In this document: positions 1 to 64,000 of the stretch, one piece after another | How the letters are laid out: each line of letters opens with the position of its first letter | How positions within the stretch are numbered: the stretch's first letter is position 1 | Assembly: GCA_038062895.1 (NCBI GenBank) | Contig: JBBTWJ010000003.1 | Coordinates: 114,448-178,447 of the forward strand | DNA from: Patescibacteria group bacterium | GTDB taxonomy: Bacteria; Patescibacteriota; Microgenomatia; UBA10105; UBA927 | Reading direction: 5' to 3' | Length of the DNA: 64,000 bases | Program-made: the position numbers and the translations under genes | The notes under the pieces: model-generated | What the model was told of the DNA's origin: nothing | The model's input: only the letters and a program-made list of their open reading frames with translations | Database searches by the model: none

Positions 1-1094
1 TTCCCATCTTTGGTTTTATAGCGGATCTTTAATCTTCTCGCCTGAAAATCGCCCATGATGGAATTACTCATCGTTTCTCCGTATGCCTGACGGCCCGGCA
101 TCCAGGTCTCGATGTCATACTTTTTCACCTGCGGTTCACCCATATCACCGGTACACATGAGAAGCACGCGGTACGGTAACTCTAAATCCTGAAGAATTTC
201 CTCTGCGTTAGCCAATAACTCCTCATGAAGAGTAAAAGAGTTGTTCATATCATTTTTTGAGATAATTACTTGTTCAATTTTACTAAATTGGTGCAGCCGA
301 TAAACTCCCTTTGTATCTTTTCCGTAACTTCCGGCTTCGCGCCGGAAACAGGGCGAAAAAGCGACGAACTTTTTCGGAAGTTCCTTTTCATTGAGCACTT
401 CATCACTAAAATATGCGGTCACAGGTACTTCTGCGGTGCCTGCCAAATACACATCGTCTTTTTCCAGATGATAGACTTCTTCCCTACCCCAGGGAAACTG
501 GCCGTTGCCAAACAGCGTGAATCCTTTTACAAGACTGGGTGCAATGAGCGGCGTGTATCCTTTTTTGATAAGCTTCTGAAACGTGTAGAATAATACGGCA
601 AATTCCATCTGCGCGGCTTCGTTTTTGAGAAAATAGGCACGCCTGCCCCCGACTTTAGCCCCCCGTTCAAAATCAATTAGATCGAGTTTGGTTGCCAGCT
701 CAATATGGTCTTTGACAACAAAATCAAATTCCGGAACTTTACCCCACGTCTTTATTGTTTTATTGCCGCTGCTATCCTTTCCCACCGGTACGCTCTTATC
801 CGGCACATTGGGAACGGTAAGCATAAGCTCGTTGAAAGATTCTTCGACTGTTCGCAATTCCTGCTCCAATGCCTTCATCTCCTGTTTCAGCACCCGACCC
901 GTTTGCCGTTCCTCTTCTGTGGTCGCCTTTTCCGCCTTGTTGCGCTTTGCTCGAATTACCTCGGTCTTACCGATCAGCTTGCGTCGCTTTTCGTCAAGCT
1001 CTAGCAGTCGATCCCACTCCACCTCGCGGTTCTTATTTTTCGCCGCTTGCTTACAAAGCTCCAAATTTTCCCTGATAAATTTGATATCCAACAT
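1..1094 (-). CDS. serS: seryl-tRNA synthetase (C-terminus runs off the window start)
   Basis: Minus-strand translation shows an N-terminal coiled coil starting MLDIKFIRENLEL and the class II motif FSPCFRREAGSYGKDTKGVYRLHQF; start ATG is at 1092-1094; the + ORFs at 270-1128 are antisense artefacts. Confidence 0.85.
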   Translation of the reverse strand, partial: MLDIKFIRENLELCKQAAKNKNREVEWDRLLELDEKRRKLIGKTEVIRAKRNKAEKATTEEERQTGRVLKQEMKALEQELRTVEESFNELMLTVPNVPDKSVPVGKDSSGNKTIKTWGKVPEFDFVVKDHIELATKLDLIDFERGAKVGGRRAYFLKNEAAQMEFAVLFYTFQKLIKKGYTPLIAPSLVKGFTLFGNGQFPWGREEVYHLEKDDVYLAGTAEVPVTAYFSDEVLNEKELPKKFVAFSPCFRREAGSYGKDTKGVYRLHQFSKIEQVIISKNDMNNSFTLHEELLANAEEILQDLELPYRVLLMCTGDMGEPQVKKYDIETWMPGRQAYGETMSNSIMGDFQARRLKIRYKTKDG

Positions 1095-1122
1095 ATTTTC
1101 TTCAATTTATTGTACACCAAAG

Positions 1123-1761
1123 CTATAACGCATGCATAGAAAGATCAACGTTTAGTCCTCCCAAGTGCTTACTGTCCCCAAGGCTCACGAGCGTTATTTT
1201 GTCTTTTGTAACGCTAACCTCTGTAATTGCGGTAGGTTGCAGATGGAATTTCCAAATTTTGTTCAATTTCCGGTTGAGAATCCGCGCAACGATAATACGG
1301 ATGATATTATCATGACTTACAACAAGCGTATCAGCGCTTACATTTTGACAAAATAGCTGCCACCATCCTAAAACGCGCTTCTGTGTATCCAAAAAATGTT
1401 CCCCTCGTGGAAATTTAGTAGATGAAGGAAACCGTGTCCATTTTTTATATATCCATGGCCATGTATTTTTAATAACATCCTTATGTTTCCCCTCCCAATC
1501 TCCGTGATTCGTTTCGATTATTTGTGGTTCGACCTGGACAGGCAGGTGTTTATTGAGAGCGACAATTGTTGCCGTTTGCAAAGTTCGTTTCAGAGGACTC
1601 GCGATGACATGCGAAAAAGAAACGCGTTCAAAGCATTGCGCCAGCGCTTGTGCCTGCTTTGTACCACGTACGGATAATTCCGTATCGTATGTTTGCCCTT
1701 GATATATGCCTTGGGCATTTGCTAATGACTCTGCATGTCGAACAAGATATATTTTTGCCAC
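1123..1761 (-). CDS. histidine phosphatase family protein (phosphoglycerate mutase-like)
   Basis: RHAES catalytic motif near the N-terminus; GTG start preceded by AAGGAGGTG. Confidence 0.7.
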   Translation of the reverse strand: MAKIYLVRHAESLANAQGIYQGQTYDTELSVRGTKQAQALAQCFERVSFSHVIASPLKRTLQTATIVALNKHLPVQVEPQIIETNHGDWEGKHKDVIKNTWPWIYKKWTRFPSSTKFPRGEHFLDTQKRVLGWWQLFCQNVSADTLVVSHDNIIRIIVARILNRKLNKIWKFHLQPTAITEVSVTKDKITLVSLGDSKHLGGLNVDLSMHAL

Positions 1762-1767
1762 AAAAAA

Positions 1768-1808
1768 ACACCTCCTTTTTTATGAAAAGACGAGGTGTCT
1801 CGTGGTGC
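1768..1808 (-). terminator. hairpin plus T-run on the minus strand that overlaps the phosphatase RBS
   Basis: Minus strand reads ACACCTC-loop-GAGGTGT followed by TTTTTTTT. Confidence 0.3.
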
Positions 1809-2024
1809 CACTTTTCTTTGCTACATTGTTGCCATTGTAGCCTTATTAACTGCTCCATCTATCATTTAACAGATGACACAGTTTTTTTCTATAACGGGAA
1901 ATCCCGTCTTCTCTTCACCAAGTCCGTAACTCGTTTTCGAGAAGCAGCTCTATCGAGGGAAAGTTCGATATATAAACGCCTTTATTTACTTGTTAATACA
2001 AGTATTGTATCAAACACTACGTAT

Positions 2025-2657
2025 TCACGTCAATAATCTCTTTAGTATCGGTTTAAGACGATCAAGCGCACGCTTGCGGTGGTTAAAGCGTTCAGTTTCC
2101 TCCGGCGTTAGCAGATCGTGGTCATAATACTTGTGAATCTCCGGTAAGAATAACAATGAACGGAAAGGAAATCCATGCGTACGATATTCTGATGATTTTT
2201 CTGCAACGACCCCGCGCGTTTGTTCTTCGACGGTCGTAACTTTCCCATCAGGAAAAACTAATGCGAGAACAAGACGAAGTTGTGCCCCGCGTCGGGCGCG
2301 GGGTAAACCCTGCAATTTCTCAAGAGTATATGAAATCAATTCTTCATCGGTATCTTCGCGATCCCCGTGAATCCACCGGTGCGATTTGACACCAGGCTCG
2401 CCACCAAGAGCGTCTATCTCAAACCCTCCGTCATCAGCAAGCGTAGGAAGGCCGGACTTCTGACAGTAGAACTTTGCCTTAAGAATCGCGTTTTCTTCAA
2501 ACGTACTGCCGGTTTCTTCCACTCCATCGGTTATCCCGATATCTTTTAAACCAATAAGTTCAATAGGAAGGTCTTCCAAAAATCTTTTAATTTCACTGAG
2601 CTTCCCAGGATTGGTTGTAGCAATGAGTAACTTTTTCATAGATGCGATACGAATCAA
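2025..2657 (-). CDS. rdgB: non-canonical purine NTP pyrophosphatase (RdgB/HAM1 family)
   Basis: N-terminal TTNPGKLSE and a Ham1-like fold. Confidence 0.8.
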   Translation of the reverse strand: MIRIASMKKLLIATTNPGKLSEIKRFLEDLPIELIGLKDIGITDGVEETGSTFEENAILKAKFYCQKSGLPTLADDGGFEIDALGGEPGVKSHRWIHGDREDTDEELISYTLEKLQGLPRARRGAQLRLVLALVFPDGKVTTVEEQTRGVVAEKSSEYRTHGFPFRSLLFLPEIHKYYDHDLLTPEETERFNHRKRALDRLKPILKRLLT

Positions 2658-2828
2658 CTAATCATACTAATACTACTAATAGAATCCTTAGAGAATATTC
2701 TTCGAGCATCAACGTCGAGGCGAACTACTCGTTTTGGCCTAAGATACTCAAGCCTAAAATGTTAGAATGAATTGCATACTCCAAACTTAATACAGTAAGC
2801 GTTGTGTGCGCGATGCCTGCTACTTTTA

Positions 2829-5114
2829 TCATGCCACAACCCCCATAAATTCAACCGTGCCGCCACAATATTCCACGATCTTCTCAACAGACTCATGGAG
2901 ACTGCGCGCAACTTGTTCTGATGTGATATCAAACACACCATCGACATTGATCCAAATATTTTTTGTCGCTTCCGTCACCATCGTGCGCTGGGCATCACGG
3001 AAGTTAAAATCGATATTATACCCGCCATCCTGATCATAATACGCAAGTTCCTTGGATGTGTATTTGGTCGCCCCGCTATCTCCAAGCAGTAATATTTCAT
3101 CTCCAACTCCCGCATATCGAAGTATGGTCGGAAACTTGACGGTATCGTAATCAAATGCACCGACCGATATCCGATGCTTCATGACAACGAGATTATATGC
3201 ATCCACACAGGTATTTATGGAATACAGTCCCTTACCCAATGCCACACGACGCAGTAAAGCCTCCGGAGAGGGACGCCGGGAATGCCAATCAATTCCCATT
3301 TCTTTATAGAGCTTACGATAACTTACGATCTCCGGATGCTGACCCAATTGTTCCGTCGTCAAACCCGCGAGAGATACAAGGAATTCTTTTTTTTCTGTTT
3401 CCAACTGTTCATTGAACTTTTGTATCTTTACGTCACGGATAAGCGCGATACCGATACTTGCCGAGGGATACCGCTCTTTTACCTTGGGATCGATCGAAAA
3501 TAAATCCGGTCTATCTATAGATTTCACTGATGACTGTTGTTTAGGTGATTGTGTTTTTTTGTTCAGCGTCAACCGTTCAACCATCACCTCAGTTGGAAAT
3601 TTTTTGAGTAACCACCCTGCCCGCGGCCCGTGCGGTTTATCCAGCGTGACCATATACAACGCATGAAATGCCTTTCCATGATCGATTTCATTTGTTTTTG
3701 CCAAGCGAAAAATTTCCGATTGCAACATTTCAGGATCATTTATTTTTGGCCAAATTATGGAAAGATCATTGAGAAACTTCCACTGTTCCTGGGATAATTC
3801 AATTTCATCAAATCGTTTCAAAGATATTTGATATCGATACTCATCCGGTGCATATTTACTTAACCAGACAGCTGTGTACGTTAAACGATCATTGAGAATA
3901 CGCTTCTCAAACTCACTCAATTGCGTACCTTTCACTGCTTCTAATTTACTCTGAAGGTCAACGTTAGGGAGCTGCCGATAATTAGCTATATCCCGAAATC
4001 TTGGTATAAATAATCCGGGAATTCGTGCGGGCACCTCTCCCGTTTGTGCATACTCAAACGCATGGGACAATTCTTCATCTTCCTCTTTGTTATACGCCTG
4101 CCAACAGCGATCATATTCATCAAAGAGATCCGGAATTGCCATCGTGCTCACAGGATCAAACTCAATTGCACGGTGGTAATCGGTTCTCGTGAAGAGAAAC
4201 CGCCCGATTGATGGAGGCAATAGCTTGGTAAGATCCCTCGCCTTGAGTCCTAACCCTTTTGATGAAGACATTTTTTTACCGCCGATAAGAATAAACTCGT
4301 ACGGCAAATTATAGGGGTTTGTAATATGGAATACTTCTTCACAAAGCGCTTTGGCAATATCGCGTGAACCACCAGCCGAGGAATGATCTTTTCCAGCGCC
4401 TTCAATCGTGACTCCGAGAACTTTCCAGTGTGCCGGCCAATCTACTTTCCACGGAAGCTTTCCGTTTCCATCAAAAGGGCTCACTGTACCGGTATGGCCA
4501 CATCCTTTCGTCCAAGTAACCATCGCCGGCTCACACGTATAAGAAACCATCTTACCGTCCCAACCATGCACCCGGGTCGTGCCCAGCTTCCCGCACTTCT
4601 CACAGATGACCTGGATGGGCATCCAGCCTTTCTCACGCTTTTTGCTCCCGCTTATACGCTGATAGATATCCTGTATCGTTTCCGAATTATCTAATGCTTC
4701 CCGGATAACTCCGTTAAACTTGCCTTCCCGGTACATATCCCAGGATGAAAGATACGTCGCCATCACTCCCATGCTCTTGAGCACCTGTTGAAAATCTTTG
4801 GTAAAATAATCGGCAAAACTCTCATACCCCTTTTCCGGAGACCGTGCGGTACGAAGGGGCTTACCCAACTCATCAGAGAGCGATGAAAGCTCGGGAGGTA
4901 ACCCGTCTATGGGATCGAAGTCGTTCAATACGTAGGTAAACGTCACGCTCTCGTTGGCTCGTTGAAGTGCCCGAAAAACCATATCATGTACGAGAGGTCC
5001 GCGAAGCGAGCCAATATGCGCAAACCCCGACGGGGTAAACATATCGTCCACCCAAAATGGCCGGTGGGCGCCGGAATCAATAATCTGTTTTGCAATTTTG
5101 TCTGCCCAAAACAT
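2829..5114 (-). CDS. lysK: class I lysyl-tRNA synthetase fused to a C-terminal B3/4 (tRNA-binding/editing-like) domain
   Basis: HIGS (HIGH-like) motif and the exact KMSSSKG signature of class I LysRS; the last ~230 aa resemble the PheT B3/4 domain. Confidence 0.85.
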   Translation of the reverse strand: MFWADKIAKQIIDSGAHRPFWVDDMFTPSGFAHIGSLRGPLVHDMVFRALQRANESVTFTYVLNDFDPIDGLPPELSSLSDELGKPLRTARSPEKGYESFADYFTKDFQQVLKSMGVMATYLSSWDMYREGKFNGVIREALDNSETIQDIYQRISGSKKREKGWMPIQVICEKCGKLGTTRVHGWDGKMVSYTCEPAMVTWTKGCGHTGTVSPFDGNGKLPWKVDWPAHWKVLGVTIEGAGKDHSSAGGSRDIAKALCEEVFHITNPYNLPYEFILIGGKKMSSSKGLGLKARDLTKLLPPSIGRFLFTRTDYHRAIEFDPVSTMAIPDLFDEYDRCWQAYNKEEDEELSHAFEYAQTGEVPARIPGLFIPRFRDIANYRQLPNVDLQSKLEAVKGTQLSEFEKRILNDRLTYTAVWLSKYAPDEYRYQISLKRFDEIELSQEQWKFLNDLSIIWPKINDPEMLQSEIFRLAKTNEIDHGKAFHALYMVTLDKPHGPRAGWLLKKFPTEVMVERLTLNKKTQSPKQQSSVKSIDRPDLFSIDPKVKERYPSASIGIALIRDVKIQKFNEQLETEKKEFLVSLAGLTTEQLGQHPEIVSYRKLYKEMGIDWHSRRPSPEALLRRVALGKGLYSINTCVDAYNLVVMKHRISVGAFDYDTVKFPTILRYAGVGDEILLLGDSGATKYTSKELAYYDQDGGYNIDFNFRDAQRTMVTEATKNIWINVDGVFDITSEQVARSLHESVEKIVEYCGGTVEFMGVVA

Positions 5115-5130
5115 ATACCTATATTATCAA

Positions 5131-5158
5131 AAAAATCCGGCGTCCGCCGGATTTTTTA
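5131..5158. terminator. bidirectional intrinsic terminator between the greA stop and the lysK start
   Basis: AAAAAATCCGGCG-TCC-GCCGGATTTTTT, a perfect hairpin flanked by A and T runs. Confidence 0.5.
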
Positions 5159-5175
5159 AAATTATGTAATAATTT

Positions 5176-5640
5176 TTATTCGATGTGGACTATCTTGTAA
5201 AGGATTTTACCCGCCGGTGCCTCTACTTCCACGCTATCTCCGGGCTTTTTCCCCATGAGGGCTTTACCCAGAGGAGACTCGTGGGAAATTTTCTTTTCCT
5301 TGGGATCTGCTTCCCACTCTCCTACTACGGTAAACATATCTTTCTTCCCGTTAACGTGAAGGGTGACTTTGCAGCCCACATCCACCTGTGTTTTACCGTG
5401 GCTCGTAACGACTTTGGCGCTATGAAGAATATCCTCAAGCTCGGCAATCCTACCATCTATGAACGCTAAATCCTGCTTGGCTGCTGCGTATTCACTGTTT
5501 TCCGAAAGATCCCCGAGGCTTCGGGCGTCAGAAAGCCGCGCCACAGCTACAGGACGCTTCGTTTTTACCAGCTCATCATACTCGGCTTTGAGTTCGTCGA
5601 GTCCTTCTTTGGTAAGCATCATTTTGTGATGTGGGTCCAT
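5176..5640 (-). CDS. greA: transcription elongation factor GreA
   Basis: LTKEGLDELKAEYDEL coiled-coil N-terminus and a C-terminal FKBP-like domain; the true start may be the internal MM at about 5619. Confidence 0.85.
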   Translation of the reverse strand: MDPHHKMMLTKEGLDELKAEYDELVKTKRPVAVARLSDARSLGDLSENSEYAAAKQDLAFIDGRIAELEDILHSAKVVTSHGKTQVDVGCKVTLHVNGKKDMFTVVGEWEADPKEKKISHESPLGKALMGKKPGDSVEVEAPAGKILYKIVHIE

Positions 5641-5702
5641 ATATCAAATTTGACAGCGCCGATTAGTGCGCTGTCGTACAGAGGAAGTTTACGGAAATTA
5701 CC

Positions 5703-5731
5703 TTGCCTTGTCAAGCATGAATTGATAGAAT
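5703..5731 (+). promoter_or_regulatory. sigma70-like promoter for tRNA-Glu
   Basis: TTGCCT-17 nt-TAGAAT ending about 12 nt before the tRNA 5' end. Confidence 0.35.
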
Positions 5732-5743
5732 CATCAAGTGCAC

Positions 5744-5817
5744 GCCGCCATCGTCTAGTGGCCTAGGACGGTTGATTCTCAATCAACAAACCGAGGGTTC
5801 GAATCCCTCTGGCGGCA
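5744..5817 (+). tRNA. tRNA-Glu (anticodon CTC)
   Basis: Cloverleaf with acceptor GCCGCCA/TGGCGGC, D-loop GTCTAGTGGCCTAGGAC, anticodon loop TTCTCAA and T-arm GGGTTCGAATCCC; no encoded CCA. Confidence 0.8.
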
Positions 5818-5908
5818 CTGAAGGGGTCCCCTGCACCAGTGATAAGCAGGGTGCAGAGCCACGTACTGAATTTTATTCTAGTACTGTGGCGACTCCCCTA
5901 CGCGCTAC

Positions 5909-7459
5909 TTAATTCAGGAGACCTAATTTGGCAAGACGCGATCTGATAGCGCCATTTTTTCTCTCGAATGTTTTAGACAAATCGCCCGTCGACCAACCTT
6001 TTGTATATAGATTCTTCAATTTCTCATCTTGTTCTTTGTCCCAAGGTCGGTAAGCGTTCGGATGTACTTCTCTAATTTTATCAAAACCCGTTCCACCATC
6101 GCTTTTCCCACCGCATCGGGCAATGAACTGCTTATGCATTGCCGCTATTTCCTCCCTTCCCATTTTAGTAAATGTATCGACTGTAGCCACCGACTGTGCT
6201 CTGAACGCCCCATCTTTGGCGACGATATCCGGATGCACCTGAAATGCGCGTTCGTTCCATCCGAGAATGTAGAGATCGGAAAGCCGCCGGATGCGCGAGA
6301 GCGCAACATATCCCTGACCAAATTCAAAAACGCCCGAGAGATCCACGACCGCCTTTTCCAATGTCATTCCTTGACTCTTATGTACTGTGATAGCCCAGGC
6401 CAGACGAAGCGGTAGCTGGGTAATCTGCGCCCGAATGGTACCGTTTTCTTCGACCGACCAATCCATGGGTTCAACGGTAATCTGTCGCCCGTTGCGTACC
6501 GTGACGATAGGATAGCCTTCCTCTTCATCAAATTCTCTAATCACCCCAAGCGTGCCGTTGACAAATCCTTCTTTGGGACTATTTTTCGTGAACATGACTG
6601 TGGCGCCAACTTTCAGAAGAAGCGTTTCAGGCGAAAGACACCCTTTTTTCAGGGCAGCTACCAACGCATCAGGACCTTGCGCGGACATGGGGAAACCACG
6701 CGGCTCGTCCGGAAGCTTCGCGAGCACCTCATCGTTGATGCGATCTACGTCTACGTTATGCGTGAATAGTTTCGGCGCGTTTTTCGGTACGGCTTGCGAA
6801 TGGGTTTTTCTCGCTTCAATCTGATGCAAGTGATCGATAGTGAACGCATTGCGCCGGATTGCTGAAAGTACGCCCAAAAAATCACGGTCGTCCTGTCGGT
6901 ATTGTTCGGTAAGGTAGCATACGGTTGGATTTGCCCCAATCCACGCAGAAGAATCATACGCGAATCGCGCTAATGATTTTTCAATGAGCGTGGCTTGTAC
7001 ACTTTGTTCTGTTTCTTTTTTTACCACTGGCGGCAGTTGAAAAAAATCACCGGAAAAAACTACCTGCATACCGCCAAACGGTTCCGGATGCTGTGTAATC
7101 TTACGAACTACCGCGTCAACCATGGAGAGCGTCTCGGGATTGAGCATGGATACTTCTTCGATGATAAGAACATTAGCCCGACGGACGCGCTTGGTAATAT
7201 ATTGACTGGATGCTATTTTTTGAAGATCGTGTTGAGAGAGCGTCGTTTTTATCCCTATCCCGCTCCATGAATGGATCGTCATCCCGCCGATATGGGTGGC
7301 CGCGATACCAGTTGAGGCCGTTATTGCCGGTTCAATACCCCGACCACGCAAATACGCTACATACTCGTTGATCGCATAGGTCTTGCCGCTTCCCGGCTCC
7401 CCGGTCAAAAAAACATTAGCGCCGGTTTTGAGTATGGCAAGTGCTTGAGATTGCGTCAT
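5909..7459 (-). CDS. PIF1/RecD-family ATP-dependent DNA helicase with a C-terminal HTH-like tail
   Basis: Walker A GEPGSGKT, AAA_30/UvrD_C_2-type layout, SF1B motifs. Confidence 0.75.
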   Translation of the reverse strand: MTQSQALAILKTGANVFLTGEPGSGKTYAINEYVAYLRGRGIEPAITASTGIAATHIGGMTIHSWSGIGIKTTLSQHDLQKIASSQYITKRVRRANVLIIEEVSMLNPETLSMVDAVVRKITQHPEPFGGMQVVFSGDFFQLPPVVKKETEQSVQATLIEKSLARFAYDSSAWIGANPTVCYLTEQYRQDDRDFLGVLSAIRRNAFTIDHLHQIEARKTHSQAVPKNAPKLFTHNVDVDRINDEVLAKLPDEPRGFPMSAQGPDALVAALKKGCLSPETLLLKVGATVMFTKNSPKEGFVNGTLGVIREFDEEEGYPIVTVRNGRQITVEPMDWSVEENGTIRAQITQLPLRLAWAITVHKSQGMTLEKAVVDLSGVFEFGQGYVALSRIRRLSDLYILGWNERAFQVHPDIVAKDGAFRAQSVATVDTFTKMGREEIAAMHKQFIARCGGKSDGGTGFDKIREVHPNAYRPWDKEQDEKLKNLYTKGWSTGDLSKTFERKNGAIRSRLAKLGLLN

Positions 7460-8499
7460 TTATTGTTTCTCTTTAACAATTTTTTCGCCAAGCGGTCAAA
7501 ATCTGATACGTAGTTTTTGTCCTGTATTTTTTTATATTTTTCATACTCAGCAAGGGCAAGAGTTTCTGCTACTTCATGGCTGATTCTTCCGGCGTCACCT
7601 AGAATTTGTCGCTCGTTAAATTTCAGAAAGGCGTTCAATCGTGATACCCAGTCCTTCATATACATGATAATCCCACGCTTTGCTTGCATTTCTGCATAGT
7701 CGAGGTACATAGTCACAATTCTGTTTAAGTGGTCAAGTTCTCTTTCATTCAAATAGTTTTTGGCGATCACGACATCTGACTCTCGAATGGTACCCTTTGG
7801 AGAATTTTTCCAAACAGTGAGCCCCATATATGACTTGGTACTATCAGCTCTTTCGTGTACTATCTCTGAGGCAGTTTTACCGGTGATGGCAAAGTGGAGT
7901 TTGTTTTGCACTGTTGCAAAAAATTGTTTGGTAATTTCTTCATCGGAATCATAATCAGCGCTGCACTGAGCGTAAATATCGGTAATTTTTTGATACATGC
8001 GCCTTTCGCTTGACCGTATATCTCGTATTCGTGCAAGCTGTTCCTCAAAATAATCCTTTCCAAAAATATTGTATGGGTCTTTTAGTTTCTCGTCATTCAT
8101 TGTAAATCCCTTGATGATATATTCTTTCAATCTTTCCGTCGCCCATATTCTAAATAGAGTCGCCTGCCGACTACTCACTCGATAACCAACAGAAAGAATA
8201 GCGTCAAGGTTGTAAAATTCCACATCTCTGGTAACCAGACGTTTCCCTTCATTTTGAACTTGTGCAATTTTTGCACTCGTTGAATTTTTGTCTAACTCGC
8301 CTTCCTGAAAAATGTTTTGAAGATGTTTGGTAACTACGCTTCTCTCCACACCAAAAAGATCGGAGATTTTTGCTTGCGTCAACCACACGGTTTCATCGCG
8401 CAAGAAAATCTCAACTTTTACCTGACCGTTTGGGGTAGTGTAAAGGAGAAACTCCGTAAAGCTATTATTTGGAACGATTTTTTTGTTGTTTTTTTTCAT
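7456..8499 (-). CDS. RhuM-family protein (DNA-binding protein typically clustered with restriction-modification loci)
   Basis: Strong match to the RhuM core (DLFGVERSVVTKHLQNIFQEGEL ... LSVGYRVSSRQATLFRIWATERLKEY); its start overlaps the helicase stop by 4 bp. Confidence 0.75.
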   Translation of the reverse strand: MKKNNKKIVPNNSFTEFLLYTTPNGQVKVEIFLRDETVWLTQAKISDLFGVERSVVTKHLQNIFQEGELDKNSTSAKIAQVQNEGKRLVTRDVEFYNLDAILSVGYRVSSRQATLFRIWATERLKEYIIKGFTMNDEKLKDPYNIFGKDYFEEQLARIRDIRSSERRMYQKITDIYAQCSADYDSDEEITKQFFATVQNKLHFAITGKTASEIVHERADSTKSYMGLTVWKNSPKGTIRESDVVIAKNYLNERELDHLNRIVTMYLDYAEMQAKRGIIMYMKDWVSRLNAFLKFNERQILGDAGRISHEVAETLALAEYEKYKKIQDKNYVSDFDRLAKKLLKRNNK

Positions 8500-8827
8500 A
8501 ACATAACATTACATCGAAAATAACCCGAAAGTCAATCGCTCAATATGTCCAGTTTAAAAAAATTCATCAGGGTAAAACGCTTGAAGAAGCTATGGATGAA
8601 TTATTTGGGACCACCAAAATTGGTGAGGGCATTGGAATGTTTGTGATATTTACGAACGGCACGGCATTCGCCCTCGCCCGTTTTCTTCACGAAGATATCT
8701 ATAGTAAATAGTAATGAAGTAAGCTAAACACAGGCACTCAAACTCATTCGATTAAAATTCAAATTGGATACTACAAAAAGAAGAGGTGCGAACCTAATTC
8801 ACCCGAAGGGTAGCCTAAACAAAACAA

Positions 8828-9316
8828 TTAGAGGTTGAATAAAAATCCGCCAAGAACCTCTTGGCCACCCAATTTTCTATACCACCCTGCTTGTTTATCT
8901 CCGTGTTTTACAACGAATTGCGTACTGCCATATCGTTTAGATAATTCCAGTGCAGTTTTTAGCAATACGGCTCCAACATGCTTTTTTCTGAAAGCCTCTA
9001 CGATATAAATACCATCATCATCTGCCAAGACGCGCAAATCCATGGCGGGAACAGCCAAGTCCGGTCGTTTTCTGATGATTGGAGATTCTAGTACACCGAA
9101 TTTCGTATCGGCGTTATTCATAAAGTCGCAAATTGCGATCGCCTGATCCGTAGCGTCGTATGCTGTTAACGCGATATATCTACGCTTACCTGGCACAACA
9201 TCGAACACGCTTGATTCTAATTCACCCGATTCTATTGGCAAGCGTGCACCACCATAGAAGCGCTCGATATTACTCAAGACAATAGGCGACTCGCGTGACA
9301 ATTCGTAGGAGCTCAT
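8828..9316 (-). CDS. GNAT-family N-acetyltransferase (tentative)
   Basis: GNAT motif-A-like RKKHVGAVLLKTALELSKRYG; size fits a single GNAT domain. Confidence 0.45.
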   Translation of the reverse strand: MSSYELSRESPIVLSNIERFYGGARLPIESGELESSVFDVVPGKRRYIALTAYDATDQAIAICDFMNNADTKFGVLESPIIRKRPDLAVPAMDLRVLADDDGIYIVEAFRKKHVGAVLLKTALELSKRYGSTQFVVKHGDKQAGWYRKLGGQEVLGGFLFNL

Positions 9317-9477
9317 GTCGGTGCTATTATCTCATACGGTGGGGAACAATTGTAATTTTTGGATGAGGCCAGAAGAGTTCTAATTTCGTCCCAACACCTG
9401 TACCGAAATACGTCTTGGTAGGCGATAAAAAAAATCCGATTGCGAAACTTACTCCTCCTCCATGATAAAATCTTCCC

Positions 9478-10422
9478 ATGTATCACCGCAGACGATATGA
9501 GCGTACAAAGGCTTCTCCCATAAAAAAATTCTTTTGGCTTGCTCTTGTCTTGGTAATCGTAATGCTCCTCGTTCGTGCGACCGGATCAAAACAAAATTCT
9601 TCCATTATCTCTCCCATTCCGGAGGAAACCAGCCAACCTGCTCAAGCGTTTGGAGGATTATTTACCAAGAAAAAAACACCGGAGGATCTCCGGACGAAAA
9701 TACAGGAACTAGTCAACAACCGACTGAAAAACTACTCTGTGTACGTAAAGGACTTAAATTCCCCCTTCACGATGGGCATCAACGAAACCATCATATACAC
9801 CGCCGCCTCGATCAATAAAGTCCCAATCATTGCCGCTCTCTACTACTACGCAGGCAAAGGCGAGATTGATCTAGATGAACGCATCACCATCCAAACGCGG
9901 GACATACAGGATTTCGGCACCGGCTCCATCCGCTATGACCCTCCGGGGATGGTCTATGCCATCAAAACACTTGCCAAACTCGCCATAGAGCAAAGCGACA
10001 ATACCGCAGCCTACGTCCTGGGCACCTACACCGTGGGGCTTGATAAAGTGCAGGCACTCATGGATCAGTGGGGGCTGACCCAAACGGATATGCTCAATAA
10101 TAAAACCTCCAATCATGATATGAGCATACTCTTTGAAAAAATCTATAAAGGAGAGTTGACCAACGCTGCATCCACCCAGGAAATACTCGCTTTCTTCAAA
10201 GACACGGACTTTGAAGACCGGATCCCCGCGTTGCTGCCAAAAACCGTCGCGGTCTATCACAAAATTGGCAATGAAATCGCCATCATGCATGACGCCGGTA
10301 TCGTGACGGACGGCAAGACCATCTACTACATCGGCATATTTACCAACGATATAACGGATGAGGAAGAGACGAAGAAGATAATCACGCAAGTTTCTAAATT
10401 AGTATATGACTACCTTCGCTGA
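9478..10422 (+). CDS. class A beta-lactamase-related serine hydrolase with an N-terminal membrane anchor
   Basis: SINK (SxxK), SDN and KIG (KTG-like) motifs in canonical order; hydrophobic N-terminus. Confidence 0.65.
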   Translation: MYHRRRYERTKASPIKKFFWLALVLVIVMLLVRATGSKQNSSIISPIPEETSQPAQAFGGLFTKKKTPEDLRTKIQELVNNRLKNYSVYVKDLNSPFTMGINETIIYTAASINKVPIIAALYYYAGKGEIDLDERITIQTRDIQDFGTGSIRYDPPGMVYAIKTLAKLAIEQSDNTAAYVLGTYTVGLDKVQALMDQWGLTQTDMLNNKTSNHDMSILFEKIYKGELTNAASTQEILAFFKDTDFEDRIPALLPKTVAVYHKIGNEIAIMHDAGIVTDGKTIYYIGIFTNDITDEEETKKIITQVSKLVYDYLR

Positions 10423-10505
10423 CGCACCCCGATACCAATATACGAACCAGCCTCGCTTAGACGCGAGTCTAGGCGGGTGAATACTAATGCAACGAATAAA
10501 CAGCA

Positions 10506-13007
10506 TTATGCATTGAGGTGAAGAGAGGGACGCATCGTGGGGAGTGACCGGACCTTTCTGACCGGTAACGGCTTGGTAAGCGCGATTTTAAGCACCTCGT
10601 CCATATGCTCCACAAAGTGAAATGACAGATCCTTGGTAACGCTCTTAGGAATGTCTTCCAGGTCCTTTTTATTATCTTTCGGCAATATGATTGTTCGGAT
10701 ACCGGCCCGATGAGCAGCAATCACTTTTTCCTTCACCCCGCCGATTTCCAGCACTCTACCCCGAAGCGTCACTTCGCCCGTCATGGCAATCGTCCGATGA
10801 ATCGGGATTCCGGTCACTGCTGATACAAGTGACGTGGTGATGGCGATACCCGCTGACGGACCGTCTTTCGGCACGGCTCCTTCCGGCACATGGATATGGA
10901 CATCAAGTTTTCCAAAAAACTTTTCATCCAGTCCAAGCTCCCGCCATTTGCTGCGCATCCACGAAAGCGCCGCGTGACCAGATTCTTTCATAACGTCTCC
11001 AAGCTGGCCGGTAAGCAAGAGACTCCCCTTCCCCGGCATGAGCGCGGTTTCGATAAAAAGAATCACGCCGCCTGCTTCTGTCCACGCAAGTCCGGTAGAC
11101 ATACCAACAGCATCTGTTTTTTCCGCTAAATACGACGAGAAACGGTACGGGCCTAAGTACTGGTGAAGATCTTTGGGACTCAACGGAAGCTTGCCTACGC
11201 CTTTACCGTTTTTTTCAGCGATCTTTTTGGCAACCTTCCGGTAGAGTTTGGCAATTTCGCGTTCCAAACTCCTGACTCCGGCTTCGCGCGTATACCGCCG
11301 AATGATAGTGAAAAACGTTTGACTGGTCAGGCTCACGACCCCCTTGGGGATACCATGTATCTCCCGTTGCTTTTCCATAATGAAATCACGGACGATATGA
11401 AATTTCTCTTCCTCCGTATACCCGGGGAAATGGATAATCTCAAGCCGGTCCCGCAACGCAGGCGGAATAGTATCCAGGATGTTACAGGTGGTGATGAAAA
11501 ATACGTCAGAGAGATCAAACGGCACATCCAGGTAATGATCGGAAAATGCATAGTTTTGCTCCGGATCCAGGGCTTCCAGAAGTGCCGCCGAGGGATCGCC
11601 ACGGAAGTCGTTGCCCACTTTGTCTATTTCATCCAGCATAAATACCGGATTTTTGGTTCCCGCCTGCTTAATGCCCTGGATAATGCGTCCAGGAAGGGCG
11701 CCCACATAGGTACGGCGATGGCCACGGATCTCTGCTTCATCGCGGATACCGCCCAAAGACATCTTCACGAACTTTCGACCAATAGACCGCGCAATTGATT
11801 TGCCAATCGAGGTCTTTCCTACGCCGGGAGGGCCGACGAAACAAAGGATCGTTGGCGCGGATTTCGCTTTGCGCACGAGTGTATCCGATACCTTTATGCT
11901 TTCCGTCTGGCCAGGTACCGATTCTTGCGGAATCACTGGTATTTCCTTACTCTCCATTTCTTCCTGTTTTTGCGCTGCTGCGCGAAGCTTCATGACTGCC
12001 AAATACTCGAGGATTCGTTCTTTGATCTTCGTCAACCCGTAGTGATCTTCATCAAGAATAGATTCGGCGGTCTTGATAACGACATCATTTGCAGTCGCTA
12101 CCGCCCACGGCAACTCAACGAGCCAATCCAAGTAGGTACGCACATACGAGGATTCAGGATTATACTGGGACATCTGTCCTAACCGCGAAAGCTCTTTCTC
12201 GGCTTTCACCCGGACCTCTTCCGGCATCCCAGCCTTTTTGATTTTATCCGCAAGCTCTTTCGTCTCTTTGTTGTCGCCGTCCTCGCCCAACTCTTTCTCA
12301 ATCGTCTTCATGCGCTCCCGCAAGACCTGTTCTCGAACATTTTTATCAAACTTTTCCTGGGTCTTACTGGCAATTTTTTTCTCTATCTCAAGAATTTTGA
12401 TCTCGTGGGCCAGATATACAATTTCTTTTTCCAAGCGCTCTCTGACTGAATTAATTTCCAACAATTCCTGCCGCTCGCCTGGTTTGATATCGATAATGCC
12501 TGCAATCTGGTAGGAAAGCTGGAGTGATCCAACCCCGGACATAATATTCATGAAGGTCAAAAAATCCATGGACTTACCCAAATTCACAGCTCGGCGCAGT
12601 TCGCCCGTGATATGGCGGGTCAATGCTTTCACGTCATCGTTCTCCTCAACAATATCTTCTTTGGGTATCACTCGGGCGACAAAAAATGGCTCTACCGCTT
12701 CAAAGCTTACTATCTCAACTTTGGCGATACCCCGCACCAGCGCATTAATCTCCCCTTCGTTTTTCATCATCTGTACGATTTCACCCACTGTGGCTGTGGT
12801 AAACAAATCTGTTGGCGTAGGGTCATTGACGTTGGGATTCTTCTGCATGGCCAAAACGACACGCTTGCCGGATGCTTGCGCGGCTTCAATTGCCGATACC
12901 GAACGGGATCTTCCGAATGTGAGGATCATTTCCGTACCGGGGTACACGATGCCATCCCGGATGGGAACGACGGGGAACATTTGTTGATTTTGCGATATGA
13001 TATCCAT
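10506..13007 (-). CDS. lon: ATP-dependent protease Lon
   Basis: Lon N-domain, AAA+ Walker A GPPGVGKTS, and a C-terminal protease domain with the catalytic region PKDGPSAGIA. Confidence 0.9.
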   Translation of the reverse strand: MDIISQNQQMFPVVPIRDGIVYPGTEMILTFGRSRSVSAIEAAQASGKRVVLAMQKNPNVNDPTPTDLFTTATVGEIVQMMKNEGEINALVRGIAKVEIVSFEAVEPFFVARVIPKEDIVEENDDVKALTRHITGELRRAVNLGKSMDFLTFMNIMSGVGSLQLSYQIAGIIDIKPGERQELLEINSVRERLEKEIVYLAHEIKILEIEKKIASKTQEKFDKNVREQVLRERMKTIEKELGEDGDNKETKELADKIKKAGMPEEVRVKAEKELSRLGQMSQYNPESSYVRTYLDWLVELPWAVATANDVVIKTAESILDEDHYGLTKIKERILEYLAVMKLRAAAQKQEEMESKEIPVIPQESVPGQTESIKVSDTLVRKAKSAPTILCFVGPPGVGKTSIGKSIARSIGRKFVKMSLGGIRDEAEIRGHRRTYVGALPGRIIQGIKQAGTKNPVFMLDEIDKVGNDFRGDPSAALLEALDPEQNYAFSDHYLDVPFDLSDVFFITTCNILDTIPPALRDRLEIIHFPGYTEEEKFHIVRDFIMEKQREIHGIPKGVVSLTSQTFFTIIRRYTREAGVRSLEREIAKLYRKVAKKIAEKNGKGVGKLPLSPKDLHQYLGPYRFSSYLAEKTDAVGMSTGLAWTEAGGVILFIETALMPGKGSLLLTGQLGDVMKESGHAALSWMRSKWRELGLDEKFFGKLDVHIHVPEGAVPKDGPSAGIAITTSLVSAVTGIPIHRTIAMTGEVTLRGRVLEIGGVKEKVIAAHRAGIRTIILPKDNKKDLEDIPKSVTKDLSFHFVEHMDEVLKIALTKPLPVRKVRSLPTMRPSLHLNA

Positions 13008-13008
13008 G

Positions 13009-13136
13009 CCAGGTAGTGAAAATTCGACTAATGATTGATAACCATGATCATCTAGTTAACCAAATATATTCAACTTGTATTAAACTTCCAGATAGATAGC
13101 ATCGCTTCGCGATGCGGTCGAATTTCTACTACCTGG
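13009..13136. repeat. inverted-repeat-bounded element, copy 1 (20-bp arms CCAGGTAGTGAAAATTCGAC / GTCGAATTTCTACTACCTGG around an 88-nt spacer)
   Basis: Arms are 18/20 complementary; the left arm sits 1 nt from the lon ATG; same arm family at 18564, 20336 and 53075. Confidence 0.55.
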
Positions 13137-13185
13137 TTGGCACTCAAGTATAACAAGTGCCAACAACCTCGTCAAGCGACAAAAC

Positions 13186-14049
13186 CTAGCGGAATTCGGA
13201 AAGAAGTGTATCCAAATCAAAGCTCCCAAGTGGTTGGTTTGCCAGCGGACCTGCGGCCAACGCCGGCTCACGATCTTCACTCGTCGGGGCTGCTTCCCGG
13301 TAAAACACACCGAGGGGAATCTTATCTCCCCATTCAAACGCTTTTTCAATAGCCGCGAGGCGATTATCGGGCACATACTTGACTGAATCGAGTTGGTACA
13401 ACCGAGTCCGATACCATTGATACGTATGGACGTGATTGAACGTGACGCATGGCTGCAAAATATCAAGAACGGAAAACCCCTTATGCTTGATCGCCTCGGC
13501 TATAAGCTTGGTGAGTCCCGGCATGTCACCGGCAAACCCACGCGCGACGAACGTCGCACCGGAAACCAGGGCTAACGCCAACGGATTAACCGGCGTATCC
13601 ACGACCCCCTCCGGGGTAGATTTCGTCTTGAGATGATCCTTCGCCGTGGGAGAGGCCTGTCCCGTCGTTAAGCCATACACCTGATTGTCATGGATGAGAA
13701 CCGTGATATCCGGATTCCGTTTCGCCGCATGGATAAAGTGATTACCTCCCTCGCCCAAACAATCACCATCTCCCGCAATGGCAATGACTGGAATCGTATG
13801 ATTGGCAAGCTTCGCGCCTTGCGCTATCGGCAATGACCGGCCATGAAGGCCTTCGACTCCATAGGTGCGCATCCAGGCGCTCATATTCCCATGACAGCCA
13901 ATCCCATAAACAAAAAGAGCGTCATCCGGGCCGATCCCAAGCTCAACCAATGCGTTTTTGAGTGCCATCCAGATACCGAAATCCCCACACCCCGGACACC
14001 AGGTTGGAAGGTAACCGGTTTTAAAACTGTCTGCAGTGATGGATGTCAT
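13186..14049 (-). CDS. korB: 2-oxoacid:ferredoxin oxidoreductase beta subunit (TPP-binding)
   Basis: CPGCGDFG thiamine-PP/FeS-proximal motif and the GDGD TPP-binding region. Confidence 0.85.
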   Translation of the reverse strand: MTSITADSFKTGYLPTWCPGCGDFGIWMALKNALVELGIGPDDALFVYGIGCHGNMSAWMRTYGVEGLHGRSLPIAQGAKLANHTIPVIAIAGDGDCLGEGGNHFIHAAKRNPDITVLIHDNQVYGLTTGQASPTAKDHLKTKSTPEGVVDTPVNPLALALVSGATFVARGFAGDMPGLTKLIAEAIKHKGFSVLDILQPCVTFNHVHTYQWYRTRLYQLDSVKYVPDNRLAAIEKAFEWGDKIPLGVFYREAAPTSEDREPALAAGPLANQPLGSFDLDTLLSEFR

Positions 14050-14052
14050 ATG

Positions 14053-14092
14053 GTTACTTAGTTACTTAGTTACTTAGTTAGTTGCTTGGTTA
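14053..14092. repeat. tandem octamer GTTACTTA x3 plus degenerate copies, abutting the korB start codon
   Basis: Read directly from the sequence in the korA-korB intergenic leader. Confidence 0.5.
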
Positions 14093-14122
14093 CATTTGCT
14101 TTGTGCAAAGTAACATACATTG

Positions 14123-15862
14123 CTAACGCACTCTCTCAATAATCTCCTCGGGCAAGAACGGTCTGCCATCGTATTTTAAGAGTTTTTCCGTAATATCGAT
14201 ACCCGTCTGTTGGCGGACAAGAGAAGCCAACTGTCCGGTAGCATTTTGTTCTATATCAATGATACGGGTGGATCCCGTCAAGAGCGAGGTAGCAGATTCT
14301 ACAGGGAACGGATAAAGCCACGGAAAATAAATAACTTTTGCTGATCCGCCACCCACATGAAAGTCCGTCATGTTCATCGCTTCCAAAACCGGCCCAAGTG
14401 TAGAACCCCATGTCACTATTGTCGTTTGGGCAGATGCATCACCGTGAACCACGGGCGGCATGATGACGTTCTTAATTGCACTAAGTTTCTTCAGACGCCT
14501 GTCTACCATGGCTTGGCGAATCCCAGCATCTTCCGATACCAGTCCCGTTTCATCGTGTTCGTAGGAATTTGCCATGTATTGCCCGCCCTTCATACCGGGG
14601 AAGCTACGGGCGGAAACCCCATCAGAAGCGCCCAAATCAAAGCGTTTATAACTCGTTTCACTTGGGTGTTCTCCCTGCGGCATCACCTTTCCCCGATCAA
14701 TGCTCACCGTGCCTTTCATTTTGCTTGTCAGCACGCACCACTGGCTTTCATTGAGATATTTATCCGTAAGCACAAAAACCGGCACATGAAATTGTTCTGC
14801 GAGTTCAAACGCTTTGATCGTGAGTTCATAGGCCTCTGTAGCATCAAACGGAGCTAACACAATCCTGGGAAACTCTCCATGCCCCGCATGAATAATAAAT
14901 CCAAGATCTCCCTGCTCGGTCCAGGTAGGCATACCAGTGGCAGGACCAACCCGCATCCCCATATCAATCACCAGCGGCACTTCTATCATCCCTGCCAAGG
15001 ATACCCCTTCGACCATGAGGGCGAACCCTCCGCCACTCGTGGCCACCATACTGCGGACACCACTCAACGCCGCACCGATAGCCATATTGATACCGGCAAT
15101 CTCATCTTCCGGCTGTTTATAGACAATTCCTAGTGATTTAGCGTGATCAGCCAGAAACGAAATAAGAGAATTGATGGGCGTCATGGGATAAATTGCCGCG
15201 AATTTAAGTCCCGCCCGTACCGCGCCTACTCCCACGGCCTCGCTGCCGTTTATGAGAAGATAATCCTCCTTCTTGAGAGGTACTTCAAGCGTAAGAGATG
15301 AAAAAGACGAGACCACGCCAGTCACCGCGTCAAATCCCGCGCGGGCAATATCGATGTTATGGTTGACGACCGCCTCACCCTTTTTCCCAAACTGATCACG
15401 GATGACGTCGGCTAAATACTCAAACGGTGCGCCAAGAAATGCAAAACTTGTTCCGAGTGCCACTGTGTTGCGCATGATCACGTCTCCACCTTTTTTTTGC
15501 ACTAATTCACGAAATGGAACCGGAACAAGAGAAACCCCTTTGGGTAATTCTTCACCCTTCCAATCATAATCATTCGGGTCAAAGACAAGAACCGTGCCTT
15601 CTGTCATGTCTTTTTTATGAAGCTCGACCGTCTCTTTATTGAGGGCAATCAAAATGTGAAGCGAACGATCTAGGGAATGAAACGGTTTTGTAGCAATCCG
15701 TACCGTCACCGCGTTATGCCCTCCGCGGATAAGTGAGGGGTATTCGTTGAGTGAAAATATATAATACCCGTGCCTGGAAAAAGCCCGGGCAAGCATCGTG
15801 CCGGAAGCCATGATACCAAATCCTGCTTCCCCCCCTATTTTCCATGTAATGGACTGTGCCAT
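14123..15862 (-). CDS. korA: 2-oxoacid:ferredoxin oxidoreductase alpha subunit (fused gamma-alpha domains)
   Basis: N-terminal WKIGGEAGFGI gamma-type domain followed by a POR alpha domain; ATG at 15862 preferred over the TTG at 15889. Confidence 0.85.
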   Translation of the reverse strand: MAQSITWKIGGEAGFGIMASGTMLARAFSRHGYYIFSLNEYPSLIRGGHNAVTVRIATKPFHSLDRSLHILIALNKETVELHKKDMTEGTVLVFDPNDYDWKGEELPKGVSLVPVPFRELVQKKGGDVIMRNTVALGTSFAFLGAPFEYLADVIRDQFGKKGEAVVNHNIDIARAGFDAVTGVVSSFSSLTLEVPLKKEDYLLINGSEAVGVGAVRAGLKFAAIYPMTPINSLISFLADHAKSLGIVYKQPEDEIAGINMAIGAALSGVRSMVATSGGGFALMVEGVSLAGMIEVPLVIDMGMRVGPATGMPTWTEQGDLGFIIHAGHGEFPRIVLAPFDATEAYELTIKAFELAEQFHVPVFVLTDKYLNESQWCVLTSKMKGTVSIDRGKVMPQGEHPSETSYKRFDLGASDGVSARSFPGMKGGQYMANSYEHDETGLVSEDAGIRQAMVDRRLKKLSAIKNVIMPPVVHGDASAQTTIVTWGSTLGPVLEAMNMTDFHVGGGSAKVIYFPWLYPFPVESATSLLTGSTRIIDIEQNATGQLASLVRQQTGIDITEKLLKYDGRPFLPEEIIERVR

Positions 15863-15870
15863 ATCTTTAA

Positions 15871-15906
15871 CAATACAACAACCTGACAATACAACAAATT
15901 GACAAT
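15871..15906. promoter_or_regulatory. direct repeats TGACAATACAACAA (two copies plus a half copy) in the 66-bp divergent region between korA and the ANL ligase
   Basis: CAATACAACAA at 15871-15881 and 15887-15897, TGACAAT again at 15900; the same AACAATAC unit recurs four times inside the ligase CDS. Confidence 0.4.
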
Positions 15907-15928
15907 TTCTGAAAGTGCATGAATTCTC

Positions 15929-18319
15929 ATGCGACGATCGACTACTATATATAGTATGAATGATCTACCGCGGGTCCGACTACCTGTAAACTCTGTCGAA
16001 GAATTACTCGCAAGTCACGCGGGTACATATGCTGATAAAGCGGCGCTCATCGCGGTTCACGTAGATACCGACGAGATCAATACGATTTCTTACCGCGAGC
16101 TGAACATCCTGGTCGGCCGGGCGGCAGCGTGGCTTTCCTCTCTGGGCATCAAGCGCGGTGACCGGTTTGCAATCCTCATGCCCAACGCTCCGGAAGTCAT
16201 AATCCTGGAACTGGCCGGTGCGATAATCGGGGCCGCAACGGTCCCGCTGGATTCCAAACGCGATACCATAGAACGCAAACTATTCAAATTAAAAGACACC
16301 GGCGCAAAAGCAATCCTTATCAAACAAGAGGAAAAATCTGCAGAAGAAAGAGAAACTCTTGCACAGGCATTACCGCATCTCACAATCCGCACATGGACCA
16401 CGTTTGGTGAATTTCAAACCATACTGACAGGGCCAGGCCCTGTCACTCACGCAAAGGGATCGCTTGAGGACTACTACGTGATCCTCTATACGTCAGGGAC
16501 AACCGCGCTTCCCAAAGGAGTCCTTCTTTCCACACGAGCGTGCCTGTTAAACGCTATGGGCATCCTACAGTGGCAACAATTTACTCACGATGATGTCTTT
16601 TCTATTGTGCTCCCGCTTCATCACATCAACTCGACAGAATTTAGTCTTGCTATGATACTCGCCGGCGGTACGATCGTTCTCAATTCCCGCTATAGCGCAA
16701 GCCACTTCTGGCAGGTAATCAACCGCTTCCGGATAACCAACACGAGTGTCGTTCCCACGATCCTCCACGATCTTCTTACCCGTGTCGATGAATTTATATC
16801 ATTACACCTGGATGTATCCTCACTTAAACGCATCTGTATCGGTTCAGCTCCTGTACTACCAGAAGAAACAATGCGATTCTACGATTCATTTAAGGTACGA
16901 GTCACTCAAGGATATGGCCAGACCGAAACTGCGCTGCGCGTGGCCGGTGTGCCGGTAGACACAAACGAAGAGACGTACCGCGAATTTGTCAAAAGCAACA
17001 CGATCGGTACCGAGCTTGCCAATAATCACCTCGCAATTATGGACGGGAATAATAATGAAAAGAACGAAAGCGAGGAGGGGGAAATATGCATAGCCGGCCC
17101 AATTCTCGCCGGTGGATACCTCAATAACCCGGAGGAATCAACAAAATCATTCAAAAATAGCTGGTTTCATTCCGGCGACCTCGGGTACTGGAAAATGATC
17201 GACGGCAAAAAATATTTCTTCATCATCGGGCGTATCAAAGAAATCATCATCAAAGGCGGAGTCAACCTCTCACCGTCTGCCATAGAAGATGCACTTCTCA
17301 AAGCATTTCCCCAAATCGATGAGGTGAGCGTCGTGGGATACCCGGATGCGCGTATGGGGGAAGAAATTGCAGCGGTTATAGTCTTGACAGGGTTGGACCC
17401 TGTCAAACAACAGGGCTCAACCCTAGCGGACAAATTTGTCCAATTAGTTTTAGATGCTGCTCAAAATGGAAAAATCTCCGGACTTTCCCGTTATGAGTCG
17501 CCCAAAAAGGTATTTATTGTCGATACCCTCCCGAAAACCTCGACCGGAAAAATCCAAAGAGTTGAGATAAAAAAAAGTGTTGCCACACGTATCAAAAGCG
17601 AGCACCCCCACCATTACTATGTCCGCACCATTGCTAATCATGAGACGGAAATCATGAAACAGGCTCTCAAGATAAATAACGCGCGGTTTCCGTTTATTCC
17701 ATCACTATTGGAGGAATTTATTGCTCGAACACAAAATGGGCTCTTTTTCGGTGTTTTTGATGAATCTGAAGGTCTGATCGGTTCTCTCTCCTGTATCAGG
17801 ACGAACCATACGATGATAGAAAAGGTCAAAACGTGGAATGAAGCAACCGCAGAGGGAACGCTCGCAAATCACGATCCCCACGGAGATACGCTTGCATGCG
17901 TGGCGATCTCTGTCAAAACAACATCGAACAATACAACAATACAACAATACAACAATACTAACGAAGATACATTACAACGCCTCGCAAAAAAATATATTAA
18001 AGAATACGTAAGTTTGGACAAAGATCACGTGCTAAATTTTCATAAACGATCCAAGGGAGGAATCCCTGGGGCTACGGTATGGAAAATTTTGGAAAACGGC
18101 AGACGGGAAGATAAAGAGGCCATAGGGTACAACGTCCTCATGAAGTATCCTACCATCGATGTATCCACAACTATTATCCGGAGTAACGCACCCTCTCCGG
18201 CAATTCTTCTCATCGAACACGCACTTCTTTACGCGAAAGAGCATGGAGTAAAAGATGTCATTGCGTTCTCCCGTCCTTCGGGGTTTCGAAAATATCTGGC
18301 AGAAAAACTACGGATATAA
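15929..18319 (+). CDS. ANL-superfamily adenylate-forming enzyme (acyl-CoA synthetase-like) fused to a ~250-aa C-terminal GNAT-like domain
   Basis: A3 YTSGTTALPKG, A5 GYGQTE, A7 YHSGDLGYW, A8 GRIKEIIIKGG, A10 PKTSTGKIQR; the C-terminal domain ends ...AILLIEHALLYAKEHG, which is acyltransferase-like. Confidence 0.7.
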   Translation: MRRSTTIYSMNDLPRVRLPVNSVEELLASHAGTYADKAALIAVHVDTDEINTISYRELNILVGRAAAWLSSLGIKRGDRFAILMPNAPEVIILELAGAIIGAATVPLDSKRDTIERKLFKLKDTGAKAILIKQEEKSAEERETLAQALPHLTIRTWTTFGEFQTILTGPGPVTHAKGSLEDYYVILYTSGTTALPKGVLLSTRACLLNAMGILQWQQFTHDDVFSIVLPLHHINSTEFSLAMILAGGTIVLNSRYSASHFWQVINRFRITNTSVVPTILHDLLTRVDEFISLHLDVSSLKRICIGSAPVLPEETMRFYDSFKVRVTQGYGQTETALRVAGVPVDTNEETYREFVKSNTIGTELANNHLAIMDGNNNEKNESEEGEICIAGPILAGGYLNNPEESTKSFKNSWFHSGDLGYWKMIDGKKYFFIIGRIKEIIIKGGVNLSPSAIEDALLKAFPQIDEVSVVGYPDARMGEEIAAVIVLTGLDPVKQQGSTLADKFVQLVLDAAQNGKISGLSRYESPKKVFIVDTLPKTSTGKIQRVEIKKSVATRIKSEHPHHYYVRTIANHETEIMKQALKINNARFPFIPSLLEEFIARTQNGLFFGVFDESEGLIGSLSCIRTNHTMIEKVKTWNEATAEGTLANHDPHGDTLACVAISVKTTSNNTTIQQYNNTNEDTLQRLAKKYIKEYVSLDKDHVLNFHKRSKGGIPGATVWKILENGRREDKEAIGYNVLMKYPTIDVSTTIIRSNAPSPAILLIEHALLYAKEHGVKDVIAFSRPSGFRKYLAEKLRI
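17927..17958. repeat. tandem octamer AACAATAC x4 inside the ANL-ligase CDS (encodes SNNTTIQQYNNT)
   Basis: Four perfect 8-nt units; 32 nt is not a multiple of 3 yet the frame is intact. Confidence 0.6.
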
Positions 18320-18562
18320 TTGTTTGCCGGTTTCATCCGTAATGAAAATTGCCATAACGGGACAACCTTTGGCAGCCTCGAGGAGCGTCTCATCGGTTTC
18401 CCCATCTACCGTATCTAAAATTATGGCTTTCGCTTCATCATCCAGTGCCCAAGCTTTGGGCGCAATAGCAATACACGTCGCCGCTCCAATGCAGAGGCTC
18501 CTATCGATCCGCATCGTCAGCTTGCGAATCTTCCGTTTCACTTTTGGGTCGTTATCATCCAT
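18308..18562 (-). CDS. small single-cluster ferredoxin
   Basis: CIGAATC ... CP cysteine pattern; start set at the ATG that sits 1 nt from an inverted-repeat arm (MDDNDPKVKRK...) rather than the longer listed ORF. Confidence 0.6.
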   Translation of the reverse strand: MDDNDPKVKRKIRKLTMRIDRSLCIGAATCIAIAPKAWALDDEAKAIILDTVDGETDETLLEAAKGCPVMAIFITDETGKQLYP

Positions 18563-18563
18563 G

Positions 18564-18698
18564 CCAAGTAGTGAAATTTCGATCTTTGCCTTACGCGTCA
18601 AAATTTCAGTATCCTCTAATTATAAATCAGTATCATTGAATTCCAAATAGGTCATTCGATATGGCAAAGATAAAGCGTATCGAAATTCTACTACCTGG
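18564..18698. repeat. inverted-repeat-bounded element, copy 2 (arms CCAAGTAGTGAAATTTCGAT / ATCGAAATTCTACTACCTGG)
   Basis: Left arm 1 nt from the ferredoxin ATG; right arm 12 nt from the sufU stop. Confidence 0.5.
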
Positions 18699-18710
18699 CA
18701 TGATGTGATT

Positions 18711-19124
18711 CTATATGGACTGAATGGCTTTGTGCAAGACCTCAAGGGAAAGCGTCGCACACTTGACGCGGGACGGCGTCAGTGTTGTTCCGAGCATACG
18801 TTCAATATCTTGCATCGTCATTTTTTTGAGTGAAGCAAACCCCATGCCCTTCACTTTTTCCGTCAACATGGAAGCACTGGCCTGACTGATCGCACAACCA
18901 TCACCGGAGAAGCGGATATCATCAATTGTGACGCCTGACGCCTGACCCGCTTCGCCTGAGATTGAGCGAGGCGAGCGCCTGACGCACAATTCAATAACGA
19001 TCCGGTCGCCGCAGGTCACGTTGCCCTCCTCCATCACAATATCCGGCTTATCGAGGTGGCCGAAGTTACGGGGATGCTTATAATGATCGAGGATTACGTC
19101 GCGATAGAGATCCATATTAAGCAA
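18711..19124 (-). CDS. sufU: SUF FeS-cluster sulfur-transfer/scaffold protein SufU
   Basis: DHYKHPRNFG, CGD, GDGCAISQASASMLTE and RVKCATL match B. subtilis SufU. Confidence 0.85.
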   Translation of the reverse strand: MLNMDLYRDVILDHYKHPRNFGHLDKPDIVMEEGNVTCGDRIVIELCVRRSPRSISGEAGQASGVTIDDIRFSGDGCAISQASASMLTEKVKGMGFASLKKMTMQDIERMLGTTLTPSRVKCATLSLEVLHKAIQSI

Positions 19125-20334
19125 ACAATTTCTTAACTTTCTCTAATCCTTCTACCAGAGCGTCTACGTCCGACTTCGTGGTGTAGACGTAAAAAGAAGC
19201 GCGGGCGGTCGCCGGTATGTGTAAATATTCATGGAGAGGCATGGCGCAGTGGTGCCCGGCCCGGATACATACATTATCCTCATTTAATAGTTGGGCGATG
19301 TCATGGGCATGGCTGCCTTTCATCGTGAAAGCAATAACACCCCCGCGGTCTTTTGCCTTGGGGGGACCAATCACAGAAACGCCCTTGATCGTAGCCAAGC
19401 CTTTAAGCGCGTAGTCGGTAATCTCTACTTCATGACTGCGCACCGCATCCATACCTATACTTGTAAGGTAATCAACTGCCGCACCCAACCCAATGACCCC
19501 CGCAATATGCGGAGTCCCGGCTTCAAATTTATGCGGCGGTGCGGCAAAAACCGTCCGATCCGCATGGACCTCTTTGATCATCTCGCCGCCATATTGATAG
19601 GGAGCAAATTCCTCCAGCAATGCACGGTGTGCCCAGAGGACACCGACGCCGGTGGGACCGAGCATCTTATGGCTTGAAAATGCAACCGCGTCCGCCCCCC
19701 AATCTTTTACATTTATCTTCATATGCGGCACAGCCTGGGCTGCATCAACAAGAACAAGACAATTGGGATTAATGCGCTTGGCAATCCGGCTAATTTGCCG
19801 TATTGGGTTGATGGTACCCAGGACATTGGATACGGCGGTAATGGCAAGGAGCTTTGTTTTTTTCGTAACAAGCTTTTCTAAATCCTTTATGTTGAGTACT
19901 CCGGAGGCATCAATGTTCCAAATCCGAAACGGCACACCAAATCCCAACGCCAATTGTTGCCATGGAACAAAGTTGGAATGATGCTCCATGATGCTCGTAA
20001 CCAACTCACCCCCGTGAAGATTCATGCGCGAGAGGGCGTTCATGACCACGTTAAGGGATTCTGATGCATTGCGGGTAAATACTATCTCATCGGAAGAAAA
20101 AGCGCCGATAAAACGCGCCACCTTGTCGCGTGCTTTTTCAAACTCTTCCGTGGCTTCCTCGCTTGTCGTATAAATACCACGGAATACATTAGCACAATAG
20201 GTGGTGTAATACTCTTCTTCTTTGGCTATCACCTGATCGGGCTTGAGCGACGTGGCAGTCGAGTCCAGATAGACCAACCGCTTTCCGTTTATCTTCCTTT
20301 TCAATTGAGGAAAATCCCTGCGAAGATCTTTCAT
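19117..20334 (-). CDS. sufS: cysteine desulfurase SufS
   Basis: Class V aminotransferase fold with the SufS-type RAGHHCA motif. Confidence 0.9.
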   Translation of the reverse strand: MKDLRRDFPQLKRKINGKRLVYLDSTATSLKPDQVIAKEEEYYTTYCANVFRGIYTTSEEATEEFEKARDKVARFIGAFSSDEIVFTRNASESLNVVMNALSRMNLHGGELVTSIMEHHSNFVPWQQLALGFGVPFRIWNIDASGVLNIKDLEKLVTKKTKLLAITAVSNVLGTINPIRQISRIAKRINPNCLVLVDAAQAVPHMKINVKDWGADAVAFSSHKMLGPTGVGVLWAHRALLEEFAPYQYGGEMIKEVHADRTVFAAPPHKFEAGTPHIAGVIGLGAAVDYLTSIGMDAVRSHEVEITDYALKGLATIKGVSVIGPPKAKDRGGVIAFTMKGSHAHDIAQLLNEDNVCIRAGHHCAMPLHEYLHIPATARASFYVYTTKSDVDALVEGLEKVKKLFA

Positions 20335-20335
20335 A

Positions 20336-20467
20336 CCAGGTAGTAGAAACTCGATATATTTTTTTTCAACATAAAAAAATATAGAATCCTTATAATCTTT
20401 ACAAAATATTATATACCCTCATAGTCTGCTCCTGGACCAACTCAACAATCGAGTTTTCACTACCTGG
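20336..20467. repeat. inverted-repeat-bounded element, copy 3 (arms CCAGGTAGTAGAAACTCGAT / ATCGAGTTTTCACTACCTGG)
   Basis: Left arm 1 nt from the sufS ATG; right arm directly abuts the Rieske-gene stop codon. Confidence 0.55.
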
Positions 20468-20779
20468 TCATATCGCAATCAATATATCATTTTCTTCTAC
20501 TTTCACGGAATAACTTTTTACATCCACGACCGCGGGCAAACTCATAACCTTGCCGTTGGTGACGTCAAACTGTGCGCCGTGGCAGCCGCAGGTAACGACG
20601 CTGCCATCTATAAATCCTTCACTCCCCAACGAACACTGCGCATGGCTGCACGTATCGTCTATGGCAAAAAACTCGCCGTCAACATGAGCAACGGCAATTG
20701 GCTTTCCGCCGACCATAACCGTTTTCATGCTTCCCGACGGAATATCATTTACGGAAAGCGCTTTTATAAAATCCGCCAT
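20468..20779 (-). CDS. Rieske [2Fe-2S] domain protein
   Basis: CSH-x16-CGCH Rieske ligand boxes. Confidence 0.8.
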   Translation of the reverse strand: MADFIKALSVNDIPSGSMKTVMVGGKPIAVAHVDGEFFAIDDTCSHAQCSLGSEGFIDGSVVTCGCHGAQFDVTNGKVMSLPAVVDVKSYSVKVEENDILIAI

Positions 20780-21399
20780 AATGATTTTCTGATCTTTTCC
20801 TGGCTTATTGTATCAGAAACCGTAGAAATTGCAGCTTCGAAAAATCCCTCAATCAACAGTTGTGTCGCCGCCGCCCTCGAAAGCCCGCGGCTGGCAAGAT
20901 ACCATAACTCATCTTCACTCGGCTTTCCCGTGGTAGAACCATGCGTACAGCGTACATCGTTGGCTAAAATCTCAAGCGCAGGTTCGCTTCTGGCGTGCGC
21001 ATCTGGAGAAAGCATAAGGTTTTCGTTTTTTTGGTATGCATCAGTCTTTTGCGCGGACTCCTCTACCCGAATGACTCCGTCATAGGAAAACTGCACCTGA
21101 TCAAAAAGTGCGGCTTTTACTAATAGATTGCTCGTCGTACCCGCGGCCTCGTGAATTTGTTCTGTATGAATCAAAATCCGGTGATCACCCCGCCCCACGA
21201 CAAGACCGACAATATTTGCCGAGGCTCCCCGACCGGACAGGCGAACCCGCACGGCGATTTCCATATCTGCTTTTTGCGTGACCATCAAGATAAGGTCAAG
21301 GTGTTCGTTTTCTAGCACAGCATATTCGTATGAGGCTTTGCTTCTACTTATTTCCTGAATAATTGTTTTCGTTTGACTATTGTGAATTTGAGCGTTCAT
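20764..21399 (-). CDS. sufD: SufD-like FeS assembly protein (short form)
   Basis: SufB/SufD C-terminal beta-helix region (LANDVRCTHGSTTGKPSEDELWYLASRGL). Confidence 0.7.
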   Translation of the reverse strand: MNAQIHNSQTKTIIQEISRSKASYEYAVLENEHLDLILMVTQKADMEIAVRVRLSGRGASANIVGLVVGRGDHRILIHTEQIHEAAGTTSNLLVKAALFDQVQFSYDGVIRVEESAQKTDAYQKNENLMLSPDAHARSEPALEILANDVRCTHGSTTGKPSEDELWYLASRGLSRAAATQLLIEGFFEAAISTVSDTISQEKIRKSLWRIL

Positions 21400-21517
21400 A
21401 TTTCTAACCGACTGAGCCTTCTCCCAAACCTGCCTTACTTGCTCCCGTGCTCTACGTGCACGCGTCGCAAGAGCGGCGATTCGGGACTTCGTCCTTCGAT
21501 AAACTCAGGACTCGCAT

Positions 21518-24130
21518 TTATCCAACACTTCCCTCCATTTGTAATTGAATAAGTCTATTTAATTCGACGGCGTACTCGAGCGGGAGTTCTTTGACGATGG
21601 GCTCGATAAATCCATTAACAATCATGGACTCTGCCTGTGCTTTGCCAATCCCGCGGCTTTCAAGATAAAATAGTTGTTCATCCCCGATTTTAGAAACTCT
21701 CGCCTCATGCTCGATCGACACATCCTGCTCATCTATCTTCATCGTGGGATAGGTATCGGAGCGCGAAGCAGCATCGAGCAGTAATGCGTCACAAACGACT
21801 TTACTTTTGCTGTTGGTGGCACCCGGGATTACTTGTACCAGCCCCCGGTACGACGTTCTCCCCCCGCCCCGGCTTATGGATTTGGAAATAATCTGTGATG
21901 TGGTTTCCGGCGCCAAGTGCACTACTTTCCCTCCTGCATCTTGATGTTGCCCTGCTCCGGCATAAGCAATCGAAAGGATTTCTCCGCGTGCTTTTCTCCC
22001 CACTAAATAGACGCTCGGGTACTTCATGGTGAGTTTGGAATTATGAACGATGAAGCCTTGTGAAATGAAATTGCCTGTCCCCTCAACTTCGATATCCCAT
22101 GTAGGAATCAGATCGGAGGACTGCTTAGAAACTACAACTGGCACTATCTCAACAGTGTTATGTAATGTAATGCTTGAGCGCCCGACGAGTCTATGCATTT
22201 GAAGTTTTTTTGTCGATCGCCCTAGTATTTGTTTACGCATACCCGTACTCACGAAGTTCGCAAATCTATAATCTATCGGAAAATCCAGCCTATACGCGCC
22301 ATGCGCGATAGATGACACACCTAAAATACGAACTCGTTTTGGTTGGCTGAATTCGACATGAAGTCGAGATGTAATTCCGAGCGTTACGAGAAGTGACGCA
22401 ATATCTTCCAAAAGCGGTCGATTGACCGATTTAATATGAAATCGGTCATCAATGTTCCCGTCGGCATCCAAGTAGCCTGCGATAAATGATAACCGTTGCG
22501 ACTGGGGAAGCGACCACACCCATTGAGGAACACGCTTAGTCGCTGCGGTACCTAAAAATCCGTTAAGGCGAAAAAGCTCTGTAATCTCTTTACTGCTCCA
22601 AGCGAGATGGTGACCATCGGATCGTTCGGTAGGTGCAATATTCGTCAACGTCCGCATACAACTCATTAAGCGTTCCCTTGCTCTATCTTGGCGAGGCGTC
22701 GAGAAACCAACTTTCGCCCAACGAATAACTCCTTTTGTTTTTCCAAAGCGCAAATCTATGTTGCCATCGCCAATCCAATACCCGAATAACCACATCATTG
22801 CATCATCTGTATGTGCTATTTTTATCATCCTGGCTGCTCTTATACGTGTCATTTTCAATGATGAAGCATACTGATTATATGATTCAAACGTTGTAATCAA
22901 CCCGGGCATCTTCAGTGAATATTGAGCACCATAATCAATAGAAACACGGGGAACAATTGCTTTTTTTAGCTGATCAGCACGGACGTATGCCAGTCGGTAC
23001 CGTCCGAGCTTCTTGGGTTTTTGGACATCGTATATATATGAATAAAATGGATGGTTAGCAGTAACTCTTAGTGTTCGTTTTCCGATGGAAACCGTATGTA
23101 CAGGTTGACGACCGGAAAAACGCTTCGCTTTTACTTTTTGGAAGCAGAGTATTCCTTTTTGGTCATCATAGGAGAGAACTTTATCACCTAACGCAAGAGA
23201 CTCAATTGTTTTCACTCCTTCGGGAGTAGTCACTGTCGAACCCTCTGCTAAACAACCTAAATTTCCGTCGACCCATTCCATGACGCCTTCCTCTTCTACC
23301 CGCGCGCGCTTGGTGACCAGGTTATAGACATTGGTACTCCAATTTTGGATGGTGGTGTAACGGACCCGCGCTCCCTTTTTCACAATGATCTCAACCACTG
23401 CGCTATGGAGTGAATCTGTCGTGTAAATGGGAGCGGTGCATCCTTCGACGTAATGGACGAAGCTCCCCTCCTCGGCAATGATGAGGGTGCGCTCGAACTG
23501 TCCCATGTTGGCCGCATTGATACGGAAATACGCCTGAAGCGGCAAGTCCACGCGTACGCCTTTGGGCACATACACAAATGAACCTCCGGACCAAACTGCG
23601 CTATTGAGCGCAGCAAATTTATTATCTCCGGGAGGAATAATGGTGCCAAAGTACTGTTTCACAATCTCCGGATGCTCACGAAGTCCCGAATCCATATCCA
23701 AAAAAATGACCCCTTTTTTGCTAAGCGTTTCATGAATACTTTTGTACACAACTTCCGACTCATACTGTGCGCTGACCCCCGAAAGAAATTTCTTTTCCGC
23801 CTCCGGAATGCCAATCCGGTCATACGTATCACGGATTTCTACCGGAAGATCCTCCCAGCGCGATGCACGTTTTTCCGTCGGATTAATATAGTAGTAGATA
23901 TCATCAAAATTGATAGTCGTGAGATCTCCCCCCCACGCGGGTAAGGGTTTGCGGAAAAATTGATCAAGCGCTTTCAGCCGGAACTGCCGCATCCAGGGAG
24001 GGTCATTTTTCCGTACGCTCAATTCTTCAACAACGGTGCGGTCGAGCCCTTTTTTTGATTTAAATACGTAATTTTCCGGCTTGCGGAAACCATATTTGTA
24101 ACTACCGTTTACTGGTTTAAATTGGAGCAT
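21518..24130 (-). CDS. sufB: FeS-cluster assembly protein SufB interrupted by a 405-aa intein
   Basis: Exteins total 465 aa and read as canonical SufB (...EWVDGNLG / SKLTMKYPSVYL...); the inserted segment starts with Cys and ends with His-Asn, followed by Ser. Confidence 0.9.
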   Translation of the reverse strand: MLQFKPVNGSYKYGFRKPENYVFKSKKGLDRTVVEELSVRKNDPPWMRQFRLKALDQFFRKPLPAWGGDLTTINFDDIYYYINPTEKRASRWEDLPVEIRDTYDRIGIPEAEKKFLSGVSAQYESEVVYKSIHETLSKKGVIFLDMDSGLREHPEIVKQYFGTIIPPGDNKFAALNSAVWSGGSFVYVPKGVRVDLPLQAYFRINAANMGQFERTLIIAEEGSFVHYVEGCTAPIYTTDSLHSAVVEIIVKKGARVRYTTIQNWSTNVYNLVTKRARVEEEGVMEWVDGNLGCLAEGSTVTTPEGVKTIESLALGDKVLSYDDQKGILCFQKVKAKRFSGRQPVHTVSIGKRTLRVTANHPFYSYIYDVQKPKKLGRYRLAYVRADQLKKAIVPRVSIDYGAQYSLKMPGLITTFESYNQYASSLKMTRIRAARMIKIAHTDDAMMWLFGYWIGDGNIDLRFGKTKGVIRWAKVGFSTPRQDRARERLMSCMRTLTNIAPTERSDGHHLAWSSKEITELFRLNGFLGTAATKRVPQWVWSLPQSQRLSFIAGYLDADGNIDDRFHIKSVNRPLLEDIASLLVTLGITSRLHVEFSQPKRVRILGVSSIAHGAYRLDFPIDYRFANFVSTGMRKQILGRSTKKLQMHRLVGRSSITLHNTVEIVPVVVSKQSSDLIPTWDIEVEGTGNFISQGFIVHNSKLTMKYPSVYLVGRKARGEILSIAYAGAGQHQDAGGKVVHLAPETTSQIISKSISRGGGRTSYRGLVQVIPGATNSKSKVVCDALLLDAASRSDTYPTMKIDEQDVSIEHEARVSKIGDEQLFYLESRGIGKAQAESMIVNGFIEPIVKELPLEYAVELNRLIQLQMEGSVG
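22040..23254 (-). mobile_element. intein with a LAGLIDADG homing-endonuclease domain inside sufB (residues 293-697)
   Basis: N-terminal CLAEGSTV splicing block, two LAGLIDADG motifs (LFGYWIGDGN and IAGYLDADGN), C-terminal ...FIVHN followed by +1 Ser. Confidence 0.85.
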
Positions 24131-24253
24131 AAGACATTAGAAATTCGTTCATCGATATTCGAAATTCGTAATAGAAATTCGAATTATAATAGAAAATCGA
24201 TTCTCTGTTATCTAATTTCGATAACGAATTTCCGGTTTCGATACATCGAAATT
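24131..24253. repeat. palindrome-rich intergenic element (GAAATTCG / CGAATTTC / TTCGATAACG units) between sufB and sufC
   Basis: Shares the blocks ATTCGTAATAGAAATTCGAA, TTTCGATAACGAATTTC and TATTTTCGA with the secF-secD intergenic element at 49181-49279. Confidence 0.5.
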
Positions 24254-25090
24254 CTATTTTCGAGATTGATAACCAGAATATCCTTCCTTCTCTATCTTCT
24301 TGGCGAGCTGGGCCGGGCCTGTTTTCACAATTTTCCCATCAACGAGAATGTGTACGACGTCCGGAGTGACGTAACGGAGAATCCGATTATAGTGGGTGAT
24401 AATGATGACCCCGGTTTTTTGTTTCCGTAGGATATCAATTCCTTTGCCAACCACACGCAGTGCGTCAACATCCAGTCCGGTGTCTATTTCGTCAAAAATA
24501 GCAATCTTCGGAGCCAACACTAATGCTTGGAGCATTTCCACTTTCTTCTTCTCCCCTCCGGAAAACCCATCATGAATGCTCCGCGATAAAAATGACTCAT
24601 CCAACCGAAGCGCACGGGCATGCTGTTTCACCAAAGAAGAAAATTCGGATAACCCCATGCCATTTGCTTGCCATCGCCGGGCAAGGACCGGATTTTGAAC
24701 GACGTGTTGCGCTTGTTCTATGGAAGGATGAATCTGTTGATATGCAGTCCGTAATAACTGCATCACGCTTATCCCGAGGATGGCTATTGGCGATTGGATG
24801 GCAAGATAGAGCCCTGCTTTCGCCCGTTCTTCAGTGGGCAACGAAATAATTTTTTTGTTTCCGATTGTGATTTGTGATTTGTGATTTGTGATTTGATAAG
24901 AGGGGTGTCCCATGAGCGCATAGGCAAACGTCGATTTTCCGCTTCCATTGGGCCCCATAATCACATGCACCTGTCCTGCGGCAACATCTAGAGAGATACC
25001 TTTTAATACCTCTTTCCCTTCCACTGAAGCATAAAGGTTGCCAACGTGAAGAGTTGAAGTTATATTTTTTGTTTTGGTAGATTTTTTCAT
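24254..25090 (-). CDS. sufC: FeS assembly ATPase SufC
   Basis: ABC ATPase motifs GPNGSGKST and LSGGEKKK; start at the ATG with AAGGAGG 7 nt upstream (25090), not the longer ORF. Confidence 0.9.
   Translation of the reverse strand: MKKSTKTKNITSTLHVGNLYASVEGKEVLKGISLDVAAGQVHVIMGPNGSGKSTFAYALMGHPSYQITNHKSQITIGNKKIISLPTEERAKAGLYLAIQSPIAILGISVMQLLRTAYQQIHPSIEQAQHVVQNPVLARRWQANGMGLSEFSSLVKQHARALRLDESFLSRSIHDGFSGGEKKKVEMLQALVLAPKIAIFDEIDTGLDVDALRVVGKGIDILRKQKTGVIIITHYNRILRYVTPDVVHILVDGKIVKTGPAQLAKKIEKEGYSGYQSRK
24866..24893. repeat. tandem heptamer TGTGATT x4 inside sufC (encodes QITNHKSQIT)
   Basis: Four perfect 7-nt units; 28 nt in an intact reading frame. Confidence 0.6.
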
Positions 25091-25479
25091 TGGGTAACCT
25101 CCTTGAGAGAAATTTCTTCCAGCCGCTCTTTCATACTTACGGATAGTCTGGCCCGAATATGCTGTGGCAAACAAGATGTATTCACGGGACAAGTGATACG
25201 TGAGGAATTTGACTCGTCCGAATTGGTTTGAAAAGCGGAAATAATTTCCCACATAGATATGGTTTCCGGCTTACGCGCTAATATATAACCACCTCCGATG
25301 CCTTCCTTGCTCTCCACGAGACCAGACGCTTTGAGCGACCGGACAATCTTTTTGAGAAACAAAAGCGAAACGCCATGGCGCCTGCTTATGGCAATAAGAG
25401 AACGCGGCTGCGTGCCACGAATACAAGCGAGCTCGCCCATGAGAAGTAGTCCATAGTGTTCGTTTTTTTGGAAATGCAT
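25087..25479 (-). CDS. Rrf2-family transcriptional regulator (IscR/SufR-like)
   Basis: N-terminal Rrf2 HTH (ACIRGTQPRSLIAISRRHGVSLLFLKKIVRSLKASGLVES) and a C-terminal cysteine pair CPVNTSC; overlaps the sufC start by 4 bp. Confidence 0.75.
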   Translation of the reverse strand: MHFQKNEHYGLLLMGELACIRGTQPRSLIAISRRHGVSLLFLKKIVRSLKASGLVESKEGIGGGYILARKPETISMWEIISAFQTNSDESNSSRITCPVNTSCLPQHIRARLSVSMKERLEEISLKEVTQ

Positions 25480-25539
25480 ACTAACTGATACTTGCGGAGT
25501 ATCAGTTTATCGTATTTACAATTCCGGGTCAACGGGGAT

Positions 25540-26154
25540 TTATAGACTATCGCGGACAACATCATTTTTTCCCATGAAGTACTCTTTCGTGCCTTCCATG
25601 TGGAGCATAAAATATTCCTGGTCTATAACCGTCGTAATCTCATCATCCGGTACTCCCCGCCAGGGTACTCCAAACGACTCTTTCGGCAACTGCCCGTCCC
25701 GAACTGCGCGAACTACTGTGCTGGCCGGCACGCAGGCATAATATAATGTAGGTTCGACTCTGTCCCCAACCATCTTCTCAAGCCGCTTAAACCAAAACTC
25801 ATCATATTTGAACGCCCGGATACGAAACTTTTTTTGAAGCCCTTCAAGCCACGATACATATTTTTGGTACGCATAGGTCGTGGCAAAGCACGTCTTAATA
25901 TGATCCGGATCGTTGTTAACCCCTGTTTTATCAAAGGTAATAACGACGTTAGGAAGCGTAAGCTCCATAGCACGGTAGATCGGATCCTCAAGCGTCCCCG
26001 GCGTAAGGGTGGCGAGCTTGCCGTTGGCATGACCCGCATCCGTAGCACAAAAACGTATGATCTCCCAACCGGCTTTCGTATATTTAGCGACCGTGCCGCT
26101 GACGGCAAATGATTCATCATCCGGATGAGCAAAAACAAGAAGCATCTTTTTCAT
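25540..26154 (-). CDS. PIG-L/LmbE-family N-acetylglucosaminyl deacetylase
   Basis: AHPDDE zinc-binding motif near the N-terminus. Confidence 0.8.
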   Translation of the reverse strand: MKKMLLVFAHPDDESFAVSGTVAKYTKAGWEIIRFCATDAGHANGKLATLTPGTLEDPIYRAMELTLPNVVITFDKTGVNNDPDHIKTCFATTYAYQKYVSWLEGLQKKFRIRAFKYDEFWFKRLEKMVGDRVEPTLYYACVPASTVVRAVRDGQLPKESFGVPWRGVPDDEITTVIDQEYFMLHMEGTKEYFMGKNDVVRDSL

Positions 26155-26219
26155 AAAATAAAAACCCCATTGTCTCGAAAAGGTTACTTATAGTACCTTA
26201 TTTCGTGCTCATCAAGCAA

Positions 26220-26423
26220 TTATTTAGTCGTCGACACTTGTGCAATTTCCCGTTTAAGATCGGCCACAATTGCCCGAAGGACCATCACTTCGTTGTGACG
26301 CATTTCCGACAGACCACTTTCGTGGACCACGCCGCGATACCGCTTCATTTTGCCGGCAAGCTTGGCTTCGTAATGATCAAGTTTAATCTTTAGGTCATCT
26401 ATTTTTTGTGCGTTGTCTATCAT
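26220..26423 (-). CDS. hypothetical small coiled-coil protein
   Basis: ORF only; overlaps the divergent methyltransferase start region. Confidence 0.2.
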   Translation of the reverse strand: MIDNAQKIDDLKIKLDHYEAKLAGKMKRYRGVVHESGLSEMRHNEVMVLRAIVADLKREIAQVSTTK

Positions 26424-26437
26424 GTTACAATCGTAGC

Positions 26438-27319
26438 ATGATAACAATCCCAATAGAATACCCTGACGATTGGACAGATTACGAACTCATCGATAGCGGT
26501 GATGGCACGAAACTCGAACGGTTTGGGGACTATGTCGTCGCAAGACCTGATCCCCGGGTGCTTTGGAAACCAAATAAATCTCCCGAAATCTGGAACAATG
26601 CCCATGCACACTATGTTCGTACAACGAACACCGAAGGGCATTGGAATATAAAAACCCCTCCCCCACCCCAATGGCTCATACACTATCATGATATGACGTT
26701 TCGTCTGGAACCGACGGTTTTTAAACACATCGGCATATTTCCGGAACAAGCAATAAACTGGGTGTGGCTTGAAAAAATTATAGCAAAACAACCGCTTTCC
26801 ATTCTCAATCTTTTTGCCTATACCGGAGCTGCATCTGTAGCCGCAGCCCGCGCCGGAGCCCGGGTCACGCACCTGGATAGCGTAAAAAGTGCTCTTACCT
26901 GGGCCAATGAGAATGCAAAACTCAACACGATACCCCAACATCAAATTCGATGGATAGAGGATGACGCGATGAAATTTGTCCTTCGGGAGGCCAAACGCAA
27001 AAATATGTATGATGGCATCATCCTGGACCCTCCCCGGTTTGGCCGCGGGAGCCGCGGCGAAGTGTGGAAACTTCTGGACGATCTACCCCGGCTTTTGTGC
27101 GAATGTGAAAGCATCCTTTCTCCTCATGCTCAATTTTTACTCGTCAATGCCTATACCGCGGACATCTCCGCGGTAGCTCTCGGGCAATTAGTAACATCCG
27201 CATTACAATCAAGGGGTGGATCCGTGTCATACGGCGAACTTGCGCTCAAAGAGTCCGGGGATAATGGCCGACTTCTCCCTAACGGCATTTTCGCGCGGTG
27301 GACTGCCCACAACATTTAA
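26438..27319 (+). CDS. class I SAM-dependent RNA methyltransferase (RlmI/YccW-like)
   Basis: SAM-binding LNLFAYTGAASVAAARAGARVTHLDS and catalytic DPPRF motif; start set at MITIPIEYP. Confidence 0.7.
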   Translation: MITIPIEYPDDWTDYELIDSGDGTKLERFGDYVVARPDPRVLWKPNKSPEIWNNAHAHYVRTTNTEGHWNIKTPPPPQWLIHYHDMTFRLEPTVFKHIGIFPEQAINWVWLEKIIAKQPLSILNLFAYTGAASVAAARAGARVTHLDSVKSALTWANENAKLNTIPQHQIRWIEDDAMKFVLREAKRKNMYDGIILDPPRFGRGSRGEVWKLLDDLPRLLCECESILSPHAQFLLVNAYTADISAVALGQLVTSALQSRGGSVSYGELALKESGDNGRLLPNGIFARWTAHNI

Positions 27320-28485
27320 CCGATATGATTTTTTTCGTGCAAAAAGATTTTCCGGTAAAATAACAGTGGAATGAGTAATGCCAGATTTGTAATAATGAGT
27401 GCGGTGCGCGCGTCAAACCGGTCAGCCAAGACGCCAAGAGTGATAGAGGTTATACCAAATACGATGCCTCCGGCAAATGCATTGAGTGAGCTCATGGTAG
27501 CCCGCTCCTTTTGGGCAAATTCCTTTTGAAGGAGCGAATTCATAGCGACAGTTCCCGCGCCGAAAACAACTGACGTACTATTCATAAGAATTGGCGAGAC
27601 AACGGTGGGAAACAGTAACGCCGTCAAATTAACGATTCTATTGGAAATAATTTCAATATTAAGCACCCGCAATGGTTTAATCTTATCGATGAGCCTACCG
27701 CTGTAATAAAATCCCATCGCGGCCCCCACATTAGCAAGCGCGGACACGACACCAATCGCCCACAGCGGCCAAAGGGTGCTAAAAAACGCCGAACGCAAAA
27801 AATATCCCGATTCGCCAAGGCCGAACCGCAGCGCCGAAGCCACGGTTAACAGACGAAGTCTGTAGTTCTTTTTGAATTGTCCGAGCGCTTCACGAAGAAG
27901 TACCACCAAGCTTACGTGACGCCCGGAGGTCCGGGACGGTTCAACGATAAAACAAGCGATGACAAGCGCGCCGACTTGAGGGATGACGGATGCCCACATC
28001 ACCAGAGTATAGGACCAGGCCGCCATGAAGCCTCCCGTCGCTGCAGCAAGGGCGAGGGCAATTTGAAACATAGAGCTTGTTCTGCCTAAATACGTGTGGT
28101 ACTCATTTTCTTTTCCTATTTCCCTCAATGTGTCATGAAGCAATGCATCGTTATTGCCACTATAAAATGCCCGTGACAACCCTTGTAGAAGCGCGCCAGC
28201 CGCAAGCCACCAATACGAACCGCCGATAGCATAAAGTACCACACAAAGAACGGAACATGCCGCACCTAAAATCGTTGTCTTCTTTCTCCCGACCATATCC
28301 GAAACGATACCGGTAGGAATCTCAAAAATGGCCGAGGACACATAGGCCAACGAGAAAATACTCATCCCTAACGCAAACGAGCCGGTGACACGGGCAAAAT
28401 AAAGAATAGCAACCGGTGCAAAAAATATGAAGTCGGTGCAAAAATTATGCCACGATAAAAGTCTGATATTACGCGCAATGGGCAT
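27316..28485 (-). CDS. MFS transporter
   Basis: 12-TM hydropathy pattern and an MFS signature near GRKKT. Confidence 0.8.
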   Translation of the reverse strand: MPIARNIRLLSWHNFCTDFIFFAPVAILYFARVTGSFALGMSIFSLAYVSSAIFEIPTGIVSDMVGRKKTTILGAACSVLCVVLYAIGGSYWWLAAGALLQGLSRAFYSGNNDALLHDTLREIGKENEYHTYLGRTSSMFQIALALAAATGGFMAAWSYTLVMWASVIPQVGALVIACFIVEPSRTSGRHVSLVVLLREALGQFKKNYRLRLLTVASALRFGLGESGYFLRSAFFSTLWPLWAIGVVSALANVGAAMGFYYSGRLIDKIKPLRVLNIEIISNRIVNLTALLFPTVVSPILMNSTSVVFGAGTVAMNSLLQKEFAQKERATMSSLNAFAGGIVFGITSITLGVLADRFDARTALIITNLALLIPLLFYRKIFLHEKNHIG

Positions 28486-28508
28486 AGGGAGAGTATACCA
28501 TCGATCTG

Positions 28509-29342
28509 TTATTGGGGCGAAAAGGAGCGATCCTGCGGCGACTTGAGGTAATTTCCGGGTGTCGAAACGCGCTGACCGGACTTTTGTTCGAGCTCCCGCT
28601 TGGCGTTTCCGGCAATAGTTCCTCCTTGGCGGGCTGCCTGCTTATTTTTGGGGAAACCCTGCGAATTTTTTCCTCTGGTAATTCTGGTCGTTGATGCTTC
28701 GCCGAGCATGGTAAAAATAAGTTCCAAGTCGTCCATGTGATCGCGAAGATTTTCACGAGCGAGCCCTTTGAATTTTTTATATTCGGAAGGAGTCATGCCA
28801 AATGTGGCTTGAGATATCTCCGCGGTAAGAATAGCATACTCGCGGTCTCCACCAACGTCACGATGCTTCCATTCATCGGTGAGCTCCTCACGAATCGCGA
28901 TCCCGCGAATCCGCTTCTCAATCCAGCTGTCGGAATATCCTTTAGCTTTATAAAGTGCTCTCGTTCGTTTTGTCGCCAATTCCGGATCTTCAATTTCTTG
29001 TACCCGCTCATACCCTACGCGAGCAAGCCAACGCTTAAACGGTTCGGCTTTAGGGGAAGGAATAGATTGGATAATACGAAAGACGCCTTCCGTATTTGCA
29101 CAATCTGTTTCATATTTTTTACCGTCAGAAGCTTCTAATTTCAGTTGTCTACAAATTGTAGACAACTCAATTCCCTCACTTGCATGAACTCTGGTTTTCA
29201 TTGCATTCCAATATACACGGGGTTTATTACTATCCGTCAAAGCTTCTACTACATCTACAACAGAAAAATACCATTCATTCTGATAAATAATCTTTCGAAC
29301 TCTCTTGCCTTTAAAAATAGCAACCTTCGTCGATATGTCCAT
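28509..29342 (-). CDS. Bro-N domain / DinD-like (DNA-damage-inducible protein D family) protein
   Basis: N-terminal Bro-N-like block (IFKGKRVRKIIYQNEWYFSVVDVVEAL) and a C-terminal KilA-C-like region. Confidence 0.5.
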   Translation of the reverse strand: MDISTKVAIFKGKRVRKIIYQNEWYFSVVDVVEALTDSNKPRVYWNAMKTRVHASEGIELSTICRQLKLEASDGKKYETDCANTEGVFRIIQSIPSPKAEPFKRWLARVGYERVQEIEDPELATKRTRALYKAKGYSDSWIEKRIRGIAIREELTDEWKHRDVGGDREYAILTAEISQATFGMTPSEYKKFKGLARENLRDHMDDLELIFTMLGEASTTRITRGKNSQGFPKNKQAARQGGTIAGNAKRELEQKSGQRVSTPGNYLKSPQDRSFSPQ

Positions 29343-29426
29343 GCCATCGTTGTATCAGCTTTATGATCCTAACGCAAGGAAAAATAGCCCTTGCATATTA
29401 AGAGATAACAATGGTAATCTGGGCGT

Positions 29427-29957
29427 ATGGCAGATGCTCCCGAAATGTGTCCGAAGTGCGGTGCTCCCCTAGGGGACATCGTCGAAACAGCCTCCGGCAA
29501 AAAACTCCAACGGTGTACGAAGGGATCCTGGAATGCTCAAACCAAAAAGAATGAAGGGTGTGACTATGTAAAATGGCTCATGGTCGAACCAAAACCATTG
29601 GATGAAAAATGCCCCAAGTGCGGATCGCCGCTCGTCCTGCAGGTTACCCGTTTTGGTAAAAAAATGAAAAAATGTTCGATGGGCGGCTGGGATAAAGAAA
29701 CCAAAAAACCCACCGGATGTGATTACATAGAATGGATCAACGGTACCACGGAGCCACTCAAGGAAGCGTGTCCGGAATGCGGCAAACCTTTAGTGCTCTT
29801 CACCACAAGCGCCGGAAAGCGAATGATCAAATGCTCAACCGCAGGATGGGATAAAGCGGCACGCCAAGCGACCGGCTGCGCGTACGTGCAATGGCTCAAG
29901 CCCGGAGAAATGGTCAACAATGGTGAAGAAGGCCTCCCCCCCGATCCGGATCAATAA
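29427..29957 (+). CDS. protein made of three tandem C4 zinc-ribbon repeats (topoisomerase-type zinc-finger-like)
   Basis: Three ~55-aa units, each with CP(K/E)CG-x-PL ... C(T/S)xGxW ... GC(D/A)Y(V/I)xWL. Confidence 0.6.
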   Translation: MADAPEMCPKCGAPLGDIVETASGKKLQRCTKGSWNAQTKKNEGCDYVKWLMVEPKPLDEKCPKCGSPLVLQVTRFGKKMKKCSMGGWDKETKKPTGCDYIEWINGTTEPLKEACPECGKPLVLFTTSAGKRMIKCSTAGWDKAARQATGCAYVQWLKPGEMVNNGEEGLPPDPDQ

Positions 29958-30029
29958 AATAATTTCTTGCCATATAAAAAACTCACACTCTTGCGTTTAT
30001 AACGCAATCTATACTACTCTTAAATAGAG

Positions 30030-30764
30030 ATGACAAAAAGATCGCATAGAAAACCTGCAAAGAAAGCTGCTCATACGACGCGTCATAAAACAGTGCGGTA
30101 CCGCCTCACTCTCTACAGCCTGACCATGGCTATCGGTGCCCTCATATATATAGGAACCCCGATGGTGCTCAAGACGCCGCCCCCTTGTGCAAACTCAAAA
30201 AGCTGTACCAGTGACCTCGTGGAAAAAATTGAGAATGGCGCGGCAGGCGTATTTGAAGGTCGAAGCGTGGTCGTGCCGAACATTAACCTTGCCTTGGATA
30301 AGGCGCATCCAACCGTGCTTGGCACAGCTATTCCCTCCGGGGACAAGCATATTTATGTAGACCTTTCCACGCAAATTTTGTACGCGTATGAAGGAACGTC
30401 TAAAATCTTTCAAACATTTGTTGCAACAGGAAGATGGGGCAAAACCCCTACCGGGAACTTTAACATCTGGACGAAATTACGGTCGACCCGCATGTCCGGC
30501 GGGTCGGGAGCGGACTACTACAACCTACCCAATGTGCCTTTTGTGATGTATTTTTATGGGGACTTCGGTCTTCACGGCGCATATTGGCATGACAATTTTG
30601 GGTATACGATGAGTCACGGATGTGTGAACATGCGTCAGATTGATGCAGAAGTCATCTTTAACTGGTCTGACGGGCCAACGAAAGGACAACTTGGGACACC
30701 AGTGTCGACCTGTGATTCGTTTACTGAACCGAATATCTGTACGCAAGAAAATCCTGTGAAATAA
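30030..30764 (+). CDS. L,D-transpeptidase (YkuD domain) with an N-terminal anchor
   Basis: Catalytic SHGCVNM and the preceding conserved beta-sandwich region. Confidence 0.8.
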   Translation: MTKRSHRKPAKKAAHTTRHKTVRYRLTLYSLTMAIGALIYIGTPMVLKTPPPCANSKSCTSDLVEKIENGAAGVFEGRSVVVPNINLALDKAHPTVLGTAIPSGDKHIYVDLSTQILYAYEGTSKIFQTFVATGRWGKTPTGNFNIWTKLRSTRMSGGSGADYYNLPNVPFVMYFYGDFGLHGAYWHDNFGYTMSHGCVNMRQIDAEVIFNWSDGPTKGQLGTPVSTCDSFTEPNICTQENPVK

Positions 30765-30770
30765 CATGCT

Positions 30771-31421
30771 ATGACGATAACGAAAAAAATGCGTATCGAA
30801 ATCTTTATTTGTATTTGCGCTCTCATCGCAGTGAGCGGCTATTCCGTGTTGCGCGTCAAATATTCAAATTCCGGACACCTTTCCAGAGTTATAATAGCCG
30901 GAGAGACTCTTCGTACAACACTTCCCGTCGTCACGAATCCAATTGTAAAGGTAGATACGGCATCACAACCTACTCCGGACGGCAAGAAAAAATTACTGAT
31001 GGAGGCAACGCATAAAAAAGATACTTCCACGTACGTATTTACGACAAGCGATGGGTCAGGCGGAAACATAGAGCCTTTGTTTACCACGACGGTTCAGGCA
31101 TCTGCCTCGGCTACAGAAGGCCTGAATATACCATTTAATACCTGGTCTCCGGATAATAAATATTTGTTCATTCAAACAAATGACGGGGATGCCTGGGTAT
31201 TTAATGCGACAGGAGAAGAAATAGTCACTGGTCAGCGCTATTTTGATGTACGAGATTTATTTAATGCCGCCGGGAAAAAGGATACCTATAAGGTAACCAC
31301 GGGATGGGCTTCTGAAACTCTCCTCATCGTCAACACGCTTGCTCCGGACAAAACAAAAGGAAGCTCCTACTGGTTCGAGGTTCCCTCAAAAGCTATCATC
31401 CAACTCTCTTCACAGTTCTAA
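30771..31421 (+). CDS. hypothetical secreted/membrane-anchored protein
   Basis: Signal/anchor-like N-terminus; no recognisable domain. Confidence 0.45.
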   Translation: MTITKKMRIEIFICICALIAVSGYSVLRVKYSNSGHLSRVIIAGETLRTTLPVVTNPIVKVDTASQPTPDGKKKLLMEATHKKDTSTYVFTTSDGSGGNIEPLFTTTVQASASATEGLNIPFNTWSPDNKYLFIQTNDGDAWVFNATGEEIVTGQRYFDVRDLFNAAGKKDTYKVTTGWASETLLIVNTLAPDKTKGSSYWFEVPSKAIIQLSSQF

Positions 31422-31494
31422 AACCTAAAAAAATCATTATGGCTTTCTTACCGATAGAATTTCAGGTGCGTCGGGAATATAATTGCACTAGACC

Positions 31495-32370
31495 ATGATA
31501 GGAATCATATTTGCACTGCTTTGCGCTATATTTATAGGATTTTCCCAGATATCTCTTCGCAAAAGTTATAAGAAATTTCCTCCTTCTATCGCTTTTTTGT
31601 TTGACTCAATTTTTGGTTTATTGATTTGGGTTCCACTTGCCTTCTTTATGGGAATCTCTGGAACCGTAAACTGGGGACGTGCGATATTTTTTGCGATTGT
31701 TTCAGCCATCCTTTCTGAAGCCATTGTTTTTTACGCCTTATCACACGGAACATTGACTGTTACCGCTACAGTACTCGCAACATATCCAGTTTATACAGTT
31801 ATCTTTTCAAGACTGTTTAATAATGAAGTCCTCTCTGTTCAGATAACACTCTTTGTGATTCTAGCGATCTTGGGAAGCATAATCGCCAGCTTACCTGACA
31901 AAATCAAAACATCTGAAATAAAATTAAGCAAAGGAATCATGTGGCCATTCATCGCAGCCGTCTGCATTGGACTTTCAGATACTATTTCAAAGGGTTATAT
32001 TAATAGGTCGGGAAACTTTAGTTTCTTATTTTCACTAGGGTTTGTCCAGATTCCCATAGCGTTGGCTTACTTAAAAATTGAGAAACAATCCCTAATCAAA
32101 TCAATTGAAGGTGTCACAAAACGACTAAAGGAATATAAATTCGCATTACTAGGTGGTTTGTTCAATATTGTTGGAACTGGATTTCTGTGGTTAAGTTTTT
32201 CCTACGCTCCGGCTTCAATAGTCTCACCCATAACGGGGACTAGCGGGGCATTAACTGTAATCCTATCAAGACTCTTACTGAAAGAGAAAATCACGAAAAT
32301 AAAATATTTGGGAATTATATTTGCTTTTATTGGAATAATAGGGATAACCGTTTTGCGGACAAATTATTAG
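31495..32370 (+). CDS. DMT/EamA-family transporter
   Basis: Ten-TM pattern with duplicated EamA halves. Confidence 0.75.
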   Translation: MIGIIFALLCAIFIGFSQISLRKSYKKFPPSIAFLFDSIFGLLIWVPLAFFMGISGTVNWGRAIFFAIVSAILSEAIVFYALSHGTLTVTATVLATYPVYTVIFSRLFNNEVLSVQITLFVILAILGSIIASLPDKIKTSEIKLSKGIMWPFIAAVCIGLSDTISKGYINRSGNFSFLFSLGFVQIPIALAYLKIEKQSLIKSIEGVTKRLKEYKFALLGGLFNIVGTGFLWLSFSYAPASIVSPITGTSGALTVILSRLLLKEKITKIKYLGIIFAFIGIIGITVLRTNY

Positions 32371-32391
32371 AGACTCCGTCAATGGAACTGA

Positions 32392-33063
32392 CTAGTCTTC
32401 TATCACTCGACCGCCGAGGTCAGCAAAATCAGATTGCAGGGGCTTAGCATATATTATAGATCCTTTTCCATGAAAAATCTCAATAGTCCGCCCCAGGATC
32501 GCTGCCAATCTCATAGAGCCTGATCCGTTGGCCTCATCCTCCGGTATACCCCAATCCGGTGCAAATGTTCGTGCTCGGATGAGTCCCCTATGTTCATCTA
32601 TCCATGCCCAAATCAATGAGTGTTTAATGGTTTTAGTTTCTGATTCACTAAGACGCTCAACTTCGATCGGATTTTTCCGTTGTACATATTTCCAAGCCGG
32701 CAGCGTTGTTAGAGCCGCGCGGATCCATGTTTTGCCATCATCCATCCACGTTTTAATTGTACCTCCTTCACAAACAAGGGAATCAATTGGTTTATCGCCC
32801 GTTTTGTTCATGAACCACGCTGCGCCGACCATCGCATGACCCGCAAAGGGAACTTCGCTCCTAGGATTAAAGATGCTCACGCTACCGACGCTTACGTCAT
32901 TAATAAATACAGATTCACTGTAACCAAGATCCGTGGCGATCCGTTGACGATCATTTAAAACGATTTTCTTCCCTTCATCTTGTATGATTCCAACGGAATT
33001 GCCAAATTTTCCAACTTGGTTCACAAATACACGGAGGGTATGTATATTTAGGTGATTAGCCAT
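32392..33063 (-). CDS. PhzF-family isomerase-like protein (short)
   Basis: N-terminal LRVFVNQVGKFGNSVGII and C-terminal EANGSGSMRLAAIL blocks typical of PhzF. Confidence 0.65.
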   Translation of the reverse strand: MANHLNIHTLRVFVNQVGKFGNSVGIIQDEGKKIVLNDRQRIATDLGYSESVFINDVSVGSVSIFNPRSEVPFAGHAMVGAAWFMNKTGDKPIDSLVCEGGTIKTWMDDGKTWIRAALTTLPAWKYVQRKNPIEVERLSESETKTIKHSLIWAWIDEHRGLIRARTFAPDWGIPEDEANGSGSMRLAAILGRTIEIFHGKGSIIYAKPLQSDFADLGGRVIED

Positions 33064-33139
33064 ACTTAGTTATTATCTTGCGAATCTCATTGGTCTCGAA
33101 CCATTTAATCCGATAATTGCTACTCGAACAAGTTTGAGC

Positions 33140-33964
33140 TCATTTCAACTTACCTTCTATAACTTTTTTAAATAACCAGTCTATAAATCCTAAGTCTTCA
33201 AATATGTAATCAGCCATTAAAAATGGTTGAGCTACTCGCTCACCTGAGTGTGCCCTAAAGGGATGAATAATATTATTACGTATGCCATCACGCATTTCCT
33301 CCTCATAGTCCGTAAAATCAATTCCAGGATTATCTTTTTTAAGATATTCTCCTATTAAATCTATGACTTTATTTCTAGCATCTTTTCCTGAAAAACCATT
33401 TTTGAATTTTAAATGCTCAACTATAGCCTCATAAGCAATAAATGTATTATTGTAAGTTTCCTCTGCAAACAAGGAACTTGTATTTAATAAAATATAAGCC
33501 TTATAGAGGCACGCGCCAGCACGAACAAATAAATTATTTTTGTAGTCAAATTTCGTAACCAATTTTTTAACGTCATCTTCATCTATATCACGCTTATAGA
33601 AATGATATCCTCCATCGTTTGTATATTCGCAATATTTGTAGACTAATTGCATGCAGTCATCACGTGTAGGAAATTTATCCACCTTTTTTGTTTTATAGAA
33701 TGGTCCAAATCTTCGTACAACTGGTGTTAGTGCTCCCTCAACTAAATGCTCGCTTTCTAACTGAGCATGTCTCAATGCAGTAATAAATGGTATTTCTGAT
33801 CGAGTTACCCACGACATTTCTTGTTCAAGCCAATCGTCACTCTTTTTGATTTCAGTAATAATACCAGCACTATGAAATTGAGCCAGATAATAACAGTTTT
33901 TGACTTTAAAGATTCCTTCCAAGTGTGAATGTTTATTACTAAGTGGGGTAATTTTAATTAACAT
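33140..33964 (-). CDS. hypothetical protein in an AT-rich islet
   Basis: ORF with no recognisable motif; much lower GC than the flanks. Confidence 0.45.
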   Translation of the reverse strand: MLIKITPLSNKHSHLEGIFKVKNCYYLAQFHSAGIITEIKKSDDWLEQEMSWVTRSEIPFITALRHAQLESEHLVEGALTPVVRRFGPFYKTKKVDKFPTRDDCMQLVYKYCEYTNDGGYHFYKRDIDEDDVKKLVTKFDYKNNLFVRAGACLYKAYILLNTSSLFAEETYNNTFIAYEAIVEHLKFKNGFSGKDARNKVIDLIGEYLKKDNPGIDFTDYEEEMRDGIRNNIIHPFRAHSGERVAQPFLMADYIFEDLGFIDWLFKKVIEGKLK

Positions 33965-34092
33965 ATTTTAGACCTCGATCATGAAAGTCTAGTTACATGT
34001 CTGCCAATCTTATCTGAGTGGGCCAGTCAAGGCCCGTTTAGTCATTAAAGAATAAGAACGGGAAACCCAAACCTCGAATCATTTAACGGTAG

Positions 34093-34824
34093 CTATACTA
34101 TTCGTTTCCAACGCTTAAACGCTTTAACATCAGAAGAGTTTAATTTAAACCACTCACCTTTAATACATTTAGAAGAAAATCTTTTGTGCCAATAATCTTC
34201 TATGTGTACCATGTCATCTGTTTTTATTGTGTGTATGTAATCGAAATATTCTATCTGGTTTAAATTATGATCATTACGCCGTTGGTCTAAATTTTTGGCT
34301 CTACCAATTCTATAATGTTTGCCTCGTTTACCTAAATACACAAATCCGCTCTCTATCTTGTCATCCTCAGAAGTTTCATTTTCATTTTCATATTTTCCCA
34401 AAATTGAATTGCAAATATTTACTATATCATTGTACCCTCGTCGGCCTTCAACATATTCGAGAATTGTTAATGGCAAACCATCCTTAGTCTGACCAAGTCG
34501 ATTATAAAAAGTTGCTGAGGCGGGGAATCTAGAATTTTGACGGCGTTTAAAATCTAACTCATCTCTACTTGGCCATTTCCCTATTTCACGAATTAATTTG
34601 ATAAATTCGTCACATAAATCTTTCTTAGAGTATTTTGTTTTATCAAAATCTTGGGGAGTTAATCCGGCCTCACGCTGAATATCGGTAATTTTTGTCCAAT
34701 AGGTAATCCAATCCCATTTTGGTATTCTCAATTCTTCTCTTATTATTTTTTCACTTGGAGTACGTCCACCATTCTCCTTAGCCCATTTTCGGATTTCCTT
34801 TAAAATATCTTCTTTTGTCAACAT
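34093..34824 (-). CDS. N-terminal repeat plus C-terminal T5orf172 (GIY-YIG-like) domain protein
   Basis: Two N-terminal repeats (LKEIRKWAKENGGRTPS / FIKLIREIGKWPSRDEL) reminiscent of homing-endonuclease-associated repeats; C-terminus GFVYLGKRGKHYRIGRAKNL...GEWFKL matches the T5orf172 pattern. Confidence 0.5.
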   Translation of the reverse strand: MLTKEDILKEIRKWAKENGGRTPSEKIIREELRIPKWDWITYWTKITDIQREAGLTPQDFDKTKYSKKDLCDEFIKLIREIGKWPSRDELDFKRRQNSRFPASATFYNRLGQTKDGLPLTILEYVEGRRGYNDIVNICNSILGKYENENETSEDDKIESGFVYLGKRGKHYRIGRAKNLDQRRNDHNLNQIEYFDYIHTIKTDDMVHIEDYWHKRFSSKCIKGEWFKLNSSDVKAFKRWKRIV

Positions 34825-34916
34825 ATTTTTAATACATACGTCTAATTATAATTTAAAGCGTCCAATCGTGCTGCAGTGCTAGTGCCCTTTCGAGTATTTT
34901 CGAATCGATTATAGTC

Positions 34917-35189
34917 TTAAGCGTTCTTGAGCGCTATTTTATCATCATTTATCAACAATTCTTTCTTAATCCGTGACCACGTCTTTAATTGAGCCTCTCG
35001 TTTCATTGCTTCTGCCCGGGATATAAAACTTTCCTGATAAACAAGCTCAAAGGAATTGAAGAAACGTACATATTTAGCTGATTTACTTCCTTTAGTGCGA
35101 TGCTCTTCCAATCGTCGGATGAGATTGTTCGTTTGACCAGTATAAAAGGTATTCGAAGAGGTAAGGAGAATATAGACGGAATAAGACAT
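34917..35189 (-). CDS. small GIY-YIG nuclease-family protein (YhbQ/UPF0213-like)
   Basis: VYILLTSSNTFYTGQTNNLIRRLEEH GIY-YIG core. Confidence 0.75.
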   Translation of the reverse strand: MSYSVYILLTSSNTFYTGQTNNLIRRLEEHRTKGSKSAKYVRFFNSFELVYQESFISRAEAMKREAQLKTWSRIKKELLINDDKIALKNA

Positions 35190-35300
35190 ATCAGTTCATC
35201 CCTCGACTCTGGTTCGACTTCGCTCACCATTCGCTCGAGAAGTGCGACATTGATATTTCTGCCCCTCGATTACACTCGGGGTCTTCGCTTCGCTTCGAGC

Positions 35301-35369
35301 TGGGAGACCTGGATTCGAACCAAGATAAACGGATTCAGAGTCCGTTGTCCGACCATTAGACGATCTCCC
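35301..35369 (-). tRNA. tRNA-Gln (anticodon CTG), slightly short D-arm
   Basis: Minus strand GGGAGAT...ACGGA-CTCTGAA-TCCGT...CTTGGTTCGAATCCAGG-TCTCCCA; the T-arm is identical to E. coli tRNA-Gln. Confidence 0.6.
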
Positions 35370-35421
35370 AAAATTTAATCTACGAACCTACAAATGAAAA
35401 ATCTACAAATAACATACAAAT

Positions 35422-36282
35422 TCACTCCGGTAGGGTGATTATACCAGCTTTTGAGCGGGTGATTAAGCCGTCGGCCTCCAAACCCTGAAGGATGGATTGT
35501 AAAAAAGAGGCGGGTTTCGCGTATTTCTTTTTAAACTCTTTGATAAGGTTGCTTTCCTTTGCTTCCCCTTCCCGCAGGCGGTCAATAATGCGGCCGCGGT
35601 AAAATCGATTGGAGTCACGGAAAGGAATGGAAGTCCTTCGACTCACTTTGGTCAAAGACCCTGAGCGAGCGCGGACGAGTCGAAGGGCTCCGTAGTCCAT
35701 GAGGGCCTGGTGCCATTCCCAGGATTTACCGGGGGGTATCAGTTGACGGGCAATATCTTCAATTTCCTTTTCCAAGGCCCGGCCCTGCCTCGCCGGCAGG
35801 CGGGCTTGTGCCTGTTTGGGAAAAAAGAAGTGAGTGATGATCTGACGGATGTTTGTATCGACGAGCGGGACTTCCTTCTCGTAAGCGAATACTAATAGTG
35901 CTCGAGCAGTGTATGTACCCAGGCCAGGAAGCTTATTTAATAGTTCACAGTTCATAGGAAAATGACCGTTATATTGATCACAAATAATTTTTGCAGTCCT
36001 GTGGAGATACAATGCGCGGCGGTTATACCCCATCCCCTTCCAGACGCGAAGGACATCAGCGGGAGTAGCTTGAGCAAGATCACAAACCGTCGGAAATCGT
36101 TCGATAAACTCCGCATACTTTGGGAGGACCCGAAGTACTTGCGTCTGCTGGAGCATGACTTCTGACACCATGATCCGGTAGGGATCGCGCGTCCGGCGCC
36201 ATGGGAGGTCACGGCGGTGCGTTTTCCACCACAAAAAAATCTTTTGATGGAAAGAGATAATTTGTTTTTTGGATAGCTTCAT
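35422..36282 (-). CDS. HhH-GPD family DNA glycosylase (MutY/Nth-like, no FeS cysteines) with a C-terminal extension
   Basis: LPWRRTRDPYRIMVSEVMLQQTQV and the helix-hairpin-helix LPGLGTYTARALL. Confidence 0.75.
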   Translation of the reverse strand: MKLSKKQIISFHQKIFLWWKTHRRDLPWRRTRDPYRIMVSEVMLQQTQVLRVLPKYAEFIERFPTVCDLAQATPADVLRVWKGMGYNRRALYLHRTAKIICDQYNGHFPMNCELLNKLPGLGTYTARALLVFAYEKEVPLVDTNIRQIITHFFFPKQAQARLPARQGRALEKEIEDIARQLIPPGKSWEWHQALMDYGALRLVRARSGSLTKVSRRTSIPFRDSNRFYRGRIIDRLREGEAKESNLIKEFKKKYAKPASFLQSILQGLEADGLITRSKAGIITLPE

Positions 36283-36321
36283 GATGCGTCGTTATTATAC
36301 TCTGGATTCCAACGCTCGAGG

Positions 36322-36446
36322 GAATAACAAACGTGAATATACGGGAATGTACGGGAAATTAAAAAAATTAAAGAGATATTAGGAGTACTTACGAGAAATT
36401 AAGAGAAATTAGGAGAGGATTAAGGATTAAGGATAACAGATAACAA
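36322..36446. repeat. purine-rich degenerate direct-repeat patch (ACGGGAAWWTACGGGAA / GAGAAATTAAGAGAAATTAGGAGAGGATTAAGGATTAAGGATAAC)
   Basis: Longest member of a strand-biased intergenic family also seen at 41531, 44988, 48259, 61420, 62230 and 63200. Confidence 0.45.
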
Positions 36447-36448
36447 AA

Positions 36449-36847
36449 CTAAAGGCTTTGAAGATCGGCCGTAAACTCTGAAGAATTGCCGGACTCAAGG
36501 GTCGTGCCGGAAAGGTCCTTCTCGATATCCGCAACCGTATCTGATGCAGTGAGTGTGGGCGTAGACGTCGGTATGGACGCATCAAACCCCTGGTTGGGTT
36601 TGTTCTCCAAATTGACAAGACTTGGTGGCGTTTTAGCGACAGTTTCCACCGGTTTCTGCGCCCCGGCATAGAAAAAATACGCGCCTCCACCAACGATGAC
36701 GACGCCAAGAACCACGGCAAGCCATAACAATCCTGATACTTTTTTAGGCGGATTCGGCGGCACCACAACGCTATCTGATCCCATCATCGATGACACATCC
36801 GAAGGAACGGGTTCTAAAGGTATGGTTGGTGGTACTTGTTCTGCCAT
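36449..36847 (-). CDS. hypothetical single-TM protein
   Basis: ORF with a central hydrophobic helix; overlapping alternative-frame ORFs not called. Confidence 0.4.
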   Translation of the reverse strand: MAEQVPPTIPLEPVPSDVSSMMGSDSVVVPPNPPKKVSGLLWLAVVLGVVIVGGGAYFFYAGAQKPVETVAKTPPSLVNLENKPNQGFDASIPTSTPTLTASDTVADIEKDLSGTTLESGNSSEFTADLQSL

Positions 36848-36852
36848 AATTA

Positions 36853-37593
36853 TTACTGCGTGACACTGCTTCCCGTAGCGCTTGGTGTCGTTGTCCGGCT
36901 TGCGGTAACGACTGTTTTAACCTCACCATAAAGCTTTTGCACGGCGTCCCTCGCTGCCTGCACCGTCCGTAGCACTGCCTGAAGATCAGATTCCAATTGT
37001 TTAACCATCGCACCGACTTCATTTTTTGCTGTCGTATCATCCGTCACCGTTACCTGATATATCTTCTCTTTCTGTACATCAACCGCTGATTGTGCAGTGG
37101 CAATAGCGGTCCGCGCCGTGGTGATTGCAGTTTCTATGCTGGTAACGTTTTTCCCTTCGGCTTTGGCTTTTTCGGTACGGGAGACTATCTTATCCAATAC
37201 CGTGGAAAGCCGATCAAGAACATTTTGAAAGTGCTCGACTCTCCGTTTATTGACGTTCCTCAAATTTTCCTGAACACGTTCAACGACTTGCTTCTTCTTG
37301 GCATCGCGCATAGCGGTAACTTTGGCTTTTATTTCTTCCCGTTTGGTCTCAACCATGGATTTAACTTCTTTGCGCTTGGCCTCACGAGTCGCTTCACGGG
37401 TATTTTTGAGCTCTACCCATCGTTCTTTGATAGCAGTGCGAACTTCTGCACGATTTTCTTTGATAGTTTCTTTGACTGCCTCGCGGCTTGCAGCGTTTTC
37501 CGTACGAAGCTCATTGACCGTGGTTGCGGCCATGACCGGAGTCGTCATCAAGAGAAAGGCTATCGAAGCAATAAAGATTGGACGAGAACTCAT
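36853..37593 (-). CDS. secreted coiled-coil/low-complexity protein
   Basis: Signal peptide followed by a K/E/R-rich heptad-like sequence. Confidence 0.45.
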   Translation of the reverse strand: MSSRPIFIASIAFLLMTTPVMAATTVNELRTENAASREAVKETIKENRAEVRTAIKERWVELKNTREATREAKRKEVKSMVETKREEIKAKVTAMRDAKKKQVVERVQENLRNVNKRRVEHFQNVLDRLSTVLDKIVSRTEKAKAEGKNVTSIETAITTARTAIATAQSAVDVQKEKIYQVTVTDDTTAKNEVGAMVKQLESDLQAVLRTVQAARDAVQKLYGEVKTVVTASRTTTPSATGSSVTQ

Positions 37594-37647
37594 ATAATAT
37601 ATAGTTACATGGAGCGCTATGATCTGTCAACCCCTTCTGTTCTGATC

Positions 37648-38700
37648 TTACTCTGTCCATTCGGGAACTACTGCGGGAACGAGAGCCAAAAATCCGTTAT
37701 CTCCTTCAAATACAAATACCGGCTGCAAATACATCTGCGGATCAAAGCTGTCGTAATACCCTAAATACACTTGCCGAATAACCACATTAGTGGCGGCGTT
37801 AGTAGGTTTTCGTGCAATATATCCCCTCCCCCCTTTCAGCTCTTCCCATGCCTGCGCACTCGGTTTAAGCGCATAGGTACCAATCGTTTCATAATCAATA
37901 GGCCAAAGCGTGAAAGCAAACTGTAGAATCCTTTTTTTGCTATCTTTGGATCCGGAAAAAATAAACACTGCCTGTCCCTCATCGGGGAAGGGGGTAATAA
38001 GTTTCATTCCGCTCACGTTCCTCCGAAAAAAATCCACCCGCACCGCGTCCGCTTGCGAAAGGCTCGTCGTAACCCCAAGTTTATCGCCCGACAACTTAAG
38101 AAAACTCACCTTGCTCGTCCCCTGTGCCAAATCCGGCCCGTACAGGGTAAACGTCTGCAGCATGGCTTTCGTTTCTGAAACTGCCTGGTCCACACCCGGG
38201 AGGTTCCGCTCGGAAAAAAGTCCCGTATCCTGCTCAAATCCGTAGCGCAGAATAAAATTATTGGATACGATATCATACCGCAATCGCCTAAGCGGGGCGA
38301 CCGCATCCTCAAACCGATAAATTGCTTTGGTTTCCTCGATAGGATCGGGATTAAGTCCCAGACGCACCGCAAATTCCTGGGTCCGGCTAAGAGCTAAAAG
38401 GTTGGCTGCTGGCTTAGGCATGAAATACACGGCCGCCGATTGGGAGGCCACGGGAACCGCGCCTTCGATGGTTTCCAAGCGGTAGGTAAATTGCTCCGGA
38501 GGTGAACTTTCCGGAAATTTAACTGCAGGAAGCTTACCAAAACGGAAATTAGGAGGCTGAGGTTTAGGCGGAAATACTTGAAGCCAGACCACGACAAATA
38601 CACTCCAAAAAAGCCGCAAAACTATGTAAAAGATGACCCCAAGTATCATCCAGTTAATCGTCCGGCGTGTATAGTAGGCGGTTTCGGTTAAATTTGCCAT
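37648..38700 (-). CDS. hypothetical membrane-anchored protein
   Basis: N-terminal TM segment; no recognisable domain. Confidence 0.5.
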   Translation of the reverse strand: MANLTETAYYTRRTINWMILGVIFYIVLRLFWSVFVVVWLQVFPPKPQPPNFRFGKLPAVKFPESSPPEQFTYRLETIEGAVPVASQSAAVYFMPKPAANLLALSRTQEFAVRLGLNPDPIEETKAIYRFEDAVAPLRRLRYDIVSNNFILRYGFEQDTGLFSERNLPGVDQAVSETKAMLQTFTLYGPDLAQGTSKVSFLKLSGDKLGVTTSLSQADAVRVDFFRRNVSGMKLITPFPDEGQAVFIFSGSKDSKKRILQFAFTLWPIDYETIGTYALKPSAQAWEELKGGRGYIARKPTNAATNVVIRQVYLGYYDSFDPQMYLQPVFVFEGDNGFLALVPAVVPEWTE

Positions 38701-38734
38701 ATGTGATTAGCACATGATTGTCAAACCTGATGAG

Positions 38735-38748
38735 CACGTGATCACGTG
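38735..38748. promoter_or_regulatory. perfect 14-bp palindrome CACGTGATCACGTG in the divergent region upstream of gltX
   Basis: Flanked by further CACATG/CATGTG half-sites; a CACGTG-centred 30-bp palindrome also lies upstream of era. Confidence 0.35.
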
Positions 38749-38841
38749 TTGATCATGTTTATTTTTATCAAGTGCTTATCTATTCCATAGTAACAGAATA
38801 TGGTGAAAAAGTGGTAAAATCAACATGATTAGATAACCACC

Positions 38842-40230
38842 ATGAAACATATACGAACAAGGATCGCACCCTCACCGACCGGCGAAAACCTCCACATCGG
38901 CAACGCGTATACGGCGCTCATCAACTACGTGGTCGCCAAACAAAACAATGGACAGTTCATCATCCGCATCGAAGACACGGACCGGACACGATTTGTGGAA
39001 GGTTCTGAAACCAGAATATTAGCGTCGCTTGATTGGCTGGGTATTGCCCATGATGAAGGACCGGATATCGGAGGACCTCACAAGCCATATCGCCAGTCGG
39101 AGCGCCTAGAGATATATAAAAAATTTGCGGAAGAGCTTGTGGAGAAAGGACATGCATATTACTGTTTTTGCAGCCCGGAGCGGCTTGCCCAGATGAGGAA
39201 GGACCAGGAATCCCGACACGAACCGCCAATGTATGATGGAAAGTGTAGAACAAACAGCAGACAGCAGATAGCAGACAGCAGAGAAAACGGAGAAAAATTC
39301 GTTATTCGCTTAAAGGTGCCGGATGAGGGCACGACAACATTTACCGATCTGATCCGGGGAGAAATTTCTTTTGAAAATAAACTCATCGATGATCAGGTTA
39401 TCCTCAAGTCCGATGGGTTTCCTACCTACCACCTGGGCGTAGTTGTCGATGACCATCTCATGGAAATCTCCCACATCATCCGCGGCGAGGAATGGATTTC
39501 ATCGACTCCCAAACACATCCTCCTCTATCAATTTTTCTCATGGGAACTACCGATTTATGCCCATATGCCGCTCTTACGAAACACCGATAAAAGCAAACTC
39601 TCTAAACGAAAAAATCCCGTATGGGCATCCTGGTATAAGGAGCAGGGATTTCTGCCGAAGGCGGTCGTCAATTATCTAGCTACCATGGCATGGGCACATC
39701 CGGAAGGAAAAGAACTATTTTCCGTTGACGAAATGATACAGGTGTTTGATCTCAAAAATATCCAGACCACCGCGCCGATCTTTGATATTGAAAAATTACG
39801 GTGGATGAATGGGGAGTATCTAAGAAGGAGTCAAAAGTCAAAAGTCAAAAGTCAAATCTATAATTTTTATAACGGAAAATATGAGGAGGATATGATAGAC
39901 AAAACAGTCCCTCTCATTATAGAACGGATAAAAACGCTTGCAGAATATGAGGCGATGGCAGGATTTTTCTTTGAACGACCAAAGGAGTTAGAGCGACCGA
40001 TTAACGAGGCGTTATTGAAGATAACAAAGGAAGCGCTTGCATCCTGCGATTGGAATCATGAAGCTATGGAAAAAGCCATCCGGGAAGCCACGAATAAAGC
40101 GGGAATGAAGGTGAGGGACGTATTTATGGAGCTTCGTGTCGCCGTGACCGGTAAAACCGTCGGGCCACCGCTCCTGGAATCATTGGAAATATTGGGCAAA
40201 AAAGAAACTTTACTTCGTCTAAAAATATGA
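38842..40230 (+). CDS. gltX: glutamyl-tRNA synthetase
   Basis: PSPTGENLHIGNAYTAL (HIGH region), the LSKRK KMSKS-type motif, and a C-terminal anticodon-binding domain. Confidence 0.9.
   Translation: MKHIRTRIAPSPTGENLHIGNAYTALINYVVAKQNNGQFIIRIEDTDRTRFVEGSETRILASLDWLGIAHDEGPDIGGPHKPYRQSERLEIYKKFAEELVEKGHAYYCFCSPERLAQMRKDQESRHEPPMYDGKCRTNSRQQIADSRENGEKFVIRLKVPDEGTTTFTDLIRGEISFENKLIDDQVILKSDGFPTYHLGVVVDDHLMEISHIIRGEEWISSTPKHILLYQFFSWELPIYAHMPLLRNTDKSKLSKRKNPVWASWYKEQGFLPKAVVNYLATMAWAHPEGKELFSVDEMIQVFDLKNIQTTAPIFDIEKLRWMNGEYLRRSQKSKVKSQIYNFYNGKYEEDMIDKTVPLIIERIKTLAEYEAMAGFFFERPKELERPINEALLKITKEALASCDWNHEAMEKAIREATNKAGMKVRDVFMELRVAVTGKTVGPPLLESLEILGKKETLLRLKI
39255..39282. repeat. tandem heptamer CAGCAGA x4 (one copy TAGCAGA) inside gltX (encodes NSRQQIADSR)
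   Basis: Read directly; 28 nt in frame. Confidence 0.55.
39829..39856. repeat. tandem heptamer AGTCAAA x4 inside gltX (encodes SQKSKVKSQI)
   Basis: Four perfect units; 28 nt in frame. Confidence 0.6.
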
Positions 40231-40637
40231 AAACCCGCGTCGTCGTTGCCGTGATTATCGAAAAAGGCCAAAAAATCTTACTCGGCAGAAAACCACCGGA
40301 TATCGGTCCGTACCCCAATACGTGGGTATTACCCGGAGGTGGAGTAAATTTGGAGGAAGAATCGCTCACCGATGCGATGCATCGGGAAATCAAAGAAGAA
40401 ACTAAAATCGAAGGGGGAACATTACGAAGACTCTCCTTTGATGAGGATTACGAACCGGATAAACATGGCGAGATGACCCATTATGTATTCCTGACCTACA
40501 GACTGAAATGTAAACAGGATGATGTGATTGCAGGAGATGATATCAGCCGGTTAGAGTGGATAAATAAAAAAGATCTTACGAAAATCCCGCTGGCAAGACC
40601 ATCAGTGAAACTCTTTAAGGAATTAGGCTGGATATAA
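40227..40637 (+). CDS. NUDIX hydrolase
   Basis: Nudix box GGGVNLEEESLTDAMHREIKEETKIE; overlaps the gltX stop by 4 bp. Confidence 0.8.
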   Translation: MKTRVVVAVIIEKGQKILLGRKPPDIGPYPNTWVLPGGGVNLEEESLTDAMHREIKEETKIEGGTLRRLSFDEDYEPDKHGEMTHYVFLTYRLKCKQDDVIAGDDISRLEWINKKDLTKIPLARPSVKLFKELGWI

Positions 40638-40639
40638 TT

Positions 40640-41515
40640 CTACACAGTATCCATCCAATGAGAGTTTGTTTCGACGGTAAGCTCTAAATATACCTTCTTA
40701 TTGGTCGCCGTTTCCAGTTCCTTGCGGGCGGCCATGCTGATTTCCTTGATCATGACGCCGCTTTTTCCGATGATCATGGATTTATACCGGTCCGCGGACG
40801 TGAGGATGCGGGCTTTTACATAGAGCACTCCGTTATCCCGGACAATGACATCATCAACAACTGCCGTCACGGAATACGGGACTTCGCGCCGTAAAAAAAG
40901 AAATGCTTTCTCCCGTATGATTTCAGAAAGAAACGTCTTGCTGTCGATATTCAAGCCCGGCTGCGGTAAATCGCCGGTCTCTATCATGGGTTTACCTTCC
41001 GGAAGAAATTCAAAAATCACCTGAAGAAGCTTCCCTAAGTGCTTCCTTTCAAGCGCGGAAACTTCAACCACTGCATCAAACTCCTCCTCCATAAATTTGT
41101 ACTGCACGATGTAGGTAGGCTTTATGACGTCAATCTTATTAATAACCAGTAATTTATGACCCTTAAACTTGCGCACTAACCCAAATGTCTTGTTTTCCTC
41201 CAAATCCCGCTCCCGCGTGTGATCGACCAGATAAATCACCAAATCAAGCTCTTTATTAATCTGGCTCTCGGCCTCCAGGTTGATCCGGCGCGCGAGTTGG
41301 TCTTTGACCTTCCCCACGACTCCGGGGGTATCGACAAATATAATCTGTCCACGGTCATCCTCGTATACGGCCTGGATGGCAAACCGGGTGGTCTGCGGCT
41401 TAGGCGAGGTAATGGAGACCTTATGGCCTAAAATATTATTGAGAAGAGTCGATTTACCTGAATTAGGACGGCCTATGATAGCAACGACTCCGGCTTTTTG
41501 AGGTATTGGTTCCAT
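40640..41515 (-). CDS. era: GTPase Era
   Basis: G1 GRPNSGKST, G3 DTPG, G4 NKID and a C-terminal KH domain; start placed at MEPIPQKAG, because the listed ORF extends through a TTG over an upstream repeat patch. Confidence 0.8.
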   Translation of the reverse strand: MEPIPQKAGVVAIIGRPNSGKSTLLNNILGHKVSITSPKPQTTRFAIQAVYEDDRGQIIFVDTPGVVGKVKDQLARRINLEAESQINKELDLVIYLVDHTRERDLEENKTFGLVRKFKGHKLLVINKIDVIKPTYIVQYKFMEEEFDAVVEVSALERKHLGKLLQVIFEFLPEGKPMIETGDLPQPGLNIDSKTFLSEIIREKAFLFLRREVPYSVTAVVDDVIVRDNGVLYVKARILTSADRYKSMIIGKSGVMIKEISMAARKELETATNKKVYLELTVETNSHWMDTV

Positions 41516-41612
41516 GAAGAGCATTGTATCATAAGGATAATCCATAGAGGATTTTAGAGGAATTTGAAGGCGTTTAGGGGCTTTGGGGAATTTGGGGGAT
41601 TTAATCTGCGCG

Positions 41613-41642
41613 GACAAAATAAACCACGTGGTTTATTTTGTC
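41613..41642. promoter_or_regulatory. perfect 30-bp palindrome GACAAAATAAACCAC|GTGGTTTATTTTGTC centred on CACGTG, upstream of era and downstream of the carboxypeptidase gene
   Basis: Read directly; 15/15 arm complementarity. Confidence 0.4.
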
Positions 41643-41679
41643 TATAATTAAGATTTCGCGTTCCTACAATGGATATGCG

Positions 41680-42648
41680 CTATTGCAGGCTCAGGGTTTC
41701 CCAATGATGATTACCAAAAACCCAATCGATGAGTTTTGTCGTATCGGCAAACCGGTCTTTACTTTTAAGCACTACAATGATGACACGGTGATTCCCGCGC
41801 TCAACGAGGGTCACCAGATTCTCCCCCGACTCTTCGGTCCATCCGGTTTTGATCCCTCCAACGCCGGGAATTTTTCCCAACAACTGATTGACGTTGGTGA
41901 GCGAATGAAAATACGTGTGCGTCACGTCTGAAATCGTGATCTGCGGGATAGCGACAATCTTGGCGATTGTTTTATTTGATAAGGCAACTCCTGCAAGCCT
42001 CGCCAAATCCATGGGCGTCATCTTGTGTGCAGGATCATCAAACCCGACGGGGTTGGTAAAATGTGATTGAGTCAGATGTAAAGCTTTTGCTTTTTCATTC
42101 ATAGCCAGAACAAATGCCTCTACCCCGCCCGGATAGTTCTCGGCCAATGCATACGCCGCATCGTTACCGGATTGAATGAGCGCACCATACAGCAGGTTTT
42201 CGACTGTTATGCGCTCCCCCGCAACAAGCTTCATACTCGCCCCATCATTCTGTAATGTTTTCACCGTCATGACATCGTCAAGGACAAAAGAATCTAAAAT
42301 AACCAGAGCCGTCAAAATCTTCGTCGTGGAGGCCGGAGAAAACGACTCATAACTATTGCGCTGATACAGGACGACTCCGGAGTCCACATCCTCTATGACT
42401 ATCCCACCGGCAGAAACATCGCCCCCGGGAAACACGCCGGTCACATTGGTAGGATACGGGGCAATCGAAGGCATGGGAAACGGTATAGTAAATGCACTCG
42501 GCATAACCCCCGGAGCAATCATCAATAAACGATTATGTCCCGGATACCAGAGAAAAAATCCGGCAAGGATGAGAAGATAGAGGATCTTATGCCATGAACG
42601 GGCGAGCCACTCATGAGCATGTTGATTGACCGGTTTTTCTTTGGGCAT
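41680..42648 (-). CDS. D-alanyl-D-alanine carboxypeptidase (peptidase S11, PBP5-like)
   Basis: SPASTTK (SxxK), SGND and KTGWT motifs. Confidence 0.8.
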   Translation of the reverse strand: MPKEKPVNQHAHEWLARSWHKILYLLILAGFFLWYPGHNRLLMIAPGVMPSAFTIPFPMPSIAPYPTNVTGVFPGGDVSAGGIVIEDVDSGVVLYQRNSYESFSPASTTKILTALVILDSFVLDDVMTVKTLQNDGASMKLVAGERITVENLLYGALIQSGNDAAYALAENYPGGVEAFVLAMNEKAKALHLTQSHFTNPVGFDDPAHKMTPMDLARLAGVALSNKTIAKIVAIPQITISDVTHTYFHSLTNVNQLLGKIPGVGGIKTGWTEESGENLVTLVERGNHRVIIVVLKSKDRFADTTKLIDWVFGNHHWETLSLQ

Positions 42649-42651
42649 GAA

Positions 42652-44049
42652 TTATTCCTTTTTTGGTCGCACGGAAATTCCCAGCTCAATGAGCTGCTCG
42701 GAAGTGGCGGCACTCGGTGCGTCCATAACGGAAATCTGACCGGAGGCACTGGCTGGATACGCCATAACCTCCCGTACGCTTGGCTCGCCAAGGATAGCCA
42801 TAAGGAATCGGTCAATGCCCGGCGCAATACCGCCGTGAGGCGGAACGCCATAGGTGAAAGCGGTAAGCATATGGGCAAACTGGGATTTTTGCTTATCGGT
42901 AAATCCGATGAGATCAAACACTTTTTCCTGTATCTCTTTTTGGTGAATCCTGATGCTCCCCCCACCTACCTCGTAGCCGTTGAGAACCAAATCATGTTGT
43001 AGACCCCTTACTTTGAGAGGATCGATCTCCAGAAGCCCTATGTCATCCGGGTGGGGCGACGTAAACATATGATGGGACGGGGCAAACTTGGCTTTCCCGG
43101 ACCCGTGATAAAAATCCTCTTGAGACTGCTCGGTAAAGAGCGGAAAATCTATGGTCCAGGAAAACGCGAGTTCGTTGGGATCTTTTTTGTCTTTGCGCAG
43201 ATCCGGCTTATCCGTGCCATACTTAGCTTTGGCTTCGGCATGGGGAATGCGCGGCCAGGGTGATTGGGAAATATGTTTCTCCGGAAAAAGCTCGATGACG
43301 AGCTTGGTAAATAAATCTTCGGCGATGGTCATGATGTCATTTTGCGTAATGAAGGACATTTCCATATCAAGCTGCGTAAACTCACCGTACGCGCGGTCAT
43401 GCCTCGGGTCTTCATCCCGGAAACAGCGCGCGATTTGGAAGTACCGCTCGAATCCCGCGACCATAAGAAGCTGTTTGTATTGCTGCGGGCTCTGGGGAAG
43501 CGCGTAAAACTTGCCCTTCTGGAGACGCGACGGCACGATGAAGTCCCGTGCCCCTTCCGGCGTGGTCTTGGTTAATATAGGTGTTTCTATCTCGACAAAA
43601 TCATGTCCGCTCAAATAATTGCGGATAAACATCGTCATTTTTGAGCGCATCCGAAGATTCCGGTTCATCCGCGGCCGGCGCATATCCAGATACCGATATT
43701 TGAGCCGGATTTCTTCATTAATTTCGAGCCCATCCGTATCGATGGGAAACGGAAGCTCACGGGCTTTGGATACAATTTTTAACTCTTTCACTTCCACCTC
43801 AACCGTGCCGGATTCTAATTTGGGATTAATCATGGATGCCGGACGCTCCTTCACTAGTCCCACGACTTCGATAACGTCTTCAGGACGGGCATCCCCTTTA
43901 TCCTTGGTCGATACCAATTGCACGATGCCAGAACGGTCCCGGAGATCCAAAAACATGATCTTCCCGTGGTCGCGCCGTGCCCCGACCCAACCCTGAAGGA
44001 GCACTTCCTGACCGACTTTTTCTGTAATCTCCCGTGCAAGTGTACGCAT
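42652..44049 (-). CDS. aspS: aspartyl-tRNA synthetase, bacterial type without the GAD insertion domain
   Basis: OB-fold N-terminus, motif 2 FRDEDPRHDR and motif 3 GGIAPGIDRF; at 465 aa the length implies no GAD domain. Confidence 0.9.
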   Translation of the reverse strand: MRTLAREITEKVGQEVLLQGWVGARRDHGKIMFLDLRDRSGIVQLVSTKDKGDARPEDVIEVVGLVKERPASMINPKLESGTVEVEVKELKIVSKARELPFPIDTDGLEINEEIRLKYRYLDMRRPRMNRNLRMRSKMTMFIRNYLSGHDFVEIETPILTKTTPEGARDFIVPSRLQKGKFYALPQSPQQYKQLLMVAGFERYFQIARCFRDEDPRHDRAYGEFTQLDMEMSFITQNDIMTIAEDLFTKLVIELFPEKHISQSPWPRIPHAEAKAKYGTDKPDLRKDKKDPNELAFSWTIDFPLFTEQSQEDFYHGSGKAKFAPSHHMFTSPHPDDIGLLEIDPLKVRGLQHDLVLNGYEVGGGSIRIHQKEIQEKVFDLIGFTDKQKSQFAHMLTAFTYGVPPHGGIAPGIDRFLMAILGEPSVREVMAYPASASGQISVMDAPSAATSEQLIELGISVRPKKE

Positions 44050-44229
44050 ACCATTTATTCTATGGTCAATTTACCATCTTGACAAGAAGGAGATTCTAAT
44101 GCTATAAACGATATCTAACCTATGCAAACTAACGGTCACCAAATTATCAACGTCCTCCTTATTAAGCTCCGATTCGGGGCGAGGGGTCGTGTGGTGACTG
44201 CATAAAAATAAATTTATAAATCACACGAA

Positions 44230-44253
44230 CCCCGCCAATAAGCGGGGTTTTTT
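44230..44253 (+). terminator. intrinsic terminator (CCCCGC-CAATAA-GCGGGG plus T6) on the + strand
   Basis: Perfect 6-bp GC stem and a T-run; preceded by a second long hairpin (GGGTCGTGTG ... CACACGAACCC). Confidence 0.5.
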
Positions 44254-44419
44254 GATGTGTTGCTTTGCAAGCGAATTCCTATTCGCGAGCTTAGCAACCA
44301 TCAATCCGCCAGAGTGCGCTCTTTACGCCGTGTACGAATAGTACTGAAAAGGCGTAAAGGAAGCTCAGGCGGATAGTGACGAGGACGTAGCCCTCGGGAA
44401 CGGCAAGCGGTCTACTGGG

Positions 44420-44653
44420 ATGATGGGAGAAACTATGAACGTGGACTCAGCACAAAGAATTGCAATGAACAGATTCATTGGACAAACTGATGAAGTCTTT
44501 CTTGAGGCAGTAAGAACATTACACAAAGCGGGTGAGTCATTCCCGTTGGATGGAGCCATACTTGATCCAAAACAGGAATTTATAATCACTGACGCTAATA
44601 TATTTGCCGTCAGAACTGCACATGGATTAATTTTTGTTCGTGATGAAACGTAA
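44420..44653 (+). CDS. hypothetical small protein
   Basis: ORF only; first of two adjacent small + strand ORFs. Confidence 0.3.
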   Translation: MMGETMNVDSAQRIAMNRFIGQTDEVFLEAVRTLHKAGESFPLDGAILDPKQEFIITDANIFAVRTAHGLIFVRDET

Positions 44654-44680
44654 ACCATAAGATGGATTCGTCAATCATGG

Positions 44681-44920
44681 ATGCATGAAAAAGAGCTACG
44701 AGAGGAGGTGTTAAATAATATAGAAACTATCTCTACTTTAACATTTTATCCGAGGGGAACAGGCGAAATAGTATGTTATTCGCCAGAAGACGTCGCTCGA
44801 GCAGGAATAGCTGTTTTCCCTGACTCATTAAACGTAACTTTTGGACCTGATGCAGGTCAAAGATATCAAGAAGCAAGAGGACTTATATACGAACCGGAAG
44901 AAACCGCAGTAGTTAGTTAA
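44681..44920 (+). CDS. hypothetical small protein
   Basis: ORF only. Confidence 0.3.
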   Translation: MHEKELREEVLNNIETISTLTFYPRGTGEIVCYSPEDVARAGIAVFPDSLNVTFGPDAGQRYQEARGLIYEPEETAVVS

Positions 44921-44987
44921 TCGTTTAAAAAGCATTATATGCGTATACTTTCAATCATAATTGAGAGGGGTACTGCTTTTGAAATCA

Positions 44988-45030
44988 ATAGAGGATTTTA
45001 AAGGAATTTAGAGGAGTTTAGAGGAATTTA
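44988..45030. repeat. purine-rich repeat patch (TTTAGAGGAATTTAGAGGAG)
   Basis: Same family as 36322-36446. Confidence 0.4.
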
Positions 45031-46785
45031 GACTTGGATATCTTTCACTTTCAACTGCAATTTGGAACTGCCGTTCCAGGTGTTCATATCGATGGTGTAG
45101 GCAAGATCAACGGATTGACCGGATTGGAGCTGACCGAACAGACTTCCTAAGTTAAAAGCAATCGCGTCAAATGAAGACTGGATCTCCGCCTTCGCGGGGA
45201 TGACAGAGGGAACGGCGGGGATAATAGACGAAGAAACACGGAGTTTCAAGTGCTTGCCAGTGGCCCCGACGAGGCGGGCTTCCGTCACCTTCACACCTCG
45301 TGTCGCAAAAACAGGCTCTGGGTTGCCAAAACCAAAAGGTTGGAGTTGTCCAAGCGCCTCGTATAGCTCCGGCGTGACAAAATCCAACGGAATCTCTGCG
45401 TCAACTTTAAGAGAGCGCATGAGCTGATCTTCACCAATTTCCTTTTCCGCTAATTTCTCAAGTCTCTCTTGAAGCACCGCAATATTTTTGGTTTCCACCG
45501 TAAATCCAGCTGCCATCGGGTGACCGCCAACGTCAACAAGAATATCGCTGCAAGACCGGATCGCCTCCACGATATTAAAGCCGCTGATAGACCGTGCGGA
45601 TGCCTTACTCATAAGCTCGCCTTTGCTCACGACGATCGCGGGGAGGTAGTATTCCTCCATGAGTCTTCCGGCTACTAATCCGATGACACCGGGGTTGTAG
45701 GAATCGTGAGAGACGAAAATTAATTTCTTTACATGACTTAAGGCCAGGCCTTCCAAGGCTAAGGCCTGGCCTTTAAGAAATGATGAAACGAGACTTCTGG
45801 CATGCACCACTGTTTCTTCCGTCAGTTTCTGCCGGTCGCGATTGGTCATCCCTAACTTCTCGGCAAGCAGGCTCGCTTTATCTTTTTGGTTCGTACAAAG
45901 GAGGCGGAGGGCATCCATGGCATGTTCGAGCCTCCCCATAGCGTTCAAACGGGGACCTAGCATATGAGAAACAGCGTAGACATCAAGAACGCCTTTCGTG
46001 ATACCCGCGTCCGCCATAAGTGCTTCCAATCCCACACGTTTTGTCTGATTCATAGCTGCCAATCCATACTTGACGATCGAGCGGTTAGGGCCTGTGAGCG
46101 GCACGAGGTCCGCGATAGTACCGAGAGCGGCGAGAGCCGCGAAGTCATTGTTATTCGTTAGTTCGTTACTTCGTGACTTCGCCAATAATTCTTTGGTGAC
46201 GAACCAGGAAACGCCGGAACCGGAAAGCTTCGTCGTATGAACGATCGTACAGTCCGGGAGCGTCTCGGGCTTGACGTGGTGGTCCGTGATGATGACGTCA
46301 ATCCCCTTTTCCCGGGCATAAGCCACTTTTTCCCATGCCGTAATCCCATGATCGACCGTAATGATGAGCGTCGGGTCAAACTGCGCGCCTACTGCGTCTA
46401 TTCCTTTTATCGACAATCCGTACCCTTCCTCTACCCTATGGGGAATATAGGGCATAACCATCGCCCCCAAGCTATGGAGCGCCTCCCACATGATAGCGCC
46501 TGCGGTGATACCGTCTGCGTCGTAATCTGCGTAGACGACGATGGATTCTTTGTCACGAATAGCCTTCCGGATACGCGTCAGGGCTTGGGATAGTGATGCC
46601 TTATCTATTCCGACATCTTTAGGTGTAAGACCAGAAGGATCAGAGGGGTTGAGAAAAAGATTGATATCATTTTTTGTCGATAGTCCCCTGTTCTCCAATA
46701 AAATCTTGACAATGTTTTCAACTTTTCCAGCCATAGGCTGGTCCGCCTTTGGCGGAAACTTATGTATAATTTCCCATTTCTTCAT
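45028..46785 (-). CDS. recJ: single-stranded-DNA-specific exonuclease RecJ
   Basis: DHH motifs (VYADYDADGITAGAIM, DHH, GGH) and a DHHA1 domain. Confidence 0.9.
   Translation of the reverse strand: MKKWEIIHKFPPKADQPMAGKVENIVKILLENRGLSTKNDINLFLNPSDPSGLTPKDVGIDKASLSQALTRIRKAIRDKESIVVYADYDADGITAGAIMWEALHSLGAMVMPYIPHRVEEGYGLSIKGIDAVGAQFDPTLIITVDHGITAWEKVAYAREKGIDVIITDHHVKPETLPDCTIVHTTKLSGSGVSWFVTKELLAKSRSNELTNNNDFAALAALGTIADLVPLTGPNRSIVKYGLAAMNQTKRVGLEALMADAGITKGVLDVYAVSHMLGPRLNAMGRLEHAMDALRLLCTNQKDKASLLAEKLGMTNRDRQKLTEETVVHARSLVSSFLKGQALALEGLALSHVKKLIFVSHDSYNPGVIGLVAGRLMEEYYLPAIVVSKGELMSKASARSISGFNIVEAIRSCSDILVDVGGHPMAAGFTVETKNIAVLQERLEKLAEKEIGEDQLMRSLKVDAEIPLDFVTPELYEALGQLQPFGFGNPEPVFATRGVKVTEARLVGATGKHLKLRVSSSIIPAVPSVIPAKAEIQSSFDAIAFNLGSLFGQLQSGQSVDLAYTIDMNTWNGSSKLQLKVKDIQV
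46154..46185. repeat. tandem octamer TTCGTTAS x3-4 inside recJ (encodes SRSNELTNNN)
   Basis: TTCGTTAG TTCGTTAC TTCGTGAC TTCGCCAA read directly. Confidence 0.5.
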
Positions 46786-46857
46786 AGTTCGATTTCACTC
46801 ACTATGACCCAGAGCATAGTCGAAGGGTCATGGGCTCTATGATATCATAAGGCCATT

Positions 46858-48255
46858 ATGATCCTTCCAAGGGATGCACAATCCATCATTGATACCCTCA
46901 AAAAAGCAGGGTTTGAAGCGTATGCCGTAGGCGGATCAGTGCGGGATACAATCATGGGCAAACCCACAAAGGGATGGGACTATACAACGAATGCAACACC
47001 CGAAGAAATTCTTGCTCTCTTCCCGGATAGTTTTTATGACAACCAATTTGGAACGGTAGGCGTAAAAATTTACGAATCGCCTTCTGCTCGCCCGATTCCC
47101 GGAATCAAAAAGATAGATTCCGGGAATCTTACAGTTTCTGATATCTATGAAATTACAACGTACAGAAGCGAGAAGGGATACGCGGACCGCCGCCACCCGG
47201 ATACGGTTCGCTGGGGGGTAACCATTGAGGAAGATCTTGCGCGCCGCGACTTCACCATCAACGCAATTGCGTGGGACGGGAAACGACTCATCGATCCCTA
47301 CGGCGGACAAAAGGATATTACCGCAACAATCATCCGAGCAGTCGGAGATCCCAAGGAACGCTTCGCCGAAGATGCCCTCCGCATGATGCGGGCGGTCAGA
47401 CTGGCAGCGGAGCTCGGATTTAGCATCGACGAATCTACACTCGCGGGAATACAAGCTAATGCTCACCTTCTGGTCAATATATCTATGGAGCGCGTCCGCG
47501 ACGAACTCCTCAGGATTCTCGCCGCACAGTTCGCCTCTGATGCCATACTCGTGCTCAAGGCCACAGGCCTCCTCACCATAATTCTCCCGGAATTTGACGA
47601 GGCATTTGCAACTCCCCAAAAAAGCCCGAAGCGCCACCACATCTACGATGTGGGAACCCACTCCGTGATGGCCATGAAATACTGCCCATCAGCCGATCCG
47701 GTCGTAAAGCTTGCGACCCTCCTTCACGACATTGGGAAACCAAAAACGTTTCATAAAGACGAGACGGGACTCATCACGTTTTATAACCACGAAGTGGCGG
47801 GGACAAGAATGGTACGAAAGATTGTTGAACGCCTCCGTCTATCTAAAAAACAATCCGACCTGGTACTTACCCTCGTCCGGTGGCACCAGTTTAGTGTCGA
47901 CGAACGGCAAACCGATGCGGCCATACGGCGGTTCATCCGCCGCGTCGGAAAAGAAAATTTGGATGCGATGCTGGCTCTGCGTATCGGAGACCGGTTGGGC
48001 GGCGGAGCGCAGGAGACTTCCTGGCGGCTGGAACTTTATAAAAAACGACTCGTGGAAGTGCAAAAACAACCCTTTACGGTCCATGATCTTCTCGTCAACG
48101 GTCATGACGTGATGGCCGAACTTGGAGTGAAACCCGGACCGATCATCGGAACACTACTTGACCAATTGTTTGCCGAGGTCGAAGCAGGAACGCTGGTTAA
48201 CGAACGGGAAGCGTTGCTCACGCGAATGAGAGAGTTGAAATCTACGATCAACTAA
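46858..48255 (+). CDS. cca: CCA-adding tRNA nucleotidyltransferase (PolyA_pol head plus HD domain)
   Basis: GGSVRD nucleotidyltransferase motif, an RxxR tRNA-NT region and a C-terminal HD domain (HD...D). Confidence 0.85.
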   Translation: MILPRDAQSIIDTLKKAGFEAYAVGGSVRDTIMGKPTKGWDYTTNATPEEILALFPDSFYDNQFGTVGVKIYESPSARPIPGIKKIDSGNLTVSDIYEITTYRSEKGYADRRHPDTVRWGVTIEEDLARRDFTINAIAWDGKRLIDPYGGQKDITATIIRAVGDPKERFAEDALRMMRAVRLAAELGFSIDESTLAGIQANAHLLVNISMERVRDELLRILAAQFASDAILVLKATGLLTIILPEFDEAFATPQKSPKRHHIYDVGTHSVMAMKYCPSADPVVKLATLLHDIGKPKTFHKDETGLITFYNHEVAGTRMVRKIVERLRLSKKQSDLVLTLVRWHQFSVDERQTDAAIRRFIRRVGKENLDAMLALRIGDRLGGGAQETSWRLELYKKRLVEVQKQPFTVHDLLVNGHDVMAELGVKPGPIIGTLLDQLFAEVEAGTLVNEREALLTRMRELKSTIN

Positions 48256-48258
48256 AAC

Positions 48259-48296
48259 AACGGGAGATTACGGGAATATACGGGAAGTTAAGGGAG
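48259..48296. repeat. purine-rich repeat patch (ACGGGAGATTACGGGAATATACGGGAAGTTAAGGGAGA)
   Basis: Same family as 36322-36446; sits in the convergent cca/secF gap. Confidence 0.4.
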
Positions 48297-49172
48297 ACGT
48301 ATTTTTCTTTTCTCCCACCTATCCCACAAAATCAGGATCGGGGTGGCGACAAACGGCGATGAGTACGTACCCGAAACCGTCCCGATGAGGAGTGCCACGA
48401 CAAACCACCGAACCGACCCCCCTCCCATAAGGATGAGAGCCAAAAGCATGAACATGATAGTAAATGAATTTGTAAGCGACCGGCCCATTGTTTCGGTGAG
48501 TGCCCGGTCGGCAAGCTCATCAAACCGTGTCTTTTCATCTCTCCTTCGATATTCACGAATACGGTCAAACACCACGATCGTATCGTGAACCGAAAAGCTC
48601 ATGGTGGTCAGAAATGCCGTCACAAATAACGTATCAACTTCCACTCCCCGCAATACCCCTAAAAGTGAAAATACACCGAGAACCACCAAAAGGTCATGGA
48701 GGAGAGCAATAATAGCGGACACTCCGAACTTGATATTTTTGAAGGCATACGCGACATAGGCCAAAATACAAAAAATGGCAAGCACTGCAGCCACAACTGC
48801 TTTTCCCAAAAGTTCGCTTCCTAACACGGGACCGACCGTTTCGTTGCGCAAGATAGTCGCCGTACTACTGGATTCCCGTTCTACCATTTGTGAAAATCCG
48901 GCGACATTATCGCTTCCTTCGGGCTTGATACGCAGAAGATACGTATTGCTTCCGGAACTAAGAATACTCGCAATCGGTAGGTCCTGCTTTCGGGCAACAT
49001 CAGTCAAAATATTTTCCGGGACCGGCCGATCAAATGAAAACTCCAGAAGCGTCCCCCCAGTAAAATCGATAGATGGCCGAAGACCGTAACGGACGATCGA
49101 ATAAACGCCCGGCACAAGAATCAACCCTGAAATGAGGGCGTAGAGCCAAAGATATTTAGAAAATCTAATCAT
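48288..49172 (-). CDS. secF: protein translocase subunit SecF
   Basis: Six-TM SecF layout with conserved periplasmic-loop motifs. Confidence 0.9.
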   Translation of the reverse strand: MIRFSKYLWLYALISGLILVPGVYSIVRYGLRPSIDFTGGTLLEFSFDRPVPENILTDVARKQDLPIASILSSGSNTYLLRIKPEGSDNVAGFSQMVERESSSTATILRNETVGPVLGSELLGKAVVAAVLAIFCILAYVAYAFKNIKFGVSAIIALLHDLLVVLGVFSLLGVLRGVEVDTLFVTAFLTTMSFSVHDTIVVFDRIREYRRRDEKTRFDELADRALTETMGRSLTNSFTIMFMLLALILMGGGSVRWFVVALLIGTVSGTYSSPFVATPILILWDRWEKRKIRLP

Positions 49173-49180
49173 ATAGCATT

Positions 49181-49279
49181 AGGATATTCGAAAGTCGTTA
49201 TAACGAAATTTGAGATTCGTAATAGAAAGTCGAAATACGATTTTCGATAACGTATTTCTATTTTCGAAACAACGAATTT
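49181..49279. repeat. palindrome-rich intergenic element (second copy) between secF and secD
   Basis: Shares the blocks GATATTCGAAAGTCG, ATTCGTAATAGAAAGTCGAA, TTTCGATAACGTATTTC and TATTTTCGAAA with 24131-24253. Confidence 0.5.
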
Positions 49280-50656
49280 CTATTTTCCATTTATTGATTT
49301 CTCTCTATACAGCACTCTCACCAATGTCCTGGTAACAATAATACCGGTAAATAGTCCCACAATCACCCCAATAAATAAGGTGAGGGCAAAACCCCGCACC
49401 ATACCGGATGAGGGCAAAAATTGCCAGTTTCCGGGATTATAAAGGATGAGAGCCGTAAGGATCGTGGTAATGTTGGCATCCCTGATACTGTCCCACGCAC
49501 GCCCGAATGCCTGTTCCATCGCAATCCCCATGGGCTTCCCGCGCCGGCGCTCTTCTTTATACCGCTCAAATATAAGAATATTGCTGTCTACCGCCATGCC
49601 GATTGAAAGAATAAATCCCGCGATACCAGGAAGCGTCAGCGTCACCGGGATGATACGAAAGAGAGCAAATGTCACAAGTCCATACACCACAAGCGCAAGA
49701 TCCGCTAACAATCCAAGTTTCCCATATTGGGCAATCATAAAGATGGCAACAACAGAAAGACCGATGAGTCCCGCGCGTATGCTTTTGGTAACCGATGCCG
49801 CCCCAAGACTTGCCCCAATCGTGCGCTTCTCGACGACATTCACTGGTACCGGAAGAGCTCCGGCGGCAAGCTGGAGTGAAAGATTTTTCGCCTGATCGAC
49901 TGTGAATCCTCCCGTGATAACGGCTCTCCCATCGGTAATGGCAGTATTTACCCGCGGCCAGGTAAGCGGTTCATCATCCAGAAAAATAGCCAGACTGCGG
50001 TTGACGAGACGGGCTGTGGCCGAAGCAAACTTCGTGGCTCCCTCGCCGCTAAACTCAAGCGCCACTTGAGGAGCTCCCGTATCGCTTCCGAAATCAAGTT
50101 GGGCACTCTTCAAATCTTTGCCGGTGATGTGAACAGATGTCGTATTTGTGAGACTGGGTATCACGTATGCCGCTCCGGTCGCGGCTGCCGGATCAATAAA
50201 TTCCCGAAACTCAAGACTTGCCGTTTGTCCGATAAGGGCAACGGCCGACTCCACATCCGTCACTCCCGGAAGCTCGACGATAACCCGATAGGAATCTGAC
50301 GACTTGGACGTCTGTACGACCGGCTCACTGACCCCAAAAAAATTAACACGCCTATCGATAACTTGCCGGGAAGACTCTAATGCGTCATCCCGCTGCGAAA
50401 CAGGAATACCGGTCATATCTGCGTTAAGGACGATATGTGTCCCTCCGGAGAGATCCAAACCCAGATGCGTTTTGAACTGTTTCTGAATGTGAATATTAGC
50501 GGCATTAATGTTTATCTCCGGAGGGTTGATCGTGACATCAATGTGCTGACCAAAGAGCGTCTTCTGTATCCGAAAATTTTCCGGAAGATCAATAGCCGCA
50601 ACCACAATAGTCAGGAGGATTATGAAAAAAAATACCCGCTTGGGATTATGAAACAT
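49280..50656 (-). CDS. secD: protein translocase subunit SecD
   Basis: SecD periplasmic domain and a C-terminal six-TM bundle. Confidence 0.9.
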   Translation of the reverse strand: MFHNPKRVFFFIILLTIVVAAIDLPENFRIQKTLFGQHIDVTINPPEININAANIHIQKQFKTHLGLDLSGGTHIVLNADMTGIPVSQRDDALESSRQVIDRRVNFFGVSEPVVQTSKSSDSYRVIVELPGVTDVESAVALIGQTASLEFREFIDPAAATGAAYVIPSLTNTTSVHITGKDLKSAQLDFGSDTGAPQVALEFSGEGATKFASATARLVNRSLAIFLDDEPLTWPRVNTAITDGRAVITGGFTVDQAKNLSLQLAAGALPVPVNVVEKRTIGASLGAASVTKSIRAGLIGLSVVAIFMIAQYGKLGLLADLALVVYGLVTFALFRIIPVTLTLPGIAGFILSIGMAVDSNILIFERYKEERRRGKPMGIAMEQAFGRAWDSIRDANITTILTALILYNPGNWQFLPSSGMVRGFALTLFIGVIVGLFTGIIVTRTLVRVLYREKSINGK

Positions 50657-50680
50657 GTTGAATATTGTAACACGCGTGGA

Positions 50681-51274
50681 TTATAGTCCGTCAACGAGTT
50701 CTTCCTCATCTCCCACTACCATGACACGCGAACCGGTGAGAATGCCAATGACAAACGGATCACGACGGCGCTTGCGAAAAAGAAATTCTTCCTCCGTCAT
50801 CACGGTATAGTTAAGCTCACGTCCCCGCTTGGTTTCTTCGAGTTTAACAAGCTGCCCAAGCTCCGGAAGAACGACCGTGCCTACGACAAGAAGATCAACG
50901 TCATTTGAGCCCCGACTAGGCAAACCGCGCAGGAATCTGCCGGAGAGCATAACAAACTTGATCTTGCCCAATTTCGGCCGGTGTTTATAAATATCCCATC
51001 CGAGTCCATTAGTTTTTCCGATAAGCTCGATAAGCTCAAAATACAAAGGGTAATCTTTACGGAACATGTAAAAAAGACGGTTGGCACGGGCTTCCTTCGT
51101 CACCATGCCGGCTTTTTCCATGTGCGCGAGCTCCCGGCGCACGGCGTTGATCTCCTCATCAACCTTGCGCACGATATCCCGCACGTGAAAAATAGTACCC
51201 GGATGAGAAAGAAACAGGGACAACATCTTCACCCTGACTCTGGAGATAATTAAGTCTTCTAGTATCATATTCAC
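50681..51274 (-). CDS. winged-helix HTH fused to a minimal nucleotidyltransferase-fold domain
   Basis: N-terminal wHTH; C-terminal GSNDVDLLVVG (the GS-x-D-x-D motif of the Pol-beta superfamily). Confidence 0.55.
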   Translation of the reverse strand: MNMILEDLIISRVRVKMLSLFLSHPGTIFHVRDIVRKVDEEINAVRRELAHMEKAGMVTKEARANRLFYMFRKDYPLYFELIELIGKTNGLGWDIYKHRPKLGKIKFVMLSGRFLRGLPSRGSNDVDLLVVGTVVLPELGQLVKLEETKRGRELNYTVMTEEEFLFRKRRRDPFVIGILTGSRVMVVGDEEELVDGL

Positions 51275-51301
51275 TCCCTTCGGGGCAGAAGAAGAAATAC
51301 C

Positions 51302-52480
51302 TTATTTTTTAATCGGTGTTCCGATGGGCAACATTTCTATCCACAATTGACCACGATTGAGTTCAATTTCTTTTCCACCTGCGTCGTAAAACTTCATCCG
51401 TGCATTTCGCGTGGCTTTTTTCCAGGTAATAGGAATTTCCTTCCCATCCTGCCAGAGAAACCCCGTACCCGATCCAATATTTTCGTATAAAAGGTGCGCG
51501 TGTTGGTCAACCGGCCCGGTCTCTTTGGCAAACATAATAACGACCGCTTTTGCCGTCAACTGTTGTTTGGTTTCAAGATCCGTATGAGCCGCGCTACCGT
51601 TAAACCGTTTGTACATATTTGTGGCCGGATCGAAGTCCCATCGTACCCCGTACTCCTTTTCGTATCCTTTCCAGGCGACAAAACTTCCTGAAAATGAAGC
51701 ACTACGATCTCCCTCCTTCGCATCATCTTTAAACTTCCATGACTCAAAGGATTTATCCCATGTGACGCCCTTCGTATCCACGTTCGTCCAACCACGCTCG
51801 CTTGCCAACTTATAGAGCTTATCGGTAAAACAGACCATGGTATGTTCTGTCGCCACGGGATGATCCAAACGATCATAGTTCCTATAACACGTCGGGAAGG
51901 AAATGCCGAACTGATCCATATCTTTCACTTTCCATGTTTCGATCTGACACAATGCTTTCGCCCGCTCATCCACGGTGCCATCCTCGCAGCGTCCTGCACC
52001 ACCGACATGGTTGTAGAGAGCATCATACTCAAGAACCCACGGCAAGAAATACGTCCGTGCGCTTCGCACCGGCGCAAGCGTCACCGGAGCGGCTGCTGCC
52101 CCACAATAAAATACTCCCATGAACCGGGAAATGCCACCCTCTGCAACGGTTTCATACACAACATCCGCCGATGATAGTCCTGACTGGGGCCTGGCTTCTG
52201 CATGATTCTCGATCATGACGGCAAGTGGTCGACGCTTCTCCCACGTCTCCCGCTCGGGTTTGGTGAAATACATGCCATTAATCGGACACAACTCCGACTT
52301 AGGAAGACTCGGGTCAACCGCAAAATGACCTTGCGGTCCTTTGGATGCTGACTCTTGAGTGCTTGAATCCGCTTGCGCCCGGCTTCCCATCCATGAAAAA
52401 ATACCAAAGGAAAGACCGGTGGCGATCAGATACAATGCAAGACCAACAACGCTCATCATTAAGTATTTCTCTTTTTTCAT
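51302..52480 (-). CDS. DUF3048-domain protein (YerB-like) with an N-terminal anchor
   Basis: RPLAVMIENHAEARPQSGLSSADVVYETVAEGGISRF block. Confidence 0.65.
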   Translation of the reverse strand: MKKEKYLMMSVVGLALYLIATGLSFGIFSWMGSRAQADSSTQESASKGPQGHFAVDPSLPKSELCPINGMYFTKPERETWEKRRPLAVMIENHAEARPQSGLSSADVVYETVAEGGISRFMGVFYCGAAAAPVTLAPVRSARTYFLPWVLEYDALYNHVGGAGRCEDGTVDERAKALCQIETWKVKDMDQFGISFPTCYRNYDRLDHPVATEHTMVCFTDKLYKLASERGWTNVDTKGVTWDKSFESWKFKDDAKEGDRSASFSGSFVAWKGYEKEYGVRWDFDPATNMYKRFNGSAAHTDLETKQQLTAKAVVIMFAKETGPVDQHAHLLYENIGSGTGFLWQDGKEIPITWKKATRNARMKFYDAGGKEIELNRGQLWIEMLPIGTPIKK

Positions 52481-52959
52481 TTTTCTCCTATCGCCTGTTT
52501 GACGGCAGACAACTCCTCTTTGGATAATTCAATATCTTTGCCTTTTCCTTTCGTAATCTGTTTTACGTACCAGCGGTTACCGCTTCTGGCGTAGAGCGAG
52601 GTCATGACCACGCCATCGCTTTCGCCATCCAGAATCGCCATCGTAAAACTCTGCGATCCACCAGTATCAGAAAACGGGTTATACCGGACAATGCCGATTC
52701 GCTGTATATGACCCCTCCCGTCTACTTCCAACTGATCGACTGCTTTTTCTGCCCTTGTTGTACGAATTTTAAGACTTTGAAACTCTGTCAAAAGTCCGTC
52801 CAGAACCTGACTTAATGTCGTACCGCTCACTCCGCGTATAAGACGGTTATAATGGACTTGGAGCTTGGCAACAATATATGTTAACGCGCAAAATCCCAAT
52901 ATCAAGAGAGCTAATAATCCGATAATCAAACTTTCATTGAGCACCACTGTATTGATCAT
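52477..52959 (-). CDS. DUF4446-family membrane protein
   Basis: N-terminal TM segment plus the conserved RYNPFSDTGGSQSFTMAILD block. Confidence 0.6.
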   Translation of the reverse strand: MINTVVLNESLIIGLLALLILGFCALTYIVAKLQVHYNRLIRGVSGTTLSQVLDGLLTEFQSLKIRTTRAEKAVDQLEVDGRGHIQRIGIVRYNPFSDTGGSQSFTMAILDGESDGVVMTSLYARSGNRWYVKQITKGKGKDIELSKEELSAVKQAIGEK

Positions 52960-53074
52960 CTTACGATTACCGATAAAGAATTGTCAATCATGAATTGAAC
53001 CGACAAGTTGACAAAGTTACTTCGGCCGTGTTACGCTCGTGGACACTTGAGGCTAAATAGCTTTGATGACCATG

Positions 53075-53206
53075 CCAGGTAGTAGAAATTCGACCGCGTG
53101 CTGTGCACGCAAAAACTCCTGGCGATAACTGTACATAAAAAATCGGTAAGAAAAGACAACAAACGGCAATAATAAATACGGGAGTTGTCGAATTTTCACT
53201 ACCTGG
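53075..53206. repeat. inverted-repeat-bounded element, copy 4 (arms CCAGGTAGTAGAAATTCGAC / GTCGAATTTTCACTACCTGG)
   Basis: Right arm 1 nt from the ATG of the + strand ORF at 53208; left arm followed on the minus strand by C-ATG and a 6-codon ORF. Confidence 0.55.
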
Positions 53207-53207
53207 T

Positions 53208-53498
53208 ATGCCGAAAAAAACAAAGAAAGAAAAAATCATCGCCCAGTACCGCAGAAAACTCCAGGGGCTACACGAAACAGTCCCCGCGAGTACAGTATTG
53301 AAGCAGTCCACGAGACTAACACAAACTCCTTCCTCCTCTCCCTTCGTGTATCAGGCAAAGACAAACGATTCTCATGGCACCGTTACCGCTATACAACCCA
53401 TAGACCAGGCAATCCGAAAAGATTTAGTGAAAACACTTATGTTAGCGGCAATTGCAATCGGAGGAGAAATAGTGCTATCGGTGATGATGGGGAAATAG
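53208..53498 (+). CDS. hypothetical small protein with a C-terminal TM helix
   Basis: ORF; ATG abuts the inverted-repeat arm. Confidence 0.4.
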   Translation: MPKKTKKEKIIAQYRRKLQGLHETVPASTVLKQSTRLTQTPSSSPFVYQAKTNDSHGTVTAIQPIDQAIRKDLVKTLMLAAIAIGGEIVLSVMMGK

Positions 53499-53509
53499 GC
53501 TACGCAAGT

Positions 53510-53771
53510 CAAGTCCTGCCCGCCGCAACTTACCTTTCGCCGAAGTCAGATTTCTACTGCGGCTCAAGGAGCGTTTGCTTGGCGGGCCTAAGAAACACTA
53601 AACTCATTCATATTCGTTAAGTGGATTGATGAAAAAAAGAATATTGCCCGCCTACGTTTCCTTTGCGGCTTTTCAGTACTATTCGTACACGCCGCAAAGA
53701 GCACGTGAGCGGCGGGCTTAAGAAACACTAAACTCATTCACATTCGTTAAGTGTTTCTAAAGGAGGTGAAA
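53510..53771 (+). repeat. tandem duplication (two ~131-nt units) forming the leader of the small zinc-ribbon gene
   Basis: 43-nt near-identical blocks GGCGGGCYTAAGAAACACTAAACTCATTCAYATTCGTTAAGTG at 53583-53625 and 53714-53756; each unit also has a GCCCGCC ... GGCGGGC inverted pair. Confidence 0.5.
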
Positions 53772-53777
53772 TAAATT

Positions 53778-53921
53778 ATGGCAAGCATGTATTGTGTAAA
53801 ATGTCGCGCAAAGAGAGAAGATCCAGCTGCAGTAAAAGTCACCATGAAAAATGGTAAACCGGCAATGAAAGGAAAGTGTCCTGTGTGTGGAACCGGTATG
53901 TATAAAATCGGAGCAGCATAA
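53778..53921 (+). CDS. 47-aa zinc-ribbon protein (DUF5679-like)
   Basis: Not in the ORF track because it is under 60 aa; strong RBS AAAGGAGGTG; sequence MASMYCVKCRAKRED...GKCPVCGTGMYKIGAA with a CxxC ... CxxC pattern. Confidence 0.55.
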   Translation: MASMYCVKCRAKREDPAAVKVTMKNGKPAMKGKCPVCGTGMYKIGAA

Positions 53922-53940
53922 TATTTTTTGAACTATAAAG

Positions 53941-53974
53941 AAACTCCGTCCTTCCGGCGGGGTTTCTTTTTTTT
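53941..53974 (+). terminator. intrinsic terminator after the zinc-ribbon gene
   Basis: AAACTCCG-loop-CGGGGTTT followed by CTTTTTTTTT. Confidence 0.5.
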
Positions 53975-53980
53975 CAACCA

Positions 53981-55513
53981 CTAGACTACCCGTTCATGTC
54001 CCCTATATTGCAACGCTTCTGCAACATGCGCTGTAGCGATCATCCCATCCCCGAAAAGATCAGCAATGGTCCGGGCAATCTTCACGACCCGATAGTAACT
54101 CCGGGCACTAAGCCCGAGCTCTCCCACCGCACTACGCAAGAATGCCTGCACGTTGCCATCCAACGGACAGAGCTCTTTGACCATTCTGTTGGACATCTCT
54201 GCATTGGAGGCAATGGAGTACTTACTCAAACGCTTCGTTTGTCTGTTCCGTGCCGTCTGTACACGGGCACGAATGATGGCAGAAGATTCCGCTTGCCCGG
54301 GGCTATCAAACGTAAGCTTTTCCACTTTCACCGCCGGCACGTGCATCACAAGATCAATCCGGTCCATAATCGGACCGGAAATGCGCTTCTCGTAACGGCT
54401 CACTGTTCCGGGAAGGCATGTACAACGCTTCGTCTCACTTCCATGATTGCCGCATGGACAGGGATTAGCCGCTCCCACGAGCATGAACTTGGCCGGGTAC
54501 TGTACCGTACCGGCTGCCCGAGAAATGCTCACGATACCATCTTCCATGGGTTGACGCAGTGCCTCTAAAACATGCCGGGGAAACTCCGGAAACTCGTCCA
54601 AAAACAAAACCCCGCGGTGAGCAAGAGATATTTCTCCCGGCATGGGATGGGCGCCGCCGCCGATGAGCCCAATGCGAGACGTCGTGTGATGCGGTGCACG
54701 AAATGGCCGGAATTTGAAAACGGAGGTCCCTAAGGGAAGATTGCCGGTGACGGAATAAATCTTCGTCACCGCGAGCGCTTCCTCTTGGGTCATCGTCGGA
54801 AGAATGGAGGGAAGCGTACGCGCAAGAAGCGTCTTCCCCGCTCCCGGAGGCCCCTGCATAAATACATTATGCCCGCCGGCTGCAGCAATCTCCAGTCCCC
54901 TCTTGACGTATTCCTGACCGTGAATTTCTGCCATATCAAATTCAAAATTTTCCTCGTCGGTAAGAACGTCAAACGGAACATAAGGATGTGGAGTAATGGT
55001 GGCAAGGCCCATGAGGTGTTGAAAAAGAGCCATGAGTGATGGCGTGGGATACACATCCAATCCTTTTATGATGGCTGCTTCTTTCGCATCAATGACGGGC
55101 AAAAAAATAGCCCCTGATTGTTGTTCTTTCGCAAGAAGGCCAATGGAAAGGACGCCATTGGTGTGCCGAAGCGTCCCGTCAAGGGAAAGCTCACCCAAAT
55201 ACATACTATCCTGCGCAGGTTGTTTGATCTGTCCGGATGCGACGAGAATACCCAACGCAATAGGCAAATCATACGCGGGTCCGACTTTGGGTAAATCTGC
55301 GGGAGCCAAATTGACGGTGATTCTCTTAGCGGGAAACTCGGCGCCACTATTTTTAATGGCCGAGCGAACGCGTTCACGGCTTTCTTCTACTGCTTTATCC
55401 GGAAGGCCGACAATAGTAAACGAAGGAAGACCTTGAGAAGCAATATCCACCTCTACGATAACGGGCACAGCATCAAGCCCAACTACCGCCCCGGATAGTA
55501 CCTTCGCGAGCAT
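53981..55513 (-). CDS. comM: YifB/ComM-family Mg-chelatase-like AAA+ ATPase
   Basis: N-terminal Lon-protease-like domain, Walker A GPPGAGKT, and a C-terminal Mg-chelatase subunit ChlI-like region. Confidence 0.85.
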   Translation of the reverse strand: MLAKVLSGAVVGLDAVPVIVEVDIASQGLPSFTIVGLPDKAVEESRERVRSAIKNSGAEFPAKRITVNLAPADLPKVGPAYDLPIALGILVASGQIKQPAQDSMYLGELSLDGTLRHTNGVLSIGLLAKEQQSGAIFLPVIDAKEAAIIKGLDVYPTPSLMALFQHLMGLATITPHPYVPFDVLTDEENFEFDMAEIHGQEYVKRGLEIAAAGGHNVFMQGPPGAGKTLLARTLPSILPTMTQEEALAVTKIYSVTGNLPLGTSVFKFRPFRAPHHTTSRIGLIGGGAHPMPGEISLAHRGVLFLDEFPEFPRHVLEALRQPMEDGIVSISRAAGTVQYPAKFMLVGAANPCPCGNHGSETKRCTCLPGTVSRYEKRISGPIMDRIDLVMHVPAVKVEKLTFDSPGQAESSAIIRARVQTARNRQTKRLSKYSIASNAEMSNRMVKELCPLDGNVQAFLRSAVGELGLSARSYYRVVKIARTIADLFGDGMIATAHVAEALQYRGHERVV

Positions 55514-55529
55514 AGTGAGAAATCAGAAG

Positions 55530-55949
55530 TTACCAATCGCGGCCGCCGGAGTTATCTCCTCCCCGGAATCCACCACGATCTCCACCCCGGTGTCCACCTC
55601 CACCTCCACCACCGTATCCACCTCTATTTCCACCTCCACCACCGCCTCGGTATCCACCGCCACCGCCGCCGCCCTGATAGCCACCACCACCGGTCCGCGG
55701 CTCCATGGGTCTGGCTTCATTTACGATCACGGGACGACCGTCGAGCTGCTTGCCATTCCACATCTCTATCCCTTTGTTGGCTTCTTCCTGGGTCGCCATT
55801 TCCACGAATCCAAATCCTTTGGACCGTCCGGTCATGCGATCTATGATAACTTTGGCTGATACCACTGTTCCCGCCTGTGCAAACGCATCAGCAAGAGACT
55901 GATCCGTGATGTTATACGATAAACTACCGACGAATAATTTATTTGCCAT
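55530..55949 (-). CDS. RRM-type glycine-rich RNA-binding protein
   Basis: RNP2 LFVGSL and RNP1 KGFGFVEM plus a C-terminal GGG/RGG tail. Confidence 0.8.
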   Translation of the reverse strand: MANKLFVGSLSYNITDQSLADAFAQAGTVVSAKVIIDRMTGRSKGFGFVEMATQEEANKGIEMWNGKQLDGRPVIVNEARPMEPRTGGGGYQGGGGGGGYRGGGGGGNRGGYGGGGGGGHRGGDRGGFRGGDNSGGRDW

Positions 55950-56070
55950 AACTCTCCTTCTTAAATATATGCGGAACGCGCCTACGTCCCTATCTAAGCT
56001 GGTAGCATACCAGAAATGAACACGAACAGAAAGAGGCAGTTTTTTAGCGCCTTCATGATATAATCTCTAT

Positions 56071-56633
56071 TGCACATTGGTATCCGGACGCTCGCCCTCC
56101 ATAGCTTGCCATTCGCCTTACCTACTATTCGTAGCGCGGCTCATGGTGCGCTTATTGGCGGGAGGAAAGTCCAGACAGCAGAATGCAGGGGACTGCGCGC
56201 AAGCGCTGATCCCGCCTTAGGGCGGGACTGGTGATCCTGAGATGAAAATCAAAGGAAACGATTCCCGAACTGACGGGATGAGAGAGCCACAGAGACGATC
56301 ATCAACCTGTAGCCTGACGGCTATGGTCGATGGGTGAAACGCGTCCTCCTACGTTCCGCTTTGCGGAACTATGGCGGACAAAGGCAATCCCACCCGCTGC
56401 AACCGGCGAATACACCGCCACTACGACGCATTCCGGAACCCCCGCGACTTGCGGGGTGCGGTGTGAAGTTTACGGGCATCCCGCGTACCGGGATTAGCCA
56501 CGTTTGACGTGGCTTAAGAGAAATGAGCGACTAACCCGCCTGCGCGATAGAGCTACGGCGAGGTGAACCCGTCTTGGCGATAACGCTACGGCGAGATGAA
56601 ACAGAATCTGGCTTATGAGATGCCAGTGTGCAC
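56071..56633 (+). ncRNA. rnpB: RNase P RNA (bacterial type, expanded)
   Basis: P4 halves GGAGGAAAGTCCAGAC ... ACAGAATCTGGCTTA, GGGTGAAACG (CR-II), a 14-bp P1 (TGCACATTGGTATC / GATGCCAGTGTGCA) and an upstream TATAAT at 56059-56064; ends are approximate. Confidence 0.65.
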
Positions 56634-56639
56634 TAAAAA

Positions 56640-56659
56640 CCCCGCCAAGCGGGGTTTTT
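56640..56659 (+). terminator. intrinsic terminator after rnpB
   Basis: CCCCGC-CAA-GCGGGG-TTTTT. Confidence 0.6.
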
Positions 56660-56692
56660 AGTCTACCCATAATGATCTATTTATCAATTCCT

Positions 56693-58315
56693 ATGTTACT
56701 GGAAGCTACCAACATATCTAAAACTATCGGGCCAAAGGATCTTTTTAAGGATCTCACGTTTACGATCGATACTGGGGAAAAAATTGCCCTCATCGGGCGT
56801 AATGGGCAAGGCAAAACGACCATACTCAAAATTTTAGCGGGAGAAGATACCGATTTTGACGGGACGGTCATAACCCGAAAGAATCTCCTCGTTACACTCA
56901 CCAAACAAGAGCATATTGAAGATACCCAACAGTCCGCACTGACGTACATTCTGAAAAGTGTCCCTGATTACTATACACTCGAAAAAATACTTCATGATTT
57001 CCAGCAAGGGCTTCTCACGGATATTCATCACTACTCTGAAGCGTTGGAACGATTTACCCAAAAAGGATATTTCTATAGTAAAGACTTCATTCTTAGAACA
57101 CTTCTCGGCTTCCAAATTTCCAATGATCAAGCGCATTTTCCTCTCTCCAAGCTCTCGGGTGGAGAAAAACGGTATGTAGAGCTGACCCGACTCATGTATT
57201 CACGATCTGATCTTTTCTTAATCGACGAACCGACGAATCATATGGATTATTTGGGAAAAGAACAATTTATTTCCTGGATGCAAGAGACACGCGAAAGCAT
57301 TGTCGTGGTAACGCACGACCGGGATGTATTACGGCATGTGACAAAAATAATCGAATTAAAAGACAAAAAACTTTCTCTCTATCATGGAAACTATGATCAG
57401 TATCTTGCTCAAAACGCATCACAAACCACCAATTCCGTCAAACAGTACTCCGACCAATTAAACCGTCTGAAAGAAGCGAAAAAACGCGTAGAATGGGGTC
57501 TCCAGATGCGGGCAAAAAGCAAAGAATGGAAGACACGGTATGATCACTGGCTTCGGGACTGGGAAAAAATTAAATCGGAAACAGTGAAACCATCCTTCTG
57601 GATCGATCAGAATTCTGCCGAATTACTCGATAAAGAAGTACTAGATTCCTATCATAAGTTTAAAGAAAAAAATATTTCGATCGCGATCCACACCAATAAA
57701 GAACGGACCAGCGATCTCGTCTCGGTGAAAAACCTCACGTTAGGATATAGCGCACCCCTATTTTCACCATTAACTTTTTCGATTAAAAATAGTGACCGTG
57801 TTTTTATTAAAGGAAAAAACGGTGCCGGAAAAAGCACGCTCGTTCGAACAATCCTTTCACTCTGGAAGCAAGAGATTCCCAACGTCAAACAAATGACCGG
57901 CACCATCACACTGGGCACGAGCCTGCGTATCGGTGAATATGAACAAGAAATAAGTGAAAAATATCTTTTTATGTCCCTGGAAGAAGCAGTCCTCCTGAAC
58001 TATTCTGAATTGGGAATCCCCATGGAAGACCAGCAACTAAAACGTTTACTGGCCCAATATTTATTTGATCCAATTATCGATGGACGACAAAAAATAATCA
58101 ATCTTTCCGGCGGCCAAAAAGCCCGCTTTCAACTCATGAAGATGTTCGCCGCAAAACCAAATCTCCTTATACTCGACGAGCCGACCAATCATCTGGATTT
58201 ACCCTCGATTGAAGAACTGGAAAAGGCACTAGCCGCCTTTGGCGGAGGAATTCTGTATATCTCTCATGATACATACTTCATACAGCACTTGGGAGGAGAG
58301 ATTATAGAACTATAA
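56693..58315 (+). CDS. ABC-F family ATPase (two ABC cassettes)
   Basis: Two Walker A sites (GRNGQGKTT, GKNGAGKST) and two signatures (LSGGEKRY, LSGGQKAR); start placed at MLLEATNISK because the longer listed ORF overlaps rnpB. Confidence 0.85.
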   Translation: MLLEATNISKTIGPKDLFKDLTFTIDTGEKIALIGRNGQGKTTILKILAGEDTDFDGTVITRKNLLVTLTKQEHIEDTQQSALTYILKSVPDYYTLEKILHDFQQGLLTDIHHYSEALERFTQKGYFYSKDFILRTLLGFQISNDQAHFPLSKLSGGEKRYVELTRLMYSRSDLFLIDEPTNHMDYLGKEQFISWMQETRESIVVVTHDRDVLRHVTKIIELKDKKLSLYHGNYDQYLAQNASQTTNSVKQYSDQLNRLKEAKKRVEWGLQMRAKSKEWKTRYDHWLRDWEKIKSETVKPSFWIDQNSAELLDKEVLDSYHKFKEKNISIAIHTNKERTSDLVSVKNLTLGYSAPLFSPLTFSIKNSDRVFIKGKNGAGKSTLVRTILSLWKQEIPNVKQMTGTITLGTSLRIGEYEQEISEKYLFMSLEEAVLLNYSELGIPMEDQQLKRLLAQYLFDPIIDGRQKIINLSGGQKARFQLMKMFAAKPNLLILDEPTNHLDLPSIEELEKALAAFGGGILYISHDTYFIQHLGGEIIEL

Positions 58316-58333
58316 TCTGCGCTGGAGGAACGC

Positions 58334-59305
58334 TTACTTCTGTGTGGGGAAAAGAAATGCGCGAAGGATAGACTGAAGCACTAAAACCACCGGAACTGCC
58401 AATACCGCACCGACCACGCCTGCAAGCCTCCCCCCGACCATAAGGGCAAATATCGTCACTATAGGAGAGAGTCCCACACTTTTTTTAAGAACTAAAGGAA
58501 CAAAAATATTGTTTTCTACTTGCTGTACGATAAAATAGAGAGCCACGACGGAAAGCGCTAAGAATGGCGACACGGTCAGGGCCACCAATACCGCGGGTAC
58601 TGCAGAGATAATGGGGCCGATCATCGGCACGATTTCCAACGTTCCGGCGATAATGGCAAGCGGCAGTGCAAATTCCACATGGAGGATAGTAAGACCTATA
58701 TAGACGCAAACCCCGATAAGCGTCATGAGGAATATCTGCCCGTTTACCCAAGAACCCAAGCGTGATTCAATTTCTGCAAGTGTGCCAGTGACGCGGGCAG
58801 CCGCTTCTTCACCCATCGTTTGACCAAGCATACTTTCCAGCTTTTTGCGTTCAAGCAGGAAATAAAAGGCAAAGACTAAAACGGTGAGTGTCGTCAAAAG
58901 ATTAGAAAATATCCCGACAGTCAGCTTCACGATATTTTCACTAATGGGGGCAATCTGTTGAGACAGAGACCGCACGTCGATATTCCAGTACGGGAGTACT
59001 TTTTCTAAAAATGTCGGGAGTTCCTGGATAAATTTGGTTGATTGGATGACCAGCGTCGGCACTGCACCGGCAAACGATATCCCGAAAAATCCAAACACTA
59101 TGGCATATATAAGGAGAATCGCGAGCACCTTCGGAATCCGAGCCCACGAAAGCCAATCAACCAACGGCCGCAAAGCCGTCATGAGGATGAATGCGATAAA
59201 TACAAGAAACAGGATATCTTTAATCTGAAACAATACCCAGAGGGCAAGAAGGAAAATAACGGTAAAAATGATGGTTTTATGGGATATTTCGATTTTAGAA
59301 GTCAT
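58334..59305 (-). CDS. AI-2E-family transporter (PerM/YdiK-like)
   Basis: Eight-TM layout and the conserved C-terminal PF01594-like region. Confidence 0.8.
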   Translation of the reverse strand: MTSKIEISHKTIIFTVIFLLALWVLFQIKDILFLVFIAFILMTALRPLVDWLSWARIPKVLAILLIYAIVFGFFGISFAGAVPTLVIQSTKFIQELPTFLEKVLPYWNIDVRSLSQQIAPISENIVKLTVGIFSNLLTTLTVLVFAFYFLLERKKLESMLGQTMGEEAAARVTGTLAEIESRLGSWVNGQIFLMTLIGVCVYIGLTILHVEFALPLAIIAGTLEIVPMIGPIISAVPAVLVALTVSPFLALSVVALYFIVQQVENNIFVPLVLKKSVGLSPIVTIFALMVGGRLAGVVGAVLAVPVVLVLQSILRAFLFPTQK

Positions 59306-59366
59306 ATTTTACTTTAAATAGCAAATAGCAAACTCGCTAATACATTTTACAGTTACAAGTTATCTG

Positions 59367-60269
59367 CTAACTAGTATACCATTCCTTCACAAGCGCTTCT
59401 ACCTCACGTTGATACTGTCCGTTTGTTATGTCAAACCAATGGATAGATGTATCCTTGCGAAACCAGGTGAGTTGGCGTTTGGCATACGAGGACTCTTGAG
59501 TAGTCCATTGCTCAATCGCATCATCCTCGCGCAATTGTCCGGAAACTACTCCCCGGACAATCGTAAGACCCAAGGACGTGGCAGCAGGCAGCATGGTATC
59601 GTCAAGCGTTTTCCCAAGTAATCTCACTTCCTCCACAACACCTTGTGTAAACCTTGCTCTCACGCGCGCCTTAATATTGTCACGAAGTTTATCAAGCGAT
59701 GCGGTCAATCCGATCCATAACACGTCAAACGTGGGGGCATGATCCTGACTCTTTTGATGGCCAGTATTCCATGTGGCCACTTCTATCGCACGCACAAGCC
59801 TCCGGGGATTATTTCGGTCAGAGGTGTTCATATTCCCCCACTTCTTGGGATCAAGGGAAAGAAGGATCTTCTGAAGCTGGGAAACTGACTGTAAATAAAG
59901 TGTCGTCCGTAACGACGGGTTTTGAGGAATAGCAGCCGTATCAATAGATTTGATAACTGATCGGATATAGAGTCCCGTTCCTCCGACGAGAATCGGTAAA
60001 TTTCCTCGTATATGGATATCATCGATGATTCCCCTCGCGAATTGTTGATACTGTGAAACGCTATAATGTTCATGCGCCTCAACGAGATCAACAGCCCAAA
60101 TCTTCGTACCATCAATTGGCAAGTCTTTGCCAGTAAGAATATTTAGCCCCTTATAGACATGACGGGAGTCAGCTCCGACAAGTTCACCATTAAACTTTTT
60201 TGCCAGATCGGATGCAATCCTGGTTTTGCCCGTCGCCGTCGGACCACAAATGATGAGAAGCTTATTCAT
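59367..60269 (-). CDS. miaA: tRNA dimethylallyltransferase
   Basis: P-loop ICGPTATGKT plus ADSRHVYKGLNILT. Confidence 0.9.
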   Translation of the reverse strand: MNKLLIICGPTATGKTRIASDLAKKFNGELVGADSRHVYKGLNILTGKDLPIDGTKIWAVDLVEAHEHYSVSQYQQFARGIIDDIHIRGNLPILVGGTGLYIRSVIKSIDTAAIPQNPSLRTTLYLQSVSQLQKILLSLDPKKWGNMNTSDRNNPRRLVRAIEVATWNTGHQKSQDHAPTFDVLWIGLTASLDKLRDNIKARVRARFTQGVVEEVRLLGKTLDDTMLPAATSLGLTIVRGVVSGQLREDDAIEQWTTQESSYAKRQLTWFRKDTSIHWFDITNGQYQREVEALVKEWYTS

Positions 60270-61390
60270 TGATATGTCCCAGCACGCAGATTTGTTTTGT
60301 TTATAAGCTCTTCAAGAATCTGCCACCGGCGTTTCTTCTCTGCGTGGGGAACATCGTCGGTATAGACTTTATGGGCTGCTGTCATTGGGCGGTCGGAATA
60401 CATCGCAACGTAGGCTTTGGTAAAGCCCACAGTTTCGGCCAACGTCACTGTATTTTGAAATTGCTCATCCGTTTCCCCGGGAAATCCCACAATAATATCC
60501 GTGCTGATCGTAACATTTGAGATTTGCTTTTTGAGTTTTGAGATGAGAGCAATATATTCTTCGCGGGTATACCACCGGTTCATACGACGCAACACCTCGT
60601 TATCCCCGGATTGCACCGGCAAATGAATGTGACGGGAAATTTTTGGGTTATCGGCGATGACCTTGATGAGCGTGTCGGAAAAGTCCCAAGGATTGCTGGA
60701 GATAAAATCAATCTGCGTCAGTCCATCGATCTTACAAATTTCCTCAAGAAGGTATGGGAACAATGTGGGAATCCGAAGTCTTCCCAAATGCTTGACGTAG
60801 GTAACTTTTTGATCTTTGTCGTTTTTTAAATCTGCTCCATAGGAATTGACGTTTTGGCCGACCAGAGTGACATAGGGAATCCCGCGACTGACAATCTCCC
60901 GGCACTCACGGATGATATCGTCAAACGGACGGCTGACTTCCCTCCCTCGTGTCATCGGCACGACGCAGAAGGTGCAGAAATTATTGCACCCGTTGGTGAT
61001 GGGAACTAACGCATGATGATTATTTGTTCTGATCGGTGCGTGATCAAAACCGACTTCTTCAATGGGAAGAAATTCATCCACTGTGGGCATTTTCTTTTTG
61101 AGGGCCTCAAGCATCTTGCCGGTTTTTTCCCGGGCTGCCATACCCACCATACAACCAGTGACGACAATTTTAAGCTTCCGCCCCTTTTGCTTGGCGAGCG
61201 ACAAATTATAGACTAATCCGTAGATACGATCTTCCGCTTTTTGACGGATCATGCAGGTGTTGATCACCACGTCATCAGCAGAACGGATCGACTTGGCTTT
61301 GGTAAACCCACGCGACTCGTAGTAGCTTGCTATCCGCTCACTATCTGCCTCATTGGCAGCGCAGCCGAACGTGACAATCCAGTATTTCAT
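60266..61390 (-). CDS. miaB: MiaB/RimO-family radical-SAM methylthiotransferase (short, likely MiaB next to miaA)
   Basis: N-terminal MTTase cysteines (FGCAANEADSE, NTCMIRQKAE, TGCM) and radical-SAM CNNFCTFC; overlaps miaA by 4 bp. Confidence 0.8.
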   Translation of the reverse strand: MKYWIVTFGCAANEADSERIASYYESRGFTKAKSIRSADDVVINTCMIRQKAEDRIYGLVYNLSLAKQKGRKLKIVVTGCMVGMAAREKTGKMLEALKKKMPTVDEFLPIEEVGFDHAPIRTNNHHALVPITNGCNNFCTFCVVPMTRGREVSRPFDDIIRECREIVSRGIPYVTLVGQNVNSYGADLKNDKDQKVTYVKHLGRLRIPTLFPYLLEEICKIDGLTQIDFISSNPWDFSDTLIKVIADNPKISRHIHLPVQSGDNEVLRRMNRWYTREEYIALISKLKKQISNVTISTDIIVGFPGETDEQFQNTVTLAETVGFTKAYVAMYSDRPMTAAHKVYTDDVPHAEKKRRWQILEELINKTNLRAGTYQ

Positions 61391-61419
61391 GAGTTATATT
61401 GTATCACGAGGTGGACAAA

Positions 61420-61459
61420 CGGAAGATTAAGGGAATTTAGGGGATGTTAGAGGAATTTA
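61420..61459. repeat. purine-rich repeat patch (GGAAGATTAAGGGAATTTAGGGGATGTTAGAGGAATTTA)
   Basis: Same family as 36322-36446. Confidence 0.35.
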
Positions 61460-62206
61460 TGTAAGAATGAATTTTTCGATGACGGTTGCAACACCATCTT
61501 CATCAACAGACGGCGCGATGAAATCGGCGATGGCCTTAAGTTCCGGAACTGCATTTCCCATGGCTATCTTTAACCCGCACGCGGAAAGGAGGGGATAATC
61601 ATTGTAGCTATCACCGACGCCGATAATCTCATCCGTATGTATCTTCAACAGTTCCGCAATCCTTACCACCGCATGGAGCTTCGTTGCCAGAGCGTTCGTC
61701 ACCGATACCCAAAATAGGCCTTTTTTAAACGACGGGTTTTTATGTACCGCGATACCGGAAACTCTCGTCAAATGTTGTATAAGTTCGTCCGCGACAGACT
61801 CAGCTAAATCAGGCATTGCTAAATCGGTGAGTAATTCCGACCACGATCCCCCTGTGTACTCATGTTCTGTTTCTCCTTCACCAATAAGAACCACATTAGG
61901 TTTGAATTGCCTGATGATGCCATATGCCTGATCAGCAAGCGTACGATCCAAGGAAATCGTATCGATGATGACGGCGCGACCTGCATCATACAGCTGCGTC
62001 GAATCGTGGACGGAACACAAACTTCGAAGTCCCAATTCACTAATCACGCGCTTGGCGATAAATAGCGGTCTTCCCGTAGCGACACAGACATGTATCTTAT
62101 TTTGCGCTTTACCAATGGCCGCCAATACCCGATCGCTGGGATGAGAATCCAACCCCAATGGAATGGTGGTACCGTCCAAATCAAGAATAAGCGCTTTGTA
62201 TTTCAT
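61457..62206 (-). CDS. Cof-type HAD-IIB hydrolase
   Basis: DLDGT motif I and GDSYND motif IV. Confidence 0.8.
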   Translation of the reverse strand: MKYKALILDLDGTTIPLGLDSHPSDRVLAAIGKAQNKIHVCVATGRPLFIAKRVISELGLRSLCSVHDSTQLYDAGRAVIIDTISLDRTLADQAYGIIRQFKPNVVLIGEGETEHEYTGGSWSELLTDLAMPDLAESVADELIQHLTRVSGIAVHKNPSFKKGLFWVSVTNALATKLHAVVRIAELLKIHTDEIIGVGDSYNDYPLLSACGLKIAMGNAVPELKAIADFIAPSVDEDGVATVIEKFILT

Positions 62207-62229
62207 AACGGCATTGTATCACAGGAAAA

Positions 62230-62268
62230 AACGGGAGCGTATGGGGATATACGGGAAATTAAAGGGTA
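62230..62268. repeat. purine-rich repeat patch (AACGGGAGCGTATGGGGATATACGGGAAATTAAAGGG)
   Basis: Same family as 36322-36446. Confidence 0.35.
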
Positions 62269-62273
62269 ACAAT

Positions 62274-63158
62274 CTATTCCTTGCCAACAATCACTTGAGC
62301 GTCGTAAGAGGAATCGGAGGGTAAATCTGCCGACGAAGTGCCCAGCGTATAATTTTCGGATACATCCTTTTTCAAAAGCTCAAGATATGCTTCTTTATCC
62401 GCTTTGACGTGCACTTCTGTCTTTTTATACGTATATTCATCGGTGTTGCCCGTCGCAGACACGGTGTAGCCTTTTTCCTCTAAAAATGTCTTTGCTTTGC
62501 CGGCCGATCCGGATGTACCGCCGCCATTTAAGATTTGTAGGGTAATATCACTTCGTGCGGCTGCCGCTGGCGTAGGAATAGGCGTCGGAGATGGTGTAGG
62601 CGTTGGCGTGGGTTTGGCAAAAAACGCCGGGACTTTGGGTAGGCCACTTGCCACAACTAAAAGCGTACCTCCCGTCAAAAGGGCCACACCGATAATAATG
62701 ACTGCCCAAAGGAATACCGGAGCAGCTCCGATCCGCTTTTGCTCGGTGATATCCGGGATGACCTCGGGAGAAGGTTCTTTGGTAAAAAGCTCCGAAAGCA
62801 TTTCTTTGTCTTCTTCTTGTTTACCTGAGGAAATCGGGGTCCCCGGCACGTCTTCAACCGGGATCGTTTCTCCGTTTTCCGGTTCAGCATGAAGCGCAAC
62901 ATCGGCCTTCTCCTCGTCCTCTTTGTGTTCTTCCTGAATTTCCTCAACCACCTCCTCTATCTCTTCCGCCTTTTCTTTGATGGTTTCCAGCGCTTCCGAT
63001 GAGACATCCACTCCATCGTTGACTGGTAATTCTTCTACGACTTGCGTAACGAATTGAGGCTGGGAAGGTTTGGTGTCCACGGGTGTTTCGCCGTGCGTTT
63101 CCGTTGATATCGCCTTTTCTCTTTTTGCCGACGCTTTGCGTTTGGTAGCCATGAACAT
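62274..63158 (-). CDS. membrane protein with an acidic N-terminal region, a TPTP linker and a C-terminal LytR_C domain
   Basis: C-terminal ITLQILNGGGTSGSAGKAKTFLEEKGYTV... matches the LytR C-terminal domain; a single TM helix precedes the P/T-rich linker. Confidence 0.6.
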   Translation of the reverse strand: MFMATKRKASAKREKAISTETHGETPVDTKPSQPQFVTQVVEELPVNDGVDVSSEALETIKEKAEEIEEVVEEIQEEHKEDEEKADVALHAEPENGETIPVEDVPGTPISSGKQEEDKEMLSELFTKEPSPEVIPDITEQKRIGAAPVFLWAVIIIGVALLTGGTLLVVASGLPKVPAFFAKPTPTPTPSPTPIPTPAAAARSDITLQILNGGGTSGSAGKAKTFLEEKGYTVSATGNTDEYTYKKTEVHVKADKEAYLELLKKDVSENYTLGTSSADLPSDSSYDAQVIVGKE

Positions 63159-63199
63159 AGTATTGCAGAAATTGCCACGGGGTTCAAGCCCACGTAAAT

Positions 63200-63236
63200 C
63201 CCTTAAGGGAAATTAAGGGAGCTTAAGGGAAATTAT
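63200..63236. repeat. purine-rich repeat patch (CCTTAAGGGAAATTAAGGGAGCTTAAGGGAAATTA)
   Basis: Same family as 36322-36446. Confidence 0.4.
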
Positions 63237-63242
63237 GAGATG

Positions 63243-64000
63243 CTAACTTGAGGCGGAGGAGTATTGAAAAAGAGCGTAGTGCCATGCTTTGAGACACAAG
63301 ACAAAAAACAATAAACCGAGGGCAATAGAAAAAATCACCATCCATGGAGATAATAATCCCATGAGCGCTTTAGCCGGAAACGTCATCATGACCCCGACCG
63401 GAATGACAAACGTCATGGTCGTCCGTAGTGGTTCATGATACACATCCATGGGAATCCTTCCCATACTCACCACATCGCGAAAAATCATAATCGCATGATC
63501 TACCTCTGTGGCGAGTATGCCTAACGCCAACACGAGGATATGAAATCCTGTAGAAATGATCAATCCGTTGATAAGAAGGATAAAATAAAATACCACATTG
63601 ACCCATGAAACATCTCCCAATCTTCCTCCGGTATAGATAACGGCTGCGATATAGAGAGGAAGCATGCCTAAATCCAAAGGGTCGGCCCCACCGACGAGCA
63701 CACGGAGCAACGGGTTCATGGGTTTGATGAGGGCAAAATCAAAATCTCCGCTGACGATGAGAGACCGGAAACGATACACTTCGCGGAAAAATAGTTGGGC
63801 GATGGTATCGACAAGGGAAAAAGATAAATAGAAAAAAACCATTTGATTGACCGTATATCCGGCAAGCGTCTCGGTTCGAGAAAAAACGGTAAGGAGAAAA
63901 ATCAGAAAAAATAGAAAACGCAAAAATTTACCGACAAAAAATACACCTGCATTAAACCGGCTGACGAGCGAGATCATAAAAGAACTCACGGTCAGCATCC
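63243..64000 (-). CDS. ABC-2-type polytopic membrane permease (N-terminus may lie beyond the window end)
   Basis: Six or more TM segments in an ABC-2-like arrangement; runs to the window edge. Confidence 0.5.
   Translation of the reverse strand, partial: MLTVSSFMISLVSRFNAGVFFVGKFLRFLFFLIFLLTVFSRTETLAGYTVNQMVFFYLSFSLVDTIAQLFFREVYRFRSLIVSGDFDFALIKPMNPLLRVLVGGADPLDLGMLPLYIAAVIYTGGRLGDVSWVNVVFYFILLINGLIISTGFHILVLALGILATEVDHAIMIFRDVVSMGRIPMDVYHEPLRTTMTFVIPVGVMMTFPAKALMGLLSPWMVIFSIALGLLFFVLCLKAWHYALFQYSSASS

Follow-up and report, generated by a model that had tools for sequence, protein, structure and literature searches.

What is the 405-aa insert that interrupts the sufB reading frame of this Patescibacteria group bacterium, and does it still behave as a mobile element? 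The sequence analysed, called the window here, is a stretch of 64,000 nucleotides from contig JBBTWJ010000003.1. We consider it very likely that the insert is a class 1 intein carrying a single-chain LAGLIDADG homing endonuclease, lying in frame in sufB and belonging to a horizontally moved family, and that it would be capable of both self-splicing and homing.

The interrupted sufB gene and its operon

On the plus strand the translation of the sufB region is riddled with stops and the open frame is that of the minus strand. The initial annotation left out the strand; its placing of a 405-aa insert at 22040-23254, running from CLAEGSTV to FIVHN and followed by Ser, was exact. The gene and its neighbours are arranged as follows.

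18711-25479, minus strand: suf operon as a whole
25087-25479, minus strand: Rrf2 regulator
about 24254-25090, minus strand: sufC
21518-24130, minus strand: sufB precursor ORF, 870 aa and stop
23255-24130, minus strand: N-extein, SufB aa 1-292, ending ...EWVDGNLG
22040-23254, minus strand: intein, precursor aa 293-697, 405 aa from Cys1 to Asn405
21518-22039, minus strand: C-extein, 173 aa and stop, its first residue being the nucleophile Ser+1 (codon 22037-22039)
21400-21517, minus strand: sufB-sufD spacer of 118 nt, absent from relatives
20764-21399, minus strand: sufD, short
20468-20779, minus strand: Rieske protein
19117-20334, minus strand: sufS
18711-19124, minus strand: sufU-like gene

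The two exteins (292 + 173 = 465 aa) had been described as canonical SufB, and this was borne out: in a profile search the precursor matched TIGR01980 (sufB) at 686 bits (cutoff 346), the match being broken precisely where the insert sits, and the spliced sequence aligned with E. coli SufB (PDB 5awf) free of gaps over the junction (E = 4.5e-111). This alignment places the intein between Gly292 and Ser293, equivalent to G322/S323 of E. coli SufB (a slash marks an insertion point), in the beta-helix core of the protein. The exteins are nearest to SufB of Candidatus Gottesmanbacteria and the host is therefore assigned to the CPR, as had been suggested. In annotation sufB should be treated as intact, a single intein-containing gene; labels such as fusion, pseudogene or hypothetical 870-aa protein would be wrong.

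The gene order sufC-sufB-sufD-sufS is the same in Candidatus Gottesmanbacteria RIFCSPHIGHO2_01_FULL_46_14 (MFJJ01000019.1; L001), and an intein-free relative (L081) has sufC-sufB-sufD-Rieske and then one more gene. The final 22 nt of the sufB-sufD spacer correspond to the ancestral sufB-stop/sufD-start junction and a relic, EGSVG followed by a stop, is found within it at 21404-21421; the 118-nt spacer is possibly a recombination scar tied to the arrival of the intein. An Rfam search of the whole window returned two tRNAs only, with no match in the spacer, and when the window's other ORFs were searched for additional inteins, the six largest contained none. SUF is the sole Fe-S assembly pathway visible within the window.

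Splicing and endonuclease domains

The insert opens directly after ...EWVDGNLG and contains the following elements.

23216-23254, minus strand: block A, CLAEGSTVTTPEG, with Cys1 as the N-terminal nucleophile
23039-23071, minus strand: block B, LRVTANHPFYS, with the TxxH motif (T65, H68)
22220-22822, minus strand: LAGLIDADG homing endonuclease domain, intein residues about 145-345
22760-22789, minus strand: LAGLIDADG motif 1, LFGYWIGDGN, intein residues 156-165, catalytic Asp163
22454-22483, minus strand: LAGLIDADG motif 2, IAGYLDADGN, intein residues 258-267, catalytic Asp265
22040-22108, minus strand: blocks F and G, IPTWDIEVEGTGNFISQGFIVHN, with Asp387 (block F), penultimate His404 and terminal Asn405

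In family alignment A2 there is no variation at C1, L2, A3, G5 and S6, and T65, N67, H68, P69 and F70 of block B, together with Asp387, His404 and Asn405 of blocks F and G, are invariant in the family alignments. Position 13 of block F is Gly; His is commonly seen there, and the position varies among inteins. The profile searches proposed as a check gave a divided result, as LAGLIDADG_3 (E = 2.4e-14; 53.8 bits, gathering score 22.5) and TIGR01443 intein_Cterm (24.6-25.4 bits, cutoff 15.6) were above threshold, whereas Pfam Hint, Hint_2, Intein_splicing and PT-HINT and TIGR01445 intein_Nterm were all under their curated cutoffs for the insert. Membership of the Hint fold is therefore assigned from the motifs and the predicted structure. 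The AF2 model of the intein (pLDDT 92.8, pTM 0.90) has the Hint fold in its splicing domain and its top PDB matches in Foldseek are inteins containing a homing endonuclease (7qsu at 9e-17, then 2cw7, 1vde and 1dq3); it also matches mini-intein and BIL structures (6frg, 2lwy), and a PDB search with the intein sequence returned PI-PkoII, PI-PfuI and PI-SceI.

The endonuclease domain of the model resembles I-DmoI (target TM 0.62-0.69) and shows the pseudo-dimeric alpha-beta-beta-alpha-beta-beta-alpha fold of a single-chain, two-motif enzyme. Both motifs had been described as intact-looking, and both catalytic acids are indeed present and conserved in the family: G162, D163 and G164 of motif 1 are invariant or near-invariant, and G260, D263, D265 and G266 of motif 2 are invariant in alignment A2. 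With an in-frame insert, contiguous exteins, Cys1 and TxxH, and His-Asn followed by Ser+1, the sufB insert is a class 1 intein bearing all the sequence hallmarks, and it is predicted to splice; motifs, profiles, structure model and family comparison agree with the original assignment to class 1 with a two-motif LAGLIDADG domain. Judged by its dN/dS (0.11 against L001 and 0.19 against L084, the closest copy), the endonuclease is under purifying selection, which together with the signs of recent transfer described below lends indirect support to cleavage of the intein-free allele. The element is a real and probably active mobile intein.

We propose that the 870-aa precursor would splice itself through an N-S acyl shift at Cys1, assisted by Thr65 and His68 of block B, attack of the Ser+1 hydroxyl on the thioester, cyclization of Asn405, assisted by His404 and Asp387 of block F, and an O-N shift that would yield a 465-aa SufB (about 52 kDa) and a free 405-aa intein. 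The endonuclease of the free intein (Asp163, Asp265) would then cut intein-free sufB alleles in the highly conserved DNA encoding EWVDGNLG/SKLTMKYP, and repair off the intein-bearing allele would copy the intein in. As SUF is the only Fe-S pathway in view and CPR genomes are small, an essential gene would therefore hinge on the splicing of a selfish element.

Family and history of the G322/S323 intein

Relatives of the intein are encoded in at least 176 species-level genomes among the database hits from which we defined the G322/S323 family. The carriers are mostly Chloroflexota (including Anaerolineae, Ktedonobacteria and Thermoflexales), joined by some Actinomycetota and by no fewer than six further CPR genomes, L001 among them; the intein of the window does lie in a CPR host, as first noted, but is less unusual there than was assumed. 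The allele is far commoner than the mycobacteria-centred literature suggests, and our literature search found no paper on it, on CPR inteins or on Chloroflexi SufB inteins. The window's intein shares with the family its site and homology over the full length (CLAEGS..., ...PTWDIEVEGTGNF.S.GFIVHN), dozens of members being 48-70% identical to it over its entire 405 aa, with E values down to 1e-173, and among the 120 matches listed each one covering a junction reads DGN[LI]G/C...HN/S. A chance resemblance is excluded by these E values and by the LAGLIDADG_3 and TIGR01443 scores. It is therefore a member of a large family of known type and not a new kind of element. The best 80 of the at least 176 were taken for locus tracing and 78 could be traced; in all 78 the sufB frame is open right through the intein, the LAGLIDADG motifs are almost always retained, and every intein measured end to end has 397-409 aa. 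The nearest matches to the window's intein are 70% identical over the full length and 83% over a partial one (P0043/L084), the allele of a MAG labelled Mycobacteriales (L075) is 54% identical, and a DPANN archaeon has an intein at the same sufB site with 32% identity. Phages and plasmids were also considered as vectors, but the relatives found there do not exceed 27% identity and lie in unrelated proteins (tape measure, terminase, helicase, methyltransferase etc.).

Several Acidimicrobiia proteins (P0012, P0024, P0025) start a few residues into the intein. A naturally split gene was considered for these and judged less likely: the contig of P0012 (L074) has the N-junction WIDGNIG/C in the same open frame and a stop upstream, in the N-extein, so that a frameshift or gene-calling artefact is the more likely cause of the truncation.

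Intein-free alleles, which the initial annotation proposed looking for, exist in SufB relatives of up to 94% identity, and in L081 the operon is the same but the site, GAATGGGTCGACGGAAATTTAGGT/TCGAAGCTGACTATGAAGTATCCG, is uninterrupted; the window has its own synonymous version, TCCAAACTCACC... Across 65 loci from three phyla, 30 of the 48 nt around the insertion site are at least 90% conserved. The endonuclease would recognize a target of roughly 40 bp conserved across phyla, and it would be a straightforward biochemical candidate.

In these sequences the histories of intein and host are clearly decoupled. Hosts with 85-94% C-extein identity to the window have inteins that are merely 57-70% identical, and inteins from Chloroflexota hosts with about 70% extein identity are up to 68% identical. 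In neighbour-joining trees built from short alignments, monophyly of all CPR has a bootstrap of 5% for the intein and 100% for the C-extein; one CPR group joins Chloroflexota inteins (L028/L050) at 80%, and the closest relatives of the window's intein are in Gottesmanbacteria-like hosts. Compared with L084, the intein has a dS of 0.51 and the C-extein is saturated, and codons at conserved residues are identical in 104/142 cases for the intein and 74/160 for the C-extein (Fisher p = 2.4e-6). L084 is a partial, low-coverage contig, and the comparison covers 170 intein codons (residues 236-405) because its 5' part is unrelated sequence; as dS against L001, L037, L039 and L042 is saturated or nearly so, it is the only copy usable for timing. 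The conflict between intein and host trees, the low intein dS and a dN/dS of 0.1-0.2 together indicate recent horizontal homing, including within the Gottesmanbacteria-like clade, with the recency read from this one partial contig. That the lineage is homing right now across phyla, between Chloroflexota and CPR and also Actinomycetota, strikes us as distinctly unlikely. If it were so, the DPANN intein would extend the exchange to archaea, a shared intein at this ultra-conserved sufB position would be a marker of DNA passing physically between CPR episymbionts and the hosts or neighbours they live with, and the 118-nt scar and a foreign-looking C-extein would represent one import, the intein with a co-converted 3' flank.

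One alternative is that splicing is intact and the endonuclease already inactive, the element having reached the fixed or decaying phase of its homing cycle and persisting only because its imprecise loss would wreck an essential gene. In many genomes this sufB site is taken by mini-inteins of 146-210 aa from which the endonuclease has been lost, so decay does occur in this family, and in P0035 the Asp of the second motif is replaced by Val. Yet the window's copy keeps both catalytic Asp residues and a conserved Lys275 in a domain modelled at high confidence, the domain's dN/dS (0.11-0.19) is as low as that of the splicing domain, the traced inteins measured end to end hold to 397-409 aa, and the comparison with L084 makes the intein younger than the host gene around it; we therefore regard an inactive endonuclease as rather unlikely. 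It is scarcely credible that the assembly is chimeric, with a CPR sufB spliced in silico to an intein from Chloroflexota, or that the insert fails to splice and has inactivated the gene. The family's metagenome contigs are often fragmentary at the intein and L084 is chimeric upstream, but the insertion here is at a codon boundary and exactly in frame with all catalytic residues intact, the arrangement is shared independently by six other CPR-like genomes and by L084, the closest relatives of the intein sit in Gottesmanbacteria-like hosts, its GC content is 43.5%, compared with 46.6% for the window, and the rest of the suf operon is intact.

Another possibility, compatible with mobility, is co-option of the intein for conditional splicing, so that it would gate SufB maturation in response to, for instance, redox state or metals; such a role has been proposed for the SufB intein of M. 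tuberculosis. SUF is an Fe-S pathway open to redox stress, Cys1 is a thiol and Cys37 is kept in most family members; splicing of the M. tuberculosis SufB intein is reported to be sensitive to oxidative and nitrosative stress via a Cys1-Cys+1 disulfide, and unspliced SufB fails to assemble with SufC and SufD (PMC8529194). However, the +1 residue of the window's intein is Ser and that disulfide mechanism therefore cannot operate in it. It also occupies another site in another lineage: inteins at the M. tuberculosis-type site (site a) in close relatives of the window (P0136, P0142) share only about 21% identity with it. Closely related strains manage without the intein, and its patchy distribution and horizontal spread resemble those of a selfish element, which makes a regulatory role improbable. 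A self-splicing, homing intein remains our preferred reading.

Comparison with known inteins

The M. tuberculosis SufB (Pps1) intein, of 359 aa, shares with the window's intein the host protein, class 1 features and a LAGLIDADG domain. It is inserted at ...HYVEG/C (E. coli G253/C254) between exteins of 252 and 235 aa, with His-5 and Cys+1 (PMC8891592), and assembly of SufBCD requires its splicing (PMC8891592; PMC8529194). As the extein alignment proposed at the outset makes clear, the window's intein belongs to a different insertion class, lying 62 residues downstream with Ser+1 in place of Cys+1, and the window's own site a (VHYVEG/CTAP) is uninterrupted. SufB is a hotspot in which inteins occupy at least four different sites, and some Chloroflexota sufB genes have three inteins. 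SufB inteins away from the M. tuberculosis site include 'SufB-b' of M. leprae and those of M. gastri, M. xenopi and Ferroplasma (PMC8891592; PMC5050341), and one of these named mycobacterial or archaeal sites may coincide with G322/S323. The closest counterparts are the copies in public MAGs: that of L001, at the same site, is 70% identical, and as a group (L001 and many Chloroflexota) they range from 405 to 409 aa, agree with the window's intein in their block and LAGLIDADG residues and are 57-70% identical to it.

The solved homing endonuclease inteins PI-SceI (VMA1), PI-PfuI, PI-PkoII and TliVMA/PhoVMA are built in the same way, with a Hint domain split by a two-motif single-chain LAGLIDADG domain and with Cys1, TxxH in block B and a C-terminal His-Asn. 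They match the window's intein with Foldseek E values of 9e-17 to 5e-13 and a query TM of 0.5-0.6, but are only 12-16% identical and occur in other host proteins and organisms. The +1 residue of PI-SceI is Cys, whereas that of the window's intein is Ser.

A class 1 intein in SufB

The insert in sufB is real, and the initial annotation was essentially right to interpret it as a class 1 intein carrying a LAGLIDADG homing endonuclease. The coordinates proposed for sufB (21518-24130) hold; no strand had been stated for them, and the ORF lies on the minus strand, plus-strand translation of the same interval being interrupted by stops throughout. The features of the locus are as follows.

20468-20779, minus strand: Rieske [2Fe-2S] protein gene, 103 aa, overlapping the end of sufD
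20764-21399, minus strand: short sufD, 211 aa, with the SUFBD core domain and without the N-terminal region
21400-21517, minus strand: sufB-sufD spacer, 118 nt, without counterpart in relatives
21404-21421, minus strand: relic of the ancestral sufB terminus (EGSVG plus stop) with sufD start context, at the 3' end of the spacer
21518-24130, minus strand: sufB precursor ORF, 870 aa
22040-23254, minus strand: intein insert, SufB residues 293-697, 405 aa

Flanks of 292 and 173 aa make up the 465 aa of exteins originally counted, and the boundaries were also read correctly, with ...EWVDGNLG leading into CLAEGSTV at the start of the insert and ...FIVHN followed by Ser at its end. TIGR01980 matched the flanks at 686 bits (cutoff 346) in two stretches whose break is the insert, and the conceptually spliced protein aligned gap-free across the junction with E. 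coli SufB (PDB 5awf, E = 4.5e-111). The flanks are therefore contiguous there, and neither of the outcomes named beforehand as refuting the proposed reading was obtained. Both LAGLIDADG strings quoted from the insert were found, and Pfam LAGLIDADG_3 matched it at 2.4e-14, exceeding the gathering score. NCBIfam intein_Cterm passed its cutoff and intein_Nterm did not reach its own; Hom_end and several Hint-type Pfam models gave weak matches below their cutoffs. Searches of PDB sequences with the intein found PI-PkoII, PI-PfuI and PI-SceI.

An AlphaFold2 model of the intein, built from an alignment of 30 family members, had a mean pLDDT of 92.8 and a pTM of 0.90. Its top Foldseek matches in the PDB were all endonuclease-containing inteins (TliVMA 7qsu at 9e-17, then PI-PkoII, PI-SceI, PhoVMA and PI-PfuI). 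For the central domain these whole inteins were followed by I-DmoI, a stand-alone single-chain LAGLIDADG enzyme, and for the splicing domain by mini-intein and BIL structures. The insert has every residue expected at the class 1 positions, none of which varies across the family (Cys1, T65-x-x-H68 of block B, Asp387 of block F, His404-Asn405 and Ser+1), and this is equally true of the LAGLIDADG catalytic aspartates D163 and D265 and the conserved Lys275. Profiles, residues and model thus agree on a well-formed intein of class 1 that contains a LAGLIDADG homing endonuclease, and this endonuclease is predicted, very likely, to be functional still.

Host lineage and distribution of the intein family

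The proposed CPR host was borne out. A large set of intein-free proteins (457-468 aa) is 81-94% identical to the spliced SufB, and all matches above about 83% with a specific taxon name are Candidatus Gottesmanbacteria or Patescibacteria. The gene forms part of a complete suf operon, in the order Rrf2 regulator, sufC, sufB, sufD, Rieske protein, sufS and sufU-like gene. An intein-free relative (L081) has the same order from sufC through the Rieske gene, and L001, an intein-bearing Gottesmanbacteria MAG, has it for sufC, sufB, sufD and sufS. Short SufD proteins also occur in L001 (200 aa) and L081, the latter with the Rieske gene, and together these look like a lineage-typical reduced SUF system. 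Elsewhere in the window, a 761-aa ORF (2829-5114, minus strand) joins a class I lysyl-tRNA synthetase domain (tRNA-synt_1f) to a C-terminal B3_4 domain, which normally belongs to the phenylalanyl-tRNA synthetase beta subunit.

The suggestion that such an intein is notable in a CPR-like genome did not survive as regards rarity: the element is neither of a new kind nor rare, and it is not confined to this genome. A search with the intein alone returned 177 matches. DGN[LI]G/C ... HN/S was found in every junction-containing match among the 120 listed, which include full-length inteins (395-412 aa) and endonuclease-free mini-inteins (146-210 aa). When one genome per species was scanned, 176 encoded a relative. 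Among the best 80 of these loci 78 could be traced; the sufB frame was open through the intein in 78/78, all inteins measured end to end were 397-409 aa, and the LAGLIDADG motifs were nearly always intact. Most of these genomes are Chloroflexota (Anaerolineae, Ktedonobacteria, Thermoflexales). Actinomycetota, Acidimicrobiales among them, are also represented, and in at least six genomes, including L001 (labelled Gottesmanbacteria), L039 (labelled Patescibacteria), L037, L042, L060 and L061, extein identity to the window is 85-94%. When 1.84 billion representative proteins were searched exhaustively, a same-site intein, 32% identical, also turned up in a nanoarchaeial protein (P0253).

Some labels are at odds with the sequences that carry them. 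L037, L042, L060 and L061 are labelled Gammaproteobacteria and have SufB exteins 85-93% identical to the Gottesmanbacteria-like window, and L014 and L036 (labelled archaeon) and L009 (labelled Proteobacteria) have exteins 61-65% identical to it and inteins that cluster among those of Chloroflexota; these seven contigs are probably mis-binned or mislabelled. The 699-aa P0004, from a contig of 649 kb, has an intein that ends ...GNFVSQGFHCPQF in place of ...GFIVHN/S, pointing to a frameshift where the C-terminal splice junction should be, and several Acidimicrobiia gene calls (P0012/L074, P0024, P0025) begin a few residues inside the intein, the N-terminal junction of L074 being in frame. Errors of sequencing or gene calling are the likely cause; another possibility is that these are decayed alleles.

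Probable homing, selection and a possible insertion scar

Intein divergence is decoupled from host divergence. CPR-like hosts have C-exteins 85-94% and inteins 57-70% identical to the window's, and Chloroflexota hosts have C-exteins about 70% and inteins up to 68% identical. In neighbour-joining bootstraps CPR monophyly was recovered at 100% for the C-extein and 5% for the intein, one CPR intein group joining Chloroflexota inteins L028 and L050 at 80%. The closest copy (P0043, contig L084) is 83% identical over residues 236-405. Synonymous divergence from L084 is 0.51 in the intein, saturated in the C-extein and 1.1 in a downstream sufD fragment, and codons at conserved residues are identical at 104/142 intein and 74/160 C-extein positions (Fisher p = 2.4e-6). 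Since the intein has fewer synonymous changes than the C-extein, it postdates the separation of the two hosts, the mark of recent horizontal homing. Positions 1 to about 195 of L084, upstream of intein residue about 236, are unrelated GC-rich sequence, and this contig is either a chimeric low-coverage assembly (2.3x) or carries a truncated intein.

Endonuclease-domain dN/dS was 0.11 against L001 and 0.19 against L084, with similar values for the splicing domain. The 48-nt target, encoding EWVDGNLG/SKLTMKYP, has 30 positions at least 90% conserved across 65 loci, and this conservation explains how targets in distant phyla are within reach of a single lineage of endonuclease. No close relative was found in phage and plasmid collections.

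In relatives sufD starts at the sufB stop or overlaps it. The final 22 nt of the window's spacer match this ancestral junction; the other 96 nt matched nothing and, lying ahead of the relic, fold strongly (MFE -45 kcal/mol). The identical-codon fraction of the N-extein is 0.63 with L037 and 0.57 with L081, against 0.46 and 0.47 for the C-extein (p = 0.001 for the gap with L037), whereas in the control comparison of L081 with L037 the two exteins share codons about equally (0.59 and 0.55). The relic and the codon contrast are consistent with import of the intein plus its 3' flank. As a lead only, the intein may have come from an unsampled donor together with the 3' portion of sufB and a stretch of DNA downstream of it, with the spacer as a possible recombination scar.

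Insertion sites and the Mycobacterium tuberculosis allele

SufB is a multi-site intein hotspot, at least four sites being seen in the searches for the intein family.

Intein sites in SufB (window numbering)
E124/S125: context AQYE/SEVVY
G230/C231: context YVEG/C, M. tuberculosis type
N270/L271: context NIYN/C, seen in P0316
G292/S293: context GNLG/S, the window's own

In Chloroflexota, sufB carries three inserts in L006 and L010 and two intein-like inserts in each of L003, L009, L021 and L067, giving ORFs of up to 1671 aa with sites E124/S125, G230/C231 and G292/S293.

The M. tuberculosis SufB intein is flanked by an N-extein of 252 aa, in which the His at -5 is conserved, and a C-extein of 235 aa with Cys+1 (PMC8891592), which places it at ...HYVEG/C, E. 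coli G253/C254. The window's site corresponds to E. coli G322/S323 in the 5awf alignment; the M. tuberculosis site lies 62 residues upstream of it and is uninterrupted in the window's SufB. The closest intein-carrying relatives, P0136 and P0142 (814 aa; exteins 87-90% identical), have their intein at the M. tuberculosis-type site (VHYVEG/CTAP). That intein (349 aa, LAGLIDADG) shares only about 21% identity with the window's, which is therefore a different allele from that of M. tuberculosis, and two unrelated sufB intein alleles thus circulate in one Gottesmanbacteria-like clade. The second motif of P0136 reads RGNGN, with the catalytic Asp replaced by Asn, and P0142 retains RGDGN. Other SufB sites are reported for M. 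leprae, M. xenopi and others (PMC8891592; PMC5050341). The window's intein adds a new member to a widespread, hardly described SufB intein allele, distinct from that of M. tuberculosis.

Follow-up and report, generated by a model that had tools for sequence, protein, structure and literature searches.

A palindromic MITE/ERIC-like insertion repeat probably separates sufC from sufB and secD from secF in a CPR bacterium

Two pairs of essential, presumably co-transcribed genes of a Candidatus Gottesmanbacteria-like CPR bacterium from groundwater are separated by intergenic tracts that resemble each other, which raises the question of whether the shared tract is a dedicated regulator of both operons or a piece of DNA that came to lie there. 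The original prediction, made on a 64,000-nucleotide stretch of this genome (the whole stretch analyzed, hereafter the window), favored the former: the same palindrome-rich blocks were described in both gaps, and their position between such genes was taken as the mark of a regulatory RNA or a protein-binding array. The genes concerned, ordered sufC to sufB and secD to secF along the transcript, are as follows.

24254-25090, minus strand: sufC, upstream of copy 1 (TIGR01978, 1.7e-83; start picked from the translation; an identical 278-aa protein is present at NCBI).
21518-24130, minus strand: sufB with an intein, downstream of copy 1 (TIGR01980, 1.4e-206, in two stretches; intein C-terminal motif; LAGLIDADG_3).
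49280-50656, minus strand: secD, upstream of copy 2 (TIGR01129, 2e-108).
48288-49172, minus strand: secF, downstream of copy 2 (TIGR00966, 5.4e-75).

Both gaps contain the shared blocks, with order and strand unchanged between them. One element accounts for the two tracts, with a copy between sufC and sufB (24131-24253) and another between secD and secF (49173-49279). The predicted limits of the suf gap were right, whereas the sec gap had been placed from 49181 onward and in fact starts at 49173. A blastn search of the window with one gap recovered the other at E 1.5e-15 (123 nt, 75% identity); no further match rose above noise. The copies were 80% identical across 107 aligned columns. The sequence ATTCGTAATAGAAAKTCGAA occurred in the window only at 24164 and 49215, and 0 of 100 shuffles contained two matches to it; the similarity withstands alignment statistics. 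All 7 independent metagenome assemblies spanning the element agree on its sequence (5 full-length at sec and 2 at suf; a sixth sec contig begins inside the element), so an assembly artefact is excluded. The two copies are delimited as follows.

24128-24265, minus strand: element copy 1, in the sufC/sufB gap (covariance model R1, 101 bits; GC 0.29).
49178-49291, minus strand: element copy 2, in the secD/secF gap (covariance model R1, 114.6 bits; GC 0.28-0.29).

The element is about 105-140 bp long (covariance-model matches of 114-138 nt) and AT-rich, its GC content of 0.28-0.29 comparing with 0.47 for the window. Both copies lie in the same orientation, sense to their operons. The coding content is confined to mini-ORFs of 4 and 6 codons at the 3' end; a design with stops in every frame was dropped as a candidate, one sense frame of the suf copy having no stop. 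Neither nhmmer nor the covariance model detected a third copy in the 64-kb window or a further one in ~19 kb of additional flank from the same genome; the ~83 kb scanned in total holds two.

Both copies are imperfect palindromes over their whole length, bearing out their predicted palindrome-rich character, with arms composed of 21-22-nt tandem sub-repeats of GAAATTCG/CGAATTTC. Each copy matched its own reverse complement with 68-72% identity over 103-134 nt. An ungapped scan of the window returned four palindromes scoring >=14, two of which are the suf and sec elements, against 0 in the shuffled window. A generic AT-rich tract, the alternative that would have emptied the observation of meaning, fails on this count and on the restriction of the nhmmer and covariance-model matches to these two sites. 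The arms and core inverted repeats, to which no strand is assigned, are listed below.

24132-24200: left arm of copy 1 as read on the plus strand, 3.5 copies of a 21-nt sub-repeat with the consensus AGAAATTCGAAATTCGTAAT (Tandem Repeats Finder).
24211-24263: right arm of copy 1 as read on the plus strand, 2.5 copies of a 22-nt sub-repeat, inverted relative to the left arm (Tandem Repeats Finder).
24161-24177: first half of the core inverted repeat of copy 1, GAAATTCGTAATAGAAA, with its partner at 24216-24232.
24216-24232: second half of the core inverted repeat of copy 1, TTTCGATAACGAATTTC.
49240-49287: arm of copy 2, 2.3 copies of a 22-nt sub-repeat with the consensus ATTTTCGAACAACGAATTTCT (Tandem Repeats Finder).
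49212-49228: first half of the core inverted repeat of copy 2, GAGATTCGTAATAGAAA, with its partner at 49242-49258.
49242-49258: second half of the core inverted repeat of copy 2, TTTCGATAACGTATTTC.

The core halves are complementary at 15 of 17 positions in copy 1, where they correspond to stem 3 of the family consensus, and at 13 of 17 in copy 2 (counted by hand, base by base), for which the palindrome scan spanned 49182-49288. The motif spacing inside the arms, read from the sequence, is irregular (21, 13 and 16-18 nt), and phased A-tract curvature was dropped as a candidate on that account.

RNA structure prediction agreed with the proposed structured character, in that the transcript would form a long imperfect hairpin (-34.8 kcal/mol, z -2.1 for copy 1; -27.6 kcal/mol, z -2.8 for copy 2), the z-scores being alike on both strands. 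The family consensus hairpin comprises 24 pairs, with 89% of the cells paired versus 24-55% in slid controls. Among 7 sequences, five consensus pairs were changed on both sides, although 34-53 of 500 shuffles did at least as well on the pairs and types measures and the arms share palindrome ancestry. As the alignment demonstrates, diverged copies have kept the potential for this predicted hairpin, and some of the changes are compensatory.

The element fits closely between its neighbors and takes in the last few bases of both upstream genes, sufC and secD; the stop and start codons at its ends are as follows.

24254-24256, minus strand: SufC stop codon TAG, within the 5' block GAAAATAG of the element.
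49280-49282, minus strand: SecD stop codon TAG, likewise within the 5' block GAAAATAG.
24128-24130, minus strand: SufB start codon ATG, immediately 3' of the shared block CTAATGnnnT.
49170-49172, minus strand: SecF start codon ATG, immediately 3' of the same shared block.

The SufC tail reads ...YQ-SRK before the stop, against ...YAKYL in relatives, and the SecD tail, ...YREK-SINGK, is longer than the ...Y(R/K)EK(x) of relatives. No Shine-Dalgarno sequence precedes the ATG of sufB or secF.

The same junctions are tight in related genomes, whose loci are numbered here with the prefix L. Of 77 related loci, 54 have a 4-nt overlap (ATGA) of secD and secF, among them L202 (SecF identity 82%), and in L200 (80%) the two genes are 35 nt apart; sufC and sufB overlap by 17 nt in L204-L209 (SufC identity 78-81%) and are 10 nt apart in L203 (82%). 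At least 54 of the 77 relatives lack the element between secD and secF, and 7 of 7 relative loci lack it between sufC and sufB. Since these junctions overlap or nearly touch in relatives, both copies are recent, lineage-specific insertions, and comparison of the orthologous loci demonstrates insertion of the element into previously tight junctions. The proposed check, whether related genomes carry it at the same operon positions, thus came out negative, and with the element missing from relatives at ~80% protein identity, its position between essential co-transcribed genes loses its value as a sign of a regulatory RNA or binding array. The secD/secF junction also receives other elements. Five other lineages have different whole-length hairpin inserts there (z -2.1 to -6.5), giving at least 6 different hairpin insertion elements at this junction among ~79 lineages, and in L127 it is filled by a member of a MITE-like family that also occurs in the window, flanked by duplicated (T)ATGA.

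A scan of 596 Gb of contigs with the 17-mer TTTCKATWACGWATTTC gave 119 loci, mostly chance matches, among which five real relatives were kept by blastn and nhmmer; because these outside copies were found via the 17-mer, conservation of that block in them is partly by construction. In L027 (80% nucleotide identity to window positions 50685-51291), a copy lies in the gap from DUF3048 to an ArsR-like gene, which measures only 27 nt in the window; L200 has a related TTCGAAAT-unit palindrome in this gap. Upstream of rpsB, the rnhB-rpsB gap of L088 holds a copy and that of its 85% relative L220 holds none. Other copies lie between infC and rplT (L037), upstream of a gene resembling surE (L026, by reading of the sequence) and downstream of secF (L138), and related unit-array palindromes occupy the divergent CCA-enzyme/RecJ gap of L156, L171 and L189. 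The copies in L138, L156 and L171, weaker matches in AT-rich palindromic DNA, are probable, and that in L065, with the 17-mer discounted, is marginal. The comparison of orthologous sites demonstrates presence/absence variation at the suf and sec junctions and in the DUF3048 and rnhB-rpsB gaps.

The related copies occur in codirectional, divergent and convergent gaps. Those in suf, sec and L027 are sense to transcription, whereas those in L037 and L088 score more strongly antisense (nhmmer, 45 vs 30 and 41 vs 25 bits; covariance model, 96 vs 50 and 104 vs 57 bits). The latter two come from a MAG of Parcubacteria type (RpsB matches to Falkowbacteria, Buchananbacteria and Uhrbacteria) and are 65-70% identical to the window copies; as judged from these alignments, spread across distant CPR lineages is established. 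The relatives contain a handful of copies in about 0.9 Mb. No match to the element was found among INPHARED phages or PLSDB plasmids, nor in IMG/VR with two specific element patterns, and thus no vector for horizontal spread was found. Copies in unrelated gaps, in either orientation to transcription, contradict the reading as a dedicated regulator and match the pattern of an insertion element that has become dispersed.

The element also shares sequence with the MITE-like inverted-repeat family of the window, as had been predicted from a common core, which is GAAATTCGA. The 15-mer GTAGTAGAAATTCGA, with <=2 mismatches, matched six MITE ends and the sites 24168 and 49219, making 8 matches in the window versus 0.17 expected. 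The relevant features are the following.

24168-24182, plus strand: MITE-TIR-like 15-mer of copy 1, GTAATAGAAATTCGA, 14 of 15 positions matching the TIR of the CCAGGTAG... family.
49219-49233, plus strand: MITE-TIR-like 15-mer of copy 2, GTAATAGAAAGTCGA, 13 of 15 positions matching.
13009-13136, 18564-18698, 20336-20467 and 53075-53206: members of the CCAGGTAGTAGAAATTCGAC...GTCGAATTTCTACTACCTGG MITE-like family in the window, with a further one at 9871-10000 of L127.

The two have the 15-mer GTA(G/A)TAGAAATTCGA and the host lineage in common, and both insert exactly at gene junctions or start codons. The MITE-like family, however, has ~20-nt terminal repeats, a non-palindromic core of ~90 nt and CAT(G/A) flanking repeats, whereas the suf/sec element is a palindrome over its whole length and has no CCAGG termini.

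On this evidence, the element is probably a low-copy, non-autonomous, hairpin-forming insertion repeat of the CPR, resembling MITEs and ERIC sequences, that is co-transcribed passively and has no dedicated role in suf or sec. Each copy would have landed independently in an ancestrally overlapping or near-overlapping junction, after which the upstream gene would read a few codons into the element and stop at the GAAAATAG block, with the downstream ATG following the CTAATGnnnT end. Transposition may have depended on a putative transposase recognizing the GAAATTCG-type motif that recurs within the element and is also present at the CCAGGTAG MITE-like ends. Passively co-transcribed with the operon, the RNA would fold into an imperfect AU-rich hairpin of ~50 bp, and this hairpin may extrude from the mRNA, so that little distance remains between the stop of the upstream gene and the start of the downstream one. 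Such proximity would account for the tolerance of the insertions between essential, formerly translationally coupled genes.

Known small repeats provide close parallels. ERIC/IRU sequences of Enterobacteriaceae and Yersinia are imperfect palindromes of ~127 bp in transcribed gaps, also between co-transcribed genes; they vary in presence at orthologous sites, and the RNA hairpin expected from them can alter the stability of flanking mRNA. The suf/sec element is like them in size, whole-length imperfect palindromy, site polymorphism and location between co-transcribed genes, but is unrelated in sequence, belongs to the CPR phylum, has arms of 21-22-nt tandem sub-repeats and is far lower in copy number in the sampled DNA. 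Correia/NEMIS elements of Neisseria and other MITEs (RUP, Nezha) are non-coding, ~100-150 bp long, intergenic and often co-transcribed, with inverted-repeat ends, and Correia hairpins are RNase III substrates. The suf/sec element shares the non-coding nature, similar size, inverted repeats, dispersed intergenic location and insertion polymorphism between close relatives; unlike Correia/NEMIS, its copies are 75-80% identical rather than near-identical, its palindrome spans the whole length rather than the termini only, and no clean duplication or cognate transposase was found. In REP/BIME systems, an RNA hairpin between co-transcribed genes can stabilize the upstream mRNA. REP/BIME with RAYT resembles the suf/sec element in being intergenic, hairpin-forming and located between co-transcribed genes, but REP has 20-40-nt units, a conserved GTAG-type head and a high copy number, the suf/sec element being 3-5x longer, and no RAYT/IS200-like domain was seen by Pfam in 10 window ORFs.

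Several observations count against an insertion repeat of this kind. The divergence of the copies (75-80%) is unlike a recent MITE burst, and the copy number is low. No transposase domain was detected by Pfam among 10 window proteins or among the Pfam families listed on the relatives' loci, a weak negative because only about 1 Mb was sampled. No clean target-site duplication was definable for the suf/sec family; several copies have TA or CATT-like bases at their flanks, which are inseparable from palindrome extension, and the comparisons of filled with empty sites (L027 with the window, L088 with L220) were not clean. A host protein that binds DNA or RNA could explain equally well why the motif is conserved beyond the needs of the hairpin.

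A function acquired after insertion, with the element exapted as a cis-acting RNA hairpin that serves as an RNase III or RNase Y site, a 3' stabilizer of the upstream cistron or a coupling device for sufC/sufB and secD/secF, is unlikely, though it has the most in its favor among the alternatives. Both copies are sense, and the stop codon falls within the hairpin's 5' base while the start codon lies 9 nt beyond its 3' base; the pairing potential is kept with the compensatory changes described above, the element is stable in the population as judged from the 7 spanning assemblies, and the genome has an RNase Y gene. However, both junctions of the closest relatives do without the element, the antisense strand scores best in 2 of 5 other family members (L037 and L088), divergent and convergent gaps also hold copies, and the fold z-scores are modest and similar on both strands. 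The element has no Rfam match: at the gathering threshold the window yielded 2 tRNAs only, and the E-value mode gave only sub-threshold miRNA-precursor-like matches and no family for the element. An RNA-level side effect on the suf and sec operons may exist.

At the DNA level, the 21-22-nt GAAATTCG sub-repeats might be iterated protein-binding sites or a curved region, or the element an internal promoter giving sufB and secF their own, possibly leaderless, start; we regard this as quite improbable. The arm period equals two helical turns, the motif is more conserved than pairing alone needs, and related unit-array palindromes lie in the divergent promoter gap of L156, L171 and L189. Moreover, sufB and secF, lacking a Shine-Dalgarno sequence, both have yCTAAT 5 nt before the ATG, and other genes of the window carry TGATACAAT 6-7 nt before theirs. 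Yet a promoter scan found none common to both copies: its one internal -35/-10 pair lies in the central segment specific to the suf copy, and the sec copy yielded no pair; a terminator scan found no intrinsic terminator-like site inside either copy. A-tract spacing within the elements is irregular, no known protein is a candidate for binding, and such a site is not needed for suf or sec expression because relatives lack the element.

Independent local origin, by slippage and template switching in an AT-rich spacer with convergence on a simple motif, is very improbable. Many gaps of this and related genomes do contain short periodic arrays and palindromes of unit arrays, the units differing, and the internal sub-repeats point to slippage-type growth, but the similarity of the two window copies to each other and to those of other genomes is ordered over the whole ~110 nt and includes non-repeated linkers, and no spacer DNA existed at the ancestral junctions from which such tracts could grow. 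A guide-RNA array of TIGR-Tas or other CRISPR-like type deserves almost no credence: short interspersed repeats are seen here in a CPR genome and TIGR arrays are known from CPR bacteria (PMC12045711) and phages, but in those arrays two alternating repeats of 8-12 nt and the 9-nt spacers between them make up 36-nt units beside a Nop-domain Tas gene (PMC12045711), whereas the suf/sec element has a 21-22-nt period, mutually complementary arms and suf/sec neighbors, and lacks dual repeats, variable or 9-nt spacers, a 36-nt unit and a Tas gene.

More speculatively, and rather unlikely as a whole, ATGA overlaps may, in the streamlined CPR genomes sampled, be recurrent landing sites for unrelated hairpin elements, with the hairpin preserving termination-reinitiation coupling that is independent of a Shine-Dalgarno sequence and a putative CPR transposase targeting sites that contain a start codon (CATG/CATA) and using GAAATTCG-type ends. 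If true, the suf and sec copies would be natural experiments in structure-mediated translational coupling. If passive insertion is all that occurred, this is ordinary biology in an unusual host. A full-text literature search returned nothing relevant on MITEs in Patescibacteria or intergenic repeats in Gottesmanbacteria. The insertion repeat that we favor split two ancestrally overlapping essential gene pairs and is present in distant CPR classes, and different hairpin elements have entered the secD/secF junction on repeated occasions. For annotation, such tracts should not be taken for conserved riboswitch-like regulators. The mobile DNA of the small, streamlined CPR/Patescibacteria genomes is little known; the family documented here adds a small repeat to it and provides a naturally occurring test case for the survival of translationally coupled genes after their uncoupling.

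The sufC-sufB gap (24131-24253) and the secD-secF gap (49173-49279) each contain a copy of an AT-rich palindromic repeat, here called the element, between the following genes:

21518-24130, minus strand, SufB, intein-containing
24254-25090, minus strand, SufC, start picked from the translation
48288-49172, minus strand, SecF
49280-50656, minus strand, SecD

All five blocks named in the original prediction were found in both gaps, with the same order and strand when both strands were read, and the likeness held on alignment. A blastn search of the whole window with either gap returned the other (75% over 123 nt, E 1.5e-15) and otherwise noise; the suf and sec copies were 80% identical over 107 aligned columns, and MAFFT placed a single central indel of 23-25 nt between the two regions. 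The 20-mer ATTCGTAATAGAAAKTCGAA occurred only at 24164 and 49215, and none of 100 shuffles contained two matches. The 8-mer GAAATTCG alone was not enriched in the window (8 matches vs 6.1 expected); the specificity resides in the ordered arrangement, not in this 8-mer. A two-copy HMM and a covariance model detected only these two copies across the window and ~19 kb of extra flank from the same genome, which, with the blastn result, rules out a generic AT-rich tract. An assembly artefact is excluded by seven independent assemblies, from Hainich groundwater and from other runs, which span the element with identical sequence.

Both copies are imperfect palindromes over their full length (self reverse-complement alignment of 68-72% over 103-134 nt), with arms composed of tandem 21-22-nt units carrying GAAATTCG or its complement and a GC content of 0.29, vs 0.47 for the window. 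An ungapped scan of the window returned four palindromes, two of which were the suf and sec copies, and a shuffled window returned none. Read as mRNA, the end of each upstream gene lies within the element, its stop falling at GAAAATAG, a block common to both copies; the ATG of each downstream gene comes after a second common block, yCTAATGnnnT, and lacks a Shine-Dalgarno sequence. The predicted RNA folds are long imperfect hairpins (suf, -34.8 kcal/mol, z -2.1; sec, -27.6 kcal/mol, z -2.8), and the opposite strands gave about equal values.

The sample came from groundwater (Hainich well H41), and the nearest named relatives of the host, by SecF and SufC comparison, are Candidatus Gottesmanbacteria. 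A metagenome scan with SecF yielded 80 related loci (55-74% identity), 77 of which allowed the secD stop to be located: 54 of these have a 4-nt overlap of secD with secF (ATGA), and the remainder mostly have gaps of 16 nt or less. Among the closest relatives, L202 (82% SecF identity) has the 4-nt overlap and L200 (80%) a 35-nt gap. The sufC and sufB genes overlap by 17 nt in L204/L205, L206/L207 and L208/L209 (78-81% SufC identity) and are separated by 10 nt in L203 (82%), which encodes a long, intein-type SufB. The closest relatives do not carry the element at these operon positions, where their junctions mostly overlap or nearly touch. The protein ends also differ: SufC terminates in EGYSGYQSRK in the window, EGYAKYL in relatives and EGYSKFQM in L203, and SecD in YREKSINGK in the window and Y(R/K)EK(x) in relatives, alterations that fit an insertion. 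Taken together, the tight junctions and altered protein ends indicate that both window copies are lineage-specific insertions into formerly overlapping, or nearly overlapping, junctions. As for the intein, the 870-aa SufB of the window owes its length to one with a LAGLIDADG homing-endonuclease domain (roughly residues 294-694); SufB in L204-L208 is intein-free (459 aa), and the closest relative, L203, also has the long form.

Scanning genome contigs with a 17-mer, which proved too short, gave 119 loci, mostly chance matches. From these, blastn and nhmmer recovered whole-element matches in L027, L037, L088 and L026, with L065 marginal. The four scored 39-50 bits with the nhmmer profile and L065 scored 23, vs 10-17 for loci matching the 17-mer only, so that the likeness reaches well past the ascertained block. 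L027 is from a close relative (80% nucleotide identity to window 50685-51291) and has its copy between a DUF3048 gene and an ArsR-like gene, a gap of only 27 nt in the window; this gap in L200 contains a related palindrome of TTCGAAAT units. Contigs L037 and L088 come from a single MAG, whose RpsB is closest to those of Falkowbacteria, Buchananbacteria and Uhrbacteria, on the Parcubacteria side of CPR; it carries one copy in the infC->rplT region (L037) and another in the rnhB-rpsB gap (L088), and the orthologous site in L220, an 85% relative of L088 by RpsB, is without the element. A covariance-model search of ~0.9 Mb of Gottesmanbacteria-type DNA added L171 (E 3e-8), L156 (5e-5) and L138 (9e-4), and weaker matches in L159, L200 and L189; the added copies are located either downstream of secF or in the gap separating the divergent CCA-enzyme and RecJ genes. 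The suf, sec and L027 copies are in sense orientation with respect to their neighbouring genes, and L037 and L088 score better in antisense. Phage, plasmid and IMG/VR collections contained no matches. The L027 and L065 contigs are labelled "uncultured Gammaproteobacteria", and the labels of these two bins look unreliable; GC is very low around the L065 match (0.20 in the matched element).

An alignment of seven sequences gave a consensus of four stems and 24 pairs, in which 89% of cells were paired, vs 24-55% with the partners slid; five pairs showed changes on both sides, and the three stems without the ascertained 17-mer were 82-91% paired. The original prediction had proposed a structured RNA or a protein-binding array. 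This pairing, high also outside the 17-mer stem, indicates that hairpin potential has been kept across copies; from seven sequences with arms related by descent, it does not amount to proof of selection at the RNA level. That the hairpin has been exapted at the RNA level, to serve processing, stability or coupling, is a rival reading which we regard as unlikely. A dedicated regulatory element is largely unsupported, as the junctions in relatives lack it and the copies are dispersed. The motif (GAAAT..CG, ACGAAT, TTTC) is more conserved than pairing demands, which points to possible sequence-specific recognition by a transposase or host protein. A DNA-level binding array or internal promoter seems improbable, and a promoter scan found none common to both copies. 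Local origin of the tracts by slippage is very improbable, being contradicted by the ordered similarity and by the lack of an ancestral spacer at the junctions, and a TIGR-type guide array was rejected on period, spacers and neighbouring genes as next to impossible.

The secD/secF junction has received other inserts in Gottesmanbacteria-type lineages, which differ from one another:

L126, 8563-8658, 96 nt, ends GTCATTGCGAG...CTCGCAATGAC
L128, 6377-6442, 66 nt, units TAGGG/CCCTA
L145, 1415-1494, 80 nt
L168, 4796-4894, 99 nt

Together with a fifth in L127, each folds as a single full-length hairpin (z -2.1 to -6.5), and in most hairpin cases no more than 3 nt separate the base from the stop and no more than 13 nt separate it from the start. 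L142 and L140 have ordinary spacers with a Shine-Dalgarno sequence. The L127 insert belongs to a second, MITE-like family with ends CCAGGTAGTAGAAATTCGAC, ~20-nt terminal inverted repeats and a variable core of ~90 nt:

13009-13136, window
18564-18698, window
20336-20467, window
53075-53206, window
9871-10000, L127

These are the inverted-repeat arms whose core the original prediction had likened to that of the element, a likeness borne out by a shared 15-mer: with up to two mismatches, GTAGTAGAAATTCGA matched exactly six MITE ends plus 24168 and 49219 (0.17 expected). Every window copy of this family adjoins CAT/ATG (real start codons in three), and CAT(G/A) direct repeats bound three of the five copies on both sides. 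The L127 copy occupies precisely the secD/secF junction, and the duplicated (T)ATGA on its flanks leaves the secD stop and secF start both intact. These features suggest that insertion is targeted at ATG-containing sites.

Other repeats and features were also noted. Unit arrays followed by inverted unit arrays form palindromes in L156 (9998-10064, the same as L159 16200-16266), L162 (114-231), L189 (14998-15075), L198 (15916-15993 and 18591-18697) and L165 (14616-14680), each with its own 8-11-nt unit (TTCAGAAT, ACTACAAAT, ACGAAT, TCAAAT and others), which point to a general architecture, not one sequence family. Short periodic arrays in the window (units including ACGGGAATAT, TAGAGGAATT and TTAAGGGAAA) have periods of 10 nt (36326-36434, 41539-41580, 44983-45032, 48255-48297, 61413-61456, 62226-62265, 63200-63242) or 8 nt (14053-14092, 15869-15906, 17927-17958). 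Most 10-nt arrays lie in gaps directly 3' of minus-strand gene stops, upstream of the next gene; the arrays are C/U-rich on the mRNA strand and could be putative rut-like tracts for Rho loading, or promoter-upstream DNA that is phased and curved. Extended -10-like boxes (TGATACAAT, TATGATA(C/T)CAT) at 61391-61412, 62207-62225 and 46830-46857, with equivalents in L156, L171, L189 and L200, end 6-9 nt ahead of an ATG with no Shine-Dalgarno sequence, and the box upstream of the gene at 46858-48255 is conserved across relatives; this suggests that leaderless mRNAs may be common in the host lineage. A divergent bacterial class A RNase P RNA (56136-56627, plus strand; 492 nt vs a 367-position model) was missed at the Rfam gathering threshold because it scores 25 bits against 100, and probably carries lineage-specific insertions. 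A 55-nt inverted repeat (44318-44372 vs 53648-53702, 87% complementary) joins two distant gaps, and a 64-nt direct repeat (53560-53623 vs 53690-53753, 83%) closely precedes a small zinc-ribbon ORF (about 53779-53922); these had no Rfam match and may represent a new family of repeats or structured RNAs. The GC dip at 32000-36000 (0.38-0.41) contains, beside tRNA-Gln (35299-35370), the gene for a GIY-YIG (T5orf172/MUG113) protein that has a homing-endonuclease-associated HNH repeat (34093-34824, minus strand); this may be a small integrated element.

The comparisons establish that the copies are homologous and arose by insertion, that they are dispersed and vary in presence/absence among relatives, and that their hairpin potential is retained. 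We lean towards a palindromic insertion repeat, non-autonomous and of low copy number, that has spread among CPR lineages and has landed in this genome twice, at permissive junctions. Such a repeat would have been moved by transposition through some enzyme and would be passively co-transcribed with the operon, where its RNA could form a hairpin with attendant consequences. It might plausibly be tolerated if the full-length hairpin extrudes and leaves stop and start adjacent. TA or CATT-like bases flanking several copies may be a target-site duplication or an extension of the palindrome. No cognate transposase was found in the limited DNA sampled, membership in an Rfam family, REP/BIME or TIGR arrays does not hold, and full-text searches gave nothing relevant on MITEs in Patescibacteria or intergenic repeats in Gottesmanbacteria. 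The element corresponds to small palindromic insertion repeats in its size and inverted arms, in its dispersal, and in being present or absent at orthologous sites, and it behaves like ERIC/IRU and Correia-type MITEs, which are short imperfect palindromes in transcribed gaps, polymorphic between relatives. The element is an addition to a known kind, its interest raised somewhat by the CPR host, by its having split two essential gene pairs that overlapped, and by the repeated arrival of hairpin inserts at a single junction.

Follow-up and report, generated by a model that had tools for sequence, protein, structure and literature searches.

Tandem repeats with units that are not multiples of three are normally purged from essential genes. 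The locus analyzed here, from a groundwater Candidatus Gottesmanbacteria (CPR) genome, raises the question of how arrays of 7- and 8-base units, in about four copies, persist within housekeeping genes, perfect and evolving in concert across a candidate phylum-level lineage. The window (the entire stretch of DNA that was analyzed, 64 kb) contains all six arrays claimed in an earlier note on this sequence as well as a longer repeat:

24865-24895, minus strand, heptamer array in sufC: TTGTGAT x4.43, a perfect 31-nt run (coding strand CAAATCA x4.43)
39254-39282, plus strand, heptamer array at gltX site 1: ACAGCAG x4.1, one mismatch; peptide NSRQQIADSR
39829-39856, plus strand, heptamer array at gltX site 2: AGTCAAA x4.0, perfect; peptide SQKSKVKSQ
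17927-17958, plus strand, octamer array in the ANL-ligase gene: AACAATAC x4.0, perfect; peptide SNNTTIQQYNN
46150-46181, minus strand, octamer array in recJ: GTTACTTC-type x4.1, 88% matches (on the coding strand, copy by copy, CGAAGTCA CGAAGTAA CGAACTAA CGAATAAC, imperfect); peptide SRSNELTNN
14053-14092, minus strand, intergenic octamer array: plus-strand GTTACTTA x3.5, perfect over 14053-14080 and degenerate to 14092
15869-15906, plus strand, 16-nt repeat x2.3 just upstream of the ANL-ligase start

Four of the six arrays are perfect (sufC, gltX site 2, ANL ligase and the one upstream of korB), and uninterrupted ORFs surround all five intragenic ones. The sufC array (peptide QITNHKSQIT) lies between a conserved Tyr and the Ile-Gly of the strand-turn segment that follows the Walker A motif, gltX site 1 is directly preceded by the YDGKC cysteine motif, and the ANL-ligase array occupies a hypervariable linker C-terminal of the conserved 'AISV'. 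The array-bearing genes are unrelated, and the arrays take no consistent place within them, be it with respect to start, stop or domain borders. The arrays with non-triplet units reside in segments of housekeeping proteins that tolerate sequence change, and are presumably translated as ordinary, if odd, peptide. For the gltX arrays, interpretation as a disordered loop is not supported by the AlphaFold model of GluRS (30-sequence alignment; mean pLDDT 64, poor overall), in which each array falls within short helices, at a local pLDDT of ~75-90.

Across the loci compared, array rows within long ORFs outnumber non-coding ones, 55 vs 28, a count inflated by gltX. Array orientation tracks the gene rather than the chromosome strand, and the coding strand of the arrays is A/C-rich, which would follow from translation of all three frames of a 7-mer, such that the unit has to be stop-free and to encode tolerable, mostly hydrophilic residues; 14 of the 21 observed units contain a stop codon in the reverse complement. 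The predicted RNA folding energy is 0.0 kcal/mol for four of five arrays and -1.6 kcal/mol for gltX site 1. The ATG of the korB-like gene (13186..14049, minus strand) is 3 nt downstream of the end of the intergenic array, the unit of which is identical to that of the recJ array in 7 of 8 positions (GTTACTT[AC] is common to the arrays at 14053 and 46150), and the 12-mer ACAATACAACAA is common to the 16-nt repeat (15870) and the ANL-ligase array (17928). An Rfam scan of the window recovered only two tRNAs and no known RNA family overlapping the arrays. The GAAATTCG motif shows no window-wide enrichment, and neither does HIP1 (GCGATCGC), indicating that the genome is not of the cyanobacterial type.

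The arrays are real and non-random. That the arrays are far beyond chance, as claimed in the earlier note, was confirmed with 1000 codon-order shuffles per array-bearing gene, in which the longest period-7/8 run is 17-19 nt, compared to 28-32 nt observed; protein-preserving shuffles, with only synonymous codons permuted, gave a mean run of ~13 nt. The suggestion of a lineage-specific process is supported insofar as perfect 7-nt arrays of at least 3 copies are much enriched in Gottesmanbacteria-like loci, with 19 in 0.83 Mb (a count inflated by orthologous gltX arrays), compared to 1 in 1.10 Mb of control loci which, among the matches listed from the genome-collection scan with the gltX alignment, come almost only from other phyla. 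Assembly or sequencing artefacts, named in the note as a potential pitfall, are excluded by the presence of the same arrays in independent assemblies and of orthologous arrays in unrelated ones. Specifically, the segment 28842-50230 is 99.98-100% identical across five assemblies (four ENA samples plus a Logan assembly), and the sufC region shows 99.98-100% identity across three assemblies, with an identical array in all 3. Three to five assemblies made independently from a single groundwater population contain the sufC, gltX and recJ arrays, and orthologous arrays are also found in NCBI, JGI and Logan assemblies that are unrelated to these and differ in study, site and assembler. A search of the literature on CPR/Patescibacteria yielded no relevant earlier reports of such arrays.

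Comparison of orthologues, which the earlier note had proposed as a check, revealed arrays at matching sites in gltX, sufC, recJ and the ANL ligase of Candidatus Gottesmanbacteria, with different units; this combination indicates that the arrays are real, that they are inherited at orthologous sites across this group, and that they are kept uniform at the DNA level. At the sufC site, orthologues contain AAATGCC x4, AAAGTCA x5 or x2, or a CAAATCA array split by a 21-nt hairpin. The orthologues with five units (L174) and two units (L176) are exactly 21 nt apart, with otherwise matching flanks, and the assertion that any copy-number change would cause a frameshift is thus incorrect for three-unit steps, by which orthologues differ while staying in frame. 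At gltX site 1, the L086 orthologue has the same ACAGCAG unit as the window, with the single mismatch at a different place, and further orthologues have AGCAAAC, AAACTAC, AAATCCG or AAGTCGA arrays, or ordinary sequence. Arrays with the units NNTCAAA and others are located at the same codons of gltX site 2 in 16 distinct orthologues, and their length equals that of the ordinary sequence in more distant orthologues. Accordingly, the x4 state as a single +21-nt expansion was rejected for this site, given the equal length of array and non-array orthologues. At the recJ site 46150-46181, L087 contains a heptamer array, GCATTCA x4.9, and L088 and L093 contain perfect hairpins; orthologues in which both kinds of element are missing are shorter by 4-11 aa. 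In the ANL-ligase linker, related peptides are found in some relatives and array-like or hairpin-like strings of variable length in others. The view that the arrays replace rather than add to normal protein segments therefore stands for gltX site 2, where replacement is exact, and nearly so for sufC, where the array-containing segment is 2 aa longer than in T. thermophilus SufC, and fails for recJ and the CCA-adding enzyme.

Across orthologues, the copy number is 2, 4, 5 and up to 6.7 units, and the perfect arrays fall into a 28-34-nt class, with none longer. This size class carries little weight either way because it is dominated by orthologous copies at the two gltX sites, and it was accordingly down-weighted as evidence of a fixed-length cassette. 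The unit AAAGTCA is kept in lineages down to ~75% protein identity, and many orthologues have no array, a decayed array or a hairpin, and nothing in these genes indicates that function was lost. Taken across these sites, the arrays are old, orthologous and evolving in concert.

The concerted mode of evolution is seen at gltX site 2, where the mean identity between units is 0.918 within a genome (a value that is partly high by selection, the sixteen arrays having been picked for periodicity) vs 0.687 between orthologous units, with 0.635 identity in the flanking 120 nt. The consensus units include AGTCAAA, TCTCAAA, ACTCAAA, ATTCAGA, TATCAGC and TTGAAAA, each uniform over all or nearly all four copies of its array; unit-wide changes are thereby present in each of the four copies that make up the array of a lineage. 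Some arrays are partly converted, with three of the four units changed in L139 and alternating units, that is, a period of 14, in L148 and L112, which suggests stepwise conversion rather than one-shot rewriting. In L149, the sole imperfect unit is TTTAAAA among TTGAAAA units, at a position where a perfect copy would create an in-frame TGA, in agreement with a filter by selection. Synonymous sites within the arrays are frozen: at identical residues, the window and L086 or L090 use the same codon in 50-53% of cases outside the arrays, compared to 18 of 19 and 10 of 10 cases, respectively, inside them (P=3.5e-5 and 0.002). Together with the short runs in the synonymous shuffles, the frozen codons support a DNA-level process, rather than selection at the protein level, as the cause of array perfection. 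Both gltX arrays of L087 share units, and so do both recJ arrays of L087.

The window also encompasses several small hairpins in coding genes:

45738-45775, minus strand, perfect hairpin in recJ: arms AAGGCCAGGCCTT / AAGGCCTGGCCTT, -25.7 kcal/mol
47094-47128, plus strand, perfect hairpin with a 13-bp stem in the gene for the CCA-adding enzyme, at an insertion hot spot
46727-46755, minus strand, double GC mini-hairpin at the recJ N-terminus: CCGCCAAAGGCGG + CCAGCCTATGGCTGG; peptide PPKADQPMAG
35784-35804, minus strand, 21-nt GC mini-hairpin CCCGCCTGCCGGCGAGGCAGG, in frame in an HhH-GPD glycosylase gene; peptide ARLPARQ

These elements, 21-38 nt in length, have RNA folding energies of -11 to -30 kcal/mol, compared to near zero for the arrays. 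Perfect hairpins alternate with arrays at the recJ and CCA sites: the site of the 45738-45775 hairpin is occupied by a heptamer array in L087 and by a different perfect hairpin in L088, and the CCA-adding enzyme hot spot contains AGTCGTC x4.3 in L087 and no insert in the shortest orthologues. The GC-rich mini-hairpins, 21-36 nt in length, are multi-copy across genes and genomes and are found within many arrays. The 30-nt segment with the double mini-hairpin is missing from the L088 orthologue of recJ, and a similar peptide, PPKADQPLAE, is encoded inside the sufC array of P0146; an identical copy of the 21-mer CCCGCCTGCCGGCGAGGCAGG resides within the gltX site-1 array of L097, and ARLPARQ is also found inside the gltX site-2 array of P0025. 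In L087 (twice, with an identical 36-mer), L172, L146, L175 and L097, the small GC-rich hairpins are cleanly inserted inside arrays, in phase and without target duplication. A hairpin-element family that is in frame inside genes and seems to prefer arrays is thus uncovered. REP/REPIN elements are extragenic and go with a RAYT (Y1 HUH) transposase gene; the hairpin elements here are intragenic, and no such gene was found among the annotated ORFs of the window. The ANL gene also contains two TGACAGGG...CCCTGTCA palindromes, which were not counted as inserted because they may overlap natively conserved motifs.

The explanation that we favor, with confidence a little better than even, is that the arrays are frame-locked intragenic microsatellites that are homogenized by slipped-strand mispairing or template switching and serve as landing sites for REP-like mini-hairpins. 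Under this scenario, either a double slip within an array or out-of-register pairing that is then resolved by mismatch correction would copy one unit over its neighbor with no change in length. Frequent slips of +/-1 and +/-2 units would frameshift an essential gene and hence be removed by purifying selection, so that copy number would be locked and the array would persist rather than collapse. On inverted repeats, self-templating of the same kind (quasipalindrome correction) could produce the perfect hairpins that alternate with arrays, as template switching perfects quasipalindromes in E. coli (PMC6357072), and the GC-rich mini-hairpins would represent a separate multi-copy REP-like family with arrays as preferred insertion sites. 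Simple slippage does not explain the dominance of units of 7 (and 8) over 6 or 9, for which frame-locking is only a survivorship argument, nor does it explain the same-length switch from ordinary sequence to array at gltX site 2; unit sharing between arrays of one genome is not predicted by purely local slippage, and the persistence of AAAGTCA could alternatively reflect selection on the sequence itself. If this explanation is correct, the arrays would provide a natural record of how slippage and template switching operate in CPR bacteria, which are uncultivated and repair-poor, and in which stretches of protein sequence appear to be dictated by DNA mechanics alone. The arrays could be used as strain and lineage markers and call for caution in alignment-based phylogeny, dN/dS estimates and primer or probe design in these organisms.

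Other origins of the arrays have to be weighed against slippage within frame-locked repeats. Classical phase-variable contingency repeats, or an artefact of assembly or sequencing, appear highly improbable. Non-triplet repeats in coding sequence are indeed the hallmark of contingency loci, but here the hosts are essential housekeeping genes (SufC, GluRS, RecJ), the arrays consist of ~4 units compared to the long tracts of switching loci, the independent assemblies all agree and keep the frame, and the same features are present in assemblies of other origin; the earlier note, which had argued against phase variation, is borne out by the housekeeping hosts and the identical assemblies. We also consider it quite unlikely that a dedicated enzyme, be it a telomerase-like reverse transcriptase, a primase-polymerase or a gap-filling lesion repair system, reiteratively copies a 7-8-nt template and writes patches of ~30 nt. 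Such an enzyme would account for length-neutral replacement, as exact as that at gltX site 2, and for the preference for four units, templates of 7-8 nt are typical of reiterative synthesis, and the perfect arrays do keep to their narrow size class; however, the partial conversions (3/4 units, alternating units) point to stepwise change, copy number varies, the size class comes mostly from two orthologous sites, and the window encodes neither a reverse transcriptase nor a primase-polymerase. It is doubtful that the arrays are functional cis-elements selected for periodicity, that is, a recognition site of a multimeric protein that binds DNA or RNA, or unstructured A-rich mRNA that tunes translation or decay. 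The conservation of perfect arrays in position despite deep divergence, the frozen synonymous sites, the unstructured, A-rich sense strand, the orientation set by the gene and the preference for four units in the heptamer arrays of Xanthomonas and Nostoc (PMC4692102) are all compatible with such a role. Nevertheless, the units vary freely by lineage and site, such that any reader would have to recognize periodicity alone; the many array-less, decayed or hairpin-bearing orthologues give no indication of lost gene function, the unrelated genes lack a common array position, and the bias of the sense strand is explained by stop-codon and residue constraints.

Generation of the arrays by machinery that moves mini-hairpins, as footprints, terminal repeats or target-site multiplications, with a hairpin-free array being an empty site, is an unlikely alternative as well, even if the two kinds of elements are repeatedly associated. 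Hairpin and array occur together at gltX sites 1 and 2, in sufC and in the CCA-adding enzyme gene (L100, L110), every hairpin insert at these sites is found in an array-bearing allele, usually mid-array with ~2 units per side, a given site may hold an array in one orthologue and a hairpin in another, and units are sometimes common to several loci of one genome. Yet the insertions are clean, in phase within a continuing array and free of duplication of the flanking units, which implies that the array preceded the hairpin; one and the same hairpin has different flanking units depending on the site, or no array around it at all (35784-35804 of the window, L121), the majority of the arrays lack a hairpin, and an excision event with 4 x 7 nt left behind would not in itself preserve the frame. 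The repeat-seeding nuclease or integrase envisaged in the earlier note found no support in this analysis, and no transposase-like gene is present within the window. A more inclusive possibility, judged rather unlikely, is that a single lineage-specific self-templating regime gives rise to both arrays and perfect hairpins by continually rewriting unconstrained ~30-nt segments of essential genes into perfect direct or inverted repeats, driven by a dedicated element-encoded enzyme or by the loss of exonucleases or mismatch repair that normally abort template switching. If so, Gottesmanbacteria proteins would carry hypervariable cassettes set by DNA mechanics rather than by protein function.

Among known repeat systems, the cyanobacterial STRR described by Elhai et al. 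in 2008 are close in architecture, being heptanucleotide arrays that reportedly harbor nested small dispersed repeats (SDR), hairpins of ~21-36 nt, with no target duplication. A few STRR unit sequences are reused genome-wide, mainly in intergenic regions and often in many copies. The likeness extends to tandem 7-nt units, nested small multi-copy hairpins of 20-40 nt with no target-site duplication, and lineage-wide occurrence. In contrast to STRR, the Gottesmanbacteria arrays are located inside conserved coding genes and are translated, consist of ~4-5 units (perfect arrays not exceeding 34 nt), have site-specific units, with most arrays in ORFs, and belong to a CPR bacterium without HIP1 enrichment. 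Contingency loci similarly contain slippage-prone non-triplet tandem repeats within reading frames. They typically are surface, virulence or restriction-modification genes in which long variable tracts switch the gene on or off, whereas the arrays described here are short tracts in essential genes (SufC, GluRS, RecJ) and in that of the ANL ligase, with the frame always kept: no length switching was seen in the three to five same-population assemblies, which are identical at all arrays and in frame, and the differences between orthologues are frame-keeping. The arrays do not resemble targets of diversity-generating retroelements either, given that no reverse transcriptase is encoded in the window and that the variation is unit-wide and affects any base rather than being adenine-specific.

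The hairpins, as distinct from the arrays, are similar to Rickettsia palindromic elements (RPE), in-frame palindromic inserts in unrelated housekeeping genes that are tolerated by the protein (PMC10969869), in that they are palindromic and in frame in protein-coding genes. The RPE, however, are ~100-150 bp in size and encode a conserved peptide (PMC10969869), compared to 21-38 nt for the hairpins here, and are not known to be linked to tandem heptamer arrays. Template switching at quasipalindromes and direct repeats in E. coli and yeast similarly overwrites one arm or unit with a copy of the other, so that the repeat becomes perfect (PMC6357072), which fits the perfection of arrays as well as hairpins here; it is known, however, from laboratory reporters, as a mutational hotspot mechanism, and has not been described as shaping stable lineage-wide features of essential genes. 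Finally, the GGGNATC heptamer arrays of Xanthomonas and Nostoc show a clear preference for four copies (PMC4692102). They consist of G-rich units, for which G-quadruplex formation has been proposed, and lie mostly between genes, with under-representation in ORFs. The arrays in this window are instead intragenic, A/C-rich on the sense strand and incapable of G4 formation, for which at least four G-tracts on one strand are required: their coding units contain 0-2 G in nearly all cases, with no G runs on either strand. Intergenic arrays of GGG-containing decamers are also present in the window and are closer to the GGGNATC class than the coding arrays are.

Six tandem runs of 7- or 8-nt units, all described in an earlier note, were recovered at the coordinates reported there.

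24865-24895, minus strand: sufC array, 7 nt x4.43, perfect
39829-39856: gltX site 2 array (GluRS gene), 7 nt x4.0, perfect
17927-17958: ANL-ligase array, 8 nt x4.0, perfect
14053-14080: intergenic array upstream of a korB-like gene, 8 nt x3.5, perfect
39254-39282: gltX site 1 array, imperfect
46150-46181: recJ array, imperfect

The five intragenic arrays all lie within uninterrupted ORFs, as claimed, and are read through as peptide. The arrays are also indeed far beyond chance: when codon order was shuffled gene by gene, period-7/8 identity topped out at 17-19 nt, and shuffles that keep the protein by permuting synonymous codons only gave a mean run of ~13 nt, compared to the 28-32 nt observed. 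An assembly or sequencing artefact is excluded: over 14254-50230, three to five independent assemblies match the window at 99.98-100% identity.

The window comes from the chromosome of an uncultivated member of Candidatus Gottesmanbacteria (Microgenomates, CPR/Patescibacteria) in Hainich groundwater (well H41). Contigs of ENA samples ERZ1292633, ERZ1292625, ERZ1292619 and ERZ1292628 carry genes for exactly these GluRS and SufC proteins, and a Logan assembly of ERR3858120 carries one for the same GluRS; NCBI protein names point to Patescibacteria or Gottesmanbacteria. The gene content is ordinary housekeeping, including the suf operon, GluRS, AspRS, RecJ, CCA enzyme, SecDF, Lon, class I LysRS, GreA and korAB-like oxidoreductase subunits.

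In GluRS orthologues (55-83% identity), both gltX sites encode peptides whose back-translation gives 7-nt x4 arrays with differing units, as confirmed in the DNA of NCBI, JGI and Logan assemblies. At site 2, arrays are present in 16 distinct orthologues, in one codon register but with different consensus units, and in more distant orthologues the segment is ordinary sequence of identical length.

Consensus units at gltX site 2 (L numbers are loci of related genomes)
AGTCAAA: window, L086, L090
TCTCAAA: L098, L142, L143, L148
ACTCAAA: L105, L145, L147
GATCAAA: L139
ATTCAGA: L095
TATCAGC: L088
TTGAAAA: L149

The sufC site is similarly variable, with CAAATCA x4.4 in the window, AAATGCC x4 in L173, AAAGTCA x5 in L174, only two copies of an AAAGTCA-type unit in L176, and arrays interrupted by hairpins in L172 and L175. 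The recJ octamer site is occupied by a heptamer array in L087 and by perfect hairpins in L088 and L093, and the ANL-ligase site lies in a linker that is hypervariable among orthologues, several variants being array-like or hairpin-like.

That the units evolve in concert at the DNA level is argued mainly by lineage-specific substitutions, which are found in every one of the four units. Unit identity is 0.918 within a genome vs 0.687 between orthologous units and 0.635 for flanking gltX sequence, in arrays that were picked for periodicity. Intermediate states are also found: L139 has three altered units out of four, and in L148 and L112 the units alternate. When the window is compared with L086 or L090, only 50-53% of identical residues outside the arrays share the same codon, whereas inside the arrays the counts are 18/19 and 10/10 (P=3.5e-5 and 0.002). 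In the TTGAAAA x4 array of L149 (site 2, 4381-4413), the lone deviant unit, TTTAAAA, falls exactly where a perfect copy would put TGA in frame; here perfection reaches the limit allowed by coding function. The coding strand of the arrays is A/C-rich irrespective of the chromosome strand of the gene, and the reverse complement would hold a stop for 14/21 units. As RNA, the arrays are predicted to be unstructured.

The assertion that any copy-number change causes a frameshift does not hold, because three-unit steps stay in frame and do occur: the sufC arrays of L174 and L176 differ in length by exactly 21 nt, with matching flanks. The proposal that arrays replace rather than add to protein segments is borne out exactly at gltX site 2 and nearly so at sufC (+2 aa relative to the solved T. 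thermophilus SufC), but fails at the recJ site, where orthologues without an array or hairpin are shorter by 4-11 aa, and at the CCA-enzyme hot spot, where L093, L103 and L120 have a minimal loop without any insert. Elsewhere in SufC (24254-25090, minus strand), residues ~117-150 include ~20 extra aa (HPSIEQAQHVVQNPVLARRWQANGMG) compared to structures 2d2e and 2zu0, and the DNA of this segment shows no obvious array or hairpin.

In the best-supported reading, the arrays form a class of intragenic microsatellites locked to the reading frame. Their units would be kept identical by slipped-strand mispairing or template switching, as the concerted-evolution pattern and the partial conversions imply, and selection would purge frameshifting copy changes and stop-creating units, as suggested by the L149 case, the in-frame three-unit difference and the orientation bias. 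Arrays would persist only at positions where replacement is tolerated by the protein. The microsatellite reading does not cover the preference for 7-8-nt units or the length-neutral origin of arrays. Some units are shared between loci of one genome: GTTACTTA (14053-14080) is nearly the same as GTTACTTC (46150-46181), the 12-mer ACAATACAACAA is common to arrays 15870-15897 and 17928-17955, and in L087 the two gltX arrays have a unit in common, as do the two recJ arrays. Local slippage does not account for such sharing, which may indicate copying from one array to another.

GC-rich hairpins of 21-36 nt are inserted within arrays cleanly, in phase and without target duplication. One identical 36-mer is present in both gltX arrays of L087, a 21-mer lies within the CAAATCA sufC array of L172, and further cases are found in L146, L175, L097 and L088. 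The 21-mer CCCGCCTGCCGGCGAGGCAGG, located in frame in the HhH-GPD gene of the window (35784-35804), is identical in the L097 gltX array, in the opposite orientation. Recurring peptides in sufC, gltX and recJ are RRRQSGYGASAT, PPAGRAG and PPKADQP[LM]A. These elements, repeated across different genes and genomes, are best read as a distinct multi-copy family that favors arrays as targets. Long perfect hairpins (among them 45738-45775 and 47094-47128 in the window) form a separate class, with 13-16-bp stems and lineage-specific, fully compensated arms, and alternate with arrays at two recJ sites and the CCA site. Templated copying of the kind proposed for the arrays is known to perfect quasipalindromes (PMC6357072) and would also explain these hairpins. 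The ANL-ligase gene contains two perfect palindromes of one family (TGACAGGG...CCCTGTCA; 16425-16445 and 17385-17405) that share a reading frame (LTGPGPV / LTGLDPV), with none expected by chance; these may overlap with natively conserved motifs.

Gottesmanbacteria-like loci (0.83 Mb) contain 19 perfect 7-nt arrays of at least 3 copies vs 1 in 1.10 Mb from other phyla, and TRF period-7 rows number 80 vs 13, both comparisons being inflated by orthologous gltX arrays. Period 7 predominates over 6 and 9. In another phylum, Ignavibacteriales gltX genes (L048 9016-9048, L056 9013-9045) show weak 7-nt periodicity (69-73% matches) ~1 kb into the match, only roughly at the site 2 position, and this may be due to chance. 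At a third gltX site, absent from the window, the palindrome ACCTTTAAAGGT is directly repeated, encoding RPLKVxPLKV (L091 2719-2749, L095 9153-9183, L100 9159-9189, L118, L127).

Literature searches found no published reports of such arrays in CPR bacteria. Cyanobacterial STRR heptamer arrays contain nested SDR mini-elements and resemble the present arrays in this respect. The other nearest known systems are the palindromic elements of Rickettsia, which insert into genes in frame (PMC10969869), and the GGGNATC heptamers that form four-unit arrays in Xanthomonas and Nostoc (PMC4692102). Unlike all three, the Gottesmanbacteria arrays are translated, reside in essential genes, hold at ~4-5 copies and have units specific to each site.

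Other repeats in the window include intergenic arrays that adjoin gene ends (~2-6 copies per TRF row) and whose 10-nt units have GGG or GGA at their core (ACGGGAATAT, TAGAGGAATT, TTAAGGGAAA, TTTGGGGAA).

36331-36434: decamer array
41545-41602: decamer array
44989-45032: decamer array
48260-48297: decamer array
63203-63235: decamer array

Where three or four GGG tracts are present, these arrays could fold into G-quadruplexes, a potential likened to that of the Xanthomonas and Nostoc GGGNATC arrays. AT-rich 21-22-nt repeats on the palindromic core TTCGAAAT/ATTTCGAA lie between suf genes (24132-24263) and between secF and secD (49240-49287), and L096 and L100 have similar ATTTCGA/ATTTCGG heptamer runs between genes. 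Over the window as a whole, the 8-mer GAAATTCG shows no enrichment. In an RRM_1 RNA-binding protein (55530-55949, minus strand), TCCACC-type 6/12/24/36-nt repeats (55554-55673) encode a C-terminal tail that is Gly-rich on the coding strand; this repeat is triplet-compatible and ordinary, unlike the heptamers.

The window SufB (21518-24130, minus strand; 870 aa) has a LAGLIDADG_3 domain between two SUFBD_core halves and thus appears to contain an intein; the L174 orthologue gives the same weak LAGLIDADG match. The low-GC stretch 32000-36300 (0.38-0.41), with Bro-N, T5orf172/MUG113 and GIY-YIG genes adjoining a tRNA (35300-35370), appears to be a small island of selfish genes of the endonuclease type. 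A 761-aa protein (2829-5114, minus strand) combines, in an unusual fusion, a class I lysyl-tRNA synthetase domain (tRNA-synt_1f) with a C-terminal B3_4 domain. Finally, 5909-8499 (minus strand) holds a PIF1-like helicase gene and, after it, a RhuM-family gene; in other organisms, Pif1 helicases act on repeats and G-quadruplexes, and this helicase may be relevant to a repeat-rich genome.
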